Below are positions 1-64,000 of a DNA stretch of 64,000 bases, piece by piece. The translations under genes were made by a program, and so were the position numbers. The DNA is taken from the IMG/VR virus record IMGVR_UViG_3300038679_000032, positions 516 to 64,515 of that record; one strand, given 5' to 3'. A model generated the notes under the pieces. That model did not search any database and was not told the origin of the DNA. It saw only the letters and a program-made list of their open reading frames with translations. Source of the stretch: a virus (Duplodnaviria; Caudoviricetes). Position 1 is the stretch's first letter; the number at the start of each line of letters is the position of its first letter.

Positions 1-1871
1 CTATTCTCCGGGCCTAACAGTTGGACATCCACCGGGTTCTGCGTGTAGTTCAGGAACTCGGTCCTTCTCATCGCATTCTGCTCCTTCGCTATGAGTGCCG
101 CCGTCCCCTTCGCGGATACCTTGTAATCCCCCATCAACCCGTAAATCTCGAAGTTGTCTAAAATATAATCATAATGCCTTTCAAGGCACGGAACAATCAA
201 ATCCAAGTCTATGTTCATCACGACAGACCGGATGCCTCTCGCAGCCTGTGTAATCAACTGATTAAGCCCGGACGAAGTATTTCCCGCCCCTCCAACTGCG
301 GTGTCCCCGTGGGTCCATGCCGGAACCCCGGAATGCTCGTCTGCTATTTTCGAGAAGGTATGATAGACATTTATTAACTGGTCCGTCACCATCGTCGGCT
401 GATAGAAATTGACCGCTTTGGACCCGGCACCCATCTGTTCATCCGTTGTCGGGAACACTCTTAGGGGCCAGATTTTCCGGGACGCATTCGGTTCCAACCG
501 ATCTACATTCAAGTCAATCATCGGGCCGCTACCGAACCCCACATTTGAAAGGATGTTCCGGGCGCAAGCGTTACAGACCTGTTGGCAATCCGCAATCAAC
601 TCAGGAATCGGGGTCGCCCAGAACGAATCATTGTTTGTCCTGAACCCGGTAGTCGAATAAGGCTTCCTGCCAAGTTTGTCATAGTTGAGCATCGCCTTGA
701 TGATGTGCTTCCCAATCACCCACACGCAAACAGGGTAATCGTTATCCGGGTCTGGAATGTCCTCCTCAGTCATGCCCCATTCAAGCAAATCCCATCCGTG
801 GAGTTCATCCCACAATTCAAGGCAATAAATGGTTTCCGACTTTGAGTTGGTTTCCTGAGAGTCCTTTTCGTCCCCCATCCCCTCACGGGTTTCGTAAGAT
901 AACTGTAACCAGTCCTCTTTGAGTTCCCCACTCCTGAACTCGCTCAATACGGCACGGATTTCCGTTTCGTTATACCCTTCAAGACCGATCAAATCGTGCA
1001 ACTGTCTTGGTCTTATCGTGATGACATCGAACAAATATCCGTCATTGATTCCCAAGGAACGAGGAGAGGGGAAGAGGGCAAAGGGGCTTCTCCTGTCATA
1101 CTGGGGGACAACCCTCTCCTCGATTGTGCGTGAAATCTGCCCCGTCTGGGGGTTTCTCACGGTTCTCCTTACACGGTCCTTACGGAATATCGGGCCTTTT
1201 ATAAACCCGTTTTTAATAGATACGATGTCGTCAACAGCCTGTTCAAGAGCCTTATAGAACCCCCCTTCTTGGAAATGGTCGTCAATCATGTCTGCCAAAT
1301 CGTCGGCTAACTCTTTGGCCTTCTTAACCACCCCGTCATGGACCCGTTTATCTATTTCTTCAGACTGTTGAACGATGAACCCCCGGAGCATTTCAGAAGG
1401 AATGGCTTGCCCGGTCTGTTGCGCCTGAGATACGGCCATATTAAGAAATTGCTGAATGACTCCCTGTGTGATTCGTTCCTTGATTTCGGGGGGTAGTTCC
1501 GGGATGGGGGTGGGGTCCACGGCAAAGATTCTCTGCCCCGGCTGAATGATGATGTCCTTGATCCACGCGATCCCGTTGTGGCACTTGGTATCGGTGACAT
1601 TCAGAAAGATTTCCGGCTGTTCCACGCTTTTTATTTCAGCGAGTTTGTCCGGGTCGTATTCGCCTCTTTTCTGCCGCACATTCTTTAGCATCTGAAGCTC
1701 GATGTCAACCTTGGCTTCCCGTGCCGCTTCCCACTTGTCCATAATATCTTTAGTAAGGGAAGTGGTGAGTTCCTCAACGGCTTTTTCAGCTTCTTGCTTT
1801 ATTCTAACGGATTCGTTTTCTTGATCGGTTATCTCTTGTGCAGACTGGACGGGAAGCAATCCTGTATCCAT
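1..1871 (-). CDS. Portal protein (3'-partial, runs off window start; missing from the ORF track)
   Basis: Hand translation gives an open frame of >620 codons from ATG 1871 (MDTGLLPVQSAQE...KWEAAREAK...GAGNTSSGLNQLITQAARGIRSVVMNID). The GxxTxSGL motif and the position downstream of terL are typical of portals. Confidence 0.85.
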   Translation of the reverse strand, partial: MDTGLLPVQSAQEITDQENESVRIKQEAEKAVEELTTSLTKDIMDKWEAAREAKVDIELQMLKNVRQKRGEYDPDKLAEIKSVEQPEIFLNVTDTKCHNGIAWIKDIIIQPGQRIFAVDPTPIPELPPEIKERITQGVIQQFLNMAVSQAQQTGQAIPSEMLRGFIVQQSEEIDKRVHDGVVKKAKELADDLADMIDDHFQEGGFYKALEQAVDDIVSIKNGFIKGPIFRKDRVRRTVRNPQTGQISRTIEERVVPQYDRRSPFALFPSPRSLGINDGYLFDVITIRPRQLHDLIGLEGYNETEIRAVLSEFRSGELKEDWLQLSYETREGMGDEKDSQETNSKSETIYCLELWDELHGWDLLEWGMTEEDIPDPDNDYPVCVWVIGKHIIKAMLNYDKLGRKPYSTTGFRTNNDSFWATPIPELIADCQQVCNACARNILSNVGFGSGPMIDLNVDRLEPNASRKIWPLRVFPTTDEQMGAGSKAVNFYQPTMVTDQLINVYHTFSKIADEHSGVPAWTHGDTAVGGAGNTSSGLNQLITQAARGIRSVVMNIDLDLIVPCLERHYDYILDNFEIYGLMGDYKVSAKGTAALIAKEQNAMRRTEFLNYTQNPVDVQLLGPEN

Positions 1872-1945
1872 TCTCACCTCTCGCTTTCAAGGAAGGACTG
1901 TGCGTAGCTCGCACTACTCTATGTGCAGATGTCGCGCATGTGTGC

Positions 1946-1973
1946 ATTATACGCTCATTTTATTTAATTGCAA
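1946..1973 (-). promoter_or_regulatory. sigma70-like promoter upstream of portal
   Basis: TTGCAA-16 bp-TATAAT on - strand in an intergenic gap. Confidence 0.55.
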
Positions 1974-1982
1974 GAGGGAATT

Positions 1983-2186
1983 TTAGAAATATTGAACACA
2001 GCCGAGGCAGTATCGGTTCCCATCGAACCTAAAATGTATCTCGTTCACATCTATGATCTCACCGCAGATACAACAGAAGTGTGCGGTATAGCTTGAGCTT
2101 ACGAATCGGCATATCTCCGGTTCCGGGAGTTTGTAGTCGCCTATCTTAATCACATGAACCAGGACATGACGGGTCATTTCTACCAC
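1983..2186 (-). CDS. Small Cys-rich hypothetical protein
   Basis: CxxC...CxxC; overlaps the stop of the upstream gene. Confidence 0.5.
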   Translation of the reverse strand: MVEMTRHVLVHVIKIGDYKLPEPEICRFVSSSYTAHFCCICGEIIDVNEIHFRFDGNRYCLGCVQYF

Positions 2187-2773
2187 CAGGACCGCAGTTT
2201 AGGCACTTCTTCCGCCGTTCCGTCCGACTTTTTACGGTCAAACGCCCATATCACCAGACCCAAAGCCCGAACCGCAAACAAATCCACCTCCTCTTTTAGG
2301 CTGTCCTTCGAGAAATAAGCCAACTGGGACTTTACCATGGACTTTTCGGGGAATATGAGTCTGTTCTCCTTCGTGTATTCCTTGATTTTGAGTATTGAAG
2401 CCTCAAAAGAAGCCGCTTTAGTGTGCAATAATCGCACATCCATTGAGTATTCTCGCCTCCACCTGTTGAAGGACCGGATATAATTCTCGAATCTCGGTTC
2501 TATCAAGGTGTAAATGGTCTTTATATGGTGTTTGGGGCGGTCTTTGAGGGAGTTTACGAGGTCTAAAAAGGTGTTTGACTGGTCCTCATGGATGATTTCG
2601 ATTGACGGCTTAGATACATCAAATGATTTTGTCTTATCGTGCGTCTTTTCCCCCACGGTGCAGTAAAAAGCAGGGGAACCTTTTTCAGGCCAGACCAATC
2701 CGCAGAAAACATGAATGATGGGCGGGGTGCGCTTTATCCCCTGTGAGGGCATTATTGGAATATCGTTTGCCAT
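2180..2773 (-). CDS. Terminase-nuclease-like (RNase H fold) protein, probably inactive
   Basis: Start ATG 2773 after GGAG. Pattern HVFCGLVWP...RLIFPEKSMVKSQLAYF...DLFAVRALGLV parallels the TerL C-terminal domain but lacks the acidic residues. Confidence 0.55.
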   Translation of the reverse strand: MANDIPIMPSQGIKRTPPIIHVFCGLVWPEKGSPAFYCTVGEKTHDKTKSFDVSKPSIEIIHEDQSNTFLDLVNSLKDRPKHHIKTIYTLIEPRFENYIRSFNRWRREYSMDVRLLHTKAASFEASILKIKEYTKENRLIFPEKSMVKSQLAYFSKDSLKEEVDLFAVRALGLVIWAFDRKKSDGTAEEVPKLRSWW

Positions 2774-2795
2774 ATTGTCTATACTATAGACTCCT

Positions 2796-3560
2796 TTACG
2801 GAATAGCAACACACAAAGACGGTTGGAATGGAACGCTGACACTATCTTTTTTAGACCTATTTACATCACCCCACATGGGTTGTAGGTTCGACAGGCTCCA
2901 ACACCGCTTAAAATCCAAATCTTCCGGTTTTTCAAAATTGAATGCAGAGATTGGAATTATGTGATCAACATGCCATTCTCCATAATTATCCCAAGACATT
3001 CCATCAATAAACTTCCTCTCAAGAATTACAACAAGGTCGTTTATTCCATACCCAACAAGAGACTCCCACTTCCTGTTCCTCTTTGTTCCGTTTTGAAGGC
3101 TCGCAATAATACCGGACGATATTGCATGAACCAATCTCCCCTTGGGAGTACTGCGCCTCTTGGTGTTCGCACGCCTCATCTGTTCCCTGTATCTATCGGG
3201 ATACTTCCGTCGCCACAGCCTTAGCGCATCTCGCATTTGTGGTACATTTCTGCGTTGCCATTTTAATTTACTTGCCCGTACCTTGTCGGGATTTTCATTT
3301 TTCCACTTTTCAACAGAACGAATAACCGTCTGTGGATGCTTTTTTCTCCATTCTTTTTGTTGTTCAAGAATCTTATCCCTGTTGGATAAATACAGTCCCT
3401 TCCTCCTCTTATTGATTTCATCTCTGTGTAAAGCATAATACTCCATACTTTTCTTCGCACTACACAATCTACATTGTGAATAACGACCATCCTTTATTTT
3501 TTTGCAATGCCAAAAATCATCTAACGGTTTGACTTCCCCACACACAGTACATCGCTTCAT
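2796..3560 (-). mobile_element. Free-standing HNH homing endonuclease 1
   Basis: N-terminal CxxC zinc finger (MKRCTVCGEVK...CRLC) and C-terminal WHVDHIIP...NLQPMW...N; starts immediately after the terL stop. Confidence 0.88.
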
Positions 3561-3561
3561 T

Positions 3562-5178
3562 TTACATAAGCTCCATGAACATGAATTCGGGCGTCCCATA
3601 TAGACACATCATAAAATAATTAAAGGCATGTCTAAAGTGATCCTCTCCAAGGCGAAGGTATGTGTACCTCTGGGAGCCAGTCTCCTCATCTACTTCAAGC
3701 TTTTTCGCCACATTGTGCATATGCAAGGCAAACAATCTTACCAAATCAGATTCCCTTGGTAAAATGATATTTTGTGTTGTAATAACATTATGAGAGGCAT
3801 CTAATGTCTCTGTTCTATTTCCTTGCACCAATAATTGGGGGTCGTTCCACTTTAACGATCCCTTCTGGTATTCATTGTAAAAATTGAGATACACCCTTCC
3901 TCTGAATCGGTCTGCAAAGTTTCGGGCAAACTTTGTATTCGGGAGAGCGTCCACGACGCACCGGACCACCTTAAACCTGTTCATCAGGGCGTCCAACTCA
4001 AACCATCCGCTTTCATCCTTCTCGTTTTTGGAATCGTTCCCCTTATGAACCCCCAAATAAATGACTTCCCCTGTGCGGTTCTCGCACGGCTTCCCGATGA
4101 CGACATGGAGCGTGTTTCCCTGATCGACCCCCATGTAGGTTCCGACTTCGCTTTCACTTGCTATCCCGGAGGTTCCGCAACAGTCCAAGACCTCCTGCAT
4201 GGAAAGCCTGTTTTGGGCTTCGACATAGGCAATTCCGATTTTGAGGTTGTAGAAATCAGTCAGGTTGGTCGTTGTCCGGTAGGTCTGTAAGATAAGGTCC
4301 GGGGCGGTCATCTTGGTTTGAGAATACAACTGAGAATACTGCCTTCCCCTTCGTTCCGTGATTTGTGGCCTTTTGGCAACCCATTCCCCGATAGAAGGGT
4401 CCAACTCGGAATGGCACTTCTCGCATGCTCTTATGACCTTCCCTTTCACCGTCAATAGACAGTCGGGAAAAGTATCCACAAGGTTCGTATAGTGATTGCA
4501 CTTTGGACACTTGAGGAGCCAATACCTCATGTCCGTAGTCTGCCAGAGCTTGTCTATCCCGTAGTCCGGCATGGTCGGGTTCGATAAGAAAAGCATCTCC
4601 CCCGCCTCAGAATGAGCCATTCTTTCCATAATCATATCGACTGATTTAGGGGGAGCTTCATCCAATTCATCAAACACTACAAGGTCCATGGGCGCACTTT
4701 TCATGCCTACGCGCGATTTCATACCCCTTAAATATAGGGCAGTATTGAGGATTTTCTTTACATTCGCCGCATCGGTTTCCTTTATCCATGTCCCTATTGT
4801 TTCCGGGTTGTCCTCAATTAAAGAAGTTATCCTGATTTTACTGAGGTCGGTGACATCGCTTCTTGATGGGAAATAATACCCAATACCGCGGTAATTGCTT
4901 CCCCCGTATTTGGCGGTATGGAACACCCTTAAAATAGCCTTAGAGGTAAGCCCCAACTGGGTTCCTTTTATCTCCACCTGAAACGGATGGGTGTCCTTGT
5001 ATGGCTCGATGAGGTATTCATGCTTCTTGAACGAAAACTCCCTTCCATCGAGGACGATCTGGTTCTTGACGGCCCAGGTTCCCAAATCGGGGCTTTTGTC
5101 CTCCTCCTCCTGAAAAGAGGTTTCAAGAGATTGCATGAGGTTCGCAAACAGTTCAGACTTCTTTGGAGAATAGGTCAT
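3562..5178 (-). CDS. terL: Terminase large subunit, GpA-like
   Basis: KGTQLGLT (Walker A-like), VFDELDE (Walker B), SNPT, CPKC zinc motif, nuclease motifs GVDQG / VVDALP / GEDH. Confidence 0.92.
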   Translation of the reverse strand: MTYSPKKSELFANLMQSLETSFQEEEDKSPDLGTWAVKNQIVLDGREFSFKKHEYLIEPYKDTHPFQVEIKGTQLGLTSKAILRVFHTAKYGGSNYRGIGYYFPSRSDVTDLSKIRITSLIEDNPETIGTWIKETDAANVKKILNTALYLRGMKSRVGMKSAPMDLVVFDELDEAPPKSVDMIMERMAHSEAGEMLFLSNPTMPDYGIDKLWQTTDMRYWLLKCPKCNHYTNLVDTFPDCLLTVKGKVIRACEKCHSELDPSIGEWVAKRPQITERRGRQYSQLYSQTKMTAPDLILQTYRTTTNLTDFYNLKIGIAYVEAQNRLSMQEVLDCCGTSGIASESEVGTYMGVDQGNTLHVVIGKPCENRTGEVIYLGVHKGNDSKNEKDESGWFELDALMNRFKVVRCVVDALPNTKFARNFADRFRGRVYLNFYNEYQKGSLKWNDPQLLVQGNRTETLDASHNVITTQNIILPRESDLVRLFALHMHNVAKKLEVDEETGSQRYTYLRLGEDHFRHAFNYFMMCLYGTPEFMFMELM

Positions 5179-5777
5179 GGATTAACCCTTACCAACCCTC
5201 TAAGGCTTCTTCGGGCCTTCAATCGTTTAATCACTTCATCCTTTATTAACGGGTCCACTTCTCTTAAAACATTGATGATTTCTTCCTGAAACTCTGCAAC
5301 CATCGTTACATTGTAAATAGTCTCGTAGATTTTCACCTGTAGCTCGATCTGTTTCCTCACTTCCGCAGATATAGCTATGATGTTGGATTGGATTTTCAAA
5401 ATTCCAGCTACATTGTCCCCGGCGAGCTTCTTGATCTTTTCGAGCAATACAGGGTCGTCGGGGTTCTTTTCAAGCCGCTTTTCAAGCTTTTCTCTCTTTA
5501 AGAGAAGTTCATCCTCTCTTTCAATAAGTCTGTTGCACCGTTTCATCTCATGGATGATCCGGTCATTCATCGTTTTTAACTGGTGCACGGTGTCTATGTT
5601 GTGCCTTGATAGTTCGCTTCTTGACACATCAGGGACCATAGAAAGCCTTTTTTCAACCCGCTTCCTCATGGTATCCACCGCCGCCCAAGTGCAGTTGAAG
5701 TGCTTCGCTATCTGGGCGGTGCTAACCCCGGCCTTATACATACGAAGCATTTCTTCTTCATCAATCTTGTCGCCCAT
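5175..5777 (-). CDS. Putative terminase small subunit
   Basis: N-terminal HTH (GVSTAQIAKHFNCTWAAV) plus coiled coil; overlaps the terL start. Confidence 0.65.
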   Translation of the reverse strand: MGDKIDEEEMLRMYKAGVSTAQIAKHFNCTWAAVDTMRKRVEKRLSMVPDVSRSELSRHNIDTVHQLKTMNDRIIHEMKRCNRLIEREDELLLKREKLEKRLEKNPDDPVLLEKIKKLAGDNVAGILKIQSNIIAISAEVRKQIELQVKIYETIYNVTMVAEFQEEIINVLREVDPLIKDEVIKRLKARRSLRGLVRVNP

Positions 5778-5950
5778 TAAATCTCCTTTTTTATCTTAAT
5801 CTTTGATAGATATGCTGCGGTAGGGGGGAAATGCCCCACTTCCAATAAATTTTCTTTCATAAAATTAAGCACATCTTTTACTGATACATTGGTATCTTTG
5901 TATTCCAAAATTGTAAGATTCGCCGTAACCGTGTATTTAGTTTTTTTCAT
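5777..5950 (-). CDS. Hypothetical protein (57 aa)
   Basis: SD AAGGAGGGG; TAATG overlap with the next gene. Confidence 0.55.
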   Translation of the reverse strand: MKKTKYTVTANLTILEYKDTNVSVKDVLNFMKENLLEVGHFPPTAAYLSKIKIKKEI

Positions 5951-5979
5951 TCACCCCTCCTTGTCTATACCATAGACTG

Positions 5980-6120
5980 TTATTTCCTCTTTTTCTTTTT
6001 GGACTTCCCCGCCTCTTTCAGAGCTATCGCCACGGCTTGCTTCTGCGGGCGGCCTGATTTAACGAGTTCGGAAATGTTACTACTTACAACTTTTTTGCTT
6101 TTTCCCTTTTTAAGCGGCAT
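5980..6120 (-). CDS. Small basic protein (46 aa, [10 protein letters not shown]...[13 protein letters not shown])
   Basis: Hand translation; GGAGG SD; a type of small basic ORF I recall near phage terminases. Confidence 0.65.
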
Positions 6121-6131
6121 GGCTTCCTCCC

Positions 6132-6446
6132 TTATTTCTTAAAATCTAAATCGTTATCCCTGATTACTGCCAAAAGGGAACCGGAAAGACCCGCGATTTG
6201 GTTTTCTGTCAAACCGATCCCGTAATTCCCCGATACAAGATGAAGCACCTCATGGAGAAAGGTGTCGGCAACGCAGGTTTCAGACATTATCTGCCCCTTA
6301 TCTTTCTTTAATGCAAGATCAATCCTGTTCTTTGTGAGATTTGACAAGCCGCAAACGCTATCCCCCTTGTCATCAAAAATAAAATCCCTTTGATATACCC
6401 TTATCTGTTGCGCTCCGACCTTAATCTGCTTCGGTATCTTCATCAA
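6132..6446 (-). CDS. HExxH zinc-metallopeptidase-like phage protein
   Basis: TFLHEVLH motif. Confidence 0.7.
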
Positions 6447-6686
6447 TCACCCCCCTTTTTGATTGATAACATCACACCTCAAACGAAATTCATCATGCTT
6501 ACTCCCAGCCACCCCGAAATGTTCCGCCAAGAATCGAACCATCGCAACAAAAGCATCAAGTTCTCCCGTAGGGGTGTCCTGTTCCTCAAATATCCGTTCC
6601 AGAGAAACACGCTCCCCTTCCGCATCTTCCCACCATTCCGCAATATACCCGTTCTGGACCCGTTCAATCTCGATGCTCCAACTCAT
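6447..6686 (-). CDS. Hypothetical protein
   Basis: SD and operon-style spacing. Confidence 0.6.
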   Translation of the reverse strand: MSWSIEIERVQNGYIAEWWEDAEGERVSLERIFEEQDTPTGELDAFVAMVRFLAEHFGVAGSKHDEFRLRCDVINQKGG

Positions 6687-6688
6687 AT

Positions 6689-6973
6689 TTATGCTCCTTT
6701 TGGCTGGATTACCTCAAATTCAAGTGCTTCCCGAAGGTTGTCCAAAAACAGGGGGAATATCTGTCCAGACGCCATATCCCGTTTCCACCACACTCCCGCT
6801 TTCCCATCATCGTATCCCCATTGAGAATACCAGTATCCCGTTGTCTTTGTCTTGGGGTCACGAAACTTCACGCCGCGCAAATTCGTGTCCTGCGGCAAAT
6901 CCTTAATCTTCATTTTTTTTACTCGGAGTTTTGGTTCCTCATTCGTCAGCGTTAATTCCTTCTTCATCTTCAT
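6689..6973 (-). CDS. Hypothetical protein
   Basis: Operon-style spacing. Confidence 0.55.
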   Translation of the reverse strand: MKMKKELTLTNEEPKLRVKKMKIKDLPQDTNLRGVKFRDPKTKTTGYWYSQWGYDDGKAGVWWKRDMASGQIFPLFLDNLREALEFEVIQPKGA

Positions 6974-7178
6974 TCACCTCCCCCATCCATCCACAGGCAT
7001 CACATCTCCATCTCTTATACCTCTTAGACCAATACAGTATCCCATAGCAGTTCCCGTTGGGGCACTCAAGGCTGTCGTCCATCAGTTGTCCCTCACACCC
7101 ATCCGGTCCCGCCAGTAATCCCGATCTTTCTGCATAATTCGCAACGCAATCTCCGATTCTTCCGCCGTCGCCTTCCAT
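6939..7178 (-). CDS. Hypothetical zinc-ribbon protein (start uncertain)
   Basis: CPNGNC...WRCDACG. Confidence 0.45.
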   Translation of the reverse strand: MEGDGGRIGDCVANYAERSGLLAGPDGCEGQLMDDSLECPNGNCYGILYWSKRYKRWRCDACGWMGEVNEDEEGINADE

Positions 7179-7567
7179 TTCCGGACCTCAGCCCTGCAAG
7201 CATCCAAGTCGTCAAGCAGTTGAGCCATGCTTCTTGTCCATTCGTTTTCCATCTTCCCCTCCTAACCCAAAAATGTCCTTAAAACAATCCGGCATTTCAA
7301 TCCCGGAATCCTTTGGCCCCGTTATACAGGGGCAAATCTTCCCGTCCCTGAACCCGGTTCCTTCACATATCGGACACTTTTCCATCTCCACCTCACTTAT
7401 TGCTGTGCCAATATTTCCGCCTCCAACGCTTCACTTGCCTCAATGACAGGTTCGTTATTATACTCATCATCCTCATCACCATAAAACCAGTTGTCTTGTA
7501 AGGCGTCCATTACTTTCTGTGTGGTCTCTCTGGTAAATGTGTATTCCTTTTTTGTAAGTTCCATAAC

Positions 7568-7771
7568 TCACCCCTCACTTATCTGCCTGTATCCTGTTAC
7601 CAGACTCAGCCCATCCACCGCCGCCTCCAACACTTCCACCCTTCGTTCCAACCATTCTATCTGTATCCCCAACTCCTCCTCAAACTCCTCTGCTTGAGTT
7701 ATAGGCGGCCCCTTCATCCTGGCCCTCCGTTCCCGCTGATACTCCCTCATCTTATCCCTGCTTAACGGCAT
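7568..7771 (-). CDS. Hypothetical coiled-coil protein
   Basis: ORF track; overlaps neighbour. Confidence 0.55.
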   Translation of the reverse strand: MPLSRDKMREYQRERRARMKGPPITQAEEFEEELGIQIEWLERRVEVLEAAVDGLSLVTGYRQISEG

Positions 7772-7940
7772 CTTCCTGTCCCCACTTCACATCATATCCA
7801 ATTATGCCCTTCATCTTCCGGGCAAACTTCACCGCGTTCCGGTATGTCTCTATCCCCCCATCCTTCTCATAAGGCTGATTCGCCGCCAAAGGACCAGACA
7901 CTATCTCTCCCCCTAAAATGTAAAGTGTCAATCTCCACAT
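7752..7940 (-). CDS. Hypothetical protein
   Basis: ORF track; operon position. Confidence 0.5.
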   Translation of the reverse strand: MWRLTLYILGGEIVSGPLAANQPYEKDGGIETYRNAVKFARKMKGIIGYDVKWGQEDAVKQG

Positions 7941-7943
7941 AAT

Positions 7944-8261
7944 CTATTCCTTTAGTGCGGCTTTGGCTCTATCAAACTCTTTGGTATATTTTCTTCCCTG
8001 ATAGCCAGTCGGAATATGCGATTGGTATAATGTCCAAACGCATTGATATTCAGGATCACCATGCACAGCCTCAAGTGCCTCAATTAAGTTTTCCAACACC
8101 CACTCCAGTTCTTTAATACGGGCTTCCTTGTCTCTAAGGATGGCAAGAAAATAGGTCTTTACGGCTTCATAGCATTCAACAGTTCCCGCTTGATCTGATA
8201 ATGGAGAATGTCGATACGCCTGCATAAGATTATAAAATTCCTCACACTCAATCTCACTCAT
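7944..8261 (-). CDS. Hypothetical protein with short coiled coil
   Basis: GGGGG SD preceded by a palindrome copy. Confidence 0.6.
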   Translation of the reverse strand: MSEIECEEFYNLMQAYRHSPLSDQAGTVECYEAVKTYFLAILRDKEARIKELEWVLENLIEALEAVHGDPEYQCVWTLYQSHIPTGYQGRKYTKEFDRAKAALKE

Positions 8262-8414
8262 AATCCCCCCAGTCTATACCATAGACTCCGTGCGAATATC
8301 GCACTATTTCAAATCAGAACACTTCGGCCAGTTCTTATCCCTAAACTCCTTGTCCGGCATCGGCTACGGGTCAAGGATTCGATCATCTGATCCGGCCTCC
8401 CTTATCTCTACAAC

Positions 8415-8735
8415 CTAACCAGCTCCACCGCCTCCCCCACCCCAACCAGTTCCACCGCCTCCCCCGCCTCCCCCGCCACCGCCCCAACTGGTCAACTTTT
8501 CTAATTCCCTGACACGGGCGGTCAGGGTGGCGATGCGCTGCAATGCGGCTTCCCACTCCCGCCTAAGCGTAGCTGCATGATCCAGGGCAACATCAATACA
8601 CACGATTGATAGTAAGTCCTTTTCCGTTCCTATAAAGTCAGCCGCCTTGTCAATCAGTTTTTTAATCTCCCGCTCCTTCTCCGCAAGGGCGTCTTCCAAT
8701 TCTTTTACATACTCATCATTAAATTCTCCGCTCAT
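8415..8735 (-). CDS. Coiled-coil cassette protein with poly-Gly tail
   Basis: ALAEKEREI and IATLTARVRELE modules shared with 23660..24406. Confidence 0.6.
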   Translation of the reverse strand: MSGEFNDEYVKELEDALAEKEREIKKLIDKAADFIGTEKDLLSIVCIDVALDHAATLRREWEAALQRIATLTARVRELEKLTSWGGGGGGGGGGGTGWGGGGGGAG

Positions 8736-8748
8736 CCCCGCCCCCTTC

Positions 8749-9180
8749 CTACCTTTTCAGGTTCGCACACTTCGGCCAATGTTCCTTCCGGTATTCCTCC
8801 GGGGGCATTGGCCTTTCTGTTAGCTCCTTATTCTCCCTCAGCCATTCCATATATTGCGGCAAGTCCATTGTCCAGCAGTATTCTCCGAGGGGGTAATCAG
8901 CGGTGGAGTAAAGTCCGGGGTCCGGCGCACCCGCAATCCATAGCCGCTTCCCGTCCCGCAATATAGTCGCCTGCACGTGCCCATTGAACGCGCCCAACGC
9001 AAGCATCTTCGTTGCCGGGGTCGTGGTGAACAGGACAAACTCCGGCTTGTATCCCTCCTCGATTGCCCACCCATAATGCGCCAGGGCCATGTGCCTGCAT
9101 ACCAGTAAGCACCCCATCATCGGAACCAAAAAAGCAATCACCGCCACAACCATAACAACCCTGAATCTCAATATCGGCAT
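8749..9180 (-). CDS. Hypothetical membrane-anchored or lipoprotein
   Basis: Hydrophobic N-terminus ending in GC. Confidence 0.55.
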   Translation of the reverse strand: MPILRFRVVMVVAVIAFLVPMMGCLLVCRHMALAHYGWAIEEGYKPEFVLFTTTPATKMLALGAFNGHVQATILRDGKRLWIAGAPDPGLYSTADYPLGEYCWTMDLPQYMEWLRENKELTERPMPPEEYRKEHWPKCANLKR

Positions 9181-9184
9181 TTAT

Positions 9185-9538
9185 TCAATCCTCTTCGCCA
9201 TCTTTCTCCCCCTTCCAATGCACAACAGATACAGGAGAGCCATCCAATATGCTTGCCGCATACACAGATACCCATTGCCCACAAGGAATTATTAGTGTCG
9301 GTATGGACACAGATTCCTTTTTTTGCAGTAACATCAACACCCCATCCTTAACCGCCACCTCATCAGCAAAAGCATAAATCTCCCCAATCGAACAAAGCTT
9401 CTTCCCAACCCTTATACACCAATAATAGTGTCCGTACTTTTCTTCGTTCATTTTCCCCTCCTTCATCGGCAATCCGTTTCCGTCCAAATGCCCCTTTCCC
9501 ACCGTCCAGAACCCCCTTTTACCCCTTTTCATCGGCAA
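9185..9538 (-). CDS. Hypothetical protein (start uncertain)
   Basis: First ORF behind the promoter at 9580-9609. Confidence 0.55.
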   Translation of the reverse strand: MPMKRGKRGFWTVGKGHLDGNGLPMKEGKMNEEKYGHYYWCIRVGKKLCSIGEIYAFADEVAVKDGVLMLLQKKESVSIPTLIIPCGQWVSVYAASILDGSPVSVVHWKGEKDGEED

Positions 9539-9579
9539 CCTTTACCGTTCAACCCCCATTCCCTCACCTCTTTGACCCC

Positions 9580-9609
9580 ATACTATCATGGTTTACTACC
9601 CCCTGTCAA
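9580..9609 (-). promoter_or_regulatory. sigma70-like promoter for the leftward operon
   Basis: TTGACA-18 bp-TAGTAT with an extended-10 TG. Confidence 0.6.
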
Positions 9610-10470
9610 CCAAAAATGTCCAAAATATACAAAACCGCCCCAAATAAAATCATCAATAATATCCAACCTAATTTAATTAGGTCCCACGGGTCCAATACAA
9701 TCTCCCCCCATACATCATCACAAAACCATCCATGTAAACCCATCCCAGTCTATCCCTGTAGATACCAATTCCTAATTGTGAAATGTATGACCACACTAAA
9801 AGGGGCTGTAGACTCTTGATGTTGATTCCCCCGTTCCCCCCTCGTCTCGACTACCGGGGGTAGTAGGGGGGCCTACCGGATCGAATCACCATCGAACAGA
9901 ATCGGGACCAGGAACCCCCTGGGGTTGGCTGGGGGCCGGAGAGGGGGGGATACTGAGGTCATGCGGGGGGTGGTCTCCAGCCTGTCTCCTGCCCTGCTCC
10001 TCTCCTGGTTATGGTCTGTCCTTTCTCTTGTTCTATTGTGTTTTAATGTCTACTGTTTCAATAGAATTACTGGAGATGGGGGTGATATGGGGGGAGGGTG
10101 ATGCTGTGTTGTTTCTTGTTATAGTCTGAGGGCCGGTTTATATGGGGTTTTATCTGTTGGGGGCGCGGTTTTTCCTGTGATAATTCCAGATTGATATATG
10201 GGGTTGATTGTATTGATGATTGTGTTCTTCTGGGGGCGGTTTGACATAAATGGAATTGATAGTGGGCCGTGAGAATTACGGATTGGCTTGTTTGGTGGTC
10301 TGTTGATATGCTGTGGATTAAATAAATGATGATGAATTGATTCTTATAGTTGGGGGCGTTTTCGGGGTTGTGGATAGAATTGAGGTATGGAGATTGCTCT
10401 ATTCTTTGTAAAAACTGTATCAAAAAGTTGGACAACTAACACCCCGGAGAGACGGGGAGAGGGGGGAGGA
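9610..10470. other. Non-coding divergent control region (candidate genome end or origin)
   Basis: No credible ORFs; C/A-rich left arm, G/T-rich right arm; divergent transcription on both sides. Confidence 0.55.
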
Positions 10471-10471
10471 A

Positions 10472-10738
10472 ATGAAAACGGAATACAGGGATTATGGGCT
10501 TGAGCAACGCTATAAAAACGGACGGACACGGTACGGCACCGATCTCGGCGGGATGGTGCCCGGATGGTACTGTGCGCTCGCCTCCGGGATGAGCGATGAT
10601 GGCCCCGATGGCCCGTTCCACACCCAAACCGAGGCCCTCAACCATTTGAGGACCCGATTTGAAAACGAGTATTGCCCTCCTATCGTGTTGGTGGTTCGCC
10701 GGGGACGGTTATATCGGGCCGAGGGGGTGCAGCCATGA
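10472..10738 (+). CDS. Early hypothetical protein
   Basis: GGAGG SD; first + gene. Confidence 0.65.
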   Translation: MKTEYRDYGLEQRYKNGRTRYGTDLGGMVPGWYCALASGMSDDGPDGPFHTQTEALNHLRTRFENEYCPPIVLVVRRGRLYRAEGVQP

Positions 10739-10893
10739 ATGAGCGCGCCATCATCATACGCAACGTGCCGGACGATTTGCGCCGGGAAAATGTGGGCCGC
10801 TGATAACACGGTGGTCCGAATTGCTTTGATCCGGGTTTCTGAATAGCACCACAGGGGGCCGCGCATCCTATAACGCGGGGAAAGGAATACAAG

Positions 10894-11124
10894 ATGAATA
10901 AGCAAATGATTTCTGTTCATAAGGAGGGGCCGCGATACGGCGAACCGGGGGAATACATTGAAACGATCAAAAGGAAGTGTTGGGCCGAAGCCATTGGAAA
11001 CTTCAATCCTATTTTCTGCCGTTATAAAGGGGAAAGGTGGCTCGTAAAATCAAAGGAAGGGGATATTAGTGATCCTTTCCGACGGGATGAATCATATCTT
11101 AACAGTCTTTATATCGAAGTTTGA
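10894..11124 (+). CDS. Early hypothetical protein
   Basis: SD; stop is part of a repeated junction motif. Confidence 0.65.
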   Translation: MNKQMISVHKEGPRYGEPGEYIETIKRKCWAEAIGNFNPIFCRYKGERWLVKSKEGDISDPFRRDESYLNSLYIEV

Positions 11125-11136
11125 AAGGGGGAAGAA

Positions 11137-11379
11137 ATGAAAGCACATTATATTGCAATGGCTGGTTTGCGTGGTTATTTGCCGAACTATTGCGCGGCGC
11201 ATGATAGCTATGCGGACGCAGTAGAAGACTTGGCAGCTATGCATGACCTCGGGAGGGATCGGAAACGGGAACTAAAACGAAATGGATGTATTGAACTAAA
11301 CCTTCATAGGGACGGGAACGAATACGCGGAAATCGAAGAATGCAACTGCGGGAATCTAGAACAACATAATGATTTTTGA
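11137..11379 (+). CDS. Early hypothetical protein
   Basis: Bounded by TGAAAGGGGG junctions. Confidence 0.7.
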   Translation: MKAHYIAMAGLRGYLPNYCAAHDSYADAVEDLAAMHDLGRDRKRELKRNGCIELNLHRDGNEYAEIEECNCGNLEQHNDF

Positions 11380-11391
11380 AAGGGGGAAGCC

Positions 11392-11883
11392 ATGAAAGCA
11401 TACAAAGACTTTAAGCCGACGGCGTTCGATGGCCATTATCCAGTTGATAATAGGGAACACTGGCTACTTGCCCCAGTTGCCCGAAATAGAGATAGTGGGC
11501 CGCTTGAAAGGTCAAATTTTCGTTGCTTTGCGGGTGAATTGGGGGAAGAAAGCGAAACAACCTATGAAATTCACCGTTTCGGCCACTGGGGGCCGGGCTG
11601 GTTTGAGATTATTCTTATTAATCCAGAAAACCAGGAGGCCGTAAATAAGGCCCTTGAAATGGAATCAGCCCTCGAAAACTATCCTGTATTAAACGAGGAC
11701 GATTATTGTCAACTTGAAACGGAGGAGGCGAATCAAATATGGGAATCATGCTACGATTGGCGCGGGCGGGTTGCATATATCCGAAAACATGAAAGCGAAT
11801 TTGACTTTAGAGATATGGCGGACCTTGTTTCTTGTGTGAGGGGTAAATACTTTGCGGGTTATGCCAGCGAATTGATAGCATGA
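11392..11883 (+). CDS. Early phage protein (RDS..LE.SNF / HRFGHW family)
   Basis: Motifs I recall from uncharacterised phage early proteins; junction SD. Confidence 0.7.
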   Translation: MKAYKDFKPTAFDGHYPVDNREHWLLAPVARNRDSGPLERSNFRCFAGELGEESETTYEIHRFGHWGPGWFEIILINPENQEAVNKALEMESALENYPVLNEDDYCQLETEEANQIWESCYDWRGRVAYIRKHESEFDFRDMADLVSCVRGKYFAGYASELIA

Positions 11884-11896
11884 AAGGGGGCGTATT

Positions 11897-12208
11897 ATGA
11901 CAAGACAAGAACGGCTTTTACCGGGAGGGGTTCCCCGCTGGATAAGGTGTTATGATAACGGGGGGAAAACTTTTGACAGGTTCACGGTTGTCTTTTCTCA
12001 CGCGCATAGTTTTGGATTGATGGGTTATACGGTAGGCAGGGGAATGTCCGAGCATCCCAGTCATCCGCAGGGGTTTGGTCAATGGTTTGAATACCAGAGC
12101 CATATTTACAATGGGCGAAGCGGGGGAAAGCGGATCAGGTTCCAGGATTTGCCTGTGGATTGTCAAAAGTTGGTTTTATACGATTATAAGGACCTCTGGA
12201 AACTATGA
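11897..12208 (+). CDS. Early phage protein (YDNGGKTxDR family)
   Basis: CYDNGGKTFDRFTVVF motif. Confidence 0.7.
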   Translation: MTRQERLLPGGVPRWIRCYDNGGKTFDRFTVVFSHAHSFGLMGYTVGRGMSEHPSHPQGFGQWFEYQSHIYNGRSGGKRIRFQDLPVDCQKLVLYDYKDLWKL

Positions 12209-12220
12209 AAGGGGGAAGCC

Positions 12221-12400
12221 ATGAGATGTAATCAATGTGAAGCCTTAATGATTAATGGGATTTTTTGCCATGAAACCGGATGCCCTAACTCCCGGAAACG
12301 GTATAACCGGGAAGCGGAAACATGGGAAACAATGCTGACTTGTCGAACCTGTGGTTATGATTACCCAGAGGGGGAAACCTGTTGTGAAATGGAGGGATAA
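12221..12400 (+). CDS. Cys-rich early protein (59 aa, CNQCEALMINGIFCHETGCPN)
   Basis: Hand translation behind the junction motif. Confidence 0.65.
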   Translation: MRCNQCEALMINGIFCHETGCPNSRKRYNREAETWETMLTCRTCGYDYPEGETCCEMEG

Positions 12401-12403
12401 GAG

Positions 12404-12709
12404 ATGAAAAAATTTGATGAATTGGCAGAGGAGCAAAAAGCGGCGGCGGTTGCGTACCATGTAAACGATCTCCTAAAAGCCATTATAGAGGAGGGAATAA
12501 GGTTTAATGACAAATTAAACGGGGATGACCTCCAGGCTCGGATTGACAAAGCATTTGACAAAGCGGAAAGTATGAAAACACCCTGGTTTGCCCATGAATA
12601 CATCATGGACACTTGCCGGGATGACCTCGAAGGAATGGCACAATGCAGGGCGGAAGATTGTCTATATGCTGAAACAGGAGACCCGGAAGTGATAAGGGGG
12701 ATCGCATGA
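12404..12709 (+). CDS. Early hypothetical protein
   Basis: SD GGAGGG. Confidence 0.65.
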   Translation: MKKFDELAEEQKAAAVAYHVNDLLKAIIEEGIRFNDKLNGDDLQARIDKAFDKAESMKTPWFAHEYIMDTCRDDLEGMAQCRAEDCLYAETGDPEVIRGIA

Positions 12710-12797
12710 TTCAGGAACTTGTAAAAGCGGCGATTGTAGTTATTGGGTTTTTCATGATAATGGGGGGTTACATTCTTTTGTAAAAAAGGAGGGAACT

Positions 12798-13016
12798 ATG
12801 GAACACGGGAAAATTAAAGTTGAAATCGCGGAAGACTATCCGGGGGCGCAATGGTATGACATTACGATTGAACTTCCTGGATATGGTGGGGGGAATCGTT
12901 CAAAATTCAAATTGATTCCCCTCGATATGGTGCTGGGGGCTGAGGACATAATCGAAAGTCCTTTTTTTCGGCCAGAGTGTGCAAAGGCAATTAAACGGGG
13001 GCTGGAATCAGCCTAA
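12798..13016 (+). CDS. Early hypothetical protein
   Basis: SD AAGGAGG. Confidence 0.65.
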   Translation: MEHGKIKVEIAEDYPGAQWYDITIELPGYGGGNRSKFKLIPLDMVLGAEDIIESPFFRPECAKAIKRGLESA

Positions 13017-13051
13017 AAACAGTCTACGCCGTAGACGGAAAAGGAGGGGTT

Positions 13052-13614
13052 ATGCAAGAAACATTGGTTTTCAAATGGGGCACTTCACGCGGGCGGGATA
13101 CTATGGCTACACCATTTGCAGCCTTTATGCAAACGGGAAACGAGTTGCATCGGTTAACGGGGGGGGTTATGATATGAAAGGGGCGGCACTTGGAAACTAT
13201 ATCGAAAGTCGTTTTCAAAAAGAACTTTGCCAGCTTTCAATCCCTATGAACCGCCGAAACGGGGAAGACATTCAGGAGTTTTACGGGTTAACCTTTCACG
13301 ATCCGACCTATAATCCCGGCGACTATATCCCGGAGCCCGACGGCACTTTCATTAAGGAAGATGATCGGGGGAAAACAGTTTCGCAACTTGAAAAGGAAGG
13401 GAAAAGCCTGGGACTTGATAGGTACCAGGCTTTCTATCGCGCCTCCTCGAAAACGCCGACGGAAAGGCACGTAATTCCCTTAATTGACGGGGCGTGCGGT
13501 TTCAGTAGTGTTGAAACGATTATCAAGGCACTTGGTTATGACCTCCAATACATAACAGGCGGGCGGCGTTCTAAGAATGATATTTATTTACTGACAGAAA
13601 GGGGGAAAGTATGA
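13052..13614 (+). pseudogene. Frameshifted early gene (MQETLVFKWGTSRGRDT / YGYTICSL...GGGYDMKG)
   Basis: Strong SD at ATG 13052; the frame must shift -1 at about 13102 to join the long ORF ending at 13614. Confidence 0.6.
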
Positions 13615-13783
13615 AAACCGAAATGATGGAGGGGCCGAAGGTTTACCAATTTACAATTCAGGAGGGGAAGGTCTGCCACAGGAGGGAGCAAATCTTGACG
13701 GCGCTCGGAAGGGCGGTCTGTTATGTGGCCGCTCTGGGAATTGTCTTTATTTGCCTTTTTCTGGCAAGGTAGGAGGGGAAACC

Positions 13784-14068
13784 ATGAAACATACGCCGGG
13801 ACCGTGGGTTATACAAACAGATAATAGGGGTTTTTATTGGATTGATAAACTAACAAATGATGGGGGGTTTTCGATCTGTAATCTTGGAAATGTCGAGGAA
13901 GCAAAAGCTAACGCCGCGCTTATCGCCGCCGCGCCGGAACTGTTGGAGGCGTGCAGGGACACCTTAACGCGCTTGGAGTGGTGGGAAGAGGACCGAGAAA
14001 ATAGGTGCATCGATAACGCATTTGCGGTTCTTAAGTGCGCCATTGCCAAAGCAGAGGGGAGGGAATAA
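13784..14068 (+). CDS. Phage protein, HTPGPW...NAxLIAAAP family
   Basis: Recognisable motifs; AGGAGG SD. Confidence 0.75.
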   Translation: MKHTPGPWVIQTDNRGFYWIDKLTNDGGFSICNLGNVEEAKANAALIAAAPELLEACRDTLTRLEWWEEDRENRCIDNAFAVLKCAIAKAEGRE

Positions 14069-14253
14069 TGAAAACAAAAAACACAAAAGTCGAAAGGATG
14101 CTACAAGCACTATCCATTGTGGTTAAGGATGAAAACAAGAATTTGATTAAAGCCATGAACTCCGTAATTGCAGATGGACGCGACGGATATGACTACGACT
14201 TTGTTTCAATGGCTGAAAGTAGCAGGATAACGGTTAAGGGAAAATCCTACTAA
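14068..14253 (+). CDS. Hypothetical protein
   Basis: TAATG coupling. Confidence 0.55.
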   Translation: MKTKNTKVERMLQALSIVVKDENKNLIKAMNSVIADGRDGYDYDFVSMAESSRITVKGKSY

Positions 14254-14271
14254 CAGAGGAGGAAATGAACC

Positions 14272-14511
14272 ATGCTATACATCGAACGAGCAGGAATCAA
14301 GGTTCCATTTTTCAATACCGTTCTTAAAGCCAATAAGGATTATGAACGGAGGCGGGATTGTCTTATCCCAGAAGCGGAAAAGTACGCCGACAGGAGACAC
14401 GGTAAAAGACATCGGAACGGGGAATCTCCAGAAGATCACGCGGCACGGTGGAATAAATGCTTCTCAGCCGCAATGGAAAGGGCGGTTATTAAGGCAAACC
14501 TGAAAGCATAA
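14272..14511 (+). CDS. Hypothetical protein
   Basis: SD GAGGAGG. Confidence 0.6.
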   Translation: MLYIERAGIKVPFFNTVLKANKDYERRRDCLIPEAEKYADRRHGKRHRNGESPEDHAARWNKCFSAAMERAVIKANLKA

Positions 14512-14914
14512 TTAGGTCCGCCTTTATCAAGTCAAGGTCCGTTAGGCTCAGTTTTCGATGCTTAACGGACCTTTCTTTCAACCTATCAAATCCGTCTTGC
14601 CCGATCCGCTTAATGATAGCATCCCGGGCCCTCTCCCCCTCCCCTCCCCTATGTATCCGGCAGATGTGGCATTGCCAACAGGTCCAAACGAGGTTATCCT
14701 GATCCCATCTCAGCCACGGGTAAACCTTTTTCGGGAAGTAGTGGTGCTGTTGGTTCCCCGGACCCCCACATAAAGCGCAATACCCTTGCCAAAGTTTCCG
14801 GCATACCTGAGAACCTAAATGATCCAATTCATCGGAGAGGATTTTCTTTTCAGACCGGGGCCGTTTCTTTTTGCGGGGCTTGACTGGTTTTTTGCGGGGC
14901 TTTTTTGTGTTCAT
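14489..14914 (-). CDS. NinG/Rap-like HNH-fold endonuclease
   Basis: Basic N-terminus, CALCG...HHYFP...LRWDQDNLVWTCWQCH. Confidence 0.75.
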   Translation of the reverse strand: MNTKKPRKKPVKPRKKKRPRSEKKILSDELDHLGSQVCRKLWQGYCALCGGPGNQQHHYFPKKVYPWLRWDQDNLVWTCWQCHICRIHRGGEGERARDAIIKRIGQDGFDRLKERSVKHRKLSLTDLDLIKADLIMLSGLP

Positions 14915-15396
14915 CCTAAGAACCATTTCCCGCATTTCGCGCAACGGGTAGCAGGTAATTGTTCCAGATGCTCACAAATATCCGTGCAAAGCTCCCCTTT
15001 CCCTTCCCGTTCAAGCAGGTTATTCTTGAGGGCTTCGACGGATAAAGGTTTTGCCATTGCTAATAGCTCAGATTTTTTCTCATCGTCGGCATCATGGACA
15101 TAAGGTAAAAGCAGGGTAATCTTGGATATGTCCATCTGGTTTTCGGGAATCGCCAAAAGGGTGCCGAACTCCTGATAGACTTGGGCCATTCGGTGCGCGT
15201 GTGCGGGGCTGATGTGGAGGACTTGCTTGCAGAAATGGCCGAAAGAGTGAACATGTGGCCCCTCTAATTTCCACATCTGCTTGGATTTGATTAGTGAAAC
15301 GGCCTTTCCGCATTTGAGGTATCCTTCGATGCCCGCCCTCATCCCGTCCTGAAACTCTTGAATGATATTGAAATACTCATTTCCGACTGTTAGCAT
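14911..15396 (-). CDS. Hypothetical helical protein (DUF3102-like N-terminus)
   Basis: G..L..IK...W...SF..FC pattern; tentative. Confidence 0.5.
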   Translation of the reverse strand: MLTVGNEYFNIIQEFQDGMRAGIEGYLKCGKAVSLIKSKQMWKLEGPHVHSFGHFCKQVLHISPAHAHRMAQVYQEFGTLLAIPENQMDISKITLLLPYVHDADDEKKSELLAMAKPLSVEALKNNLLEREGKGELCTDICEHLEQLPATRCAKCGKWFLG

Positions 15397-15408
15397 TGGA
15401 CCTCCTTG

Positions 15409-15564
15409 TTATTTATTAAAAAACGCCCTCAATACTGCCGCAGTAACAATGGCGGCGGCAATGTAACTCAAGCCTCTTTCTGTGGGGTCGCTTGCACTCA
15501 GATTGCCAGTTGCGCCAGCACACCCAACCAGTAAAAACATCAAGTATGGTATTGTCTTCTTCAT
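15409..15564 (-). CDS. Small lipoprotein (51 aa)
   Basis: MKKTIPYLMFLLVG-C lipobox plus a second hydrophobic segment. Confidence 0.6.
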   Translation of the reverse strand: MKKTIPYLMFLLVGCAGATGNLSASDPTERGLSYIAAAIVTAAVLRAFFNK

Positions 15565-15576
15565 TTTCCCCTCCCT

Positions 15577-15822
15577 TTATAGTTTAATCTTTTTACCATT
15601 ACGGATGAAATAGCAGTAAGAGCCTTCGCAGATACAGGAATCTATCCCGTGATACTGGAACTTCTTCTCGAAAGCGGCCTTTTCTGACTCGGAAAGGGGA
15701 ACGGGTAAATCCTTTATCGGGGCCGGGAAGATTAAAGACAGTAAAAGCAGATAAGTAATCAGGCCGACCGAAACCACAATGGCTATTTTTGCCTTGACAG
15801 ACAGTCTATACTGTAGACTCAT
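15577..15822 (-). CDS. Membrane-anchored hypothetical protein
   Basis: N-terminal TM segment; GGAGG SD. Confidence 0.6.
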   Translation of the reverse strand: MSLQYRLSVKAKIAIVVSVGLITYLLLLSLIFPAPIKDLPVPLSESEKAAFEKKFQYHGIDSCICEGSYCYFIRNGKKIKL

Positions 15823-15831
15823 TGGGACCTC

Positions 15832-16053
15832 CTACATAAACGGTCCGCCGGGATATAATGCGTGAACTCCTGATTTCAGATGGACGCATATCCGGCCTGT
15901 CCCATTGCAATTCCGGCACTCTCTTGGATATTCACCGCCCCACTCCAATCCACCACAACAACCACAATCACGCTCGACCCATCCGGGGTAATCATCTATC
16001 GGATTGTCTGGAACATGCACGACCTTTGAATTTTTACTGTCCCAGTATGCCAT
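15832..16053 (-). CDS. DnaJ-type zinc-finger small protein
   Basis: CGCCGG...CRNCNGTG. Confidence 0.6.
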   Translation of the reverse strand: MAYWDSKNSKVVHVPDNPIDDYPGWVERDCGCCGGLEWGGEYPRECRNCNGTGRICVHLKSGVHALYPGGPFM

Positions 16054-16219
16054 CTCTCCCTCCCTGTTGAATTACTTTTCCTTCATGGACGATTCTTGCC
16101 GTGCGGCCCGATTCAACCAATGTCTCATAGTTGGCTTCCGCCCATTCATAGTTTTTGTGCTTACTGTAAAGAATCCATTCATTGTCTTTGATGTATTGAA
16201 CAAGATACATGAATCCTCC

Positions 16220-16939
16220 TTATAAGGGTAATACTTCTTGAGCCAATCTATCCACCGCTATTTTGCAATACTTTTCTTCAATCTCTATTCCAATGGCCTT
16301 GCGGCCTAACTGCTTGGCGGCGACCAAAGTAGTGCCGGAACCCATGAAGGGGTCAAGGATGGTGCCTGCTGGTGGACAGGAAACACGAATCAATTTATTG
16401 CAAATCCCGACCGGTTTTTCTGCCGGATGTGTTCTCCCTGAACCGGCGATGGTTGTAAAAACCTTGCTCATTAAGCGGTAATCTTCGCACAGGAAATAGC
16501 TTCCCGGTTTCCTCATGCTCGCAATGTATTCGAGATCATGAAGAAAGTGATTATTTTTAGCGGGGATTGGGTTTGTTTTATGCATCACAAGGAGGTCATA
16601 AAGAAGCCCTTCCGATTCGGCATGATTAAGATATTTCGCTATAAGGGTCTTGTTGCAAAAAAAGTATGCCGTCTTAAATTTATTCCGAAGACCGTTCAAT
16701 ATTTCAAGCGGATCGAACTTGTCACAGGAGAGCTTTTTTAAGTCATTAAGATATTCTCGCGGCTCTCTTGTTAAGCCATGCCACTTTACGCCATAGAAAC
16801 CACCACCACACGCCTCAAAATTATACGGCGGGTCAGTCAGCACCAAGTCCACAGGCTCAAGGTGCGGCAGGATGTCACGACAATCGCCGTGGTAAATCGT
16901 TATCCCGGCATGGTCGTAATAAGGCTCTGGCAAACTCAT
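16220..16939 (-). CDS. DNA amino-methyltransferase (N6A/N4C, beta class)
   Basis: DPPY catalytic motif precedes DPFMGSGTT SAM-binding motif. Confidence 0.92.
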   Translation of the reverse strand: MSLPEPYYDHAGITIYHGDCRDILPHLEPVDLVLTDPPYNFEACGGGFYGVKWHGLTREPREYLNDLKKLSCDKFDPLEILNGLRNKFKTAYFFCNKTLIAKYLNHAESEGLLYDLLVMHKTNPIPAKNNHFLHDLEYIASMRKPGSYFLCEDYRLMSKVFTTIAGSGRTHPAEKPVGICNKLIRVSCPPAGTILDPFMGSGTTLVAAKQLGRKAIGIEIEEKYCKIAVDRLAQEVLPL

Positions 16940-16948
16940 CCTAATTCC

Positions 16949-17164
16949 TCATAGTATTTCGCTACCCTTTTTAATCCGCTTTCTGTCTTCTATTCTACGG
17001 CCACGATCATCATTCAACTCTTTACTTTTCTCTGTAAGGGCGGCAAGATGGTCGGTGTAGAGGACATAATCGCCATCATTGTCTTCCAACATGATACCCG
17101 ATGGATACCCCCTATCTTGTGGGTGGTATTCTACAGATGGGTCGTATCTTTTAATCTTTTCCAT
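16949..17164 (-). CDS. Hypothetical protein (Ead-like YVLYTDH motif)
   Basis: AGGAGG SD preceded by a palindrome copy. Confidence 0.6.
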   Translation of the reverse strand: MEKIKRYDPSVEYHPQDRGYPSGIMLEDNDGDYVLYTDHLAALTEKSKELNDDRGRRIEDRKRIKKGSEIL

Positions 17165-17193
17165 TTACCCCTCCTAACAGTCTACAGTATAGA

Positions 17194-17415
17194 CTATTCA
17201 GTTATTTCACTTTTGGGCCTAAATTCCTGTTCAATGGAATAGTTGTTCCTACTCCCATCGAAAAGCCCCATGACCACCCTCGGCTCCACCCCATGCTTCT
17301 TTGCGAGTCGGCGGCAGAAAACAAGCCATGCCTGTCTCTCTGTGTGAGCATAGACATAGGCTCGTTCCATCTCGCATTGATACATGAAGATGCCCTTCCA
17401 GAGTTTCTTTTCCAT
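17194..17415 (-). CDS. Hypothetical protein
   Basis: Coupled to the primase stop. Confidence 0.6.
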   Translation of the reverse strand: MEKKLWKGIFMYQCEMERAYVYAHTERQAWLVFCRRLAKKHGVEPRVVMGLFDGSRNNYSIEQEFRPKSEITE

Positions 17416-19094
17416 CACATCCTCCAAAAGCCCCAATCAATCAATGTGTTAAACATACTCCCATTATTCCTTATTTCGTATTTGAGCCTTTTGCCGTCCA
17501 TTTTGCCTATTTTGGGATGCTTACACTTGATTATCTCCGCAACCCCCACCACATCTTCGTGACTTCCTTCTATTTTCTTCAACGAAATGGCTAATCGGGG
17601 CTTCTCCAAAATCAAATCCCCGGATCGTGGCAGTCTCGCCCCTACCTTATGCTGGACGCAGACAATCGCAATTCCTTTTTGTAGTTTGTCATGGATTTGC
17701 CTCATGTATTCGGCGGCCCTCGTGTAATCCCCCTCTGGAAACTCCAGGTAGTCTATGATATTCAGTCCGTCCGGGTCCATAGCATTAGTCAGATTGTTCT
17801 TTAAGGCAATGTATTTCAAGGATTCATCCGGCATCCAAACCTCTTTGTCTATCCCGAACCACTTGAACCGCCCCTTAATCTCCCTTACCTTCATTTCACT
17901 TGAGGCATACCGGATATTGAACCGATTCCTGTTGTCTACAAGTGTAGAGAGGGCGAACAGCGACTTCCCGGAATTGAATTCCCCAGAACAGAGGATAATG
18001 TTGCCTTGGTAAATATCGACCAGTTCATGCAATCCAAAGGGGAGCTTCAAAACAGACGGCTCACCCTCTTCCTCTTTGAAATCAAGGTACTCAATGTCCG
18101 TGTCAATTCTGCGATACCACCCATCCTTATCCCCGCTTTTTTCGATTGTTAAGCCTTTTCGCCTACTTATCGCTTTTCGTGCCGCAACCATGTCTCTCGA
18201 TGTCACAAAACCGAGTTCCTTGTAACAACTTGTCACACTGAAGTTGCCCTCTGTCACACTTATGAAGGCATCGACCTCGGCTTGGATGTTTCTTTCCTTC
18301 CTTTCTGCACGGTCATAGGCACTCTTGATCTTGGCATTGATCCATGCTTCGTCCTGCTCCCCCCAAGATGATACAATCGCTCGTAATAATTGGCGAATAT
18401 ACTCCGGTGAGTTTGCGGTTTTTACCAGGCAATTTGCCACATGAAAGAGGTTTTCATCCCTACATCCCTCAGCCCAGATGTCACGTTTTGTCTCATTTGT
18501 CACGCATTGTCCATCAACTTTTTGTGACCCCCTATATATATTGTTTGTTTTTAACATAATCTTTAAGTAAGAGATAAAAGATATAGGGACAGGAGAAAGT
18601 GCAGTTTTGTGGATTTCCAATCCTTGCTTCCACGAATAAGGAATGCCGGTTCCGTTAAGTGACGGAGGGGCTACGATGTAGCCAGTCTCCCCCCGATAGT
18701 CCATTGCTATTTGTTCGCATGTACCAATTGATGTGTCGTCCGCGCCCTCGTATAGAAAATATTGATGATCCCCCCCGGACGGGGAAGAGGATGTCGGGGT
18801 GATGATGTTGTCTGGGATTAGTTCAAGTGCCTTCTCTGGATTATAGGTCGGTTTGTATTTGTCGTGGTCCACCACAAACAGGTTACTGATGCGACCCGTG
18901 ATGATGCCTATATTGTAGTTCGGGTTCTTCCCCCACCATTCCCTGATTTGTTCTACGGAGGCCCGTTCCGTCCGGTAAGGGATGACCTCGAAGCCCTTTG
19001 GGGGGAACTTTTGGCCCGGGGCCAACGGTATCACGGAAAAGGACATCTTCTCCCGATACCAGATTGCGGCCTTCAGAAGTTTGTTTTCAGGCAT
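17415..19094 (-). CDS. Bifunctional Prim-Pol primase / PriCT / P-loop helicase
   Basis: NIGIITG..LFVVDHD, HQYF, GYIVAPPS; RDENLF; Walker A GEFNSGKS; Walker B IIDY. Confidence 0.9.
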   Translation of the reverse strand: MPENKLLKAAIWYREKMSFSVIPLAPGQKFPPKGFEVIPYRTERASVEQIREWWGKNPNYNIGIITGRISNLFVVDHDKYKPTYNPEKALELIPDNIITPTSSSPSGGDHQYFLYEGADDTSIGTCEQIAMDYRGETGYIVAPPSLNGTGIPYSWKQGLEIHKTALSPVPISFISYLKIMLKTNNIYRGSQKVDGQCVTNETKRDIWAEGCRDENLFHVANCLVKTANSPEYIRQLLRAIVSSWGEQDEAWINAKIKSAYDRAERKERNIQAEVDAFISVTEGNFSVTSCYKELGFVTSRDMVAARKAISRRKGLTIEKSGDKDGWYRRIDTDIEYLDFKEEEGEPSVLKLPFGLHELVDIYQGNIILCSGEFNSGKSLFALSTLVDNRNRFNIRYASSEMKVREIKGRFKWFGIDKEVWMPDESLKYIALKNNLTNAMDPDGLNIIDYLEFPEGDYTRAAEYMRQIHDKLQKGIAIVCVQHKVGARLPRSGDLILEKPRLAISLKKIEGSHEDVVGVAEIIKCKHPKIGKMDGKRLKYEIRNNGSMFNTLIDWGFWRM

Positions 19095-19098
19095 AGCC

Positions 19099-19293
19099 TT
19101 ATCTCAGGAGCAAGTCCTTCGGGTCGATCCGCAAGGTGCGTGCAATCAATGTAAGCGTCTTCAGGGTGGTGGATTGGGATAACAGCATCTTTGAGTAGGT
19201 GCTGTCCGTCAACCTGAACCGCCTTGAAAACGCCGACATGGATAGATTCAGCTTCTTGCGCTCGTTTTCCAGTTTTCGTATATTGAGTCTCAT
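19099..19293 (-). CDS. XRE/Cro-type HTH regulator
   Basis: 64 aa, LSMSAFSRRFRLTDSTYSKM...TLKTLTLIARTL; sits at a divergent promoter. Confidence 0.8.
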   Translation of the reverse strand: MRLNIRKLENERKKLNLSMSAFSRRFRLTDSTYSKMLLSQSTTLKTLTLIARTLRIDPKDLLLR

Positions 19294-19355
19294 GGGGTGG
19301 GATAATAAATCCTTTCCGGGGAAAAGTCAAGAAATGTTTTTTCTGAAAATAATTC

Positions 19356-19384
19356 TTGACAAACGGGGAAGCATCATATAGACT
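19356..19384 (+). promoter_or_regulatory. sigma70-like promoter for the rightward block
   Basis: TTGACA-17 bp-TAGACT. Confidence 0.7.
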
Positions 19385-19602
19385 GCACCCAAACTCACGA
19401 CACGCCCTCTCGACGAACATCAGGCCGCGAGCTTCCGAGGAGGGGCCAGAGCCAGGGGAAGAGGGGAAACGGGCCACGGGTAAAGTCATCGCCCAATGTG
19501 GTTAAGGTGGGTGCCTCGGATGCGGCGAGCGGGGGAAGTGGTTCTTTGGACTTGGGTGGGGGTTCCAGGGATGCCCCCACCCGCTACCAAACGGAGGTAA
19601 GT

Positions 19603-19929
19603 ATGCACACCGAATCTACAGCGGGAAAAGACCCTACGGCATGGGCGCGGCAAATCTTTGACACGGTATCCAAAATTAACAAGGAATACAAGGAAAATCT
19701 TTACTGCCATGAGTGCGGGAAAAGGTTTCTCCCCAAAAATGACAGGGAAAGGCAAAATTACTACTCGTCGGGGATGTGTGCGGAATGTGAACAGGCGGCC
19801 CTTTGTGAGCCGTCGAAAGACCCGGTGATTATGTACCTCGGGGAGATTCTGGCGGAAGTGGTTAAGATCAAGGAAACCATCGGTGACATTACAGACATGA
19901 TTGCAAAGGAGAGGAAAGATGAACGGTAA
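19603..19929 (+). CDS. Hypothetical zinc-binding protein
   Basis: GGAGG SD; CHECG...CAEC. Confidence 0.6.
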   Translation: MHTESTAGKDPTAWARQIFDTVSKINKEYKENLYCHECGKRFLPKNDRERQNYYSSGMCAECEQAALCEPSKDPVIMYLGEILAEVVKIKETIGDITDMIAKERKDER

Positions 19930-20335
19930 AATAGCGAAGATTGATTCAAACGACATCACCAAAAAGGACGGAACACCAACCACGCTGTATAAGGTCTCTT
20001 TCGTTGGCGATTCCACAGTCTATGAGACATGGGACACCAAGGGCGCGAAGGTTGGGGACGAAGTAGAGGGGACAACGGGGACAAGGGAATGGCAGGACAA
20101 GACATTCCACACCATCAAAATTTCAAAGGTGCTTCCCCCGAAATCAGACTTTCCGCCTTCAAGTGCTTCGGAACCCGGGGGGAAGAACAATTCTTTCGCC
20201 GCCTCTTACGCCAAGGACATTGCAGTAGCCTGTATCGCACAGGGAATTATCGGCAATTCAAAGGACATTGAGGCCGTGGTCAATCACTTCTTCACCGTGT
20301 TCACCGACCTTCTAAACAGGTCTTACGATTTATAG
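19919..20335 (+). CDS. Putative SSB-like OB-fold protein
   Basis: Beta-rich N-terminus, linker, ASYAKD helix; lies before the exonuclease. Confidence 0.5.
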   Translation: MNGKIAKIDSNDITKKDGTPTTLYKVSFVGDSTVYETWDTKGAKVGDEVEGTTGTREWQDKTFHTIKISKVLPPKSDFPPSSASEPGGKNNSFAASYAKDIAVACIAQGIIGNSKDIEAVVNHFFTVFTDLLNRSYDL

Positions 20336-20343
20336 GGTGTCTT

Positions 20344-20529
20344 ATGTATATCTGTGTCGGGTGCAAGAAAGAAATGGTTTGCGACAAGAACAGCGTTGGG
20401 GCGGATTTTGGTAACGGGCATGTGTATCCTTCGGATCGGTTCCGATGCCCTCAATGCGGAACGATGATTCTGGCAACCAACGGACACCATCGTATGACCC
20501 GGATTATAAGTTTCAAGACGAATACATGA
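20344..20529 (+). CDS. Small zinc-ribbon protein
   Basis: CVGC...CPQC. Confidence 0.55.
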   Translation: MYICVGCKKEMVCDKNSVGADFGNGHVYPSDRFRCPQCGTMILATNGHHRMTRIISFKTNT

Positions 20530-20539
20530 GGATGAGGTA

Positions 20540-20578
20540 ATGGAAATCAAGCGTAGCCCGGAAAGGGAAAGTACTTGA
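20540..20578 (+). pseudogene. Relic 5' end of the Cas4-like nuclease gene (MEIKRSPERE)
   Basis: GAGGT SD; peptide nearly identical to the start of 21432..22289. Confidence 0.75.
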
Positions 20579-20609
20579 CTAATTTACCTATAGGTGATAC
20601 CCTGTGGCC

Positions 20610-20777
20610 GTGAAAATAGATATTCAAAAACTTAAATGCTTGAGGTGTGGCCATGAGTGGTATCCAAGGTTACCTGAGATCAGAATATGCCCAAAATGTA
20701 AATCGGCTTACTGGGATAGAGAAAGAATGTGTGAATTGCCACCAAAAGAAGAGCGTTGGCCTATTTACAAGGGATAG
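20610..20777 (+). CDS. Zinc-ribbon protein (CLRCGHEWYPR...CPKCKSAYWD)
   Basis: Hand translation from GTG 20610; preceded by TTGACT-17-TACCCT. Confidence 0.6.
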   Translation: MKIDIQKLKCLRCGHEWYPRLPEIRICPKCKSAYWDRERMCELPPKEERWPIYKG

Positions 20778-21441
20778 AACACGGCCAGATGGGTACCACC
20801 CATATTGTAAGATATGCAGAAACACACTACGCAAGTCAGGAGATAAGGAAAAACTTTTCAGACAAGGGGTTCGGTATAGAGAAAAGCATAAAGATGATTT
20901 ACGAAAGAAGAAACAGATATTTTATCAAAAAAATAAAAAGCAAATTAATGAGAAAAATAAAACATACTATCAACAACACAAAGAAGAGATTCGGATAAAG
21001 GCAATGGCTTATTACCAAAACAACAAGGATGCTACCAAAGAGAGATCGTATGCTTGGCTTAAAAACAAACTCTCAAAAGATCCTGTATTTAGAATGATAC
21101 ACCGATTCCGTTTCTTAATAGGGTATGCGTTAAGGGGTAAAAAAAACAGAAGGCGGTGGGAATCGTTGGTTGGATACACGCCAGAACAACTTAAAAATCA
21201 TATTGAAAGCCTATTTGTTGATGGAATGTCTTGGGACAATTATGGTCGTGGAGGGTGGCACATAGACCACATAATCCCAATCTCAGCATTCAATTTTGAG
21301 AAGCCGGAGGATTTGGATTTTAAGCGGTGTTGGAGTCTGTCGAACCTACAACCCATGTGGGAACAAGAAAATTTCAGGAAAAACAGGTTTCTTAAAAAAT
21401 CCTTTCAACCATCGCTTCTACTGGGGGAATCATGCAAATAA
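20647..21441 (+). mobile_element. Free-standing HNH homing endonuclease 2 (start uncertain)
   Basis: CVNC...CKIC finger; WHIDHIIP...NLQPMW. Confidence 0.88.
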
Positions 21442-22289
21442 AAAGAAGTCCAGAAAGAGAAGAATACCTTTTCAAGACAATCATCAACTCCTTTTTTGAA
21501 CGGGACAAGGACAGGGCTGAGTCCATTCACCTATCCGACCTTCTCTATCCAAGACAGGCATATTGGAGAAGGAAGCACCCCCTCCCGGCAACAAGGAGCG
21601 AAGTGCAATACTGGGTTATCGGGCGGGGCCATGAGGATGTGTTTCACCATGTTACCGGATTGAAACACATTGAAGTTCGGGAGTGGGAAGGAATCGTCTA
21701 TAGTATAGACTTCTTTTTAGACAATCCCAATGAGATGAAAACCCGCAGAGGCTATCTTGCGAAGGATGGGGAAGAACCAGAGCGGTATGAAAGCTATTTA
21801 CATCAACTGAGGGGGTATTGTGCTTGCGAATATAAACAGAAGGGGGAGCTGTGGGTATGGAGCCTTTTAGAAAAGGTGGACGCATACAAGTCGGCCCCTG
21901 TTTTGGCGTGTTATGATGTCCTTTTTACCGAGGAGGAGTTGGAGGAAGAACGGAAATCGCTTTTAACGCGCAAAAACGGCCTTCAGAGCGCACTTGACTA
22001 TATCTTCGACCCCTTTATCGAAGATGTTCCTTCAATGCCTTGGATGGCCCTTCCTGCGTGTCCTGGGTGGATGTGCATAGACACCTTGACTACGATGATT
22101 AAAAAGCCCTACTGTAAAACCTGTAATCGAGAATTTGAAGGCGAATGGGGGATCAATAAGCATTTGGATTCCAAAACAGGGAAGGGGCATGAAACGGAAG
22201 GGGCGGTGTTCGAGAAAACCGTGGTTCCAAAATGTAAATACTATCCAATGTGCTTGGGAGGGGAATCATGGCCGGAAAAGTCAGTATAG
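21432..22289 (+). CDS. PD-(D/E)XK Cas4-like exonuclease
   Basis: HLSDL, GRGHE, SID, EMKT, QLRGY motifs; Cys cluster at C-terminus. Confidence 0.75.
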   Translation: MQIKRSPEREEYLFKTIINSFFERDKDRAESIHLSDLLYPRQAYWRRKHPLPATRSEVQYWVIGRGHEDVFHHVTGLKHIEVREWEGIVYSIDFFLDNPNEMKTRRGYLAKDGEEPERYESYLHQLRGYCACEYKQKGELWVWSLLEKVDAYKSAPVLACYDVLFTEEELEEERKSLLTRKNGLQSALDYIFDPFIEDVPSMPWMALPACPGWMCIDTLTTMIKKPYCKTCNREFEGEWGINKHLDSKTGKGHETEGAVFEKTVVPKCKYYPMCLGGESWPEKSV

Positions 22290-22435
22290 ATTTTCGGAAT
22301 GATTGTTGGTGGTTCCGTTTATACGGGGACAAGGGGCAGATGATAGATATATGGGAGGTGGGGACCGGGGATGTGACGGTGATGTTCGCGGCCTACCAGA
22401 AGTTGTATCTGATTGAACCGAAAAAGGAGGGGTGA
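22268..22435 (+). CDS. Hypothetical protein
   Basis: GGGG SD; overlaps the nuclease end. Confidence 0.5.
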   Translation: MAGKVSIDFRNDCWWFRLYGDKGQMIDIWEVGTGDVTVMFAAYQKLYLIEPKKEG

Positions 22436-22569
22436 TTATGCTTATCAAACTCGTAAAATGGTTCATTAAAAAGTATCTTCCGGGGTATTCGCTCCACAGG
22501 AATCCGGGGAAAAGGAAACAGTCTATAGTATAGACAAAAGGCGCAAAGACGATCTTTGCGACAATTCAA

Positions 22570-22651
22570 GGGCGGGCGCGAAAGCGTGAGGGGAGCGAGT
22601 AAAAGCCGGAAATTATAGCAGTAGCTCTAACTTACCAATCCGGCCCCGCCC
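22570..22651 (+). ncRNA. Candidate structured RNA A
   Basis: GGGCGGG/CCCGCCC closing stem, GCGC-GAAA-GCGT tetraloop, CCGGA/TCCGG stem. Confidence 0.4.
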
Positions 22652-22667
22652 CCGATCTTTTGAAAAA

Positions 22668-22768
22668 GCTGTCATGGCATCCTGGTTAGAATCCGGGTGC
22701 TAAATAGGTATCGTGGAAGACGGCCTGTAGCGTAGTAGGGCAGACTCAGACCCTCGTGCCATGACAGC
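22668..22768 (+). ncRNA. Candidate structured RNA B
   Basis: 12-bp closing stem GCTGTCATGGCA/TGCCATGACAGC enclosing three hairpins. Confidence 0.45.
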
Positions 22769-22921
22769 CCCTTTAGGAGGGGGGGTGATTAAACTGCCTA
22801 AGAGAAATCGCTGTGCAATGTGCGGTGAAGAAGTATTGAACTTTGACCTTCACAAGTGCGTACGTCTTAGCCAGTAGTAACAGGGGGCCGCATCCTGAAT
22901 AAACACGCATAGGAGGGAGAG

Positions 22922-23107
22922 ATGGACAAGAAATTTAAGCGCATAAAAGCCCCTTGTAGTTTCTGCTTACGCAAAGGTCAACCTGCCCTTATAGCCTCTC
23001 CCTTGCACAACAAGCGGCGGGTCTATATCTGCTTTCAATGCGTCGAGGTCTGCATGAAGGGTGTGCTGGAGGAGAGGTATTCATGGAAGGAGAAAGCCGA
23101 TGAATAA
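22922..23107 (+). CDS. Stand-alone ClpX-type C4 zinc-binding domain protein
   Basis: CSFC...LIASP...VYICFQCVEVC matches the ClpX N-domain pattern. Confidence 0.7.
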   Translation: MDKKFKRIKAPCSFCLRKGQPALIASPLHNKRRVYICFQCVEVCMKGVLEERYSWKEKADE

Positions 23108-23387
23108 CAACCGAAGGTTCGCAGAGCTGGTAAATCCCGGCAAAGACTGTACCTACCATCCCGACTTCACCGACGCAAAGGAAGTGCTGAAGGTGATGAG
23201 AAAGATGTGTGACGACAGGGGGAGAAGCTGGCCGCGCTTTCGGGACTATTTAATGACAGAGGGTTATAAAATTGACCCGGTTAGGCATGAGCTGACAAAC
23301 CTTGTTGACCTCATCCTCGACACCACAGGCAAGCTCAGGGATTTGGCTATCGCGTGGATGGAGGGGAGGAAGGAGGCCGCTAAATGA
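23100..23387 (+). CDS. Hypothetical protein
   Basis: Overlapping start. Confidence 0.55.
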   Translation: MNNNRRFAELVNPGKDCTYHPDFTDAKEVLKVMRKMCDDRGRSWPRFRDYLMTEGYKIDPVRHELTNLVDLILDTTGKLRDLAIAWMEGRKEAAK

Positions 23388-23465
23388 TTATTCGCAGCCC
23401 CTTAACGTAATTCATTTATGCAAACGATGCCACAATGACATCCATATTGAAATGAGGATAGCAAG

Positions 23466-23663
23466 ATGAGTGAGATACTTAATTTTATGAGACAACTGTA
23501 TATTATGTATTGCTGGCCCGTGTGGGTTATCTCTGGCGGCGAAATCGAAGTAAAGTATGAATGGAAAAATGCTGAGGCCGAAAAACTTTATAATCTTGGA
23601 GCGTTGCTTCTTGATAATGCCAGATTGACGCTACCTCAAAGTGTGTTCAAGGAGGGGGTATGA
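23466..23663 (+). CDS. Hypothetical protein
   Basis: ORF track; coupled to the next gene. Confidence 0.5.
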   Translation: MSEILNFMRQLYIMYCWPVWVISGGEIEVKYEWKNAEAEKLYNLGALLLDNARLTLPQSVFKEGV

Positions 23664-24406
23664 CAATAAACGAAGAATGGTTCAAGAAGTTAAGATTTGA
23701 CGACAATCATCATCTTGGCCTTGGAGACATTAGACTTACAATCGGACAGCAAGAAGAAATCCTTGCCGCCCTTGCGGAGAAGGAACGGGAGATAAGGGGC
23801 TACGAACAACGGGCGATGGATGCTGACGAGGCCATGATCAACGATGAATTTGTATTAAAAGAGCAGATAGCCGCCCTGACCGCCGACCTTGCGGAGAAGG
23901 ATAAGACCCCTGATTTTGCCAGGGGATTTAACGCAGGCAAAAACGCTACATTAAGAAGAAACCCCTCTGGATGTTGTTGTAAGTTCACGGACGAAAAAGA
24001 AGGTGAGGACATTATCTCTCTGTGCGCGGCACACAAAGAATATATCGAAGCCGCCCTTGCAGAAAAGGACAAGGCGATCCTCCATTACGAGGTTAATGCG
24101 TGCCCCGAATTAGAACGGCAGATCGCCGCCCTCGAAAAACGGATTTCTGATGCAGGAATCCTAAAAGTGGTATCTGAAAACACCGCCCTGACCGCCCGTG
24201 TCAAGGAACTGGAACCCTTCCTCGACTTAGGTGTCAGGCAGGGGATGAGAATTAAGATTCTTGAAGCCGAGAACGCCGAACTGACAGATTGCCTTAATGG
24301 TAGTAGCAAGGCCGTCTATACTGCTGAGATGTATGACAAGCTGAGAGATGAGAACGCCGACCTCAAGGCCCGGATACAGGGGATGCTCGATGCAGGGAGG
24401 GAGTGA
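23660..24406 (+). CDS. Modular coiled-coil (Ead/Ea22-like) protein
   Basis: Repeated ALAEKD / QIAAL / ENAEL modules. Confidence 0.65.
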   Translation: MTINEEWFKKLRFDDNHHLGLGDIRLTIGQQEEILAALAEKEREIRGYEQRAMDADEAMINDEFVLKEQIAALTADLAEKDKTPDFARGFNAGKNATLRRNPSGCCCKFTDEKEGEDIISLCAAHKEYIEAALAEKDKAILHYEVNACPELERQIAALEKRISDAGILKVVSENTALTARVKELEPFLDLGVRQGMRIKILEAENAELTDCLNGSSKAVYTAEMYDKLRDENADLKARIQGMLDAGRE

Positions 24407-24524
24407 TGAATAGTTTTAAGCAGTATTGCTTATTCATATTTATAACTATCGTATCTACGATAGCTTACATGATCGGGTCGAAGAAGTTGATTGACTGGAT
24501 AATAAGGTGGCGGGATGGACGGCC

Positions 24525-25028
24525 ATGATGTACTGGTTCACCGCAGATGAACACTACAACCATACGAATATAATTACAAAGTTTGTATTCCGTAAGTTCC
24601 GCGACGCGGAACACATGAACCGGGAAATCATTGCTCGGCACAATTCCAGAGTGAAAAACAATCACACCGTATTTCATTTGGGCGACTTCCGGGTTGGGGG
24701 TGGGCCATCTTCTTTTGAATTGATGAGCCAGTTAAACGGGAACCATGTATTTATATGTGGGAATCACGACAAGAATAATGGGACCAATTCACCCATAAGG
24801 TTTTGTGTGATTGAGTCTTACGGGAAGAAGATGCTCTTGACACACAGACCCGAAGATGCGGAAATGATTATGGCTGGCGGGGGGATTGATTTGGCTCTTG
24901 TGGGCCATGTCCATGAAAAATGGACTTTCAGGGAGAACATGGTAAATGTCGGTGTAGATCAATGGGACTACTATCCTATTGATGCACGGCAAATCCTAAA
25001 AGCATACAATAGATTCAAACAACAATAG
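24525..25028 (+). CDS. Calcineurin-like metallophosphoesterase
   Basis: ADEH, LGDF, GNHD, THRP, GHVH. Confidence 0.88.
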   Translation: MMYWFTADEHYNHTNIITKFVFRKFRDAEHMNREIIARHNSRVKNNHTVFHLGDFRVGGGPSSFELMSQLNGNHVFICGNHDKNNGTNSPIRFCVIESYGKKMLLTHRPEDAEMIMAGGGIDLALVGHVHEKWTFRENMVNVGVDQWDYYPIDARQILKAYNRFKQQ

Positions 25029-25863
25029 TTTCCACTCCGGTTATCTTCCCTTCCACGACATGCACGGAACAGAATCCCAATTCTACAGGGGGATAGCCGG
25101 AAATTTCCGCATATCCGATAGCATCCTCATCGTCTGAATAGAGCTTCGAGAAACTCCCGGTACAGCAATAGTATCTCCTGTCGGGGTCGATGTAGTCCCC
25201 GGTTTGAATCCCGTCAAGGTATCCCTGTTTGATCTTCCCGCTTTGTGTGTAGATATAAAGCTGATTTGTGGGGGGGACGACGAATAATCTATGGAAATGG
25301 CCACAAGCATGAATCGCGCAATCCGAGAAGAAGTATTTGAGCTTCATCTTTAGAGAAGCCTTCATGTTGGCGATTCTCTGTTCCTGGTCCTTTGCGTTAC
25401 TTGCAAGAGAACCTTTAGTGGGTCCGTGCCACAGGTGCATTGAAAACAGTTTCTTCCCGGCGTGCTTGATGTCCACATGGGCCATGTAGCTCCCGTATTG
25501 AATGTTTAATTCTTTGCAGATGATGTCTTGGACGAGATTCCCGAACCGGTGGAGCTTCAGTTCATGGTTCCCGATTAGCCCACAGATGCAAGTTGAGGCA
25601 ACCGGGGAAAAGGTTTCGACCGCAGATTGAGCTTGTTTAATCGGTATCGGACACTCAGTCTTGTTCCATGCGTACCTTTTGTCATCGGTGGTGATTGCTT
25701 CTACCCAGTCCCCCATGTGAACCCAAAATCTATGAGGTTCCTTCAGATAATCAACCAACTGATCGACACCCTTTTTATGGTAGGTTACTGATCCCTCATG
25801 GGTGTCCCCCGCCAACACGATGTCAAATGTTGGTTCCGGCACTTCAAAAGATAACCGTTTCAT
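25015..25863 (-). CDS. Calcineurin-like metallophosphoesterase
   Basis: GDTH, MGD, GNHE, WHG, GHFH. Confidence 0.88.
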   Translation of the reverse strand: MKRLSFEVPEPTFDIVLAGDTHEGSVTYHKKGVDQLVDYLKEPHRFWVHMGDWVEAITTDDKRYAWNKTECPIPIKQAQSAVETFSPVASTCICGLIGNHELKLHRFGNLVQDIICKELNIQYGSYMAHVDIKHAGKKLFSMHLWHGPTKGSLASNAKDQEQRIANMKASLKMKLKYFFSDCAIHACGHFHRLFVVPPTNQLYIYTQSGKIKQGYLDGIQTGDYIDPDRRYYCCTGSFSKLYSDDEDAIGYAEISGYPPVELGFCSVHVVEGKITGVETIVV

Positions 25864-26119
25864 GTGTCCTCTCCCTACAGTTTATGCAGTACCTCCACGG
25901 ACCATCCGCATCTTCGTCCAATGGGGTTCCGCACCGTTTACACTTCTTATTCGCCTCCCGCCACAATCTGTGGGCCTTATAGTCGAACTCATGCCTTTTT
26001 ATTTCAAGACAGTCCGAACAGTATTTCTTTCCCGGTTCCGCTTGGTTGGGGCACCGGATACACAGACCCATCTTGAAATGCCGTTCCTGATACCTTTTTC
26101 TTCTATCTTCTGATTTCAT
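25844..26119 (-). CDS. Zinc-finger hypothetical protein
   Basis: Four CxxC pairs. Confidence 0.6.
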   Translation of the reverse strand: MKSEDRRKRYQERHFKMGLCIRCPNQAEPGKKYCSDCLEIKRHEFDYKAHRLWREANKKCKRCGTPLDEDADGPWRYCINCRERTHETVIF

Positions 26120-26360
26120 ACCAAGCATCCAATCTTAATCCGGGGGGAAGGTCAACCCCATTAACCTTCTCCAAGTCCTTGTTGATTGCCTTGATGTCCT
26201 GTTCATGCCTGTATCTCTCTCGAATGAGCCAGAACTTCATGGCTTGCAGGACTTCAAGACTGTTCACGGATACCTTCTGCTTGTCTATGAAGGATAACGC
26301 AACAAACACTATCACGATCCCCAAGACAAACCCCACCCCTATCCCGCAGAACAATTCCAT
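26103..26360 (-). CDS. Single-TM protein in lysis region
   Basis: N-terminal TM plus coiled coil; strong SD. Confidence 0.55.
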   Translation of the reverse strand: MELFCGIGVGFVLGIVIVFVALSFIDKQKVSVNSLEVLQAMKFWLIRERYRHEQDIKAINKDLEKVNGVDLPPGLRLDAWYEIRR

Positions 26361-26371
26361 CTCCCCCTCCT

Positions 26372-26578
26372 TTACATGAGCCCTTCGTCCGGTACATACA
26401 ATATCCCGATAATCCTTTCCCACAGTACTGTCGCAATCTGCTTCCCGTCCTTGTCAATGAAAACCGCTGTTTTTTCCTTCTGGTCAAAGCCAACCGCCAC
26501 GGCCCCCGGAACTATCCCCGACCTTCCATCCGAAAAGAAAATCAGAAACGCAAACAGGAACAGCCACAGATTCTTCAT
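26372..26578 (-). CDS. Signal-peptide small protein
   Basis: MKNLWLFLFAFLIFFS. Confidence 0.55.
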   Translation of the reverse strand: MKNLWLFLFAFLIFFSDGRSGIVPGAVAVGFDQKEKTAVFIDKDGKQIATVLWERIIGILYVPDEGLM

Positions 26579-26581
26579 TAG

Positions 26582-26791
26582 TTATCCCCCATCTCCCCCC
26601 GGATCACCCTTCCTTGCCCCGCCTCCACTTATGAATGCCGCAATAGCCACAACCACGTTAATAACTATGTTTTCAGGGTCCACAAGGTTCGCCATCGCCA
26701 CCATCGCTATCGCCGTTAGGCAGACTAACGCCGCTATCTTTTCCCTCACCGTCCCTGATCTTTGCGAGAGCTTCGTCAAGGTCTTTTTCAT
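26582..26791 (-). CDS. Putative holin (2 TM)
   Basis: Basic N-terminus, two hydrophobic segments, near the endolysin. Confidence 0.55.
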   Translation of the reverse strand: MKKTLTKLSQRSGTVREKIAALVCLTAIAMVAMANLVDPENIVINVVVAIAAFISGGGARKGDPGGDGG

Positions 26792-27155
26792 CGCGTTCAT
26801 GCTCCCCATAATAAAAACACGCCCCCCCGAACATTCTTACTGCAAGGTAATAAGCCAAAGCCAAAGCCTGATAATGAGGCCACCATCCCGCATCTTTTCT
26901 CATCGCTTCATAAAACTGTAAATCGGCTTTTTCCCTGTCTTTTTCAGTACATCCGATCCAGTAGTTAAAATCGTGAATCATACAGGATGCACTAAAAGTA
27001 AACTCCGGGACCGGAACCCAGCCCCCCTTTGGTCCTCACCCATTTGCTATAAACATTCTCTCTGCCGGGGTAAGGTGTCGCCACCGCAGGGGTTCGCTGT
27101 GATTTCTTGGCACGGTTGGCTGATTAAAAAACTTTTCTTCGTTGTTAATCATCAT
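26673..27155 (-). CDS. NGxG...CxxHD (PLA2-like/DUF1353-like) protein with in-frame TGA at codon 40: selenoprotein or nonsense allele
   Basis: ATG overlaps the endolysin stop; frame reads ...FIANG[TGA]GPKGGWVPVPEFTFSASCMIHDFNYW. Confidence 0.6.
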
Positions 27156-27592
27156 CCATTCCTTATCATCTTGACAATTTCTTTGGCCCTGGAATTGACT
27201 TGTCTATACCATAGACTGTCAATCATTTCGTCGGCGGCGGTATCCCAATCCCCTCTTTCAATCGCTTCCCTCATCTTTCTAAATTTAAGTGCCCCGGCGA
27301 CCCCGACATTAAAAACGAAATCAACCAATGCGTCTTTTCGGTTATCTGAAAACTTGTCAAAGTCTTTATAAATCGCCCTGCATTGCCTGAACACGGCATC
27401 AATGGAAATATCCAGTAAAAGTTCTGCCATTTCTTCGGTGATTTTCCCTGTCATTCTGAGGCAAGACGCAATATCCGGGGGGAGTTTGTTCGCATCGAGG
27501 TTCCATCCGTATCCGATAGTCATGTGCCCCGTCGGGCAGACATACTTGCAAAGCCTCAAACCCTCATGCCTCTTAATCATGTCTCGGAGCAT
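27152..27592 (-). CDS. Endolysin, phage lysozyme (GH24-like)
   Basis: HEGLRL..Y.CPTG..TIGYG.NL; AADEMIDSLWYRQV..RA. Confidence 0.88.
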   Translation of the reverse strand: MLRDMIKRHEGLRLCKYVCPTGHMTIGYGWNLDANKLPPDIASCLRMTGKITEEMAELLLDISIDAVFRQCRAIYKDFDKFSDNRKDALVDFVFNVGVAGALKFRKMREAIERGDWDTAADEMIDSLWYRQVNSRAKEIVKMIRNG

Positions 27593-27594
27593 AT

Positions 27595-27894
27595 TTAACC
27601 CCTTGTCGTGTCAATGACCTGTCCTTCGGGAGAATGCTTGTGGTGTTTTACGACATCCCACAGGTCATCGTGTTCTCTGGTCTTATCGGAACACACATCA
27701 TCCACCAAATCCGTTATGACCTTTCTCCGTTCCGCACATATCGGTTCGCCTACCTTGTTCTTGATTTGCAAACACAAGTCCTTCATCCGTTCCTCAAGAC
27801 CATCAATCCACCGCTTGATGAAGAAGGCCAGCACCGCGACGAGTGCCGTAAACACCCCGCCATTTAGGAATACAACTTCAATCGGAACGGACAT
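27595..27894 (-). CDS. Single-TM lysis-region protein (holin/antiholin-like)
   Basis: TM segment plus coiled coil immediately upstream of the endolysin. Confidence 0.5.
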   Translation of the reverse strand: MSVPIEVVFLNGGVFTALVAVLAFFIKRWIDGLEERMKDLCLQIKNKVGEPICAERRKVITDLVDDVCSDKTREHDDLWDVVKHHKHSPEGQVIDTTRG

Positions 27895-27905
27895 AATAGC
27901 CTCCT

Positions 27906-28943
27906 TTACAAAACCACCCCCGCATATCCACGGAGAACCGCGTCGAGCCGTGCCATCTGGACGGCGGTGAGTTCTTCGGCAACGAGACACAAGACCGCCA
28001 TTTTCCCCTGTGCTGGATATTCTACCGCCCCGCCAGTTCCGAGGTGATATGGTCCGACAAGAGCCGCCTTGTTTTCCATAGCCACATACGATCCGTTGCT
28101 GGAATCCGTGTCATCCACAGCCACACCATTAAAGAAAAGGTTGATTGCATCCGCCGTCACCCCGGTCCCCTTGGAAAACCCGTATGTAACCCAAACTCCA
28201 CGATATGCGGTTAGTGCGGTGTCATAGATGCGCCCGATGTATGCTCCCGAAACACTATCGTCCCAACAGCGGAAATATAGTTTCTCTCCAGTTAAGTAAA
28301 AATTATATTCCCGGTTTGTTGATCCCGTAGTTGTGTCGTCCTTGGCGAGCAGATATTGCGTGGATGTATATGATGTGTTAAACAATACTATTGCCGAGAA
28401 CGCACTGTCCGCACTCCCGTTCCCGAATGTCAAATCCGCCGCATCGGGGGTGTTCCAGAGATGGGTGGCATCAAATGTCAGATACGGTGCAAGGCCGCTC
28501 ACTCCCGGCGTGCAGGTCGAGGCGTTGATGGCGTTTAGCGAGGCATCCCGTAGCGTCGTGACATGGGTAGTCACCCCGCCGATGGTGCTTCGCTCCGTGA
28601 TGGTGCTTACCGCCCCGGTCTGATCGAAAACGAGGAACAGGCGGATATTCGCCGGGGTGATAATGCCGTAAACTGCGTTTATCATCTGACCCTTGGCGTT
28701 TTCAAACACCCCTTGATGTGGTTGAAGCACCCATCTCTTGTTCCCCCCGTTGGCATCCGGGGCGATGATTCGTGGAGAAGATTCCGTAGCCGCAGAATCA
28801 TCATCGAGGATATAGGTGTATGTGTACCCCCCTACGGTGACATACGCCATGTCCTTGTCGGCAAGACCAGCCCCGTCTATTGCGTCCAATGCCCCGGTTC
28901 CGCCCCCGGTTAATGCTATTGCCGGATATACATATTTAGCCAT
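27906..28943 (-). CDS. Virion/receptor-binding protein with LamG-like C-terminal domain
   Basis: Gly-rich anchor; beta-sandwich pattern (FSAIVLF...YLLAK...W...FFNG). Confidence 0.6.
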   Translation of the reverse strand: MAKYVYPAIALTGGGTGALDAIDGAGLADKDMAYVTVGGYTYTYILDDDSAATESSPRIIAPDANGGNKRWVLQPHQGVFENAKGQMINAVYGIITPANIRLFLVFDQTGAVSTITERSTIGGVTTHVTTLRDASLNAINASTCTPGVSGLAPYLTFDATHLWNTPDAADLTFGNGSADSAFSAIVLFNTSYTSTQYLLAKDDTTTGSTNREYNFYLTGEKLYFRCWDDSVSGAYIGRIYDTALTAYRGVWVTYGFSKGTGVTADAINLFFNGVAVDDTDSSNGSYVAMENKAALVGPYHLGTGGAVEYPAQGKMAVLCLVAEELTAVQMARLDAVLRGYAGVVL

Positions 28944-29148
28944 GTTTCAACTCCTTTTCTCTGTAATACTTCAGTTTAAGGTGCATGCTCTTTGCCATCG
29001 CGGTTGCGATTCGGCACTTCAATTTAATATCTTCGTTATCGGTCAACTTGTAAATATCCCTTAAAGTCTGGCAAATGGAGTGATGCCCCTCATATCGGGT
29101 ATTCTCCATGACTTCTTCGCTTACCGGGGCCACTTTTTTATACGGCAT
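28936..29148 (-). CDS. Small protein with CxTxRDIY domain
   Basis: Paralogous to the C-half of 35615..36049. Confidence 0.65.
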   Translation of the reverse strand: MPYKKVAPVSEEVMENTRYEGHHSICQTLRDIYKLTDNEDIKLKCRIATAMAKSMHLKLKYYREKELKHG

Positions 29149-30088
29149 CGTTCAAGTACCATTCAATGTATTTGTCCAACCCGTCTTGGATCGTGTGCTT
29201 CGGGTCATACCCGAAACTCTCTTTGGCTTTAGTTATGTCTGCGTAAGTCATTGTCGCTTCCCCTTCCATTAAGGGGGCGTGCTTGATTACCGCGTCTTTT
29301 TTTAGGCGGTTCTCAAGGGCAAAGACAAGATCGCTCAGTAAGATCGCCTTCCCGGACCCCAAATTATAAATCTCATATCCGTGCTTTTTAGAAAGTATCT
29401 TCACAATCCCATCCACAACATCATCGACATAAGTAAAATCTCTTTTTACTTCATCCCCGCCGTGAACGGTCATTTCCGCCTTATGGTGAATCAGTCTTGT
29501 AAATAGAGGTATCGCCATATCCGTCCTCTGTCTTGGCCCGTACACCGTGAAGGGCCTGATACAAGCAATGTCCATTTTGTGAAGGTAGTGATAGGTATAG
29601 CAGATAAGTTCCCCAGCTTTCTTAGATGCGGCATAAGGGCAGAGGGGTTCCGTGACAACTTCCGTTTCCTTCCACGGGACATTGGGGTTGTTCCCGTACA
29701 CACTCGAAGAAGAAGCGAAGACGAATCTTTCGACTTCATTCCTCCTGCAAAACTCCAAGACATTCACGGTCCCGGTAATGTTCACATTGGAATGTAAGGC
29801 GGGGTTCTGGACTGATACTCTCACTCCGGCTTGGGCCGCAAGGTGAACCACCGCATCTATCCTCCAACACGAAAACGCCTTTTCAAGACTCATTGGTTCC
29901 GTGACGCTACCAGAAATCAGCTTGAAATTAGGGTTGGAGATGTTATGCTCGATGTTCTTCCACTTCAAAGCCGGGTTGTAGAGATTGTCGAATGAGTCAA
30001 AACAAATCACCCGTTCCCCGTCTTTCAGTAATCGGTCTATCAGGTGCGAGCCGATGAATCCGCAGCCACCTGGGATCAGTATTGTCAC
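29138..30088 (-). CDS. NAD-dependent nucleotide-sugar epimerase/dehydratase (UDP-glucuronate epimerase-like)
   Basis: GGCGFIG, ASSSSVYG, YAASK, FTVYGP. Confidence 0.93.
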   Translation of the reverse strand: MTILIPGGCGFIGSHLIDRLLKDGERVICFDSFDNLYNPALKWKNIEHNISNPNFKLISGSVTEPMSLEKAFSCWRIDAVVHLAAQAGVRVSVQNPALHSNVNITGTVNVLEFCRRNEVERFVFASSSSVYGNNPNVPWKETEVVTEPLCPYAASKKAGELICYTYHYLHKMDIACIRPFTVYGPRQRTDMAIPLFTRLIHHKAEMTVHGGDEVKRDFTYVDDVVDGIVKILSKKHGYEIYNLGSGKAILLSDLVFALENRLKKDAVIKHAPLMEGEATMTYADITKAKESFGYDPKHTIQDGLDKYIEWYLNDAV

Positions 30089-30453
30089 GATTCACTCCTC
30101 TTAAATTTATCGCAGTACCCGTTTACAAAATGTCCGTCTTCGTGCAAATCTAATCTACAACCACCCATATCAGAACCTATCTGCCACTGATAAAAATTAG
30201 CACAATCCTTGCAGTTTTCCTTATATGTGAGTTTCTTTAGGTATTTGACGGGTCTGCATTTACAAAATTCGCTAAAATCAGTAGAGGGCTCATAAGATTC
30301 ACTAAACCCCATATTGTGTGGAAGCACCATAAATCTTCTATAATTTGGGCGACGAATAACTGCTATCAATTTGCATTTTGAACACAACTCAATATACCCA
30401 TCCAGTTTCTCATACTTTTTTTTGTAATACGTCGCTAATTCAAGATTGTTCAC
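30085..30453 (-). CDS. Cys-rich hypothetical protein
   Basis: GTG start overlapping the upstream TGA; GGAGG SD; AT-rich. Confidence 0.55.
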   Translation of the reverse strand: MNNLELATYYKKKYEKLDGYIELCSKCKLIAVIRRPNYRRFMVLPHNMGFSESYEPSTDFSEFCKCRPVKYLKKLTYKENCKDCANFYQWQIGSDMGGCRLDLHEDGHFVNGYCDKFKRSES

Positions 30454-32789
30454 AGTTTCAAATCCTCCCATCCCGGCAATTTATTGACATGAGATTCAGT
30501 CCAGTTCTTACAGGGGTTCCTGAACTTGTCAGGACTCCACCTCGAAGATGTGAGGTTATACTTGTGGCGCACATCCAAGTTGGCAATCTTCGTTTCAAAG
30601 AAGTCGGACTTGTAATCATCGACCCTTTCCGGCCTTCCGTGGGTTCCCGGTTCAAACCCCATTCTCCGGGAGAACCCCACTTCCTCTACCTTCCTCACCC
30701 TTTCTCGATAGTGCTTCAGGAACAACTCCCTGTACGCTACGCATTGGGACACTTTTTTGCAGTCCCAGAAAACGGCATGGCCGTCCGCTTGCCTCACTTG
30801 CCAATTATTTTTATTGTAATAAAACCTGTCTTTACATAACGGTGTGAACTCAAAGTGTTCCGGGGTATAAAGAACATCGTGTTCGCACAGCCAGACGAGT
30901 TCCGTGTCTATCCGTTCAAGACCGGCGAGGATTTGCTTGAACATTGTCAGGTATCCTCGTTCAAGGTTCAGAACAACATTGTCTCCGAACTCAACCGGTT
31001 TAAGTGTGACGGAAACGATAGGGAGGCCCGTGTCGAGAAGTCGTTGCTGAACCATCCTACCCAATCGGTCCTCAATCCTGTTGTCGGAATAATATACAAT
31101 GCCCCGGTCACTATGGGCGGCGGATACAAATTGTCCATTGTCATTTCTCTGTCTTCCCTCCGCCGCAATGGACATTGTTTCGGAGATTTTATGCTTCGTT
31201 TCGTCTGAATGTTTTTTCCCAAGCATTCCGCGTGGGTGGCCCCTGTCGGCCCAGACTGCAATGCCTTGCATTTTTTCGCCATAAAGCCTCACCCTCTCAT
31301 CTGTTTCTTTTGTAAGATTTTTATTCCACGGTGTGTGTCCAATTTTTGAATTGCTTATTTTTTCCTTTATATCGTCAGTCCAAGGGATACCCTTATTCCA
31401 TGCTTCTTTGCCCTTATGAGACTCTCGCATCTTTTCAATAGATTCGGGGGAATGCTTTTTCCCATAAAACCCATTTCCCTCTCCGCTTTGTTGTTGACTC
31501 ATTTTTAGCAAGGAATCTTCAGTATGTTTTCTTCCGAGACTTGAACCAGCTACCGGGTTTATGTTGTACATATTGTCCCATCCGATGTTCTGCGAATATG
31601 TGTCTATAAATTGTTGCTCACAAGAGACAAGATCATTGGGTTTACAAAAAAATTCTATATCAAAAGTAAACGCTTCCTCACCATATTTGTTCCACGATTT
31701 CTGTAAATGATCGTTTTCGTGGTTTCCTTTGTGAAACATTTTTAGGTGCTCCCCAAACCTTCTTGATATGTCGATTGCTGATCCGACATACACCTTTCCG
31801 TTTTTTTTGTTTTTAATAGAATAAACTCCTGCTCGATCAACACGCATTTCATCTTGCAACAGTTTATCCAAATCCCCCTGTGACCACCCAGGGATGGGCC
31901 AAAATTGCTTTATTACCTTAGAAAGTGGATATATCTGTTGTTCCCACTTATTCTCGAAAAACAAATCCCTCGCATATTTTTTTGCACCCTGTATTTGTCT
32001 TCCTGATGCTGGCCAAGGGAACCCAAAATCCCCCCCCTTGGTGCGGAAAAGGTGTGCATACCAAGTGTTATGATTGCAAACAACCACTCCACCAGACAAG
32101 CGTGTTCGCAATGAAACTTCGATCCCCTGTGACCCCCAATTACCAAACTCCTCGTCGCACAGATTCAGTTCGTGATACTTCTCTCTCGTACACATGAAGA
32201 ATGAACCCTGCAAAGACATGGTTTCGGTGAGTTCCCCTTTTCCTTCGGGGCGGGACTTGAACTCCCTGAAGTATTGAAAGTGCGGTTCCGGGTCGAAGCA
32301 GTAAGAAGAACATTGGGGGTTCGCTTTACCAATCCACACAATGTCCTTGTGAAAGTCTGTTTTATTGTCGCACTTAGGACAGTCGGTTGGTCGGTTCCCC
32401 TGATACCTACGGTCCCCGCACTTAGAGCATACCCAGTCAAATACATGGAGGTTCCTCATTACGGGGACCATCGTGAAATTGTCCTGCATCTTGTCCATCA
32501 ACTTAACATCGAATCCTTCATCAAAAGCACAATGAGCGTCTGTTTTAACAAGATATTTTGACTTACTGATACGGGCGGCATAATTTGTTCCCGCCCTCTG
32601 GCCCACCGCTTCGGAGAAGTGTAGTAAGGTCACTTTGGGATTGTCTTTAATAGGCGGGTCCGGCCAGTACCCGTCTAATACAGCTATAATTTCCGTATTC
32701 CCTCTGATGTTTCTGAGAAGGTCTTCCACCGTATTAGACAGGAACTCCTCATTTCGTGCCGGGATTATCACGCTCAAATCATAGATCAT
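30450..32789 (-). CDS. GT2 glycosyltransferase - GIY-YIG endonuclease - second GT-like domain fusion
   Basis: SVIIPARNE and DAHC (GT-A); GVY...YVG plus NUMOD3-like repeats (aa ~315-555); GIVYY...EHDVLY domain. Confidence 0.88.
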   Translation of the reverse strand: MIYDLSVIIPARNEEFLSNTVEDLLRNIRGNTEIIAVLDGYWPDPPIKDNPKVTLLHFSEAVGQRAGTNYAARISKSKYLVKTDAHCAFDEGFDVKLMDKMQDNFTMVPVMRNLHVFDWVCSKCGDRRYQGNRPTDCPKCDNKTDFHKDIVWIGKANPQCSSYCFDPEPHFQYFREFKSRPEGKGELTETMSLQGSFFMCTREKYHELNLCDEEFGNWGSQGIEVSLRTRLSGGVVVCNHNTWYAHLFRTKGGDFGFPWPASGRQIQGAKKYARDLFFENKWEQQIYPLSKVIKQFWPIPGWSQGDLDKLLQDEMRVDRAGVYSIKNKKNGKVYVGSAIDISRRFGEHLKMFHKGNHENDHLQKSWNKYGEEAFTFDIEFFCKPNDLVSCEQQFIDTYSQNIGWDNMYNINPVAGSSLGRKHTEDSLLKMSQQQSGEGNGFYGKKHSPESIEKMRESHKGKEAWNKGIPWTDDIKEKISNSKIGHTPWNKNLTKETDERVRLYGEKMQGIAVWADRGHPRGMLGKKHSDETKHKISETMSIAAEGRQRNDNGQFVSAAHSDRGIVYYSDNRIEDRLGRMVQQRLLDTGLPIVSVTLKPVEFGDNVVLNLERGYLTMFKQILAGLERIDTELVWLCEHDVLYTPEHFEFTPLCKDRFYYNKNNWQVRQADGHAVFWDCKKVSQCVAYRELFLKHYRERVRKVEEVGFSRRMGFEPGTHGRPERVDDYKSDFFETKIANLDVRHKYNLTSSRWSPDKFRNPCKNWTESHVNKLPGWEDLKL
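31110..31850 (-). mobile_element. In-frame GIY-YIG homing endonuclease insert
   Basis: GVYSIKNKKNGKVYVGS, HL..SWNKYG, E...I, YN, repeated GKKHS/WNKG; AT-richer than the flanks. Confidence 0.85.
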
Positions 32790-33508
32790 GCAATATCCTT
32801 CTCATAGCTTAATTTGTGGAACAGCCCCATCGGGTTCGTGTTTCCGTTTATGTTGTATCTTCCTACCGGGAATATGTAAATCTTAGGCCCGACAACAGCC
32901 TTAATGTGGTTCTCTACCGCATACCGATTGAACCTCTGATTGAAGTAACAGTCTTCCCCTCTTTTGGGGTCTGCATGATACCCATACTGACAATACCTTG
33001 CGTTATACCCGCCGAGCTTCCAGAACAGGTCTTTCTTCATGGCCCATGTATTCCCGTGGACGGAAGCATAGGTTCCCCTCACCGAAAGTCTTTTCTCATC
33101 GAACCCGTATGCCTTCAGTATCCCAAGGTCATGTCTCAACCTTCCCCTGATGTCCAAGACGGCTATGTGCCGTGGGAACACCATCTTCTCCCCGGTGAAG
33201 TTATAGACTGTTTCAAGGGCTTCCTTGGAAATGATGTGGTCGATATCGGTCATAAACAGATACTCGCCTTTGGCGTGCTTGGCCCCCATGTTTCGTGCGA
33301 GTCCCTGTGTCCATTTACGGGTGTCGTGGGTTTCCAGAATTGTAAGATTTTTGAGGTAGTTTTTCTTGCTTTTCAGAGGCGGGTCGGAACCGTCGTCAAC
33401 TAAGATAAACTCAATATCATCAGGAAGATTGAGACTCCTGAAATATCTTATCTGCCTTTTGACGGCCCCGTGAGAGTCAAGAACCGGGATGACGACGGAA
33501 ATCTTCAT
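32786..33508 (-). CDS. GT2 glycosyltransferase
   Basis: ISVVIP, VDDGS, ARNMG, TDID, GED. Confidence 0.9.
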   Translation of the reverse strand: MKISVVIPVLDSHGAVKRQIRYFRSLNLPDDIEFILVDDGSDPPLKSKKNYLKNLTILETHDTRKWTQGLARNMGAKHAKGEYLFMTDIDHIISKEALETVYNFTGEKMVFPRHIAVLDIRGRLRHDLGILKAYGFDEKRLSVRGTYASVHGNTWAMKKDLFWKLGGYNARYCQYGYHADPKRGEDCYFNQRFNRYAVENHIKAVVGPKIYIFPVGRYNINGNTNPMGLFHKLSYEKDIA

Positions 33509-33717
33509 CGAGTAGTCCTATTAAAATACTGTTACGTTGTATCGTAAGGTTCATCGCTGCCGCAACACGGGCAGCGCCATAAAACTCATTCACATCCTTT
33601 CTCTAACATTTCTTCTCCTTTATACCCGCACTCAGGACACTCAACTTCTACTTTTACCCATTCAATCTCAGCATAAAAAGCATCAATCTGTTCTAGTTCT
33701 TTTTTGTTTAACATTAT

Positions 33718-34833
33718 TTACCCCCTCGCTTTAGTCTGGAAATCTTCATTAAACCACCTGTCAATCAATTCACAAATATAATTTGTTTCTTGTTCTGTCA
33801 CCCACCATCCGCACGGAATACAGACATGAAACTCATCGAACCAGTCCACCCCCGGAAGGGGGGTCTTACTGTCCCTGAAGATAGTCTTTGTGTCGTTCCT
33901 GTCGTGGACTCTTGAACACTCTACCCCGTTTAACTTCATGTATTGGATGAACCTGTCCGGTTCTTCTATGATAACGGTATAAAGCCAATAAGAGGATTTC
34001 CTGTGGGCCAGTTCCGACAGTCCAAAACACTTATTCAACCTTTGTGCATTAAGGCGGCTCTTTTCAATCCGTTGTTCAAGTCCTCTTGAATTAGCCAGAC
34101 CTATAGAGGCAAGGACATCGTTCATCTGCCACTTGTATCCCACAACAGGGGGGTCTTGATTGCACCGCATATCGGCACCCTTATCTCTATCCAGCCCGAA
34201 CCATCTCATCATTCGGGCATCTTCGCATTGACTCTTTGCCCACATCTGGTGCCCGTTGATGCAGAGAAATCCCCCATCTACTGTCGTCAAATGCTTTATA
34301 GCCTGAGTTGAAAACGCAACATAGGTCGCCTGATTGCCCACCTTGACACCTTTATACTCAGCACCAATGGCTTGACAGGCATCCTCTATTAAAGGCACTC
34401 CATACTTCACGGACAGGGCCATGAGTTCATCCAACATGCACGGCTTCCCGCCCCAATCCATGCACATCATAGCTTTTACTTTTTGCTTGGAAAGAATCTT
34501 CCCTACTTCTCTGGGGTCTATCGTTCCATCCATCATAATGTCCGCCCATACCGGAGTGGCCCCGACATTTAAGATGGAAGTATTCGAGGCCAAACAGGTC
34601 ATTGGAGTGGAAAGCACCTTATCCCCCGGCCCCACCCCGGCGAGTTTCAACGCTAAGGTAATCGCGGAAGTGCCGGAGTTCACGATGACGCAGTTATGGT
34701 TCCCGATATATTCCCCGAACCATTTTTCCAATTCTCTTGACTTCGGCCCCTCTCCAATATATCCCGAATGAAGCACCGGGAGGATGAAGTCGGAAACATC
34801 AGGAGCCATATAAACTTTGAATAATGGGATCAC
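33718..34833 (-). CDS. DegT/DnrJ/EryC1/StrS PLP sugar aminotransferase
   Basis: NSGTSA, IEDACQA, FSTQAIKHLTTVDGG. Confidence 0.93.
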   Translation of the reverse strand: MIPLFKVYMAPDVSDFILPVLHSGYIGEGPKSRELEKWFGEYIGNHNCVIVNSGTSAITLALKLAGVGPGDKVLSTPMTCLASNTSILNVGATPVWADIMMDGTIDPREVGKILSKQKVKAMMCMDWGGKPCMLDELMALSVKYGVPLIEDACQAIGAEYKGVKVGNQATYVAFSTQAIKHLTTVDGGFLCINGHQMWAKSQCEDARMMRWFGLDRDKGADMRCNQDPPVVGYKWQMNDVLASIGLANSRGLEQRIEKSRLNAQRLNKCFGLSELAHRKSSYWLYTVIIEEPDRFIQYMKLNGVECSRVHDRNDTKTIFRDSKTPLPGVDWFDEFHVCIPCGWWVTEQETNYICELIDRWFNEDFQTKARG

Positions 34834-35654
34834 TTTAATTCCTCATAGTATTTAGCAACCTTTTCTATGTGGTATTCTTCGGCCTTTTTAAGCCCTACTT
34901 CCGCAAGATGCTTATACAGTCTCGGTTCATCCCTCAATTCAAGGGTGAATCTAAATAAATCGTCTACAGTATAGACTGGGAAGAAGCATAGTTCAAACTC
35001 AGCCCTATAGTTATCTTCCCCATAGCTCACCGTCGGTATCCCGAATGAGGCCGCATTAGCCAATTTTAGAGGGTTGTGCAGTTGTGCGTGCATCCCCTTT
35101 ACATGGGGCCGCCAACAGATTTGAATGTCTATCCCCCTATAAAAATCAATCACATCCCCTCTTGTAGTAAAATCTTCCGTCCAGACGAAGTTCATCCCTT
35201 CTTTTAAGAATCTCAGTCTCGTTTCTTCCGGGTCCAAATTGAACCCTTTCATCACCCCGATAACCCCTACGGTGGTCACGCTTCGGTCTGGCCGTAGCTC
35301 TCGTTCAAAGTTGCAATGATGTTCCGGTATGAAAACAACCTTCTTCTTGAGGACTTCAGAAAGATACCTCTGCCCCGTGAGGGAAGTTGAAATAACCCCG
35401 CAAGAGGGATGCTCCTTACACCATCCGACCAATCCGCACCCATCAACCACATCCACAAAGGATTTTTTGGGATAATGAACAGGCGGTTGCATTTTGACAT
35501 AAATACATACATCATCTTCATACCCCTCTTGAGGGTTCAACCTGGCCCCCAAATAAGTCCCTATCTGCCTACCCCTTATCTCCCCGGACCCTGTTTTGTT
35601 GAAGAAAAAGGAAATCACCTGTTCACCTTTAGACTTCGTTTCCTGAGTTGCCAA
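34830..35654 (-). CDS. GT-B (GT4-like) glycosyltransferase
   Basis: KLANAASFGIPTV C-terminal signature. Confidence 0.7.
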   Translation of the reverse strand: MATQETKSKGEQVISFFFNKTGSGEIRGRQIGTYLGARLNPQEGYEDDVCIYVKMQPPVHYPKKSFVDVVDGCGLVGWCKEHPSCGVISTSLTGQRYLSEVLKKKVVFIPEHHCNFERELRPDRSVTTVGVIGVMKGFNLDPEETRLRFLKEGMNFVWTEDFTTRGDVIDFYRGIDIQICWRPHVKGMHAQLHNPLKLANAASFGIPTVSYGEDNYRAEFELCFFPVYTVDDLFRFTLELRDEPRLYKHLAEVGLKKAEEYHIEKVAKYYEELK

Positions 35655-36049
35655 TCTTCCCTTGAATCATGCCCCACCGGATACCCGGCTTCGGTAAGCA
35701 TCTCCTTGTAGTCTGATAATGCGGAATACATATTCTTCGCCATCCTCACCGCCATCCGTGCCCACAACTTGATTTCCGGGTCTTCCGTCCTCATGTATAT
35801 GTCCCGTATCGTGGAACACAAATTATCCCGTCCAAAATACTTCGGCAATTCCATTCGACTCTCTGGGAATGGGATGATGATTCTCTTGTCCGTCCCTTCC
35901 GTGAACACATACTCACCCCTCTGTCTTTCCAGAACAGTCAAATGCTCCCCGGTAAAGACCTTTTCGGGTATCCCGTGAGGGAAGGCGAAACAGTAATTCC
36001 TCCCCCTCCTGATACCCCTGTAATGCTTGCAGACTAAACACTTTTCCAA
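35615..36049 (-). CDS. Two-domain protein: Cys-rich AFPxGIP domain plus CxTxRDIY domain
   Basis: CLVCKH...CFAFPHGIP; CSTIRDIY...MAKNM. Confidence 0.65.
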   Translation of the reverse strand: MEKCLVCKHYRGIRRGRNYCFAFPHGIPEKVFTGEHLTVLERQRGEYVFTEGTDKRIIIPFPESRMELPKYFGRDNLCSTIRDIYMRTEDPEIKLWARMAVRMAKNMYSALSDYKEMLTEAGYPVGHDSREDWQLRKRSLKVNR

Positions 36050-36642
36050 TGCTTCACCAAAATGTATTCCGGCTCAATGGCCCTTGTAATGTAAAAGGCT
36101 CTGAGATTGTTCGCCAAAGTGTACGCATCAACGGCTTTTACGACCCCCGTTTCAAACAGATTGCAGTATCCCCTACCTGTAATCAATCCTCCCTGCTTCA
36201 CCCTTCTCCCCCATTCAATGAGGTCCATCGAAACAGCATTGAAGTCCCTCTGTGAATCAATGTAAACAAAGTCAAGCGAATTGTCCTCAAACTGTTTCGC
36301 CGCTACGAGGCTCTTGAATCTTTTGAATTGCGCCCTCTCCCCGTATTTATCAAGCCTCCTGTGGGCGTCTATGCAATGCTCCCCCGCTTTCGGGCCGTCC
36401 CAAGCATCCACAAGATGAAGCGTCAAGTCCGGGTTCGCAGATAACATCATGTCTGAAAACACCCCGCGATCCACCCCTATTTCCGCACCCACCTTGAACT
36501 TCAGGTCGGCAAACAGTTCCGCAAGAAGTTTCCTCCCCGTATTCGGGTCGCCCAAGTTGTGCCTTCCGGTCCCGATCCAGCACAGAATCGGCGGTTCCGC
36601 CACCCTCTGCACCCCCATCTTCTTCCTGATTATATCTTCCAT
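36034..36642 (-). CDS. Class I SAM methyltransferase (Methyltransf_24-like)
   Basis: GAEIGV..G, VDAW, LDFVYID. Confidence 0.85.
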   Translation of the reverse strand: MEDIIRKKMGVQRVAEPPILCWIGTGRHNLGDPNTGRKLLAELFADLKFKVGAEIGVDRGVFSDMMLSANPDLTLHLVDAWDGPKAGEHCIDAHRRLDKYGERAQFKRFKSLVAAKQFEDNSLDFVYIDSQRDFNAVSMDLIEWGRRVKQGGLITGRGYCNLFETGVVKAVDAYTLANNLRAFYITRAIEPEYILVKHWKSV

Positions 36643-36643
36643 T

Positions 36644-37240
36644 TCACCCCTCCTTAACAAACCACCAGGTATGTTCCTTCTCCCTTGTTATGTACCATTG
36701 CTTGATATTGTTCGCCATCGTGTAGGCATCAACGGCCCTCACTACACCCCCTTGAAAAAAATTGTAATAATCATGCCCCGATACAATCCCGCCTACCTTA
36801 ACTTTTGGGGTCCATGCAATTATATCCTCAAGGACAAAGGGATAGTCGTGACGCCCGTCTATGTATATGAAATCCAAAGAGTTATCCTCAAAATCCTTCA
36901 CGGCATCCATGCTCATTTTCTTGATTAAGACGGCGTCTTTGTCTTTGAGTTTCCTCACGCACCTTTGATAATAGACTTCCTGTGAATGGTCCGTTACCCT
37001 CAGATACGCCCCCCACGGGTCTATACAGTAGAGTTTCAGGTTCGGGACACGGGCGAAAATAGCTGAAGCGTTTGTTCCCATTCTTACCCCTATTTCCGCC
37101 CCGACGGTAAATCCCAACTCCCCCCACAGTTCATACAGGGTTTCTCTGGTAGAGTTCCACCACCCCTCAAAGGGCAGATTGTCCCCCGGATGAACATGGA
37201 ACTTCTTCCAGATGGCCCGTGTCGTATCTCTTGGTTTCAT
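36644..37240 (-). CDS. Class I SAM methyltransferase (Methyltransf_24-like)
   Basis: GAEIGV..G, IDPW, LDFIYIDGRH, GGIVSGHDY. Confidence 0.9.
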   Translation of the reverse strand: MKPRDTTRAIWKKFHVHPGDNLPFEGWWNSTRETLYELWGELGFTVGAEIGVRMGTNASAIFARVPNLKLYCIDPWGAYLRVTDHSQEVYYQRCVRKLKDKDAVLIKKMSMDAVKDFEDNSLDFIYIDGRHDYPFVLEDIIAWTPKVKVGGIVSGHDYYNFFQGGVVRAVDAYTMANNIKQWYITREKEHTWWFVKEG

Positions 37241-37875
37241 TTAACCCTCCTCAAATATCCTTTTGGATTCCATGTGATGAAAAAGTTTTCCTTTGTCCGG
37301 TCTATTTCGTATTCAGGATGTTCCTGAATAAAGGTTTCAATCGCCTCATAAGGGCCGGGTTCCGGTCCCGCACTCACCCCATGCCTTGAATTACTATCCT
37401 CTACAATGAAGTAATCCCCCACGGAAACCATCGGAGAATAAGTGTTTAGAACATTCAATGTGTTCTCGTAAGTATGGGAACTGTCCTCGATGACCATGAC
37501 TCTTTTCCCCTGAATCATATTGCTTACAAGGTGTGCGGGTTCCGCACAGGCATCCCCTTCAAGGAAGAAGATACGGGGGTGCAAAAGTGCCATTTCATGG
37601 ACACGTTTCAATGAGGAGTCTATACTATAGACTATTCCATGCCCCATCAAATCACAAATATGGGCCAGAGCCAAACTCGACCCGCCCTGTCCACACCCGA
37701 TTTCAACAATGACATCCGGCTCCCTCTCCACGATGATTTCCCGGTATGTCCAGAAGTCCATCGGGGATTTGGAACAATGAATCCCAAAGTAAGTCGTGTT
37801 CCTCACGATTCTCTTTTGCATTATATTTAATACATATTTCAATCTCAGATTGAGATTGTCTTCCATATAGGTCAT
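37237..37875 (-). CDS. CmcI-family (rhamnosyl O-)methyltransferase
   Basis: K.P.D.W.Y.EII...PD.IVEIG..GGS; DSSH; YFIVED. Confidence 0.88.
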   Translation of the reverse strand: MTYMEDNLNLRLKYVLNIMQKRIVRNTTYFGIHCSKSPMDFWTYREIIVEREPDVIVEIGCGQGGSSLALAHICDLMGHGIVYSIDSSLKRVHEMALLHPRIFFLEGDACAEPAHLVSNMIQGKRVMVIEDSSHTYENTLNVLNTYSPMVSVGDYFIVEDSNSRHGVSAGPEPGPYEAIETFIQEHPEYEIDRTKENFFITWNPKGYLRRVK

Positions 37876-38825
37876 TCTTTACCCCATAACTCATTGTAAA
37901 GGTCACGATGCTTCCAATTATTAAAATAGTAATCGTATTGATTTTCCCATCCTTCCGGCCATCCGTCTAACGGCTGAAACTTGTCTATGAGCCACTTCAG
38001 GGGTCTTGTCTGTTTGGGCCATTTATTGTTCATCCAGTAGTCTACATTATAGACTTCGCTCATTATCTTGTGTCTTTTGGAAAGGTGCCAATCCCCTTCC
38101 TTCCATGTTTTCCCTTTGTGGAGGTGGGCATACCAACACGCCTTATTGATAATAACCCTCCCCCCCTCCATGAGCCATGTCTTGAAATCAAGCTCTATGG
38201 CTTCATCATACATGATGTAGTGGTTGTCCTCGTCAAGCCCTTCAATGTATTCCCAATGGGAACGGGTCATAAAGTAGCACGATCCCTGAAAGATCATCAA
38301 ATCGTCTATCTTGGGGCGTCGTTTATGAGTTTCCGGCCACCAGTAAGAACCGACCAATCCCTGAGGCCCATGCCACTTCGTCCCGTGGAACCCGGTTCCG
38401 AACAAATCATGGCAGTCAAACGGGAAGGTGAGATACATATAATTTATCGGCCCACGAGTCCTCTCCCATTTCACCGGGTCCAGGGAATATCTCGATGGAA
38501 TGGAAATCCAATGCTCCCCCGCATGGTGCTTTTTCAGGGCGACATCCCATCCCGGCATGAGGGCGCAATGGTCATCCAGCTTCATAATGTATTTGCCTTT
38601 GGATAACTTGACCCCCCTATTGATGGAGTCACGCATACCCAAAGGCTGTCCTTTATGGACTATGGTGAGGTTTGGATTGTCTTTCGGGAGGGGGGATGGC
38701 CACCAGTCGTCAAGCATCATAATGACTTCTACCGGCCCATGCGCGTTTGCGAAGATGTCATCCACCGTTTTAGAGGCGAATTGACAAGTTCTGCTCGGAA
38801 TTATCACGGAGACTTCGGGTGTCAT
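37872..38825 (-). CDS. GT2 glycosyltransferase
   Basis: VSVIIPSR, KLDDHC; paralogous to the N-domain of 30450..32789. Confidence 0.88.
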   Translation of the reverse strand: MTPEVSVIIPSRTCQFASKTVDDIFANAHGPVEVIMMLDDWWPSPLPKDNPNLTIVHKGQPLGMRDSINRGVKLSKGKYIMKLDDHCALMPGWDVALKKHHAGEHWISIPSRYSLDPVKWERTRGPINYMYLTFPFDCHDLFGTGFHGTKWHGPQGLVGSYWWPETHKRRPKIDDLMIFQGSCYFMTRSHWEYIEGLDEDNHYIMYDEAIELDFKTWLMEGGRVIINKACWYAHLHKGKTWKEGDWHLSKRHKIMSEVYNVDYWMNNKWPKQTRPLKWLIDKFQPLDGWPEGWENQYDYYFNNWKHRDLYNELWGKE

Positions 38826-38880
38826 GCCGTTTTCCTTTCAGACATTATAACGATTACCCCCTTGTAATGCAAGAAATTTT

Positions 38881-41800
38881 TTATGTTTTTGTTGTCGCAA
38901 CCTGCACCGCACCCATCAAGGGCTGGTCAACTACTTGAATACTTGTAGCAATCGGGGCGGCGACTAATTCAACATCTTCAACTATCGGACCCGCAACTCT
39001 TAAAATATCCTGAACGGTTGGATAAGCTACCCGGGTGATTTCCTTTACTGACGGAACCGTAGCGGATACCGGGCCAATTTCCGGGTGCGCTACCAGGCTG
39101 ATATTAGAGGGACGCGGGTAGGCGATCCTGCTTACACCGGAAGGTTTAATGTGAATCCACGGCGTAGGTGAAGGGGACGGGGACTCACTTGGGCTCTCCG
39201 AGGGGGAACCGGAAGGGCTTTTAGACGGAGAAGCCGATGCACTTGGGCTCAGACTTGGAGAGGCTGAGGGGCTCAGGCTGGGGCTCTGGCTTGGTGAACC
39301 ACTCGGGCTTGCACTCGGGGACAGAGACGGACTCTGCGTCGGTGAGGCCGAGGGGCTCGCGGAGGGGGACAGGCTCGGACTCTCACTCGGGCTGGCAGAG
39401 GGGCTCAGGCTCGGTGATTCGCTTGGACTCGCGGATGCCGAAGGACTTAGGCTTGGGCTTTCGCTTGGGCTAAGGCTCGGGGACTGGCTTGGCGATTCTG
39501 ATGGTGAGGCCGAAGGGCTCTCACTCGGGCTTTCGCTTGGCGAAACCGAGGGACTCTCCGAAGGACTCGCAGAAGGAGAGAGGCTCGGTGACTCACTCGG
39601 GGAAGCCGAGGGGCTTTCCGATGGCGACTCGGAAGCAGACGGTGAAAGACTCGGGGACTCCGATGGACTTTCCGAAGGGCTTGGGGTTCCCGCCGCCGAG
39701 GGGCTTTCACTCGGACTCTCGCTTGGTGATTCGGACGGACTTTCCGAATGGCTCTGACTCGGGCTTTCGGAAGGGCTTTCCGAGGGGCTAAGGCTTGGGC
39801 TCTCCGAGGGCGATTCCGAGGGCGACTCGCTTGGGCTCAAGCTCGGACTTTCAGAAGGGGATTCTGACGCACTTGGGCTGAGTGAGGGGGACTCACTCGG
39901 GCTTTCTGATGGACTCAGCGACGGCGATTCGGAAGGCGATTCACTTGGGCTCTCGCTCGGTGATTCACTTGGACTTGCCGAAGGACTCTCTGATGGGCTC
40001 TCAGAGGGGCTTTCGGAAGCGGACGGACTTAGACTCGGGCTTTCGCTCGGAGACTCGCTGGGGCTTAATGAAGGGCTTTCAGAAGGTGATTCTGAAGGCG
40101 ACAGACTCGGACTCTCTGACGGCGAAGCTGAAGGTGATGGACTGAACCCTGCCGAAGGTGACGGTGAAGGACTTTCACTCGGGGATTCGCTTGCACTCGG
40201 GGAGAGGCTCGGACTTTCCGACGGCGACTCCGAGGGAGATTCAGAAGGGGAAAGACTGAGGCTTTCCGATGGTGAGGCGCTCGGGCTCTCCGAAGGTGAT
40301 TCAGAAGGGCTTGCCGAGGGCGAAACACTTGGGCTCTCCGAAGGGCTTTCCGAAGCCGAAGGACTTAGGCTTGGACTTTCGGAAGGGCTCTCGCTGGGAG
40401 ATTCTGATGGGCTCTCCGAAGGGCTTTCCGAGGGAGACTCAGAAGGGCTTAATGAAGGCGACTCCGAAGGACTCTCTGACGGTGATTCGCTTGGACTTTC
40501 CGAGGGGCTCAGGCTCGGACTTTCGCTTGGAGAGGCCGAAGGACTTAGGCTTGGACTCTCTGAGGGGCTTGCAGACGGCGATTCAGAGGCCGAAGGGGAA
40601 AGGCTTGGCGACTCACTCGGACTCTCGGAAGGACTTGCTGAAGGGCTAACAGAAGGTGATTCTGAGGGGCTTTCAGACGCAATCTCCCCTATTCTCAGGA
40701 CAACATCTTCGACATACTGCACCGTTGCAGATGAAGGAGATGGGGAGGGTGATTCACTCGGACTCTCCGAAGGGGACTCCGAGGGGCTTTCACTTGGACT
40801 TTCTGAGGCCGAAGGAGAAACACTTGGCGATGCAGAGGGACTCTCCGAGGGGCTCTCGGACGCACTTTCCGAGGGCGATTCCGAGGCACTTTCCGAAGGG
40901 GATTCCGAGGGCGACTCCGAAGGGCTTTCGCTTGCCGACGGAGAAACGGACGGGCTCTCGCTTGGACTCTCCGACGGACTTTCACTCGGGGATTCGCTTG
41001 CACTCGGGCTCTGGCTTGGGCTTTCAGAGGGGCTCTCGGATGGCGAAGCACTCGGACTTAACGAAGGGCTTTCGCTGGGGCTCTCCGAGAAACTCGCACT
41101 TGGAGACGCAGAAGGTGATGCGCTTGGGGATGCCGAGGCCGAAGGGGAAAGGCTCGGCGACTCACTCGGACTTTCTGAAGGCGACGCTGAGGGGCTAGCG
41201 GAAGGTGAGGCACTTGGACTTGCCGAAGCACTTTCCGACGCTCCAGGCTGTTTGAATGCCGCAACAATCATTACCGAGTTTGAATCGGTTTGGGCAAGCG
41301 CAGAGAAGGTTCCGGTGGTTCCTGAATTGACCTTAATTGCGTCTGCTATGAATAACCCGACATCCGCCCCGGTATTACTTCCTTCGTCTTGCCGTTCCTG
41401 CCATGTATTGTTAGCCGGTTCCGTAGTGGGGGCAACAGTTCCGTTTGAAGCCACGCTTGGTGCCGTTGCCGCATCCATCGTTGTTGTTGTGGAGTTGTCC
41501 CCGTGGGCAATCATCGCCACAAGGAGTTCATTTGCACCAGCGGTGCTTATCGCTGTCCCGGTGGGTTCAGTTACGGACCCGGCTTGGGTGGTCGAACTCG
41601 TATCATAGGGGGTGGATGTGTTCCCACGATAGGTAACTGTTCGGCCCATCGCAACATCGCCAGCGGTCCGGGTAAAGACATAACTTGGGGGACTTGCACC
41701 CCTGATGCAATACCACATCCCCCCGGAAGCGACACCATTACTTGAATCCGTATCCCCGGCGTAGAGTTGCCCGATCTGAGTCCATTCCGCAGAAGGCTTG

Positions 41801-41937
41801 GTAATCTGAGTGTTGGACCGGAACGCAATACAAGCAACAATCAAATCACCCGTAGTGGTCCCCGTAGGCTCAGCAAGGGTGATGTTGCCGCCATCCTGTA
41901 TGACCTGCGTTCCTAATGCTATGATTTCCCAAGCCAT
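38881..41937 (-). CDS. Virion fibre-like protein with very long Ser-Pro repeat
   Basis: ~230 aa beta-rich N-domain, ~690 aa (SPSX)n, C-terminal 11-aa repeats. Confidence 0.8.
39165..41240 (-). repeat. (Ser-Pro-Ser-X)n coding repeat, block 1
   Basis: Translation; short unique interruption near 40680-40735. Confidence 0.95.
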
Positions 41938-43208
41938 TACAGGGTTGACTCCACTTTAATCTGCACGAACCCTAAAGAATTAAACGGGTTTGCATACAGG
42001 TTCCAATCCGCCGCTTCACACGCAACCCTTGTCGCCCCGTGTCTATAGTATAGACTCACCGCATCCCCCGCCCGATACACATTCATCAGTAAGGTGACAG
42101 ACCCCAATCCGGTTTCGCACACTTCAGAGGTCATGTCCTCACCCGCTTCAAGGGCCAATCGTTCCTCATCCCCGGAGTTCTGAATCTCCCCGGTCCCCGT
42201 CCAATGGTCCTGAAATGGGAATATGTTTTCCTCCAAGACATCCGTAACATGGCCCCAACACACCTCCCCCACAGGGGCAGACGGTGAGGCACTCGGACTC
42301 TCGGAAGGACTCGCGCTGGGAGAAGCGGAAGGGCTGGCACTTGGACTCGCAGAAGGAGAAGCCGAGGGTGATAAAGAAGGACTCTCACTTGGGCTGGCCG
42401 AAGGGGAAAGACTCGGACTGGCCGAAGGGCTTTCCGAAGGGGAGGCACTTGGCGACGCACTTGGACTTGCCGACGCACTTGGGGACAGACTCGGGCTTTC
42501 GCTTGGACTCTCTGATGGCGACGCCGAAGGACTTAACGAAGGAGAAGCACTTGGGCTTGCCGAAGCCGAAGGTGAAAGACTCGGACTCTCCGAGGGACTT
42601 TCCGAGGGGCTTGCGGAAGGCGACGCTGAAGGACTTGCACTTGGGGACGCACTCGCCGAGGGGCTAAGACTTGGGCTTTCCGAAGGACTTTCTGATGGAC
42701 TCTGGCTCGGTGAAGCACTTGGGGAAGCCGAAGGGCTAAGGCTCGGACTTGCTGACGGCGACTCAGAAGGGGAAGCGGACGCTGAAGGACTTAGACTCGG
42801 TGACTCACTCGGAGATTCTGAAGGGCTCGCACTTGGGCTGAGGGACGGGGAAGCACTCGGGCTGGCCGATGGCGACGCAGACGGAGATGCCGAAGGAGAG
42901 GCAGAGGGGGAAGCTGACGGGCTCGCAGACGCAGAAGGACTTAGACTCGGACTTTCAGACGGGCTCTCGCTGGGACTAAGGCTCGGTGACGCGCTGGGCG
43001 AAGCGGAAGGAGATGCGCTGGGGCTTGCCGAGGGGGAAGCCGACGGTGAGGCTGAAGGTGACGCCGACGGGGACGCACTTGGGCTTGCGCTCGGTGAGGC
43101 TGAAGCACTCGGGCTGAGAGAAGGGCTACCGCCGTATTCCTGATACCATTGGACATCGGCACGGTCTAACCAATCTACATCAGCAGTTGAACGCCATTGA
43201 ACATCCAT
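41937..43208 (-). CDS. Ser-Pro repeat virion protein
   Basis: Short N-terminus, ~280 aa repeat, ~115 aa beta-rich C-domain. Confidence 0.8.
42280..43128 (-). repeat. (Ser-Pro-Ser-X)n coding repeat, block 2
   Basis: Translation. Confidence 0.95.
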
Positions 43209-43275
43209 CGTCGTCCTATAAAAATGGGGGCCGTAGGAATAAGACCCCCATTCTTCATTCCGGGGCCATCACCCC

Positions 43276-43620
43276 TTAACTCGTCACTTGCTGAACAATC
43301 GTCACCGTGCCTTCCAGTAGCCGTGTCACGGTCCCGCCAAGCTCCGTCAATTCGCAATCCCAATACCCGGACCAGTAAGTGAATGTTTCCGTGACAGCGG
43401 CGGCCATTGTCAAGGTGATTACCGAGGTGGTCGTGTCTATCGCGGCGGTGAAATCTATCGAGGAAGTGGAATCCTTCGTTTCCCTCACGGAAGCGGCACA
43501 GGAAGCCCCGGTAAGGTCATAGAGTTCACCATCCTCATCCACGACGGTGAACTCTATCCCAAAATCCGCCCCTTCTTCGATCCGGTAATCCTTTTTCAAA
43601 TTAAGTGTGGTTGCAGGCAT
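43276..43620 (-). CDS. Small Ig-like tail protein (BppU-N-like)
   Basis: IEEGADF...YDLTG...W..Y.D.EL...LLEG.V. Confidence 0.6.
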   Translation of the reverse strand: MPATTLNLKKDYRIEEGADFGIEFTVVDEDGELYDLTGASCAASVRETKDSTSSIDFTAAIDTTTSVITLTMAAAVTETFTYWSGYWDCELTELGGTVTRLLEGTVTIVQQVTS

Positions 43621-43629
43621 TCTATCCTC

Positions 43630-44712
43630 CTAATAGGGATTCTCACTCGGAGACTCCGAAGGCGACACAGAAGGTGACGCAGAGGGCGAAGCCGAGGCAC
43701 TCGGAGACAGGCTCGGAGAAGGACTCGGGGAACCAGACGGCGATTCGCTCGGGCTGGCACTCGGAGAATTGCTCGGGCTACGCGACGGAGAAGCAGAAGG
43801 AGACTCAGAGGGCGAAGCGGAAGCACTCTCACTTGGGCTACTCGACGGAGATGCCGACGGAGACTCGCTTGGGGATGCAGAAGCCGACGGGCTAAGACTC
43901 GGTGACTCAGAAGGTGACTCAGAAGGGGAGGCCGAAGGCGACTCGCTCGGGCTGGCACTCGGGGACTCAGAGGGTGAGGCCGAGGCACTTGGGCTAAGGC
44001 TTGGGCTTTCCGACGGGGACTCAGAGGGAGAAGGACTTGGAGATTCCGACGGGGAAGCGGAAGCCGAGGGGCTAAGGCTCGGAGATTCGGATGGACTCGC
44101 CGAGGCCGACGGACTGAGCGACGGTGATTCAGACGGAGAGGCAGAAGCCGAAGGTGAAGTAGAGGGCGAAGCCGATGGCGATTCGCTCGGTGAAGCCGAA
44201 GGCGACAGGCTCGGGCTGAGTGACGGTGAAGCACTTGGAGACTCGCTCGGGCTGAGTGACGGTGAAGCAGAGGGCGACAGACTCGGTGAGGCCGAGGGGC
44301 TGAGTGACGGAGAAGCACTCGGGGAAGCACTTGGACTCTCCGAAGGCGACGGCACCGCGACACCAGAAATCAGGCTGTCGTGCAGTATGATAATCTTGTC
44401 TGCCGCCGATACCGAAGCAGAGAACCCGGGGCTTACCGTAAAGGTTCCTGTCGAAGAAGTGTAATCCACAATCTGCCTTATCTGCCGTTCCGGGACATTC
44501 CCGTGAACGGAAGCATTGAGCAAGACCTGTAGGTAATACTTCCCCTTTCCTGCTACGGTGCTTGAGAAGTAGTCATCTCCATATCCGGCCAAGGAAGCGA
44601 CTGTAATCGCCGTCGTGCTGTCTGACGAATTGGTGCATGTCCCTACATACGCCAGACCGTCGTGGCCGAATCCTACGACCGGGACGATGTTACTGAAATT
44701 GAAATTACTCAT
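43630..44712 (-). CDS. Ser-Pro repeat virion protein
   Basis: ~120 aa beta-rich N-domain followed by repeat to the C-terminus. Confidence 0.8.
   Translation of the reverse strand: MSNFNFSNIVPVVGFGHDGLAYVGTCTNSSDSTTAITVASLAGYGDDYFSSTVAGKGKYYLQVLLNASVHGNVPERQIRQIVDYTSSTGTFTVSPGFSASVSAADKIIILHDSLISGVAVPSPSESPSASPSASPSLSPSASPSLSPSASPSLSPSESPSASPSLSPSLSPSASPSESPSASPSTSPSASASPSESPSLSPSASASPSESPSLSPSASASPSESPSPSPSESPSESPSLSPSASASPSESPSASPSESPSASPSESPSESPSLSPSASASPSESPSASPSSSPSESASASPSESPSASPSRSPSNSPSASPSESPSGSPSPSPSLSPSASASPSASPSVSPSESPSENPY
43640..44352 (-). repeat. (Ser-Pro-Ser-X)n coding repeat, block 3
   Basis: Translation. Confidence 0.95.
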
Positions 44713-47700
44713 TTTTCGCCTCCTTGTTTTGCTCGTTTATTTCCAAGCAGCGTGTCATTGTAGAAATTAACCGCTTCAACCAACTGTTCCTGTTCATCCT
44801 TTGACAGGGTATTGATAAAACTTACCTTAGTCCTGTCATCCATCCCGTAAAGGGGGTGCATGGTCTTTAATGCGCTTCCAATCCCGGCTTTGACTTGTTC
44901 CGCCGTCCTTCCCTGCTGTGCGGATAAAGCCGCATACTCAGTTAGATACTTTGAGAACGCTTTTTTGTCGTCATACTTTACGGCCAGTTTCATGTTGTAG
45001 AGAGTGTCCCCGGTTGAAGTGAGCCAGAACCCTTCCGAAGTCCTGCCGATCTTTTTGAGGAATTGTGTCTTGGCGTCATAGACATTCCGATATGCCGCTT
45101 CACCGGGGTCTATACTATAGACAAGTGCTTCCTTTATGGACCGGCCATAACCCTTTGATGGTTTTTCTGCCATCATCTTAAACTCGTTTTCAAGGCCAAA
45201 AGACCGTGCAAGATGGAGCCACCTGTCTCTTACGGTTCCCATCTTAAAGACATCGGGGAAGGTGGACCTACGGGATAAGGTTTCAAATAAGAGTTTCGTG
45301 AACGGAACCCCGCCGCCTACAATCTTGTTCATCGGGGCCTGAATGGTTTTCTCCCCCTGATCCATCAATGCCTCTTTTGCCGTCTTTTTCCCAGTCATCC
45401 ATTCGTCAACATATCTCGGAACATAATCAAGGCCGAACCAGGAAATGAAGTCATCAAGCGTTCCCATTCTGTTGAAGTATTCAATCTCTCCCTTATCGTT
45501 TTTCCCGAAAATGATATGAGGGGTGTTCTTGATTTCTTCCGGCAGCACCTTTTCTTCTTCCGGGAACATGGTGTGGTTATACATCTGCAATGCCCCGGTA
45601 AATGCCGCTGTCTTAATCGCCAACCGCCCTACCTTCAATGCCGTAAGCGTAGATGTCGCCCCCAACTTCTTGCCAACCTTGATAGCCAAATCCCCGTTGT
45701 TTGCCGCATTCTGATAAAGCTGTATGTATCTCTTGAAGTTGACTTCCTGCCACGACCAGAACGGAATCCATCTTTCCCGAATGGTCTGGCCGGCAACGGT
45801 CACTCGGTCATAAGCTCCAAGCAAATCATTGGAAAGCCAGTATGCCTTATCATTCATGTCCTTCAATGAATCAATCATCTCCGGCTTGGACGCCCCGTAG
45901 TTCTTCGGAACCCCGCCACCCTTCAAAAGCTGATCCTTGTAGTCAAGGAAGTTGGCATACCGAAGGATGGATTCCCTGAAGTCGGTTGTCATTCTGGCCG
46001 TTTTCCAATACTTCTCCCATACATTCAACCCCTTGTTTTCGTGGAGCCGGGAGAACATCCATGTCTGTTTCAGGGCGTTCAACTCTTGCGCCTGAAGGGT
46101 TGAAGCCGTCCCGCCTCTTTCAAACCATGCGGCCATATCGGGGGACATTGGTTTCTTCCCAAAGAACACATCGCCCAATTCCCGAACCGCTTGCGGAACC
46201 TTCTGGAACGAAGAAGCGTTCCCAAGGAAAGCCGCTTCCGCATCGCCGGTGAGGTTCCGGGCGTTATACTTAAAAGCCCTTCGGGGGGAGATAAGTTGCC
46301 ACTCTTTCCACAACCCCATCGCCTTGATTTCGGCTTTTGCGGCCATTCCTTCCGGGCGTTCCCGAACAATGTTGTCAAGCGTTTTGGCGACTTCTTCCCG
46401 AACAACCCATTCTTTTCTTTTCCCACCTAACGCAAGGACTTCCTTAAACGCACCTTCGAGTCCGGCTATATCTTCAAGGCCGCCGGACATAATCTGTGCG
46501 GCAACCTTCTCATCTACAGAAAGGACCGGATGAAACACATTCCCCTCTTTTGGTTGCCATGCCGTGTATCCTTCGGGAATCGCATCATGCCAGTTTTCAA
46601 GCCCCTGTTCCTTAGCTGTGGCCCGGACCTTACTCGCTATATCTTCCCCGTTTTTAATCTTTGTAAGCGTCTTTGCGGTTTCCGAATCATGGAGCATTTG
46701 AGCCATGATGTTGTGTTCCGCTTCGAGGTAATCGGTATTGTAAAGCCCCCCGTATCCGGTTCTCTGCCGGGTGTATCCCTTCTTTGTCGGCGGCCTCAAT
46801 CTCTTTCCAGTTCCGAAGATTCCCTGTTCCGTGACATAATCCAACACTTGATGCCGGAAATAGTTATCCTTGAACATATCTTCGACATTCGGCTTGTAGG
46901 GGCTTAATGCTTCAATGTATTCAGCCTTGACCTGTTCCCACATCGAGGCACGCTTATCCAGAGCCTCTTTCAGCTTTGGGGATGTGTCAACAATAGCGTC
47001 GAGCTTGCCCCTTTCGGCCGCAAGGGATTCGGGGGTGAACTTGAACGGCAATTCCTTTTCTTTGTAAAGACCCCGTTCCACATCGGATGCAAGGTCATCC
47101 AGAATCACTTTGCGCCGATACACCTCATAGTCCTTCTTCCCTAACCCGGACAGGGTTTCTCCAATGTTCCTAACGGTCCTATCCGCAACAACTTCCTTTT
47201 GTTTTTCCAATCGTTTCAAGTCAAAAATCAGTTGAGCGTTTTCCTGTTTATTGGCAAGATGCTCAAAATCACGGGAAAACTTATGACCCACTTTCGTTGC
47301 CGCTTCCTGTATCGAGGCCCAAATGCCTTCCGGCTTTACACCCCTTGCGGATTCAAACAGGTTTTCCGTTTCCTTTGACTCAAACGAATACTTTGGACCA
47401 GGTTCCTTTTTCCCTATATCCAGACCAATCATTCCCTTCTGGGCTTCCTTGGTCTGTTCCTTTGCAAGCTGTTCAAGGCCGGATTGTTTTGCCTTTTCCA
47501 AATTCCATTTCACGCTTGCATCGCTTAGTGTTCCTTGCTCTATGTTGAATTTAATTTGGTCTGGTGTAAGACCAAAATTATTATTGATTAAATCTATTGC
47601 TTCTTTTTTCGTTCTCAGGTGTCCGGTTGGCAGAGCCAATCCACTCACATTTTCCCTAATCACCCATCCGCCCTTTTCGTCTTTAACGACATCAAATGTT

Positions 47701-48485
47701 CTGTTTTTGAAAGCGGGTGCGGTATATTCCCCTGTCCCAACTAATCCGGGTGCTTCTGCTACCTTACCCAGTTCCGGGGCTTCTACTTGTTTTGCCGTTT
47801 CAACAACAGGGGCAACTGTTTTGGGGGCGGTCTGTGCCGCTTGCGGGATGGTTTCGGTAGATACCTTCGCTTCCGGGGTGATGCTTTCAAGCACTCCGGT
47901 TGCCTGTCTTTTTTCAACCGCCTTCGCAAGTGGCTTCGCTTCTACGGCCTTCACAATGTCTTTCCCGGCAGACTTCGCCAAAGTAGGAAGTTCCGAAGCA
48001 CCCCCGGTGAACCATCCAAGCGATTCTCTCGCCCCGGCAAGCATCTTCCCGACAGGGCCAGCGGCCATCTTCGCACCCGCCACCCCACCCGCCGCCAAAG
48101 CAAGTTCTGGAGACTGAAGAAGTCCGGGATCGGCAGAAGGGACATCTCTTACATATCTCACCGTCCCATCTTCAGAAAATCTCACTTCCGGCTCAGGAGA
48201 CCCTTGCGGCCCAACATGCCCCATTGTGGCAATAGAACCGAGTTCTTCCCCGTATGGCTTCAGGAACCCCTCCACAACACCGGGGGCGGGTTCTTCCTTA
48301 TATTTCCCGGCATCAACCTCCATCCGACGGACAACCTTGAACCTGTCCCCGGAAGATAAGGATTTCCATTCAGGCATCTTGCCGAGGTCTGACAGATAGG
48401 ACTGGAACACCGTGGTCTTTTCCGGTTCCCCAAGACCCTTCCATTCCTCAGACTTCGTTATTTCATCCCATGCCGGTAAGGACAT
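44709..48485 (-). CDS. Large internal virion / ejection-type protein
   Basis: 1258 aa, helical; last of three consecutive genes after the nozzle. Confidence 0.65.
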   Translation of the reverse strand: MSLPAWDEITKSEEWKGLGEPEKTTVFQSYLSDLGKMPEWKSLSSGDRFKVVRRMEVDAGKYKEEPAPGVVEGFLKPYGEELGSIATMGHVGPQGSPEPEVRFSEDGTVRYVRDVPSADPGLLQSPELALAAGGVAGAKMAAGPVGKMLAGARESLGWFTGGASELPTLAKSAGKDIVKAVEAKPLAKAVEKRQATGVLESITPEAKVSTETIPQAAQTAPKTVAPVVETAKQVEAPELGKVAEAPGLVGTGEYTAPAFKNRTFDVVKDEKGGWVIRENVSGLALPTGHLRTKKEAIDLINNNFGLTPDQIKFNIEQGTLSDASVKWNLEKAKQSGLEQLAKEQTKEAQKGMIGLDIGKKEPGPKYSFESKETENLFESARGVKPEGIWASIQEAATKVGHKFSRDFEHLANKQENAQLIFDLKRLEKQKEVVADRTVRNIGETLSGLGKKDYEVYRRKVILDDLASDVERGLYKEKELPFKFTPESLAAERGKLDAIVDTSPKLKEALDKRASMWEQVKAEYIEALSPYKPNVEDMFKDNYFRHQVLDYVTEQGIFGTGKRLRPPTKKGYTRQRTGYGGLYNTDYLEAEHNIMAQMLHDSETAKTLTKIKNGEDIASKVRATAKEQGLENWHDAIPEGYTAWQPKEGNVFHPVLSVDEKVAAQIMSGGLEDIAGLEGAFKEVLALGGKRKEWVVREEVAKTLDNIVRERPEGMAAKAEIKAMGLWKEWQLISPRRAFKYNARNLTGDAEAAFLGNASSFQKVPQAVRELGDVFFGKKPMSPDMAAWFERGGTASTLQAQELNALKQTWMFSRLHENKGLNVWEKYWKTARMTTDFRESILRYANFLDYKDQLLKGGGVPKNYGASKPEMIDSLKDMNDKAYWLSNDLLGAYDRVTVAGQTIRERWIPFWSWQEVNFKRYIQLYQNAANNGDLAIKVGKKLGATSTLTALKVGRLAIKTAAFTGALQMYNHTMFPEEEKVLPEEIKNTPHIIFGKNDKGEIEYFNRMGTLDDFISWFGLDYVPRYVDEWMTGKKTAKEALMDQGEKTIQAPMNKIVGGGVPFTKLLFETLSRRSTFPDVFKMGTVRDRWLHLARSFGLENEFKMMAEKPSKGYGRSIKEALVYSIDPGEAAYRNVYDAKTQFLKKIGRTSEGFWLTSTGDTLYNMKLAVKYDDKKAFSKYLTEYAALSAQQGRTAEQVKAGIGSALKTMHPLYGMDDRTKVSFINTLSKDEQEQLVEAVNFYNDTLLGNKRAKQGGEK

Positions 48486-49667
48486 TTAGTGCCCCCCTAA
48501 AGACCTTTTGATGTAATCACTCGCCCCGGAAGTAGCGGGTTTCTGAACCTTCTCCCCGTATCCTTTCGGGACATACTTAATTACTTCTTCCCGTTCCGCT
48601 TCAAGTGAAAGAATGGCTTGCTTAACCGCTTCCGGGTCTTTCGTATCGACCAGCCCCGCTAAAAGAGGATTCTGAATTGCCGTAGCAGTATCCACCATCC
48701 CCGTAGTTTTCATCCTTGATATGGCGGAATCAATCGCAGAAACACGGGCCATCGCTTGTTTTGGGGTGTAATCCGGTTTCATCTCCGTTGCCGAGGGTGC
48801 CTTTAATGACCATCCCTTCGGGGGAGAATAGGGCTTCCCCTTTTCAACAGGAACAATCTGCGTGGCCCCGCCGGGACCGTAAATCGTCGCCTGACCGGGT
48901 GTGGCTTCCTTTGCCGGATTAGTATAAACTGGCTGATTGTCCGGGCCAAGAACCGTAGCACCCGGGGCCACAACAGTAGGTCGCCCGGTTGTCGCCCTTG
49001 TTCCCTTCAGCCCATCCAGTTCAGGAACCATTCGTTGATTCTTTTTGTCATACCAATGGGAGACTCCCTTTTCATCGACCATTTCCTGAAGGTCGCCCCC
49101 TTCCATCAGCCCATACAGTTTATTGATGGAGTTTTTCTGCTCATTGAGTTTCTTGATTGCAAACTCTCTTTGCACCTTCATATCGGGGGCTTCGGGAATC
49201 TCCTGCCCTGCCGCATCTTTCTTTGGTTGAAGTGCCTGTAGCTGTAAATCAATGTCTGCAAGGGTGGCTACTGCGGCCCGTTTCGCAAAAGGAACACTGT
49301 TGATTTGCTCAAACACTTTCGGGACATTCTTGTTTCGGACAAACTTCCTTCCTTCGGGGTCGGTTTCCATAAAGGGAAGTGCCGCCTCTCCGTAGAGTTG
49401 TTTCGTCATGGGCCTATCAGGGAACATCTTGCCGAGTGTTTCATCAACATACACGGGCTTGTTGCCGATTTCCGCTTCCTGTAATTGGATGTCCTGAAGT
49501 TTCCCCTGCCGTTGAAGGTTCTGCATTCTCAACGGGGCTTCCTGTTCTTCCCGTTCCATGAGGTTCTTTTGCCTCATTATTCCCTGGATGGCCCCGACAT
49601 TCCCGATAGCGGATTGAATCCCTTTTCCGGCTTCAATCCAAGGAGAAGTGGTGCTTAGATTTGCCAT
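48486..49667 (-). CDS. Internal virion / ejection-type protein
   Basis: Position; Gln/Ala-rich helical N-terminus. Confidence 0.55.
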   Translation of the reverse strand: MANLSTTSPWIEAGKGIQSAIGNVGAIQGIMRQKNLMEREEQEAPLRMQNLQRQGKLQDIQLQEAEIGNKPVYVDETLGKMFPDRPMTKQLYGEAALPFMETDPEGRKFVRNKNVPKVFEQINSVPFAKRAAVATLADIDLQLQALQPKKDAAGQEIPEAPDMKVQREFAIKKLNEQKNSINKLYGLMEGGDLQEMVDEKGVSHWYDKKNQRMVPELDGLKGTRATTGRPTVVAPGATVLGPDNQPVYTNPAKEATPGQATIYGPGGATQIVPVEKGKPYSPPKGWSLKAPSATEMKPDYTPKQAMARVSAIDSAISRMKTTGMVDTATAIQNPLLAGLVDTKDPEAVKQAILSLEAEREEVIKYVPKGYGEKVQKPATSGASDYIKRSLGGH

Positions 49668-49676
49668 GATGTCCTC

Positions 49677-50984
49677 CTATTCAATCCCTTCTTTGAGTTG
49701 CGGGGCATACTGCCTAATCAGTTTGTTCGTTTCGTCACGATACATTTCAAACGCCTCTTCCAACTTATCATTTCTGATAAGGTCTATGATCGGAAGGACC
49801 ATAGATTCCTTTAATGTCGCGTAGAAGGTAAGCAGTTCTTCCTCTTGTTTGTTGATTTCTCTGACCAGTTTCTTTCCCTTTACAATGTATTGTCTCAGCC
49901 ATTCACGGTGATTCTTCAGTGTGTATCGCCGGAGCTTCTTGAGGCTCACATGGTCGTCCTCAGAAAGTCCGATTCTGTTGGATACTTCGGTGCAGAGCCA
50001 TGTGCTACCAGTAATCTTTCCGATGGTGGAGTTGTATCCTTCCCTGAACATCTGGCCGCCTTCATTCACGGACCAGTCGATAAGGCCGACGGTAGCCCCG
50101 ATTCCGGCACCGATAGCCGTTCCGACTCCGGGAACGATGGACCCGATAGCGGCACCGCCCGCCGCACCACCGCCAACCTTACCCACAAAGGATGTCTCTC
50201 TCTCCCCGCCCGGAAGCTGGTCGGCATAACTCTTTAACAGACTCCCCCCAAGGGTTGACCCAGCATACCCGGCGGCGGCAGGACCAAGAATGTTCATGGC
50301 CCCGGTAGCCATTTCCGCAAAGGTCGGTGTGGCCGCCGTAGCGGTTTCAGTCCCTAACCCGCCAAGGCCGTAAAGACCTTCTATCCCCCCCGCTACACTT
50401 GATGCCCCCTGCACGGCAGGAACGGCAGAGGAACCAAGCGTCGTCGCCCCGGCTGATGTGAGTTCCGGGAACGCAAGAGAACCCATCGGAACCCCGCCCC
50501 CGAAAGCCGCAGTAGTGGCAGGAGCCGTAAGCCCCATAAACTCAGCTTGCGGAATAGCGGCACCACCCAAACCCAAGAAGTTGGTTTGCGGAATCACTCC
50601 CGCCCCCGGCTGAAATGCTCCCAACCCGGTTGCCCCCGCAGTAGCTCCCGTTTTCCCCATCCCGCTTAACAGATAGCTTCCACCCAAGGTTCCAAGCGTC
50701 TGAAGCCCCGTCCCGACAAGCCCCGCCTGTCTCGTTGCAGAAGAAGTGTCTGCCGCATTGGTCTGTCCTACATTGAATTGTCTCTGCGCTTCCTCGAATT
50801 GCGCCTTTTGGAGTTGCAGTTGCTTGTTTCGGTACATGTTGTTGTAGGCGGCGTCGAGTTCCCCCTGAATGATGTCATCGAGGAGCTTTGCCGAAGGAAC
50901 CCGTCCTGATGTCGCACCGTATTGATTCATGTAAGTGCCGAAACTGCGACTCCCCGCTATACTGGGATTGTAGATGTCTGCCAT
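49677..50984 (-). CDS. Gly/Ala-rich ejection (pilot)-type protein
   Basis: Long Gly/Ala hydrophobic stretches; position. Confidence 0.55.
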   Translation of the reverse strand: MADIYNPSIAGSRSFGTYMNQYGATSGRVPSAKLLDDIIQGELDAAYNNMYRNKQLQLQKAQFEEAQRQFNVGQTNAADTSSATRQAGLVGTGLQTLGTLGGSYLLSGMGKTGATAGATGLGAFQPGAGVIPQTNFLGLGGAAIPQAEFMGLTAPATTAAFGGGVPMGSLAFPELTSAGATTLGSSAVPAVQGASSVAGGIEGLYGLGGLGTETATAATPTFAEMATGAMNILGPAAAGYAGSTLGGSLLKSYADQLPGGERETSFVGKVGGGAAGGAAIGSIVPGVGTAIGAGIGATVGLIDWSVNEGGQMFREGYNSTIGKITGSTWLCTEVSNRIGLSEDDHVSLKKLRRYTLKNHREWLRQYIVKGKKLVREINKQEEELLTFYATLKESMVLPIIDLIRNDKLEEAFEMYRDETNKLIRQYAPQLKEGIE

Positions 50985-50993
50985 AGGTTCCTC

Positions 50994-53900
50994 CTAAGCC
51001 GTATGTTCACGCTCTTTCTGGTAAAATACACTAAAATACAAAGGTTCCATCCCCTTAGTCTCGTCGCCTGAAGTGGAGGACAACCCGAATGAATGGAATA
51101 CCGCCGGGGTCGAATAAATATCCTCCACATCGTTTGCGTATCTGTGTGAAGCGTCTGCAACCGATAAAGTGTAATCAGTCCCGGTTGCGCTTCCGTCTTT
51201 ATAATGAGTGAAGGTCACGCTTGAATCCGTGTTCTTCGCTACAGATACAAGGTTTGCCCTGAGTATTCTTGTTTCAGACAATAGGTCCTGAGGGATGGGG
51301 AGCTGGTCCCCGGTTTTAAGGGTGCAAGTAATATCCGTCCCGTCGAAGTCGGTCCCGTTTTCAAGCCTCTCCATGTATCCGGTATCAAGGAATCCGTAAG
51401 CAAACTGGTTCCCCTCATCGTCGGATACCATGATCCCGCATTGGAGCCTCTTATTGGTTCCTCTGTCAATCTCAAACCATCTCCACTTACGAAGGTCCAA
51501 GACATATTCCTTGTCGAGTTCATTATTGGTCACGGCTGTGAGCGTCGCGGCCCCGGTAGCGATACCAACCGTATCGGTCCCCTGAAGGATTCTTTCCCCG
51601 CTCACCCATGTTCCGGTGACAAGCCTCATGTAAATATACCCGGTAGCGAACCCTGTTGAGGGAGAAGCACTTGGGGATTCAGAGGCCGAAGCCGAAGGGC
51701 TTGTAGAAGGGGAGGGGGACGGACTCTCGCTCGGGGACGCACTCGGGGACGCACTCGGACTGGCGGAAGCACTTGGGCTAAGAGAAGGACTTGCGCTTGG
51801 ACTCACAGAGGGAGAAGCACTTGGGGATTCCGAAGGACTCGCGGATGCGCTTGGGCTGAGTGAGGGCGACTCAGAAGGACTCTCTGATGCAGAGGGGCTT
51901 TGTGATGCCGAGGGACTCAGACTTGGGGATTCCGATGGTGATTCAGATGCACTCGGGCTGAGGCTTGGGGACGCCGATGGACTCTCTGACGCACTCGGAC
52001 TCAGCGACGGGCTTGCAGATGGGGATAGGCTCGGACTGAGTGAGGGGCTTGCACTTGGACTCTGCGAAGCCGAGGGACTCAGAGAAGGACTCGCCGAAGG
52101 ACTCAGGCTTGGGCTTGAACTCGGGGATGGGGACGGGCTTTCGCTCGGGCTTGCACTTGGAGAAGCACTTGGAGAATGGGGGGTCCATGTCCCTGAATAA
52201 ACTACATGGTCCACCACCCCCGTAGCCCCGCTGGTGTTTCCGGTAATCGTATCCCCCGCAGACGGCTCGACGCTTCCTTCTTCAAAGGGAATCTCATAGA
52301 GGTCCGTCGAGAACATCCAATGGTATTCCATCTTGTCGTGGTCGATAAAGGCCACTTCCTGCCCCAAAGTAGATAAACTGGCGTGGGTGGTCTTGGTCTT
52401 ATCGAATACATCTCTAATGTCGTTTGAAACACACAAGGGAGCCTGACCGTTTGAAATGTAGATTCCGTTATGCCCTCTCCATATCGCTATGACCTTAGTG
52501 GCATTGATGTTATGCTCAAAAGCTACCGAAGCGGTCCCGATGGTTCTTGGGGCTGGACACCCGATAATCGGGGAAATCTTGTATCTTTCCCAAAGAGTCT
52601 CTTCAAGGTTCTGGGACCAAGTAAGGGACCAAGTTTCAGTCTCTTTGAATAAAAGGACCATGTTGTAGATATTGGAGGCGTACTGTGCGAAGATGGAGGT
52701 TCCCCCGGTAACTTCCTTGTCATCCCCGAAAAGAATCGAAAAGCTGTCATCCCCATTGAAAACATCGGGTCTGTTCTGTGCGGAGATAAAGAGTTCGTTC
52801 TTGCTTCCGTAATTGTCACAACCAAGCATCAATCGGTCTGCGGCATGTAAAGAGAAGCTGTACCCTTCAATCTGTTCCGAAACGGTGATTCCCCCGCAGA
52901 AGTAGATTCTCGTAGTCGCGTCAAGGTTCTTGTCCCACTTCACTCGGTAGTAATATAAAGAATACCCGTTGTTGATGGTTTTCTCTTGTTCAAGGGATAC
53001 ATCGGAATTGTTCCACGAAATGACCCCGGTTTTGGAAAGCGAAATCGAGCCTTCGGAAGTCTCGTCAGAAACGGTGCCTACGGTGAGGTATTCCTTCCCA
53101 TCCCAGTAATCCACGGAAACAGAAGTAGCGGCGGTGGTGTTCTCGTACCCCGCTGGGACGCTGAAGATAATCCCGGTCATCTTAGAGGTGAACCCGATTT
53201 CAAGGTACTGCGTCGTCGCGGTCAAAGAGCTAATATCGACATAAGTGTACGAATCAGAGGAGTCATAGACTTCTTCTCTGATGTTTAAGATGTAGTCCTG
53301 ATATGAAGTGGTATAGACATAGAACCCCGCAGGAGGAGCGAAAACACCATCCCACAAATCCACGAGAGGTTGGAACGGGGCATCAAGCGTGACCTGATAA
53401 AGCTGTACCGTAGCGTCAATTCCGACAAACGAGAACCTATAATAATACAGATACGAGGACTCCACGAAAGTAGCTTTCGCAAGGTCCACCGTGGTATCAA
53501 AGGTGATACTTCCGGTTTGGGCAAGCGTCTTTCCCCCGACAGCGGTTCCGTCTGTAGCGTTGGTAACAGCGGTCCACGCAGACCCGTTCCAGTAAGTCAC
53601 CGATACGGTAGCGGCGGTTGTGTTGGCGTTTTTGAGGTAGAACTTCACCCCCTTAATGGGCCTCACGGACCCGATGTAGCAGTTGGAAGTGTTCCCCCCG
53701 GCGGTATCATACTTTAGAGTAATATAGTCTTCCGTATCGGAATTAGTTAAGTATTCCGTATGGTCATAGAGAAAAGCGTCAAGCGAATCGTAATTCAGAA
53801 ACCTTGCGCACTCTATCTCATCCCCACCCCATATGCATGAATCTCTACCATTACAGTAGACTACTTGTCCGTTGGGGGCGTCCGAGAATTGCCCGAATGT

Positions 53901-54380
53901 GGAACCGGTGGAATCATTCCACAGCTCCGTCGCTTCAAAGTTACCCTGATCCGGCACATCTGTATCGTTCTGCAATACTTGTGATGCGGTGAAACCACTA
54001 TTGTATGCTTGGGCAAGGATATGGCTTTCTTCCGGCTGTGCCTTCTTGAAGTGGAACGCAGACCTTACTTTAGTGTAGGTCGCATCCATTACCGACGTGT
54101 TTATCTTCGTCATTCCAAGTACGCCTTCCGGGTGCCCGTCGGCATACCTCATGTTTTCCAGGGTAGAGAAGTTCTTCCCGATTAACGCAGAGTCGGTCCC
54201 GGTAATTAACTGGCCGTCTAAAGGAACGACATACTTCCCCTCTTGTTCATCCTGAATCCCCTGCACGCCTTCCATCTGGACCAGGGGGATTTGGAGGACG
54301 GTTTCCTTCTCGTTTTCCGGCCCCTGAACCGTAGGAATGATTGTCGGGGGTATGTTTAAGTTAAAACTCTTATCGGCCAC
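50994..54380 (-). CDS. Tail nozzle / tubular protein B-like with inserted domains and Ser-Pro repeat
   Basis: 1128 aa beta-rich; follows the adaptor cluster. Confidence 0.65.
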   Translation of the reverse strand: MADKSFNLNIPPTIIPTVQGPENEKETVLQIPLVQMEGVQGIQDEQEGKYVVPLDGQLITGTDSALIGKNFSTLENMRYADGHPEGVLGMTKINTSVMDATYTKVRSAFHFKKAQPEESHILAQAYNSGFTASQVLQNDTDVPDQGNFEATELWNDSTGSTFGQFSDAPNGQVVYCNGRDSCIWGGDEIECARFLNYDSLDAFLYDHTEYLTNSDTEDYITLKYDTAGGNTSNCYIGSVRPIKGVKFYLKNANTTAATVSVTYWNGSAWTAVTNATDGTAVGGKTLAQTGSITFDTTVDLAKATFVESSYLYYYRFSFVGIDATVQLYQVTLDAPFQPLVDLWDGVFAPPAGFYVYTTSYQDYILNIREEVYDSSDSYTYVDISSLTATTQYLEIGFTSKMTGIIFSVPAGYENTTAATSVSVDYWDGKEYLTVGTVSDETSEGSISLSKTGVISWNNSDVSLEQEKTINNGYSLYYYRVKWDKNLDATTRIYFCGGITVSEQIEGYSFSLHAADRLMLGCDNYGSKNELFISAQNRPDVFNGDDSFSILFGDDKEVTGGTSIFAQYASNIYNMVLLFKETETWSLTWSQNLEETLWERYKISPIIGCPAPRTIGTASVAFEHNINATKVIAIWRGHNGIYISNGQAPLCVSNDIRDVFDKTKTTHASLSTLGQEVAFIDHDKMEYHWMFSTDLYEIPFEEGSVEPSAGDTITGNTSGATGVVDHVVYSGTWTPHSPSASPSASPSESPSPSPSSSPSLSPSASPSLSPSASQSPSASPSLSPSLSPSASPSLSPSASESPSASPSLSPSASESPSESPSLSPSASQSPSASESPSESPSLSPSASASPSESPSASPSVSPSASPSLSPSASASPSASPSASPSESPSPSPSTSPSASASESPSASPSTGFATGYIYMRLVTGTWVSGERILQGTDTVGIATGAATLTAVTNNELDKEYVLDLRKWRWFEIDRGTNKRLQCGIMVSDDEGNQFAYGFLDTGYMERLENGTDFDGTDITCTLKTGDQLPIPQDLLSETRILRANLVSVAKNTDSSVTFTHYKDGSATGTDYTLSVADASHRYANDVEDIYSTPAVFHSFGLSSTSGDETKGMEPLYFSVFYQKEREHTA
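51657..52176 (-). repeat. (Ser-Pro-Ser-X)n coding repeat, block 4
   Basis: Interrupts ...VVYSGTWTPH / GFATGYIYMRLVTGTW... Confidence 0.95.
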
Positions 54381-55038
54381 CCTGAGCCTCCATCGTCACA
54401 TTATCGGGCAATTCATGGGCGAATCTTCCATCCGGGTACTTCGTCACATACTCGTTTCGTTTTCTCTGTATATCTACAATGTATCTATTGTAAGCGTTTG
54501 CGGCATCACCCCATCTCTTTAGTTTGAGTGCCGCAAAAGCAAGGGCAAAGAGGTACACGCACTCATGGAACTCCTGCGGGAGATTCGTCGGGGTGTCGGA
54601 ATCATTCGACATCACCGCCGCCGGATAACAGGAAGCGTACATTTCAAGGTCGTAAGTCGCCACATCCGGCACGGGTTCGACATAAGCGTAGTCGCCCCAT
54701 TGATACCAATACTGAGGAGTAGAACCGTCTATCGGGGAATGGCCCACGGTTTGAGGGAGGACATTCATCATCCCCCACCCGCCCTGAGTCGTGCCGGATT
54801 TGTATTCGGCGTAATTCACTTTCATTATATGGTTCGTAGCAAATACCAGAGGGACGATTTTCTGTGTTGCGATATTGTTGAAGGCAATCTTGTTCTCGTA
54901 GCAGAGGGCTTTGGCGGATACATCCTTGTACCCGTCATTCAAAAGAGAATTGAGTTCTGTGTTCGTAAGGGATGTCGTTGAGGCTTCGTTCAACTCATCT
55001 CTTATTAAACTTCTCATTGTGGAAAGTGTAAGTCCCAT
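54370..55038 (-). CDS. Head-tail adaptor / tail tubular protein A-like paralogue
   Basis: TMRSLIRDELNE...LLNDGYKD...LPQEFHE. Confidence 0.7.
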   Translation of the reverse strand: MGLTLSTMRSLIRDELNEASTTSLTNTELNSLLNDGYKDVSAKALCYENKIAFNNIATQKIVPLVFATNHIMKVNYAEYKSGTTQGGWGMMNVLPQTVGHSPIDGSTPQYWYQWGDYAYVEPVPDVATYDLEMYASCYPAAVMSNDSDTPTNLPQEFHECVYLFALAFAALKLKRWGDAANAYNRYIVDIQRKRNEYVTKYPDGRFAHELPDNVTMEAQGGR

Positions 55039-55039
55039 T

Positions 55040-55429
55040 TTATCCTCCGGCTACAACCCTTTCGGGGATATACTTGATTCCCTTCTTTTCGGCGTCCCTG
55101 TCGAGATAATCCTGCCTTAACTTACGGAGCGTCATCAGATACTTGTTGTATTCCCGCATAAATAAATGCCATTGTTTGCACTTCAAATACGCAAACGAAA
55201 CCGCGTAATCAATGATGCAATCCTGAAACTCCTTCGGCACCGCCCCGGGAAGGTCCGTATCGTCATCGAGGGCATGATGGGGATAGTCGGCTATAAACAT
55301 CGTTATCGTTGCGGAAGTCGCAGTAGGTTGGACAACCATCTTCGATCCCCATTGAAACCACCCCAAAGGATAATCTCCCGATAAAGTGTTGTCGTCCGGT
55401 TTTATGCCCAATAGTCCGTAAGCCATCAT
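55040..55429 (-). CDS. C-terminal half of a split adaptor paralogue
   Basis: WFQWG...QP...VPKEFQDCIIDYA aligns by eye with the C-half of 54370..55038. Confidence 0.65.
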   Translation of the reverse strand: MMAYGLLGIKPDDNTLSGDYPLGWFQWGSKMVVQPTATSATITMFIADYPHHALDDDTDLPGAVPKEFQDCIIDYAVSFAYLKCKQWHLFMREYNKYLMTLRKLRQDYLDRDAEKKGIKYIPERVVAGG

Positions 55430-56217
55430 GCACCCTTATTTAAGGAAGTGTTGTCAAGCAAACACATTCCTTTTCGTTCTGCAAACCTCTTGGCACATCC
55501 CTTGAATCGTTCCGCGACATATTCCAGAAATTTTACCGTCATCTCGTGGGCGGGTTCTTTATTATCCTTAATAAGTTTCGCTTCTTCCTGTAGATAACGA
55601 GAAACCTCAAACTGCGCCACGGTTCCGTTTATCCCAATCTGGTAGAAGTATATCTGGTTCCCCTCATCTATAGTTCCTCCATGAGAACGGGCGGCGCAAA
55701 GCCCCTGCTCAAAGGCTTTCATAATGTGGTAGCGTTCCTCGTCCTCCTCGAAATCGGCCTCCGTAATCTCCTCTTTCCCGATTCGTTTAAGGATGCTCTC
55801 ATACTGCGTCATGTAGGCTGCGATCTTCCGAATCGCACCCTTCATGTATTCCTGAGTCGTGGCGATCTGGCTCTCAATCTCTGCAATCTCTATGGTCAGG
55901 AGTTCCGCGTCCAGACCTTCCGATGTTTCAAGCGCGGCCTGTTTCTTCCGAATCTCGATCTCTTTCTTCTTGGTCCCGAAGTGCGCCTCCTGAAGCGCCT
56001 GCTTGCTCCGGTTGATCTCCGCGAGTATCTGCCGGAGGTTCCGCAATTCAGTCGGACAGCTCACCGTGAGCATATTGTCCATAAACTGCGATTGCGTCTT
56101 GTAGAAGCTCTCCGTGTCCCGCCTGATCGCGGGATACCCGGCCTCGATCCTTTCCAGCATAGAGTGATAGGCCACGGGGAGAGACGGGACGGTTTCGGAG
56201 ATGGTCAACGCTTTCAT
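55426..56217 (-). CDS. Helical hypothetical protein (KTQSQF...LRQILAEI family)
   Basis: Coiled coil; coupled to both neighbours. Confidence 0.7.
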   Translation of the reverse strand: MKALTISETVPSLPVAYHSMLERIEAGYPAIRRDTESFYKTQSQFMDNMLTVSCPTELRNLRQILAEINRSKQALQEAHFGTKKKEIEIRKKQAALETSEGLDAELLTIEIAEIESQIATTQEYMKGAIRKIAAYMTQYESILKRIGKEEITEADFEEDEERYHIMKAFEQGLCAARSHGGTIDEGNQIYFYQIGINGTVAQFEVSRYLQEEAKLIKDNKEPAHEMTVKFLEYVAERFKGCAKRFAERKGMCLLDNTSLNKGA

Positions 56218-57467
56218 GGCAACCCTCCGTGAGAATCGGAGCAGGAACCACAGCCTCGCCTTGCCACAGATAACACTCCGAAATCCGAAGCATTGCCGGT
56301 AGTGGCAATGGTTATGTATTGTAACTTTACCCCGCCACCGGCGATTGCCACCCCACGTGTTTTGCTTGATACGGCAGAGCTTCCCTGTGAGTCCGCATAG
56401 AGATCGCCGAAATCCACGGCATTGCCCGTTGAGGCAATTTCCACATAGTCAATGGTGTTTTTTGTATATCCCCCAATAAAAACGCCTCGCGTACTCGATG
56501 AGAGTGCCCCATGTTGATACCGTGCGACGGTTAAATCTCCAAAGTCGGTTGCATTCCCTGTATTTGCAATGGTTACATAGTCAATGATGTTCGTTATCGC
56601 TCCGCCAATGGTGGTTCTCCCCCCTCCGAATATCCCTCTCGTTGGAGATGCACATCCCGCAGCCAGATATCTGACCGTTGTGCAATCGCCAAAATCCGAA
56701 GCATTTCCGGTAGTGGCAATGGTTATGTAATCAATGACATTAAGAATGTTGGAGCCATCATATCCGCCCGCAAAACATCCCCTTGTCGATGAGGAAAGCC
56801 CTGCCAAATATGACTTCTTTACCGAAAGATCACCAAAATCAATCGCATTGCCAATGGTGGCAATAATTACATAATCAATGATGTTAGTATTTGCCGGTGA
56901 CACATCTACCCCACCAGCGAAACAACCCCGCGTCACAGAACCGCACCCGGCAGTAACCTCCGACCTTGCTACCGTTAAATCCCCGAAATCTACTGCGTTC
57001 CCGAGGGTAGAAATCGTAATATAGTCAATAACATTGCTTGTAAGCATAGCCATACCAGCAAAGAGGCCACGGCCAATCCCCTCCGGTTCCGACGGAGACA
57101 CAGAAGGCGATGCCGATGGACTTGCGCTTAAAGATTCAGAGGGGGACTCCGAAGGGCTTTCTGAGGCACTCGGGCTGAGACTCGGAGATTCACTCGGAGA
57201 AGCACTCGGAGAGGCATCCCCGGGGTCTGTAGGTTCTGAAATGTCCTCATCATAGACGACATAGTTTATCCGGTGCCCCGTCCACGGAACATCCCTCACC
57301 CCGGAAGTCATCGTGTATGCGTCCCTTACTTCCTTACAAAGAGCCTTTACGGAAACATCCATGTATCCATCATTGATAAGATTCAACAACTCAGCGTCGG
57401 AAAACATTCCGCTGAATTTCCCAAGTCGGGACCGAATCTCACTTTTCATGGTAGATACTGTGGGCAC
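56214..57467 (-). CDS. Adaptor N-half + Ser-Pro linker + repeat beta-propeller fusion
   Basis: TMKSEIRSRL...LINDGYMD N-terminus; about six TGNAxDFGDL repeats. Confidence 0.75.
   Translation of the reverse strand: MPTVSTMKSEIRSRLGKFSGMFSDAELLNLINDGYMDVSVKALCKEVRDAYTMTSGVRDVPWTGHRINYVVYDEDISEPTDPGDASPSASPSESPSLSPSASESPSESPSESLSASPSASPSVSPSEPEGIGRGLFAGMAMLTSNVIDYITISTLGNAVDFGDLTVARSEVTAGCGSVTRGCFAGGVDVSPANTNIIDYVIIATIGNAIDFGDLSVKKSYLAGLSSSTRGCFAGGYDGSNILNVIDYITIATTGNASDFGDCTTVRYLAAGCASPTRGIFGGGRTTIGGAITNIIDYVTIANTGNATDFGDLTVARYQHGALSSSTRGVFIGGYTKNTIDYVEIASTGNAVDFGDLYADSQGSSAVSSKTRGVAIAGGGVKLQYITIATTGNASDFGVLSVARRGCGSCSDSHGGLP
57088..57216 (-). repeat. (Ser-Pro-Ser-X)n coding repeat, block 5
   Basis: Translation. 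Confidence 0.9.
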
Positions 57468-57474
57468 TTATCAC

Positions 57475-58464
57475 CTACTGATACTTCAATTCACTTCTTC
57501 CGTCAGGAATTACTTCTATTGTGTTCTGCCTCAAATAATTGAGTTCGCTATTGTAGATGCTTTCAATCATGGAGGCGGGGCCGGATTTCTTGTCCTTGTA
57601 AAGACCCTTAGCGGTGGCATAAAGAACCATCAAATGCTGGAATGCGGGAGGAATCTCGGTCTGGTCCGTGGTGGCGGCGAAATCCGCTTCTTTTAAGATA
57701 TAAAGGTCATCCACGGTAAGTCCCCCGGTGGCCCCGGTCATCGTCGCGGTCAAGGTAAGTGCCGTGGTCCCCCCGCTTGTAATGTTCACGCTATGGACCC
57801 CATTTGTCGTCAAAGACTGGCTTGCGGTTCCCCCGGCGGTGATTACCAACCCACAGTTACTCACCCCGGAAATGGTTATCGTGAAGGTGTAATTCGTCGA
57901 TGCGGAAATGGCGGTTCCGTAAGTGTCAATCCCTATCTGCCCCGTGGTCCCGGTATAAGCATTGACGGAAGCACCGTTGGTGAATGTCCCCGTCCCGGTC
58001 CCGGTCCAACCCGCGTTCCACGCCGTTATCGGGTAGGTCGAATGTTGCATTTTCGGGAGGTCGGCGACATAAAGCCTCAACTGATAAATGGCATCCGGGA
58101 GAGGTTCTATCCCTATCGTGGACCCGAACTCATACCAGTATTGGGGGGTAGTCCCGTTCACAGGATAATGGCCCAATCTTAAAGGGTCTATCTTGGTGAG
58201 CATCTGAGACCTCCCTGTAGAGGGGACGTATTCAACGTGCATCACTTTATATGCGCTCGTGGAGACATTCCTCGTCGAGGCGGCGGTGACGGCATCAAGT
58301 ATTCTCCGCACGCAAAGCGTCTTTTGTGCTATGTCTTTCGCCGCAAGGGAAAGCCATCTCCATACCTCGGCTTGGGTAAAAAAGCTCGCCGTTGTCTCAT
58401 TCAGATAAGTCCTAACCCTTGTTTCCAAATCGCTCGCATCGAGCATCGGCCAGGTTCCGCCCAT
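57475..58464 (-). CDS. Adaptor paralogue with inserted Thr/Gly-rich beta-sandwich
   Basis: LETRVRTYLNE...IPPAFQHLMV; ~120 aa insert. Confidence 0.7.
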   Translation of the reverse strand: MGGTWPMLDASDLETRVRTYLNETTASFFTQAEVWRWLSLAAKDIAQKTLCVRRILDAVTAASTRNVSTSAYKVMHVEYVPSTGRSQMLTKIDPLRLGHYPVNGTTPQYWYEFGSTIGIEPLPDAIYQLRLYVADLPKMQHSTYPITAWNAGWTGTGTGTFTNGASVNAYTGTTGQIGIDTYGTAISASTNYTFTITISGVSNCGLVITAGGTASQSLTTNGVHSVNITSGGTTALTLTATMTGATGGLTVDDLYILKEADFAATTDQTEIPPAFQHLMVLYATAKGLYKDKKSGPASMIESIYNSELNYLRQNTIEVIPDGRSELKYQ

Positions 58465-59126
58465 TAGATAAACCCTCCATGTGGTCCCATTGTTGCATCA
58501 GTTCCCTGATACATATTGGAATGAATCTTCATGTCTGAAATGGCTTTTCGGAACAGTTTAAGATGTATGTCTGATTTCTGGGCATCGTAGGTTCGGTCCC
58601 CCCACTTTAAGTATGCCTGATAACAGATCCCGTCTATGATCGCATGATGGAATTGGACGGGGATTTCCGGTTCGTCCGTGTCAAGGGCCATATCGTCTTG
58701 GGGGTATCGAATGACGCTTAAATTAAGCGTATAGTCGTCATCAGGGGGCGGATAGAGGGTAATGTACCCATGCCTGTAATCGAGGATGTAAGTGGACGGC
58801 TCGGCGGAATCGGCGTCCCGCCACCCCGGATACATCCTGTCCATCTCCATCTTTGTTTTCTTCGTTAAGGATAAGTCCGAATCAGTAAGTTTCGCATTTG
58901 TGACATAGATAATCGTTTCATCTAATTCGTAATCAAGGGTATCTTCCTCTACATCTATATTACAAATAGAATCTGTAGTGGAATCTTCAAGAACCTTCCC
59001 GTCCCGGCAGATAATCTTCTCCGCTTCATTGGCGTAAAGATTCAGCTCCACATCCAGCCACGCGTGGATTTTCTCATAATCATTGAGTCTATACCGGGTA
59101 TAGTCACGGATATTTTTCAGGTTCAT
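58464..59126 (-). CDS. Head-tail adaptor paralogue
   Basis: IRDYTRYRLND...YANEAE...IPVQFHHAI. Confidence 0.72.
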   Translation of the reverse strand: MNLKNIRDYTRYRLNDYEKIHAWLDVELNLYANEAEKIICRDGKVLEDSTTDSICNIDVEEDTLDYELDETIIYVTNAKLTDSDLSLTKKTKMEMDRMYPGWRDADSAEPSTYILDYRHGYITLYPPPDDDYTLNLSVIRYPQDDMALDTDEPEIPVQFHHAIIDGICYQAYLKWGDRTYDAQKSDIHLKLFRKAISDMKIHSNMYQGTDATMGPHGGFI

Positions 59127-59196
59127 AATGGCTCCGGGGGTAAGGGGCGGGAGAGTCCCAGTCTATACTGTAGACTCCCCTCGCCCGTGTTAAAAA

Positions 59197-60027
59197 CTAC
59201 GCCCTCAACTGCGCGGCAGCCCACCAGTCAATGTCAAGGTTCTCAGCCGCCCCGGACCCGATCTTCACCCCGAAGGTCGGGCACATACTCACGGAAATGG
59301 GGAAGTTGGTCGCCGTGACATACACAGAAGTATCCAGCTTGGCCCCGTTAAGGTAGAAATACACCCTTCCCAAAACAGACTTCATGCCAAACTTGATCCA
59401 CGCCGCAGTAGCCGTTCCAGCCGTGGCATCCACCGCAACTCTCGCCCCGGCAGACTTCTGATGAATCGTCTGAATAACAGCATTTGCAGCACCGGACGCC
59501 GCAGAGATGATCTGGAACCCAATGGAGTTGATAACCTTCAAAACCATGTCGTTAGTGTTCATCAGGTCCGCACCGACTTCCGTGGCCCCGGCAAGGCCAA
59601 TGAAAATCCCGTGTTCCGCTGTAACCTGAGACGGTTTCAGTCTCGCTTCAAACCACCAGTTATAAAACGGGTCCGTTGCCGCATCCATCAGAATGATCCC
59701 GGACGCCTGATTGTACACCACAAACTCCTCGTCATTGTCCGTTCCGGAAAGGGCCATCCTACCAACCCCGCCCCGCTGACCTGTGAGAGAAGTGAAGGTA
59801 TCCGTGGTGTCCGTGTAAAGCGTGTACGGGAATCCCGTCGCCTGAACAATAGGAAAATCGTCCATGACAAAAAGACCCAAGGTAGGGTCCACTTTCAAAC
59901 TTCCAATGGGGCAATCATCCCAAATGTCCGGGGAAAGACCCGCCCCTGCCGCCGTTCCACCCGTGATGTGGAGTTTATTTATGCTCGCTTTTGTAGCCCT
60001 AAAGTCCTCGTATCGTGCCATTTTCAA
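59197..60027 (-). CDS. Virion structural protein (beta-rich)
   Basis: Position after the capsid genes. Confidence 0.55.
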   Translation of the reverse strand: MKMARYEDFRATKASINKLHITGGTAAGAGLSPDIWDDCPIGSLKVDPTLGLFVMDDFPIVQATGFPYTLYTDTTDTFTSLTGQRGGVGRMALSGTDNDEEFVVYNQASGIILMDAATDPFYNWWFEARLKPSQVTAEHGIFIGLAGATEVGADLMNTNDMVLKVINSIGFQIISAASGAANAVIQTIHQKSAGARVAVDATAGTATAAWIKFGMKSVLGRVYFYLNGAKLDTSVYVTATNFPISVSMCPTFGVKIGSGAAENLDIDWWAAAQLRA

Positions 60028-60084
60028 ACCTCCGAGTAAGTCGAGGTGGGGGAATGATAGCGACCCCCACCTCTACAGGTTAAA

Positions 60085-60573
60085 CTACGGATTGAGGTCC
60101 AGAACGAGGGCATAGACATCCACGACAGCCTCGGTAAACCCACCCGTGGCGGTAAGGATGTCAATGGTATCTGCCGTAGCAGCCAAATACCCGCCAGTCG
60201 CCCTGTAAGAACTTGCATCTATTCCTGAATCAACAGCCTTGATCCCGGTGGATGTAATCACAACAGCGGAAACAAATCCGCCCGTGAATCCGCCGGTAAT
60301 GCCAAGAGCCATCGTTGATGTCGGTGCCGTGGACTCCACCGTGATAACATCGAGCCACGCCGCAAGAACAATGGTTCCCGCCTTGACGTAGATCGCTTCA
60401 TAGACATCCGCAGCCGCGCCGGTGATCCCATCCTTAGAGCAATCAATCCGCCGTTTCAGGATGCCCATCTTGCTCGTAAAGCCAAAGGGCAGTTGAGTAC
60501 CGATGTCGGTGGTGACGTTTGTGGGGTCAAGACCAGTCCCCTGATCGTACCCTGTGTAATTAACAGTAGCCAT
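60085..60573 (-). CDS. Capsid decoration/cement-like protein
   Basis: 162 aa beta-rich, directly after the capsid gene. Confidence 0.6.
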   Translation of the reverse strand: MATVNYTGYDQGTGLDPTNVTTDIGTQLPFGFTSKMGILKRRIDCSKDGITGAAADVYEAIYVKAGTIVLAAWLDVITVESTAPTSTMALGITGGFTGGFVSAVVITSTGIKAVDSGIDASSYRATGGYLAATADTIDILTATGGFTEAVVDVYALVLDLNP

Positions 60574-60599
60574 ATCTTATCCTCCTTTCTATAGAGTCT

Positions 60600-61541
60600 C
60601 TACTTACGGCAGTACAGGTATCCAAGAGCCTGGCCCTTGACCACCTTGTAGCCATAAACCATCAACCCTCTTACAATCGTGTCAAAAGACTCGGTAGAAC
60701 GGAGGGATTCGGTTTTCGTCAACTGAGCCGCAAAAGAAATCGCGTCACGGGTTCCAAACAGAGCATAGTAAGACTTGAACCCACTCGCATCAGTCGCCGC
60801 CGCAACGGTATTGACCTGATTCGACCCGTACACCACGAACCGATCAATACCACCCACAAGACCCGTCCTCACAATAGACTTCGGGTCCCCCATCATGGAC
60901 GCATCCTTGATGTCGCTCTTTTTAATCATCCCGCTTGCCCACGCGGGAAGAACGAGCCAACGGCCTTCCTCCGGGACATCGTTCTCATCCAGCACCGTTC
61001 CGCAATCAACGATGTAATCGAGAACATTGTCCTTCGTCAACTGAATCGGGGAACCGGACGCGCCAAGATTGAACGCGGCGGAAATCTTACCCGCAGTAGC
61101 CCCGTAGTTGTAGGAATTTGCATCCGCAGCCACCCCCGCCAGAACATCAGCGTCAATGGCAATCTTGAGCTGCTGGGCCGCGTCCCCAGTCCACTTGTTC
61201 AGAAGGTCGATGTCGGACTGAACCTTGTCCACATCGTCTAACAGGATGTTCCAGCCACGCCCCTTGTCGATGAGCATTTCCACATCGGCAGACTCAGGAC
61301 GCTGTTTCGGGAGAACCATACCCTTGTTGTAAGCAAAGGTCGTGATGTCAGGAATCGTGCGGATATAAATTTTATCCCCGCCGCCCTTAATTTCTCCCTC
61401 GTGGTCGGTATTACACAGAGCCGTGGCAATGGCCTTAGTGTAATACTTCTTGAGAATCTTCGAGGACCAGATTTCAGGCAAAAACTTACTGGTCCCCGCA
61501 CTTGAATAATCGGGATGCCCTGCGGCACGTGCTACACTCAT
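60600..61541 (-). CDS. Major capsid protein (HK97 fold)
   Basis: FLPEIWS, EGEI..GGD, LDENDVPEEGRW, GLMVYGYKV. Confidence 0.92.
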   Translation of the reverse strand: MSVARAAGHPDYSSAGTSKFLPEIWSSKILKKYYTKAIATALCNTDHEGEIKGGGDKIYIRTIPDITTFAYNKGMVLPKQRPESADVEMLIDKGRGWNILLDDVDKVQSDIDLLNKWTGDAAQQLKIAIDADVLAGVAADANSYNYGATAGKISAAFNLGASGSPIQLTKDNVLDYIVDCGTVLDENDVPEEGRWLVLPAWASGMIKKSDIKDASMMGDPKSIVRTGLVGGIDRFVVYGSNQVNTVAAATDASGFKSYYALFGTRDAISFAAQLTKTESLRSTESFDTIVRGLMVYGYKVVKGQALGYLYCRK

Positions 61542-61574
61542 AGTGACCTCCTATATGAGGGCACCCGAAAACTG

Positions 61575-62576
61575 CTATACTAAAGTTCCTTTCAGAATTG
61601 CCGCGTCGAAAAGAGCTTCAACTTGAGCTTCCGTCTTTCCGCCCCAATCGTTTGGATTGAAACGGTATCGCGGGTTCATAAACTTTATGTATTGAGTTTT
61701 CGTGAGCCCTGTCTGGCTCGCCTTGTTAGGGGGGGTTGGACCCCCAGAACGAGGTGGAGCCGTGAACTTGTTAAGTTTGTCCGGTTGAGGTTCTGTGTTC
61801 CCATCCGGTTCCGGTGGCGTTTTGGACGCCTTGAAGTCGAGGAAGAACTGAGAAAGGGTTTTCGCGTCGAGGTCGCGTGCGGCGAATCTCAAAAGGTCTA
61901 ACTTGGTCGCCTTGGTATAAGGCACGGGAGCATTCAGCCATTCCAGAAATTCCGGGTCCTGGTCAACTTGTCTCCAATCGGCGGCACCGTATTCACGCAT
62001 CGCAAGGTCGAAACGGTCCTGTTTGCTCAACTGGATGTCGTCTTTGACGCTTTTGATGTCTGCGGAAATTCCGGTTTCCAATTCCTTTCGGAGTTTTGCG
62101 ATTTCGTCCCGATGTTCCTCCTTCATCTTTTTGATGAGCTTGGCGACTTCGGGATTCACTTCCGCTACCGAATCCATCTCCGGGTCCGATTCCTCTTTGG
62201 GGGGCTTTTTGACAGTCTCCTCCAATTCTGAAATCCTTCGTGTGAGTGATTCGGCATAATCCTTCCACTGACCGACTTCGGCACTCAATCTTGGAACTTC
62301 GGCTTTATACTTCCCGTCAAGAGTCTGATACTTCTGTTTCCAGTCTATATCGCTCTTGACCTCTTCCTTTGGCGGCGTTACGACTTCTTTTACTTCCGCA
62401 ACGGGTTCCTCTTTCTGTGGAGTTTCGTCGGCCACCACTTCCGGTGTTTCCGGTTCTGGCGTTTCGGCTACTTCCTCTGGTTTATCAGTCTCCTTTTCTT
62501 CGGGCTGATAAACCTCTTTCCACAGCTGTTCCGCCTTCTCTTCCGCCTTCTCCAACTTCTTTTCAATGTAACTCAT
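61575..62576 (-). CDS. Scaffolding protein
   Basis: Acidic Pro/Glu-rich, KYKAEVPRL, coiled coil, directly upstream of the capsid gene. Confidence 0.75.
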   Translation of the reverse strand: MSYIEKKLEKAEEKAEQLWKEVYQPEEKETDKPEEVAETPEPETPEVVADETPQKEEPVAEVKEVVTPPKEEVKSDIDWKQKYQTLDGKYKAEVPRLSAEVGQWKDYAESLTRRISELEETVKKPPKEESDPEMDSVAEVNPEVAKLIKKMKEEHRDEIAKLRKELETGISADIKSVKDDIQLSKQDRFDLAMREYGAADWRQVDQDPEFLEWLNAPVPYTKATKLDLLRFAARDLDAKTLSQFFLDFKASKTPPEPDGNTEPQPDKLNKFTAPPRSGGPTPPNKASQTGLTKTQYIKFMNPRYRFNPNDWGGKTEAQVEALFDAAILKGTLV

Positions 62577-62865
62577 AGTATCCTCCTTGTGGGCCATAAA
62601 GGTCTCCACGGTTACGGGGGCGGGTTATCCGTCTCCCCTTGGTGTCTTGTGGCCGGAACCTCAACCGGCCCGCTTTGTTTCCCGACCCCACGTTTCTTAT
62701 GTTTCGATTCGGCCCCGGTTCGCTCCGGTTAGGAGAGGTGATATGCGTCGGGCAAAGAAAAAGGGGCATCGAAGGTTCGGCTCCGAACAGCCCCTTAATT
62801 CTTTCTTTCGTCCCCTTTGAGTTGGCCGACCCGCAGGAGAACCCGATTATGTCAAAGAACAACCA

Positions 62866-63087
62866 CTAACACACCGTCCACGGTTGCCAATATGGATAAT
62901 GTGGGTACGGTGGATAATATGGTGTCGGATAAGGATATGGGATATATTCCTTTTTTGTTTGTTTTTCAAACTCATCTGCAATTTTCTTGAACGCATTCAA
63001 CTCTTCTTTCGCACCTAACTTCCCCCGAAGTTCCGCAACTTCCCTTTCCAAATCCGCTATCCTTTTTTCCGTTTCTTCCTGTGTCAT
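62866..63087 (-). CDS. Small coiled-coil protein with Tyr/Pro-rich tail
   Basis: GGAGG SD preceded by a palindrome copy. Confidence 0.65.
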   Translation of the reverse strand: MTQEETEKRIADLEREVAELRGKLGAKEELNAFKKIADEFEKQTKKEYIPYPYPTPYYPPYPHYPYWQPWTVC

Positions 63088-63128
63088 AAATATCCTCCCC
63101 CCTCAAAGAACAGTCTATACTATAGACT

Positions 63129-63494
63129 CTACGATTCCATAAAGTTAGCCACGGTTGCCCCGCTTAATCCTGCCCCACTATAGGTGATGTTCGCATAGAT
63201 GGTCGTTTCCCCGCTAATCACCGGCAATGGAATGCGATAATTGCCGGAACTTGAAATAACCATCGTATAAGCGGATAGGGCGGTTCCATTAAGTGATGTG
63301 TGCCTGTACTTGTCACTCGCATGAAGGGAGGTGTTCAGGGCGTCAAATGTAATCGTAATGTGCGTATCGGTCCCCTGAGTGTACTTGACATACAGGACAA
63401 CCCCATTACTTTGAATAGTACGATATGCGACTACGAACGAGGGGTCGGTTCCCGATTTGGTTCCTGTGCTACTTGTCACGACATTAGCAGCCAT
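63129..63494 (-). CDS. Small beta-rich hypothetical protein
   Basis: GGAGG SD. Confidence 0.65.
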   Translation of the reverse strand: MAANVVTSSTGTKSGTDPSFVVAYRTIQSNGVVLYVKYTQGTDTHITITFDALNTSLHASDKYRHTSLNGTALSAYTMVISSSGNYRIPLPVISGETTIYANITYSGAGLSGATVANFMES

Positions 63495-63496
63495 GA

Positions 63497-63751
63497 TTAT
63501 CCTCCTTTTTCCATGCGTTTAGCGTCTTTCGCGTTTTCTCGGTATTCGTCCACTTTCTTTATGTGTTTCAATATGTCCTCTAATTCAAGGCATCGGCCCT
63601 GAGTCTTTATCGTCACTTCCCCTGTATTGGAGTTATTCCCCACACTCTGTTTTAGCCATGAGCTTTCTATCCAACTCACAATCTCAGCCCAGAAGTCATT
63701 GTGTTCAAGGGCTTTGATGGCTCTGATTACGTTTTCAGAGGGGCGAATCAT
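63497..63751 (-). CDS. Small portal-adjacent protein
   Basis: W..I..W...QGR...LE pattern usual between portal and scaffold. Confidence 0.6.
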   Translation of the reverse strand: MIRPSENVIRAIKALEHNDFWAEIVSWIESSWLKQSVGNNSNTGEVTIKTQGRCLELEDILKHIKKVDEYRENAKDAKRMEKGG

Positions 63752-64000
63752 CGTCCGATATTCCTCATTCTTCGCATCCGTTCAAGATAGGCCAATTCTT
63801 CGGGGCTGAAGGTTCCCTGCATCGTCCCCGTGAGTGGGCGTCCAATCCTGCCTACAGGAGCAACGGGGGGAGAAACGGGAGGGCTTGGGGGTGTGGGGGG
63901 AACATTGATTCCCGTTTCGTATCCCGGCACCAATGGGGCAGACGGAGGAGCGGATTGCGCCCCATCTCCCGGCATTGGCCCTATGCGCCCACGCAAATAC
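63748..64000 (-). CDS. 5'-partial Pro-rich ORF (portal C-terminal tail or the gene following it)
   Basis: Frame is open to the window edge. Confidence 0.45.
   Translation of the reverse strand, partial: YLRGRIGPMPGDGAQSAPPSAPLVPGYETGINVPPTPPSPPVSPPVAPVGRIGRPLTGTMQGTFSPEELAYLERMRRMRNIGR

What the first reader, a model, noticed from the sequence alone, without database searches (positions are those of the whole stretch)
30450..32789. GIY-YIG homing endonuclease fused in frame inside a glycosyltransferase, with no intein or intron
A ~245-aa GIY-YIG + NUMOD3-like segment (~31110-31850) sits between the GT2 domain and a second GT-like domain with no stop codon. The GT2 domain ends where its paralogue 37872..38825 ends (W..Q..PL..VI..F.P..GW). 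There is no Cys/Ser-start or His-Asn-Cys/Ser/Thr splice motif and no room for non-coding intron structure. Inference: a homing endonuclease that stays harmless by landing in an interdomain linker, a splicing-free route to intragenic homing that yields a GT-nuclease-GT chimera.
Basis: partly seen in the sequence, partly recalled or inferred. Interest (0 to 1): 0.75.

Follow-up and report, generated by a model that had tools for sequence, protein, structure and literature searches.

The report
Unspliced homing endonuclease inside phage glycosyltransferase
A selfish DNA-cutting gene (a GIY-YIG homing endonuclease) sits in frame in the flexible linker of a two-domain phage glycosyltransferase with no intron or intein to remove it, and about twenty diverged relatives share this layout, so it looks like a real, recurrent, splice-free way for such a gene to live inside another gene.

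Summary
Window 30450-32789 (-) is one 779-aa ORF with four parts:
- GT2 domain, residues 1-302.
- 12-residue linker.
- I-TevI-like GIY-YIG + NUMOD3 homing endonuclease (HEG), residues 315-555, with all catalytic residues present.
- Second GT-A-fold domain ("CT"), residues 562-779.

About 1,400 relatives have GT2 joined directly to CT through a variable 2-64-aa linker; this is the empty site. I found no group I/II intron (Rfam), no Hint or intein motifs, and no internal Shine-Dalgarno.

The layout is not a one-off. Nine full-length GT2-HEG-CT proteins, three fragments and about ten GT2-HEG-stop proteins share the same upstream junction, with HEG identity of 40-65%.

Evidence for mobility:
- These HEGs form one well-supported clade.
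- They are scattered on the GT2 tree (at least 6 changes), and the HEG and GT2 trees disagree.
- The last ~30 GT2 codons look co-converted.
- HEG GC3 is 0.39 against 0.54-0.60 in the flanks.

The same linker elsewhere holds a free-standing HNH gene that splits the host gene. One relative carries a canonical intein at another site plus this HEG.

Closest precedents are the ShiLan element, fungal mitochondrial rps3-LAGLIDADG fusions and phage "genes in pieces". I rate it a new variant of a known kind. Earlier scan notes report in-frame nuclease cassettes of other families on other DNA. Translation as a fusion and nuclease activity are inferred, not shown.

The parts
30450..32789 (-). Whole 779-aa ORF (P0001), GT2-HEG-CT chimera. 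Its ATG overlaps the stop of the upstream GT2 gene 32786-33508, and its end overlaps the next ORF 30085-30471.
31884..32789 (-). GT2 (GT-A) glycosyltransferase domain, residues 1-302, with a DAH (DxD-type) motif and a CxxC...CxxC ribbon; pLDDT above 90.
   Evidence: Pfam PF00535; alignments; AF2
31884..31979 (-). GT2 tail, residues 271-302. This is a co-conversion-like tract that resembles other HEG-bearing alleles (QIYPLSKVI.QFWPIPGW) more than the otherwise closest empty alleles (QKYPLSWLL.KFWPVPGW). GC3 over residues 271-314 is intermediate (0.455).
31848..31883 (-). N-side remnant of the natural linker, residues 303-314.
31125..31847 (-). Homing endonuclease module, residues 315-555. It begins at Met315, the position where free-standing relatives start. 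GC3 is 0.386 against 0.54-0.60 in the flanks.
31560..31832 (-). GIY-YIG catalytic domain, residues 320-410. Y323, Y334, R344, H348, H357, E391 and N408 match I-TevI Y6, Y17, R27, H31, H40, E75 and N90. pLDDT above 90.
   Evidence: I-TevI residue numbers beyond position 76 are from my own knowledge.
31125..31559 (-). NUMOD3-repeat DNA-binding region, residues 411-555, predicted flexible (pLDDT 42-78).
31107..31124 (-). Six-residue C-side junction, residues 556-561. There is no stop, no Met and no His-Asn.
30453..31106 (-). C-terminal GT-A-fold domain ('CT'), residues 562-779, with an invariant EHD motif. It has no Pfam family.
   Evidence: AF2 pLDDT 96; Foldseek PDB hits to GT-A enzymes, TM 0.45-0.53; alignment A4
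37872..38825 (-). Stand-alone GT2 paralogue (317 aa, 35% identical). It shows that the GT2 module also works as a separate polypeptide.

Best explanation
This is an I-TevI/Seg-like GIY-YIG + NUMOD3 homing endonuclease gene from a lineage specialised on one family of phage glycosyltransferase genes. It has entered the DNA that encodes the linker between the GT2 domain and the second GT-A domain, and it is in frame at both junctions. Nothing removes it, so the ribosome most likely reads straight through and makes a GT2-nuclease-GT three-module protein. The host tolerates this for two reasons. The linker is naturally variable in length. The two GT modules also work as separate or differently ordered polypeptides in related phages. 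The nuclease probably cuts HEG-less alleles in co-infecting phages near the end of the GT2 coding region. Repair then copies the cassette across, the cassette being the GT2 3' end plus the in-frame HEG. Shown here: ORF continuity, domain identities, the empty site, recurrence of the layout, patchy and incongruent phylogeny, the upstream co-conversion-like tract, foreign composition, and the absence of intron and intein features. Inferred: translation as a fusion, nuclease activity and target site, and retained GT activity.
For: (1) One ORF with GT2, GIY-YIG, NUMOD3 and a GT-A C-terminal domain. (2) About 1,400 GT2-CT proteins lack the insert, with linkers of 2-64 aa. (3) Nine full-length GT2-HEG-CT proteins are known: P0001, P0128, P0129, P0133, P0137, P0138, P0262, P0263 and P0264. 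There are also fragments P0131, P0132 and P0148 and about ten GT2-HEG-stop proteins. All share the junction PGW-x12-[MLIVK]-x5-G[IV]Y. (4) Catalytic residues are intact and conserved. (5) The GT-associated HEGs form one clade (SH-aLRT 96) apart from other free-standing HEGs. Fused, stop-terminated and free forms are intermixed inside it. (6) HEG presence needs at least 6 changes on the GT2 tree, and P0001 nests (96) among 6 empty alleles. P0128 and P0129 pair on the HEG tree (96), but their GT2 domains lie in different supported clades. (7) In residues 271-302, P0001 is 65% identical on average (maximum 84) to HEG+ alleles and 53% (maximum 69) to empties. This reverses the order seen in residues 1-270. 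There is no such signal on the CT side. (8) GC3 is 0.386 in the HEG against 0.54-0.60 in the flanks and neighbouring genes. (9) A displaced remnant of the original GT2 3' end lies just after the HEG in L058. (10) P0133 and P0262 keep the frame although their HEG has lost its DNA-binding part. P0140 has Lys at the Met315 position, so at least there the HEG can only be made as a fusion. (11) The AF2 model shows three confident modules joined by low-confidence segments, pTM 0.58.
Against: No expression, cleavage or glycosylation data exist, and the phage is uncultured. Met315 is retained here and in about half of the relatives, so internal initiation giving a HEG-CT protein cannot be excluded. 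Against that, no Shine-Dalgarno or promoter-like signal precedes it. A free N-terminus may matter for GIY-YIG activity, and this is untested. The patchy distribution could partly reflect repeated loss rather than gain. The trees are fasttree/quick grade, and DNA for most relatives could not be fetched.
Confidence: 0.75

Rival explanations
1. This is a polyprotein that is separated after or during translation. Either host or phage proteases cut the disordered Lys/Arg-rich NUMOD3 region, or ribosomes also start at Met315. The working products would then be GT2(-GIY), HEG(-CT) and CT rather than one chimera.
For: Residues 411-559 are predicted disordered. Met315 sits exactly where free-standing relatives P0143, P0145 and P0146 start, and P0148 is called as a HEG-CT protein starting there. 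GT2 and CT work as separate genes in L032, L037 and L058.
Against: There is no SD or promoter-like signal before Met315. The position is L/I/V in 7 relatives and Lys in P0140. There is no conserved cleavage motif. CT has no start of its own here.
Confidence: 0.15
2. The nuclease has been domesticated. The GIY-YIG module has been recruited for a phage function linked to the enzyme, such as degrading host or competitor DNA, and is no longer a selfish homing element.
For: Catalytic residues are conserved across 40-65% divergence. The fusion has persisted over long evolutionary distances.
Against: The module is present in only about 1% of family members and is scattered on the host gene tree. Decaying copies exist (P0133, P0262). 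Its composition is foreign. It shows co-conversion and remnant footprints typical of homing. The neighbourhood points to protein glycosylation, not DNA chemistry.
Confidence: 0.07
3. An unrecognised splicing element, either an atypical intron whose core overlaps the ORF or a non-Hint protein-splicing module, removes the segment.
For: None directly. The ShiLan authors also could not fully exclude splicing for their element (PMC11855218).
Against: The Rfam scan at E<=10 found no intron family. The insert is filled end to end by HEG-homologous protein sequence that matches free-standing HEGs up to 1-4 residues from their stop. No conserved nucleophile or His-Asn lies at the junctions. P0140 shows what a real intein looks like in this family, Cys...HN|C with Hint Pfam hits.
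Confidence: 0.02
4. An assembly or sequencing artefact has merged three genes.
For: The genome is metagenome-assembled, and the exact protein was seen on one contig only.
Against: Eight other full-length in-frame GT2-HEG-CT proteins come from independent samples at 40-60% identity. Both junctions would need errors that also preserve the frame.
Confidence: 0.01

Closest known systems
ShiLan element in actinobacteriophage DNA methylase genes (Arsenault, Gosselin & Gogarten 2025, PMC11855218)
   Same: It is a homing-type insertion inside a phage enzyme gene that leaves the host frame free of stops. It has no detectable intron or intein features, is patchily distributed, and is thought to stay in the protein as a tolerated extra segment.
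   Different: There the HNH endonuclease is read in another frame, and the host-frame product is a meaningless loop. Here the endonuclease is in the host frame and is made as a folded domain of the enzyme. The nuclease family (GIY-YIG), the host gene (glycosyltransferase) and the site (interdomain linker) also differ.
Fungal mitochondrial rps3-LAGLIDADG in-frame fusions, and GIY-YIG ORFs fused to the 3' ends of mitochondrial genes (Gibb & Hausner 2005 as cited in PMC7902536; Sethuraman et al. 2009 and Paquin et al. 1994 from my own knowledge)
   Same: The HEG coding sequence is fused in frame to a host coding sequence without its own splicing element. The cassette brings its own copy of the host gene end and leaves a displaced remnant, as seen in L058 here.
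   Different: Those cases are organellar, mostly LAGLIDADG, and usually at or near the C-terminus with the displaced part re-created. Here a phage HEG sits internally between two catalytic domains and is read through into the second one.
Phage 'genes in pieces': free-standing HEGs that split nrdA (Aeh1 mobE), topoisomerase gene 39/60 (T4 mobA) and gene 43 (PMC2988022)
   Same: A free-standing-type phage HEG sits inside a host enzyme gene at a position where the two halves can still work. Locus L032 of this family is a true example, with a NUMOD3+HNH gene between a GT2 ORF and a CT ORF.
   Different: In those cases the HEG has its own start and stop, and the host protein is made as two polypeptides. 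In the window there are no stops, and a single polypeptide is predicted.
I-TevI and Seg endonucleases (GIY-YIG + NUMOD3/zinc finger/HTH; PDB 1mk0, 1ln0)
   Same: It shares the same catalytic domain (E 8e-11 to the I-TevI catalytic domain). The order is the same, with the nuclease N-terminal and an extended DNA-binding region C-terminal. The size is the same, about 240 aa.
   Different: I-TevI lies in a self-splicing group I intron, and Seg proteins are intergenic. Both are translated as independent proteins.
Inteins carrying homing endonucleases
   Same: Both are in-frame intragenic residence of a HEG. Relative P0140 has one, with a LAGLIDADG endonuclease, in the GT2 domain of the same family.
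   Different: Here there are no Hint domain, no splice-junction residues and no room for them.

Membership tests
GIY-YIG homing endonuclease (I-TevI/Seg-like) | GIY-YIG catalytic domain with the conserved Tyr, Tyr, Arg, His, Glu and Asn residues | tested here: met
   Pfam PF01541 E 6.6e-10. phmmer to the I-TevI catalytic domain 1mk0 gives E 8e-11. Y323, Y334, R344, H348, H357, E391 and N408 are present and conserved in relatives.
GIY-YIG homing endonuclease (I-TevI/Seg-like) | C-terminal modular DNA-binding region (NUMOD3 repeats) | tested here: met
   Pfam PF07460 x3, E 9e-15. PHROG homing endonuclease families match at E 9e-32.
GIY-YIG homing endonuclease (I-TevI/Seg-like) | Sporadic presence among otherwise homologous host genes, with incongruent phylogeny | tested here: met
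   About 20 of about 1,400 family members carry it. At least 6 changes are needed on the GT2 tree. The HEG and GT2 trees disagree for P0128/P0129.
GIY-YIG homing endonuclease (I-TevI/Seg-like) | Co-conversion of flanking host sequence | tested here: met
   Seen on the upstream side only. In residues 271-302 identity is 65% to HEG+ alleles and 53% to empties, the reverse of residues 1-270. GC3 is intermediate. A displaced GT2 3' remnant lies in L058.
GIY-YIG homing endonuclease (I-TevI/Seg-like) | Site-specific cleavage of the HEG-less allele | not testable with these tools
   This needs an in vitro cleavage assay.
Intein | Hint splicing domain (blocks A, B, F, G) flanking the endonuclease | tested here: not met
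   There is no Hint or Intein_splicing hit in P0001, although the same scan finds them in relative P0140. HEG homology fills the insert to within 6 residues of CT.
Intein | Cys/Ser at the intein start, and His-Asn followed by Cys/Ser/Thr at the end | tested here: not met
   The junctions read ...QDE|MRVDRAG and ...FVSAAHSD|RGIVYY. No nucleophile is conserved across 9 relatives.
Group I / group II intron | Conserved catalytic RNA core detectable by covariance model | tested here: not met
   The Rfam 15 E-value scan of 29500-33500 returned only two chance-level hits to unrelated families.
Group I / group II intron | Non-coding structured sequence around the ORF | tested here: not met
   The insert is about 735 nt and is entirely HEG coding sequence.
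Free-standing HEG splitting a gene ('genes in pieces') | HEG with its own start, stop and RBS; host gene made as two ORFs | tested here: not met
   There is no stop at either junction and no SD before Met315. The feature is met in related locus L032 with an HNH gene.
GT2 (GT-A) glycosyltransferase | Pfam Glycos_transf_2 domain with a DxD-type motif | tested here: met
   PF00535 E 1.3e-12. DAH is nearly invariant.
GT-A fold nucleotide-sugar transferase (C-terminal domain) | Rossmann-like GT-A fold with an acidic metal/nucleotide motif | tested here: inconclusive
   The AF2 model has pLDDT 96. Foldseek finds 96 PDB hits at E<=1e-3, nearly all GT-A enzymes or nucleotidyltransferases, but TM is only 0.45-0.53. 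An E-H-D motif is invariant. There is no Pfam family.

The most novel reading that the evidence does not exclude
Splice-free, in-frame residence in an interdomain linker is a genuine third lifestyle for homing endonucleases, beside introns/inteins and intergenic free-standing genes. In this reading the nuclease has given up its own translation signals and is made only as a domain of the host enzyme. It stays an active, mobile nuclease while the host enzyme keeps working. The cassette (host-gene tail plus in-frame HEG) can move between differently organised host genes, both GT2-CT fusions and stand-alone GT2 genes.
Probability: 0.5. Interest if true: 0.72.

Novelty: new variant of a known kind. 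Interest (0 to 1): 0.62.

Why it matters
Homing endonucleases are thought to survive inside genes only by hiding in self-splicing introns or inteins, or by splitting the gene. This family shows a fourth solution in phages: being translated as an extra domain in a tolerant linker. It comes with a natural series of states in one gene family: the empty site, a free-standing HNH gene splitting the gene, GT2-HEG with a stop, the full in-frame insertion, decaying in-frame copies, and a canonical intein elsewhere in the same gene. That series makes the evolutionary transitions between HEG lifestyles directly comparable. It also offers a natural N-terminally tethered GIY-YIG nuclease, which is relevant to engineered Tev fusions. 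Finally, it is a caution for annotation, since such chimeras get labelled 'group I intron endonuclease' or plain 'glycosyltransferase'.

Tried and rejected
- **Close phage relatives:** Megablast of 28000-36000 against GenBank phages found no match. tblastn of the whole protein there found only free-standing HEGs, no GT fusion.
- **Fetching DNA for relatives:** I therefore could not fetch DNA for P0128, P0129, P0137, P0138, P0133, P0140, P0145 or the closest empty allele P0008. This ruled out a nucleotide-level map of the insertion site, dN/dS, reading the codon at the Met315 position, and the context of the free-standing relatives.
- **Cellular genomes:** A genome-contig scan with the HEG alignment found nothing. 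The scan is pattern-limited, so this is weak evidence of absence from cellular genomes.
- **Introns:** The Rfam scan for introns was negative.
- **Internal expression signals:** I looked for a Shine-Dalgarno before Met315 and found none that was consistent in four loci. Promoter- and terminator-like sites were not above shuffled expectation.
- **P0027 insert:** I tested whether the 213-aa insert of close relative P0027 is a decayed HEG. There was no similarity, and it is low-complexity.
- **Longer relatives:** I first suspected that P0003, P0004, P0005 and P0016 carried other inserts. They have two tandem CT domains instead.
- **Residue correction:** My first residue count put the internal Met at 313. 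It is Met315.
Full report
**What is there**

The window is almost all of a 64.5-kb IMG/VR virus record that CheckV rates complete. Positions 30450-32789 on the minus strand are one 779-aa ORF with no stop. It is packed into an operon. Its ATG overlaps the stop of the upstream GT2 gene (32786-33508), and its end overlaps the next ORF.

Pfam finds Glycos_transf_2 at residues 6-106, GIY-YIG at 320-400 and three NUMOD3 motifs from 419. PHROGs homing-endonuclease families cover residues 314-546.

The last 220 residues have no Pfam family. An AlphaFold model built on 35 homologues has pLDDT 96. Foldseek matches it almost only to GT-A glycosyltransferases and related nucleotidyltransferases: alpha-1,3-GalT, WrtF, SpsA, PBCV-1 A64R and KdsB, with TM 0.45-0.53. 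An E-H-D motif is invariant. The host protein is therefore a two-module GT-A enzyme.

The surroundings are a sugar island: a DegT aminotransferase, three methyltransferases, an NDP-sugar epimerase/dehydratase and further GT2 genes. It lies next to proteins with long Ser/Pro repeats.

**The empty site**

A search with the C-terminal domain returned 1,398 proteins. Nearly all are 510-600 aa, with GT2 joined directly to this domain. Eight of the closest, at 62-70% identity, align to P0001 on both sides and lack residues ~313-560, which fall in their variable linker. Across 120 relatives the linker is 2-64 aa long. In 34 of 36 viral contigs the two modules are contiguous in one frame.

**No splicing element**

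An Rfam E-value scan of 29500-33500 returned only two chance-level hits to unrelated families, and no intron. The insert is about 735 nt and is filled by HEG-homologous sequence. Free-standing relatives (P0143, P0145, P0146) start exactly at the position of Met315 and stop 1-4 residues after the G-x-F that corresponds to residues 552-554. Only six residues then separate the HEG from the start of CT.

There is no Hint domain, and no conserved Cys/Ser/Thr or His-Asn at the junctions. Relative P0140 gives a useful contrast. It has a textbook intein (Cys start...HN|C end, Hint and LAGLIDADG Pfam hits) at the first Cys of the GT2 zinc ribbon. It also has this same GIY-YIG module after the GT2 domain.

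**It is recurrent**

Searching the HEG region among long proteins found 16 more GT2 + GIY-YIG + NUMOD3 proteins. An exhaustive phmmer search of a junction-spanning fragment against 1.84 billion representatives added three more. The forms are:
- **Full-length GT2-HEG-CT (nine):** P0001, P0128, P0129, P0133, P0137, P0138, P0262, P0263 and P0264.
- **Fragments of the same (three):** P0131, P0132 and P0148.
- **GT2-HEG followed by a stop (about ten).**

HEG identities to the window are 40-65%. The upstream junction is fixed in all of them: PGW, twelve linker residues, one residue that is M/L/I/V (K in P0140), five residues, then G-I/V-Y.

In P0133 and P0262 the HEG has lost its DNA-binding part, yet the frame into CT is kept. 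This is what one expects if CT can only be made by reading through.

**Evidence that it is, or recently was, mobile**

- **One clade.** The GT-associated HEGs form one supported clade (SH-aLRT 96) apart from other GIY-YIG/NUMOD3 genes. Inside it, internal, stop-terminated and free forms are intermixed.
- **Scattered on the host tree.** On a tree of 131 GT2 domains, HEG presence needs at least six changes. P0001 sits in a supported (96) group with six empty alleles.
- **Incongruent trees.** P0128 and P0129 are sisters on the HEG tree (96), but their GT2 domains lie in different supported clades.
- **Co-conversion-like tract.** In residues 1-270, P0001 is closer to empty alleles (mean 64%, maximum 79%) than to HEG-bearing ones (59.5%, maximum 71%). 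In residues 271-302 this flips, to 53% (maximum 69%) for empties against 65% (maximum 84%) for HEG-bearing alleles. The HEG-bearing alleles share QIYPLSKVI.QFWPIPGW where empties have QKYPLSWLL.KFWPVPGW. No such switch occurs on the CT side.
- **Foreign composition.** GC3 is 0.386 in the HEG and 0.455 in residues 271-314 (the GT2 tail plus the 12-residue linker). It is 0.54 in the GT2 body, 0.59 in CT and 0.55-0.60 in neighbouring genes.
- **Displaced remnant.** In L058 (a 140-kb contig) the GT2-HEG ORF is followed at once by a leftover of the original GT2 3' end, which finishes with its own stop.

Together these suggest the mobile unit is the GT2 tail plus the in-frame HEG. The unit occurs in two host contexts. 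One is at the 3' end of stand-alone GT2 genes, where a CT-like gene lies upstream (L037, L057, L058). The other is inside GT2-CT fusion genes, as in the window.

**Other occupants of the same linker**

In L032 a free-standing NUMOD3 + HNH gene lies between a GT2 ORF with a stop and a CT ORF. That CT ORF has its own ATG and a Shine-Dalgarno inside the HNH gene's 3' end. This is a classic gene-in-pieces arrangement. The linker is therefore a preferred landing place for more than one HEG family.

**How it most likely works**

The full-length AlphaFold model gives three confident modules: residues 1-315, 320-410 and 560-779, each with pLDDT above 90. They are joined by low-confidence segments, with pTM 0.58. 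The NUMOD3 region, which in I-TevI is ordered only on DNA, acts as a long tether.

No Shine-Dalgarno or promoter-like site precedes Met315, although other genes of this phage reportedly use strong SD junctions. I therefore favour simple read-through producing a GT2-nuclease-GT chimera (confidence 0.75). Internal initiation or proteolysis are lesser, non-exclusive possibilities.

All seven catalytic residues are present and conserved, so the nuclease is probably active. Its target, inferred from the co-conversion tract, should lie in the DNA for the GT2 tail or linker of HEG-less alleles. None of this has been tested experimentally.

**Comparison with known systems**

- **Phage 'genes in pieces'** (PMC2988022) share the idea of a HEG sitting where a host enzyme tolerates interruption, but there the HEG has its own start and stop.
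- **Fungal mitochondrial rps3-LAGLIDADG fusions** (PMC7902536, citing Gibb & Hausner 2005) share the in-frame fusion without splicing.
- **The ShiLan element** (PMC11855218) is the closest phage precedent. It is an unspliced homing insertion that keeps a methylase frame open, but its HNH is read in another frame.

I found no paper describing an in-frame GIY-YIG module between two catalytic domains of a phage enzyme. The library does not cover subscription journals.

Earlier notes of this scan report in-frame DUF559 cassettes in bacterial genes and a LAGLIDADG-IbrB fusion on other DNA. These are similar in spirit. I did not check them.

**Verdict**

This is a new variant of a known kind. Interest is 0.62.

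Noticed in passing
P0140 (relative found; no window coordinates): One family member carries both a canonical intein (Cys127...IIHN|C, with Hint and LAGLIDADG domains) at the first Cys of the GT2 CxxC ribbon and the in-frame GIY-YIG module after the GT2 domain. The residue at the Met315 position is Lys there.
   Followed up: partly
L032:3411-5651: The same linker is occupied by a free-standing NUMOD3+HNH gene (4424-5002) that splits the enzyme into a GT2 ORF and a CT ORF. CT starts at ATG 4992, with an AAGAGGAAG Shine-Dalgarno inside the HNH gene's end.
   Followed up: yes
L058:4722-4838 and L037:9897-10181: Leftover fragments of a GT2 3' end lie downstream of the GT2-HEG gene. They look like footprints of cassette insertion. 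In L037 the fragment is 2.4 kb away, behind three other ORFs, which I did not explain.
   Followed up: partly
P0027 (relative; no window coordinates): A close relative of the window's GT has a 213-aa low-complexity insert of unknown origin in the same linker. It shows no similarity to the HEG.
   Followed up: partly
P0003, P0004, P0005, P0016; P0035, P0048, P0064, P0070: Other family members have two tandem C-terminal GT-A domains, or an extra CT-like piece in front of GT2. In L037, L057 and L058 a stand-alone CT-like gene precedes the GT2 gene. The modules are evidently shuffled freely.
   Followed up: partly
window 27906-44712: Sugar island: epimerase/dehydratase 29138-30088, GT2 32786-33508, DegT 33718-34833, methyltransferases 36034-37875 and GT2 paralogue 37872-38825. 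It lies next to three proteins with long Ser/Pro ('PT repeat') tracts at 38881-44712, and it looks like a virion O-glycosylation system.
   Followed up: partly
L037:8333-9850 and L058:4845-7337: Related phages also place LamG-like or other proteins with hundreds of residues of (SPSx)n repeats directly after the GT cluster.
   Followed up: no
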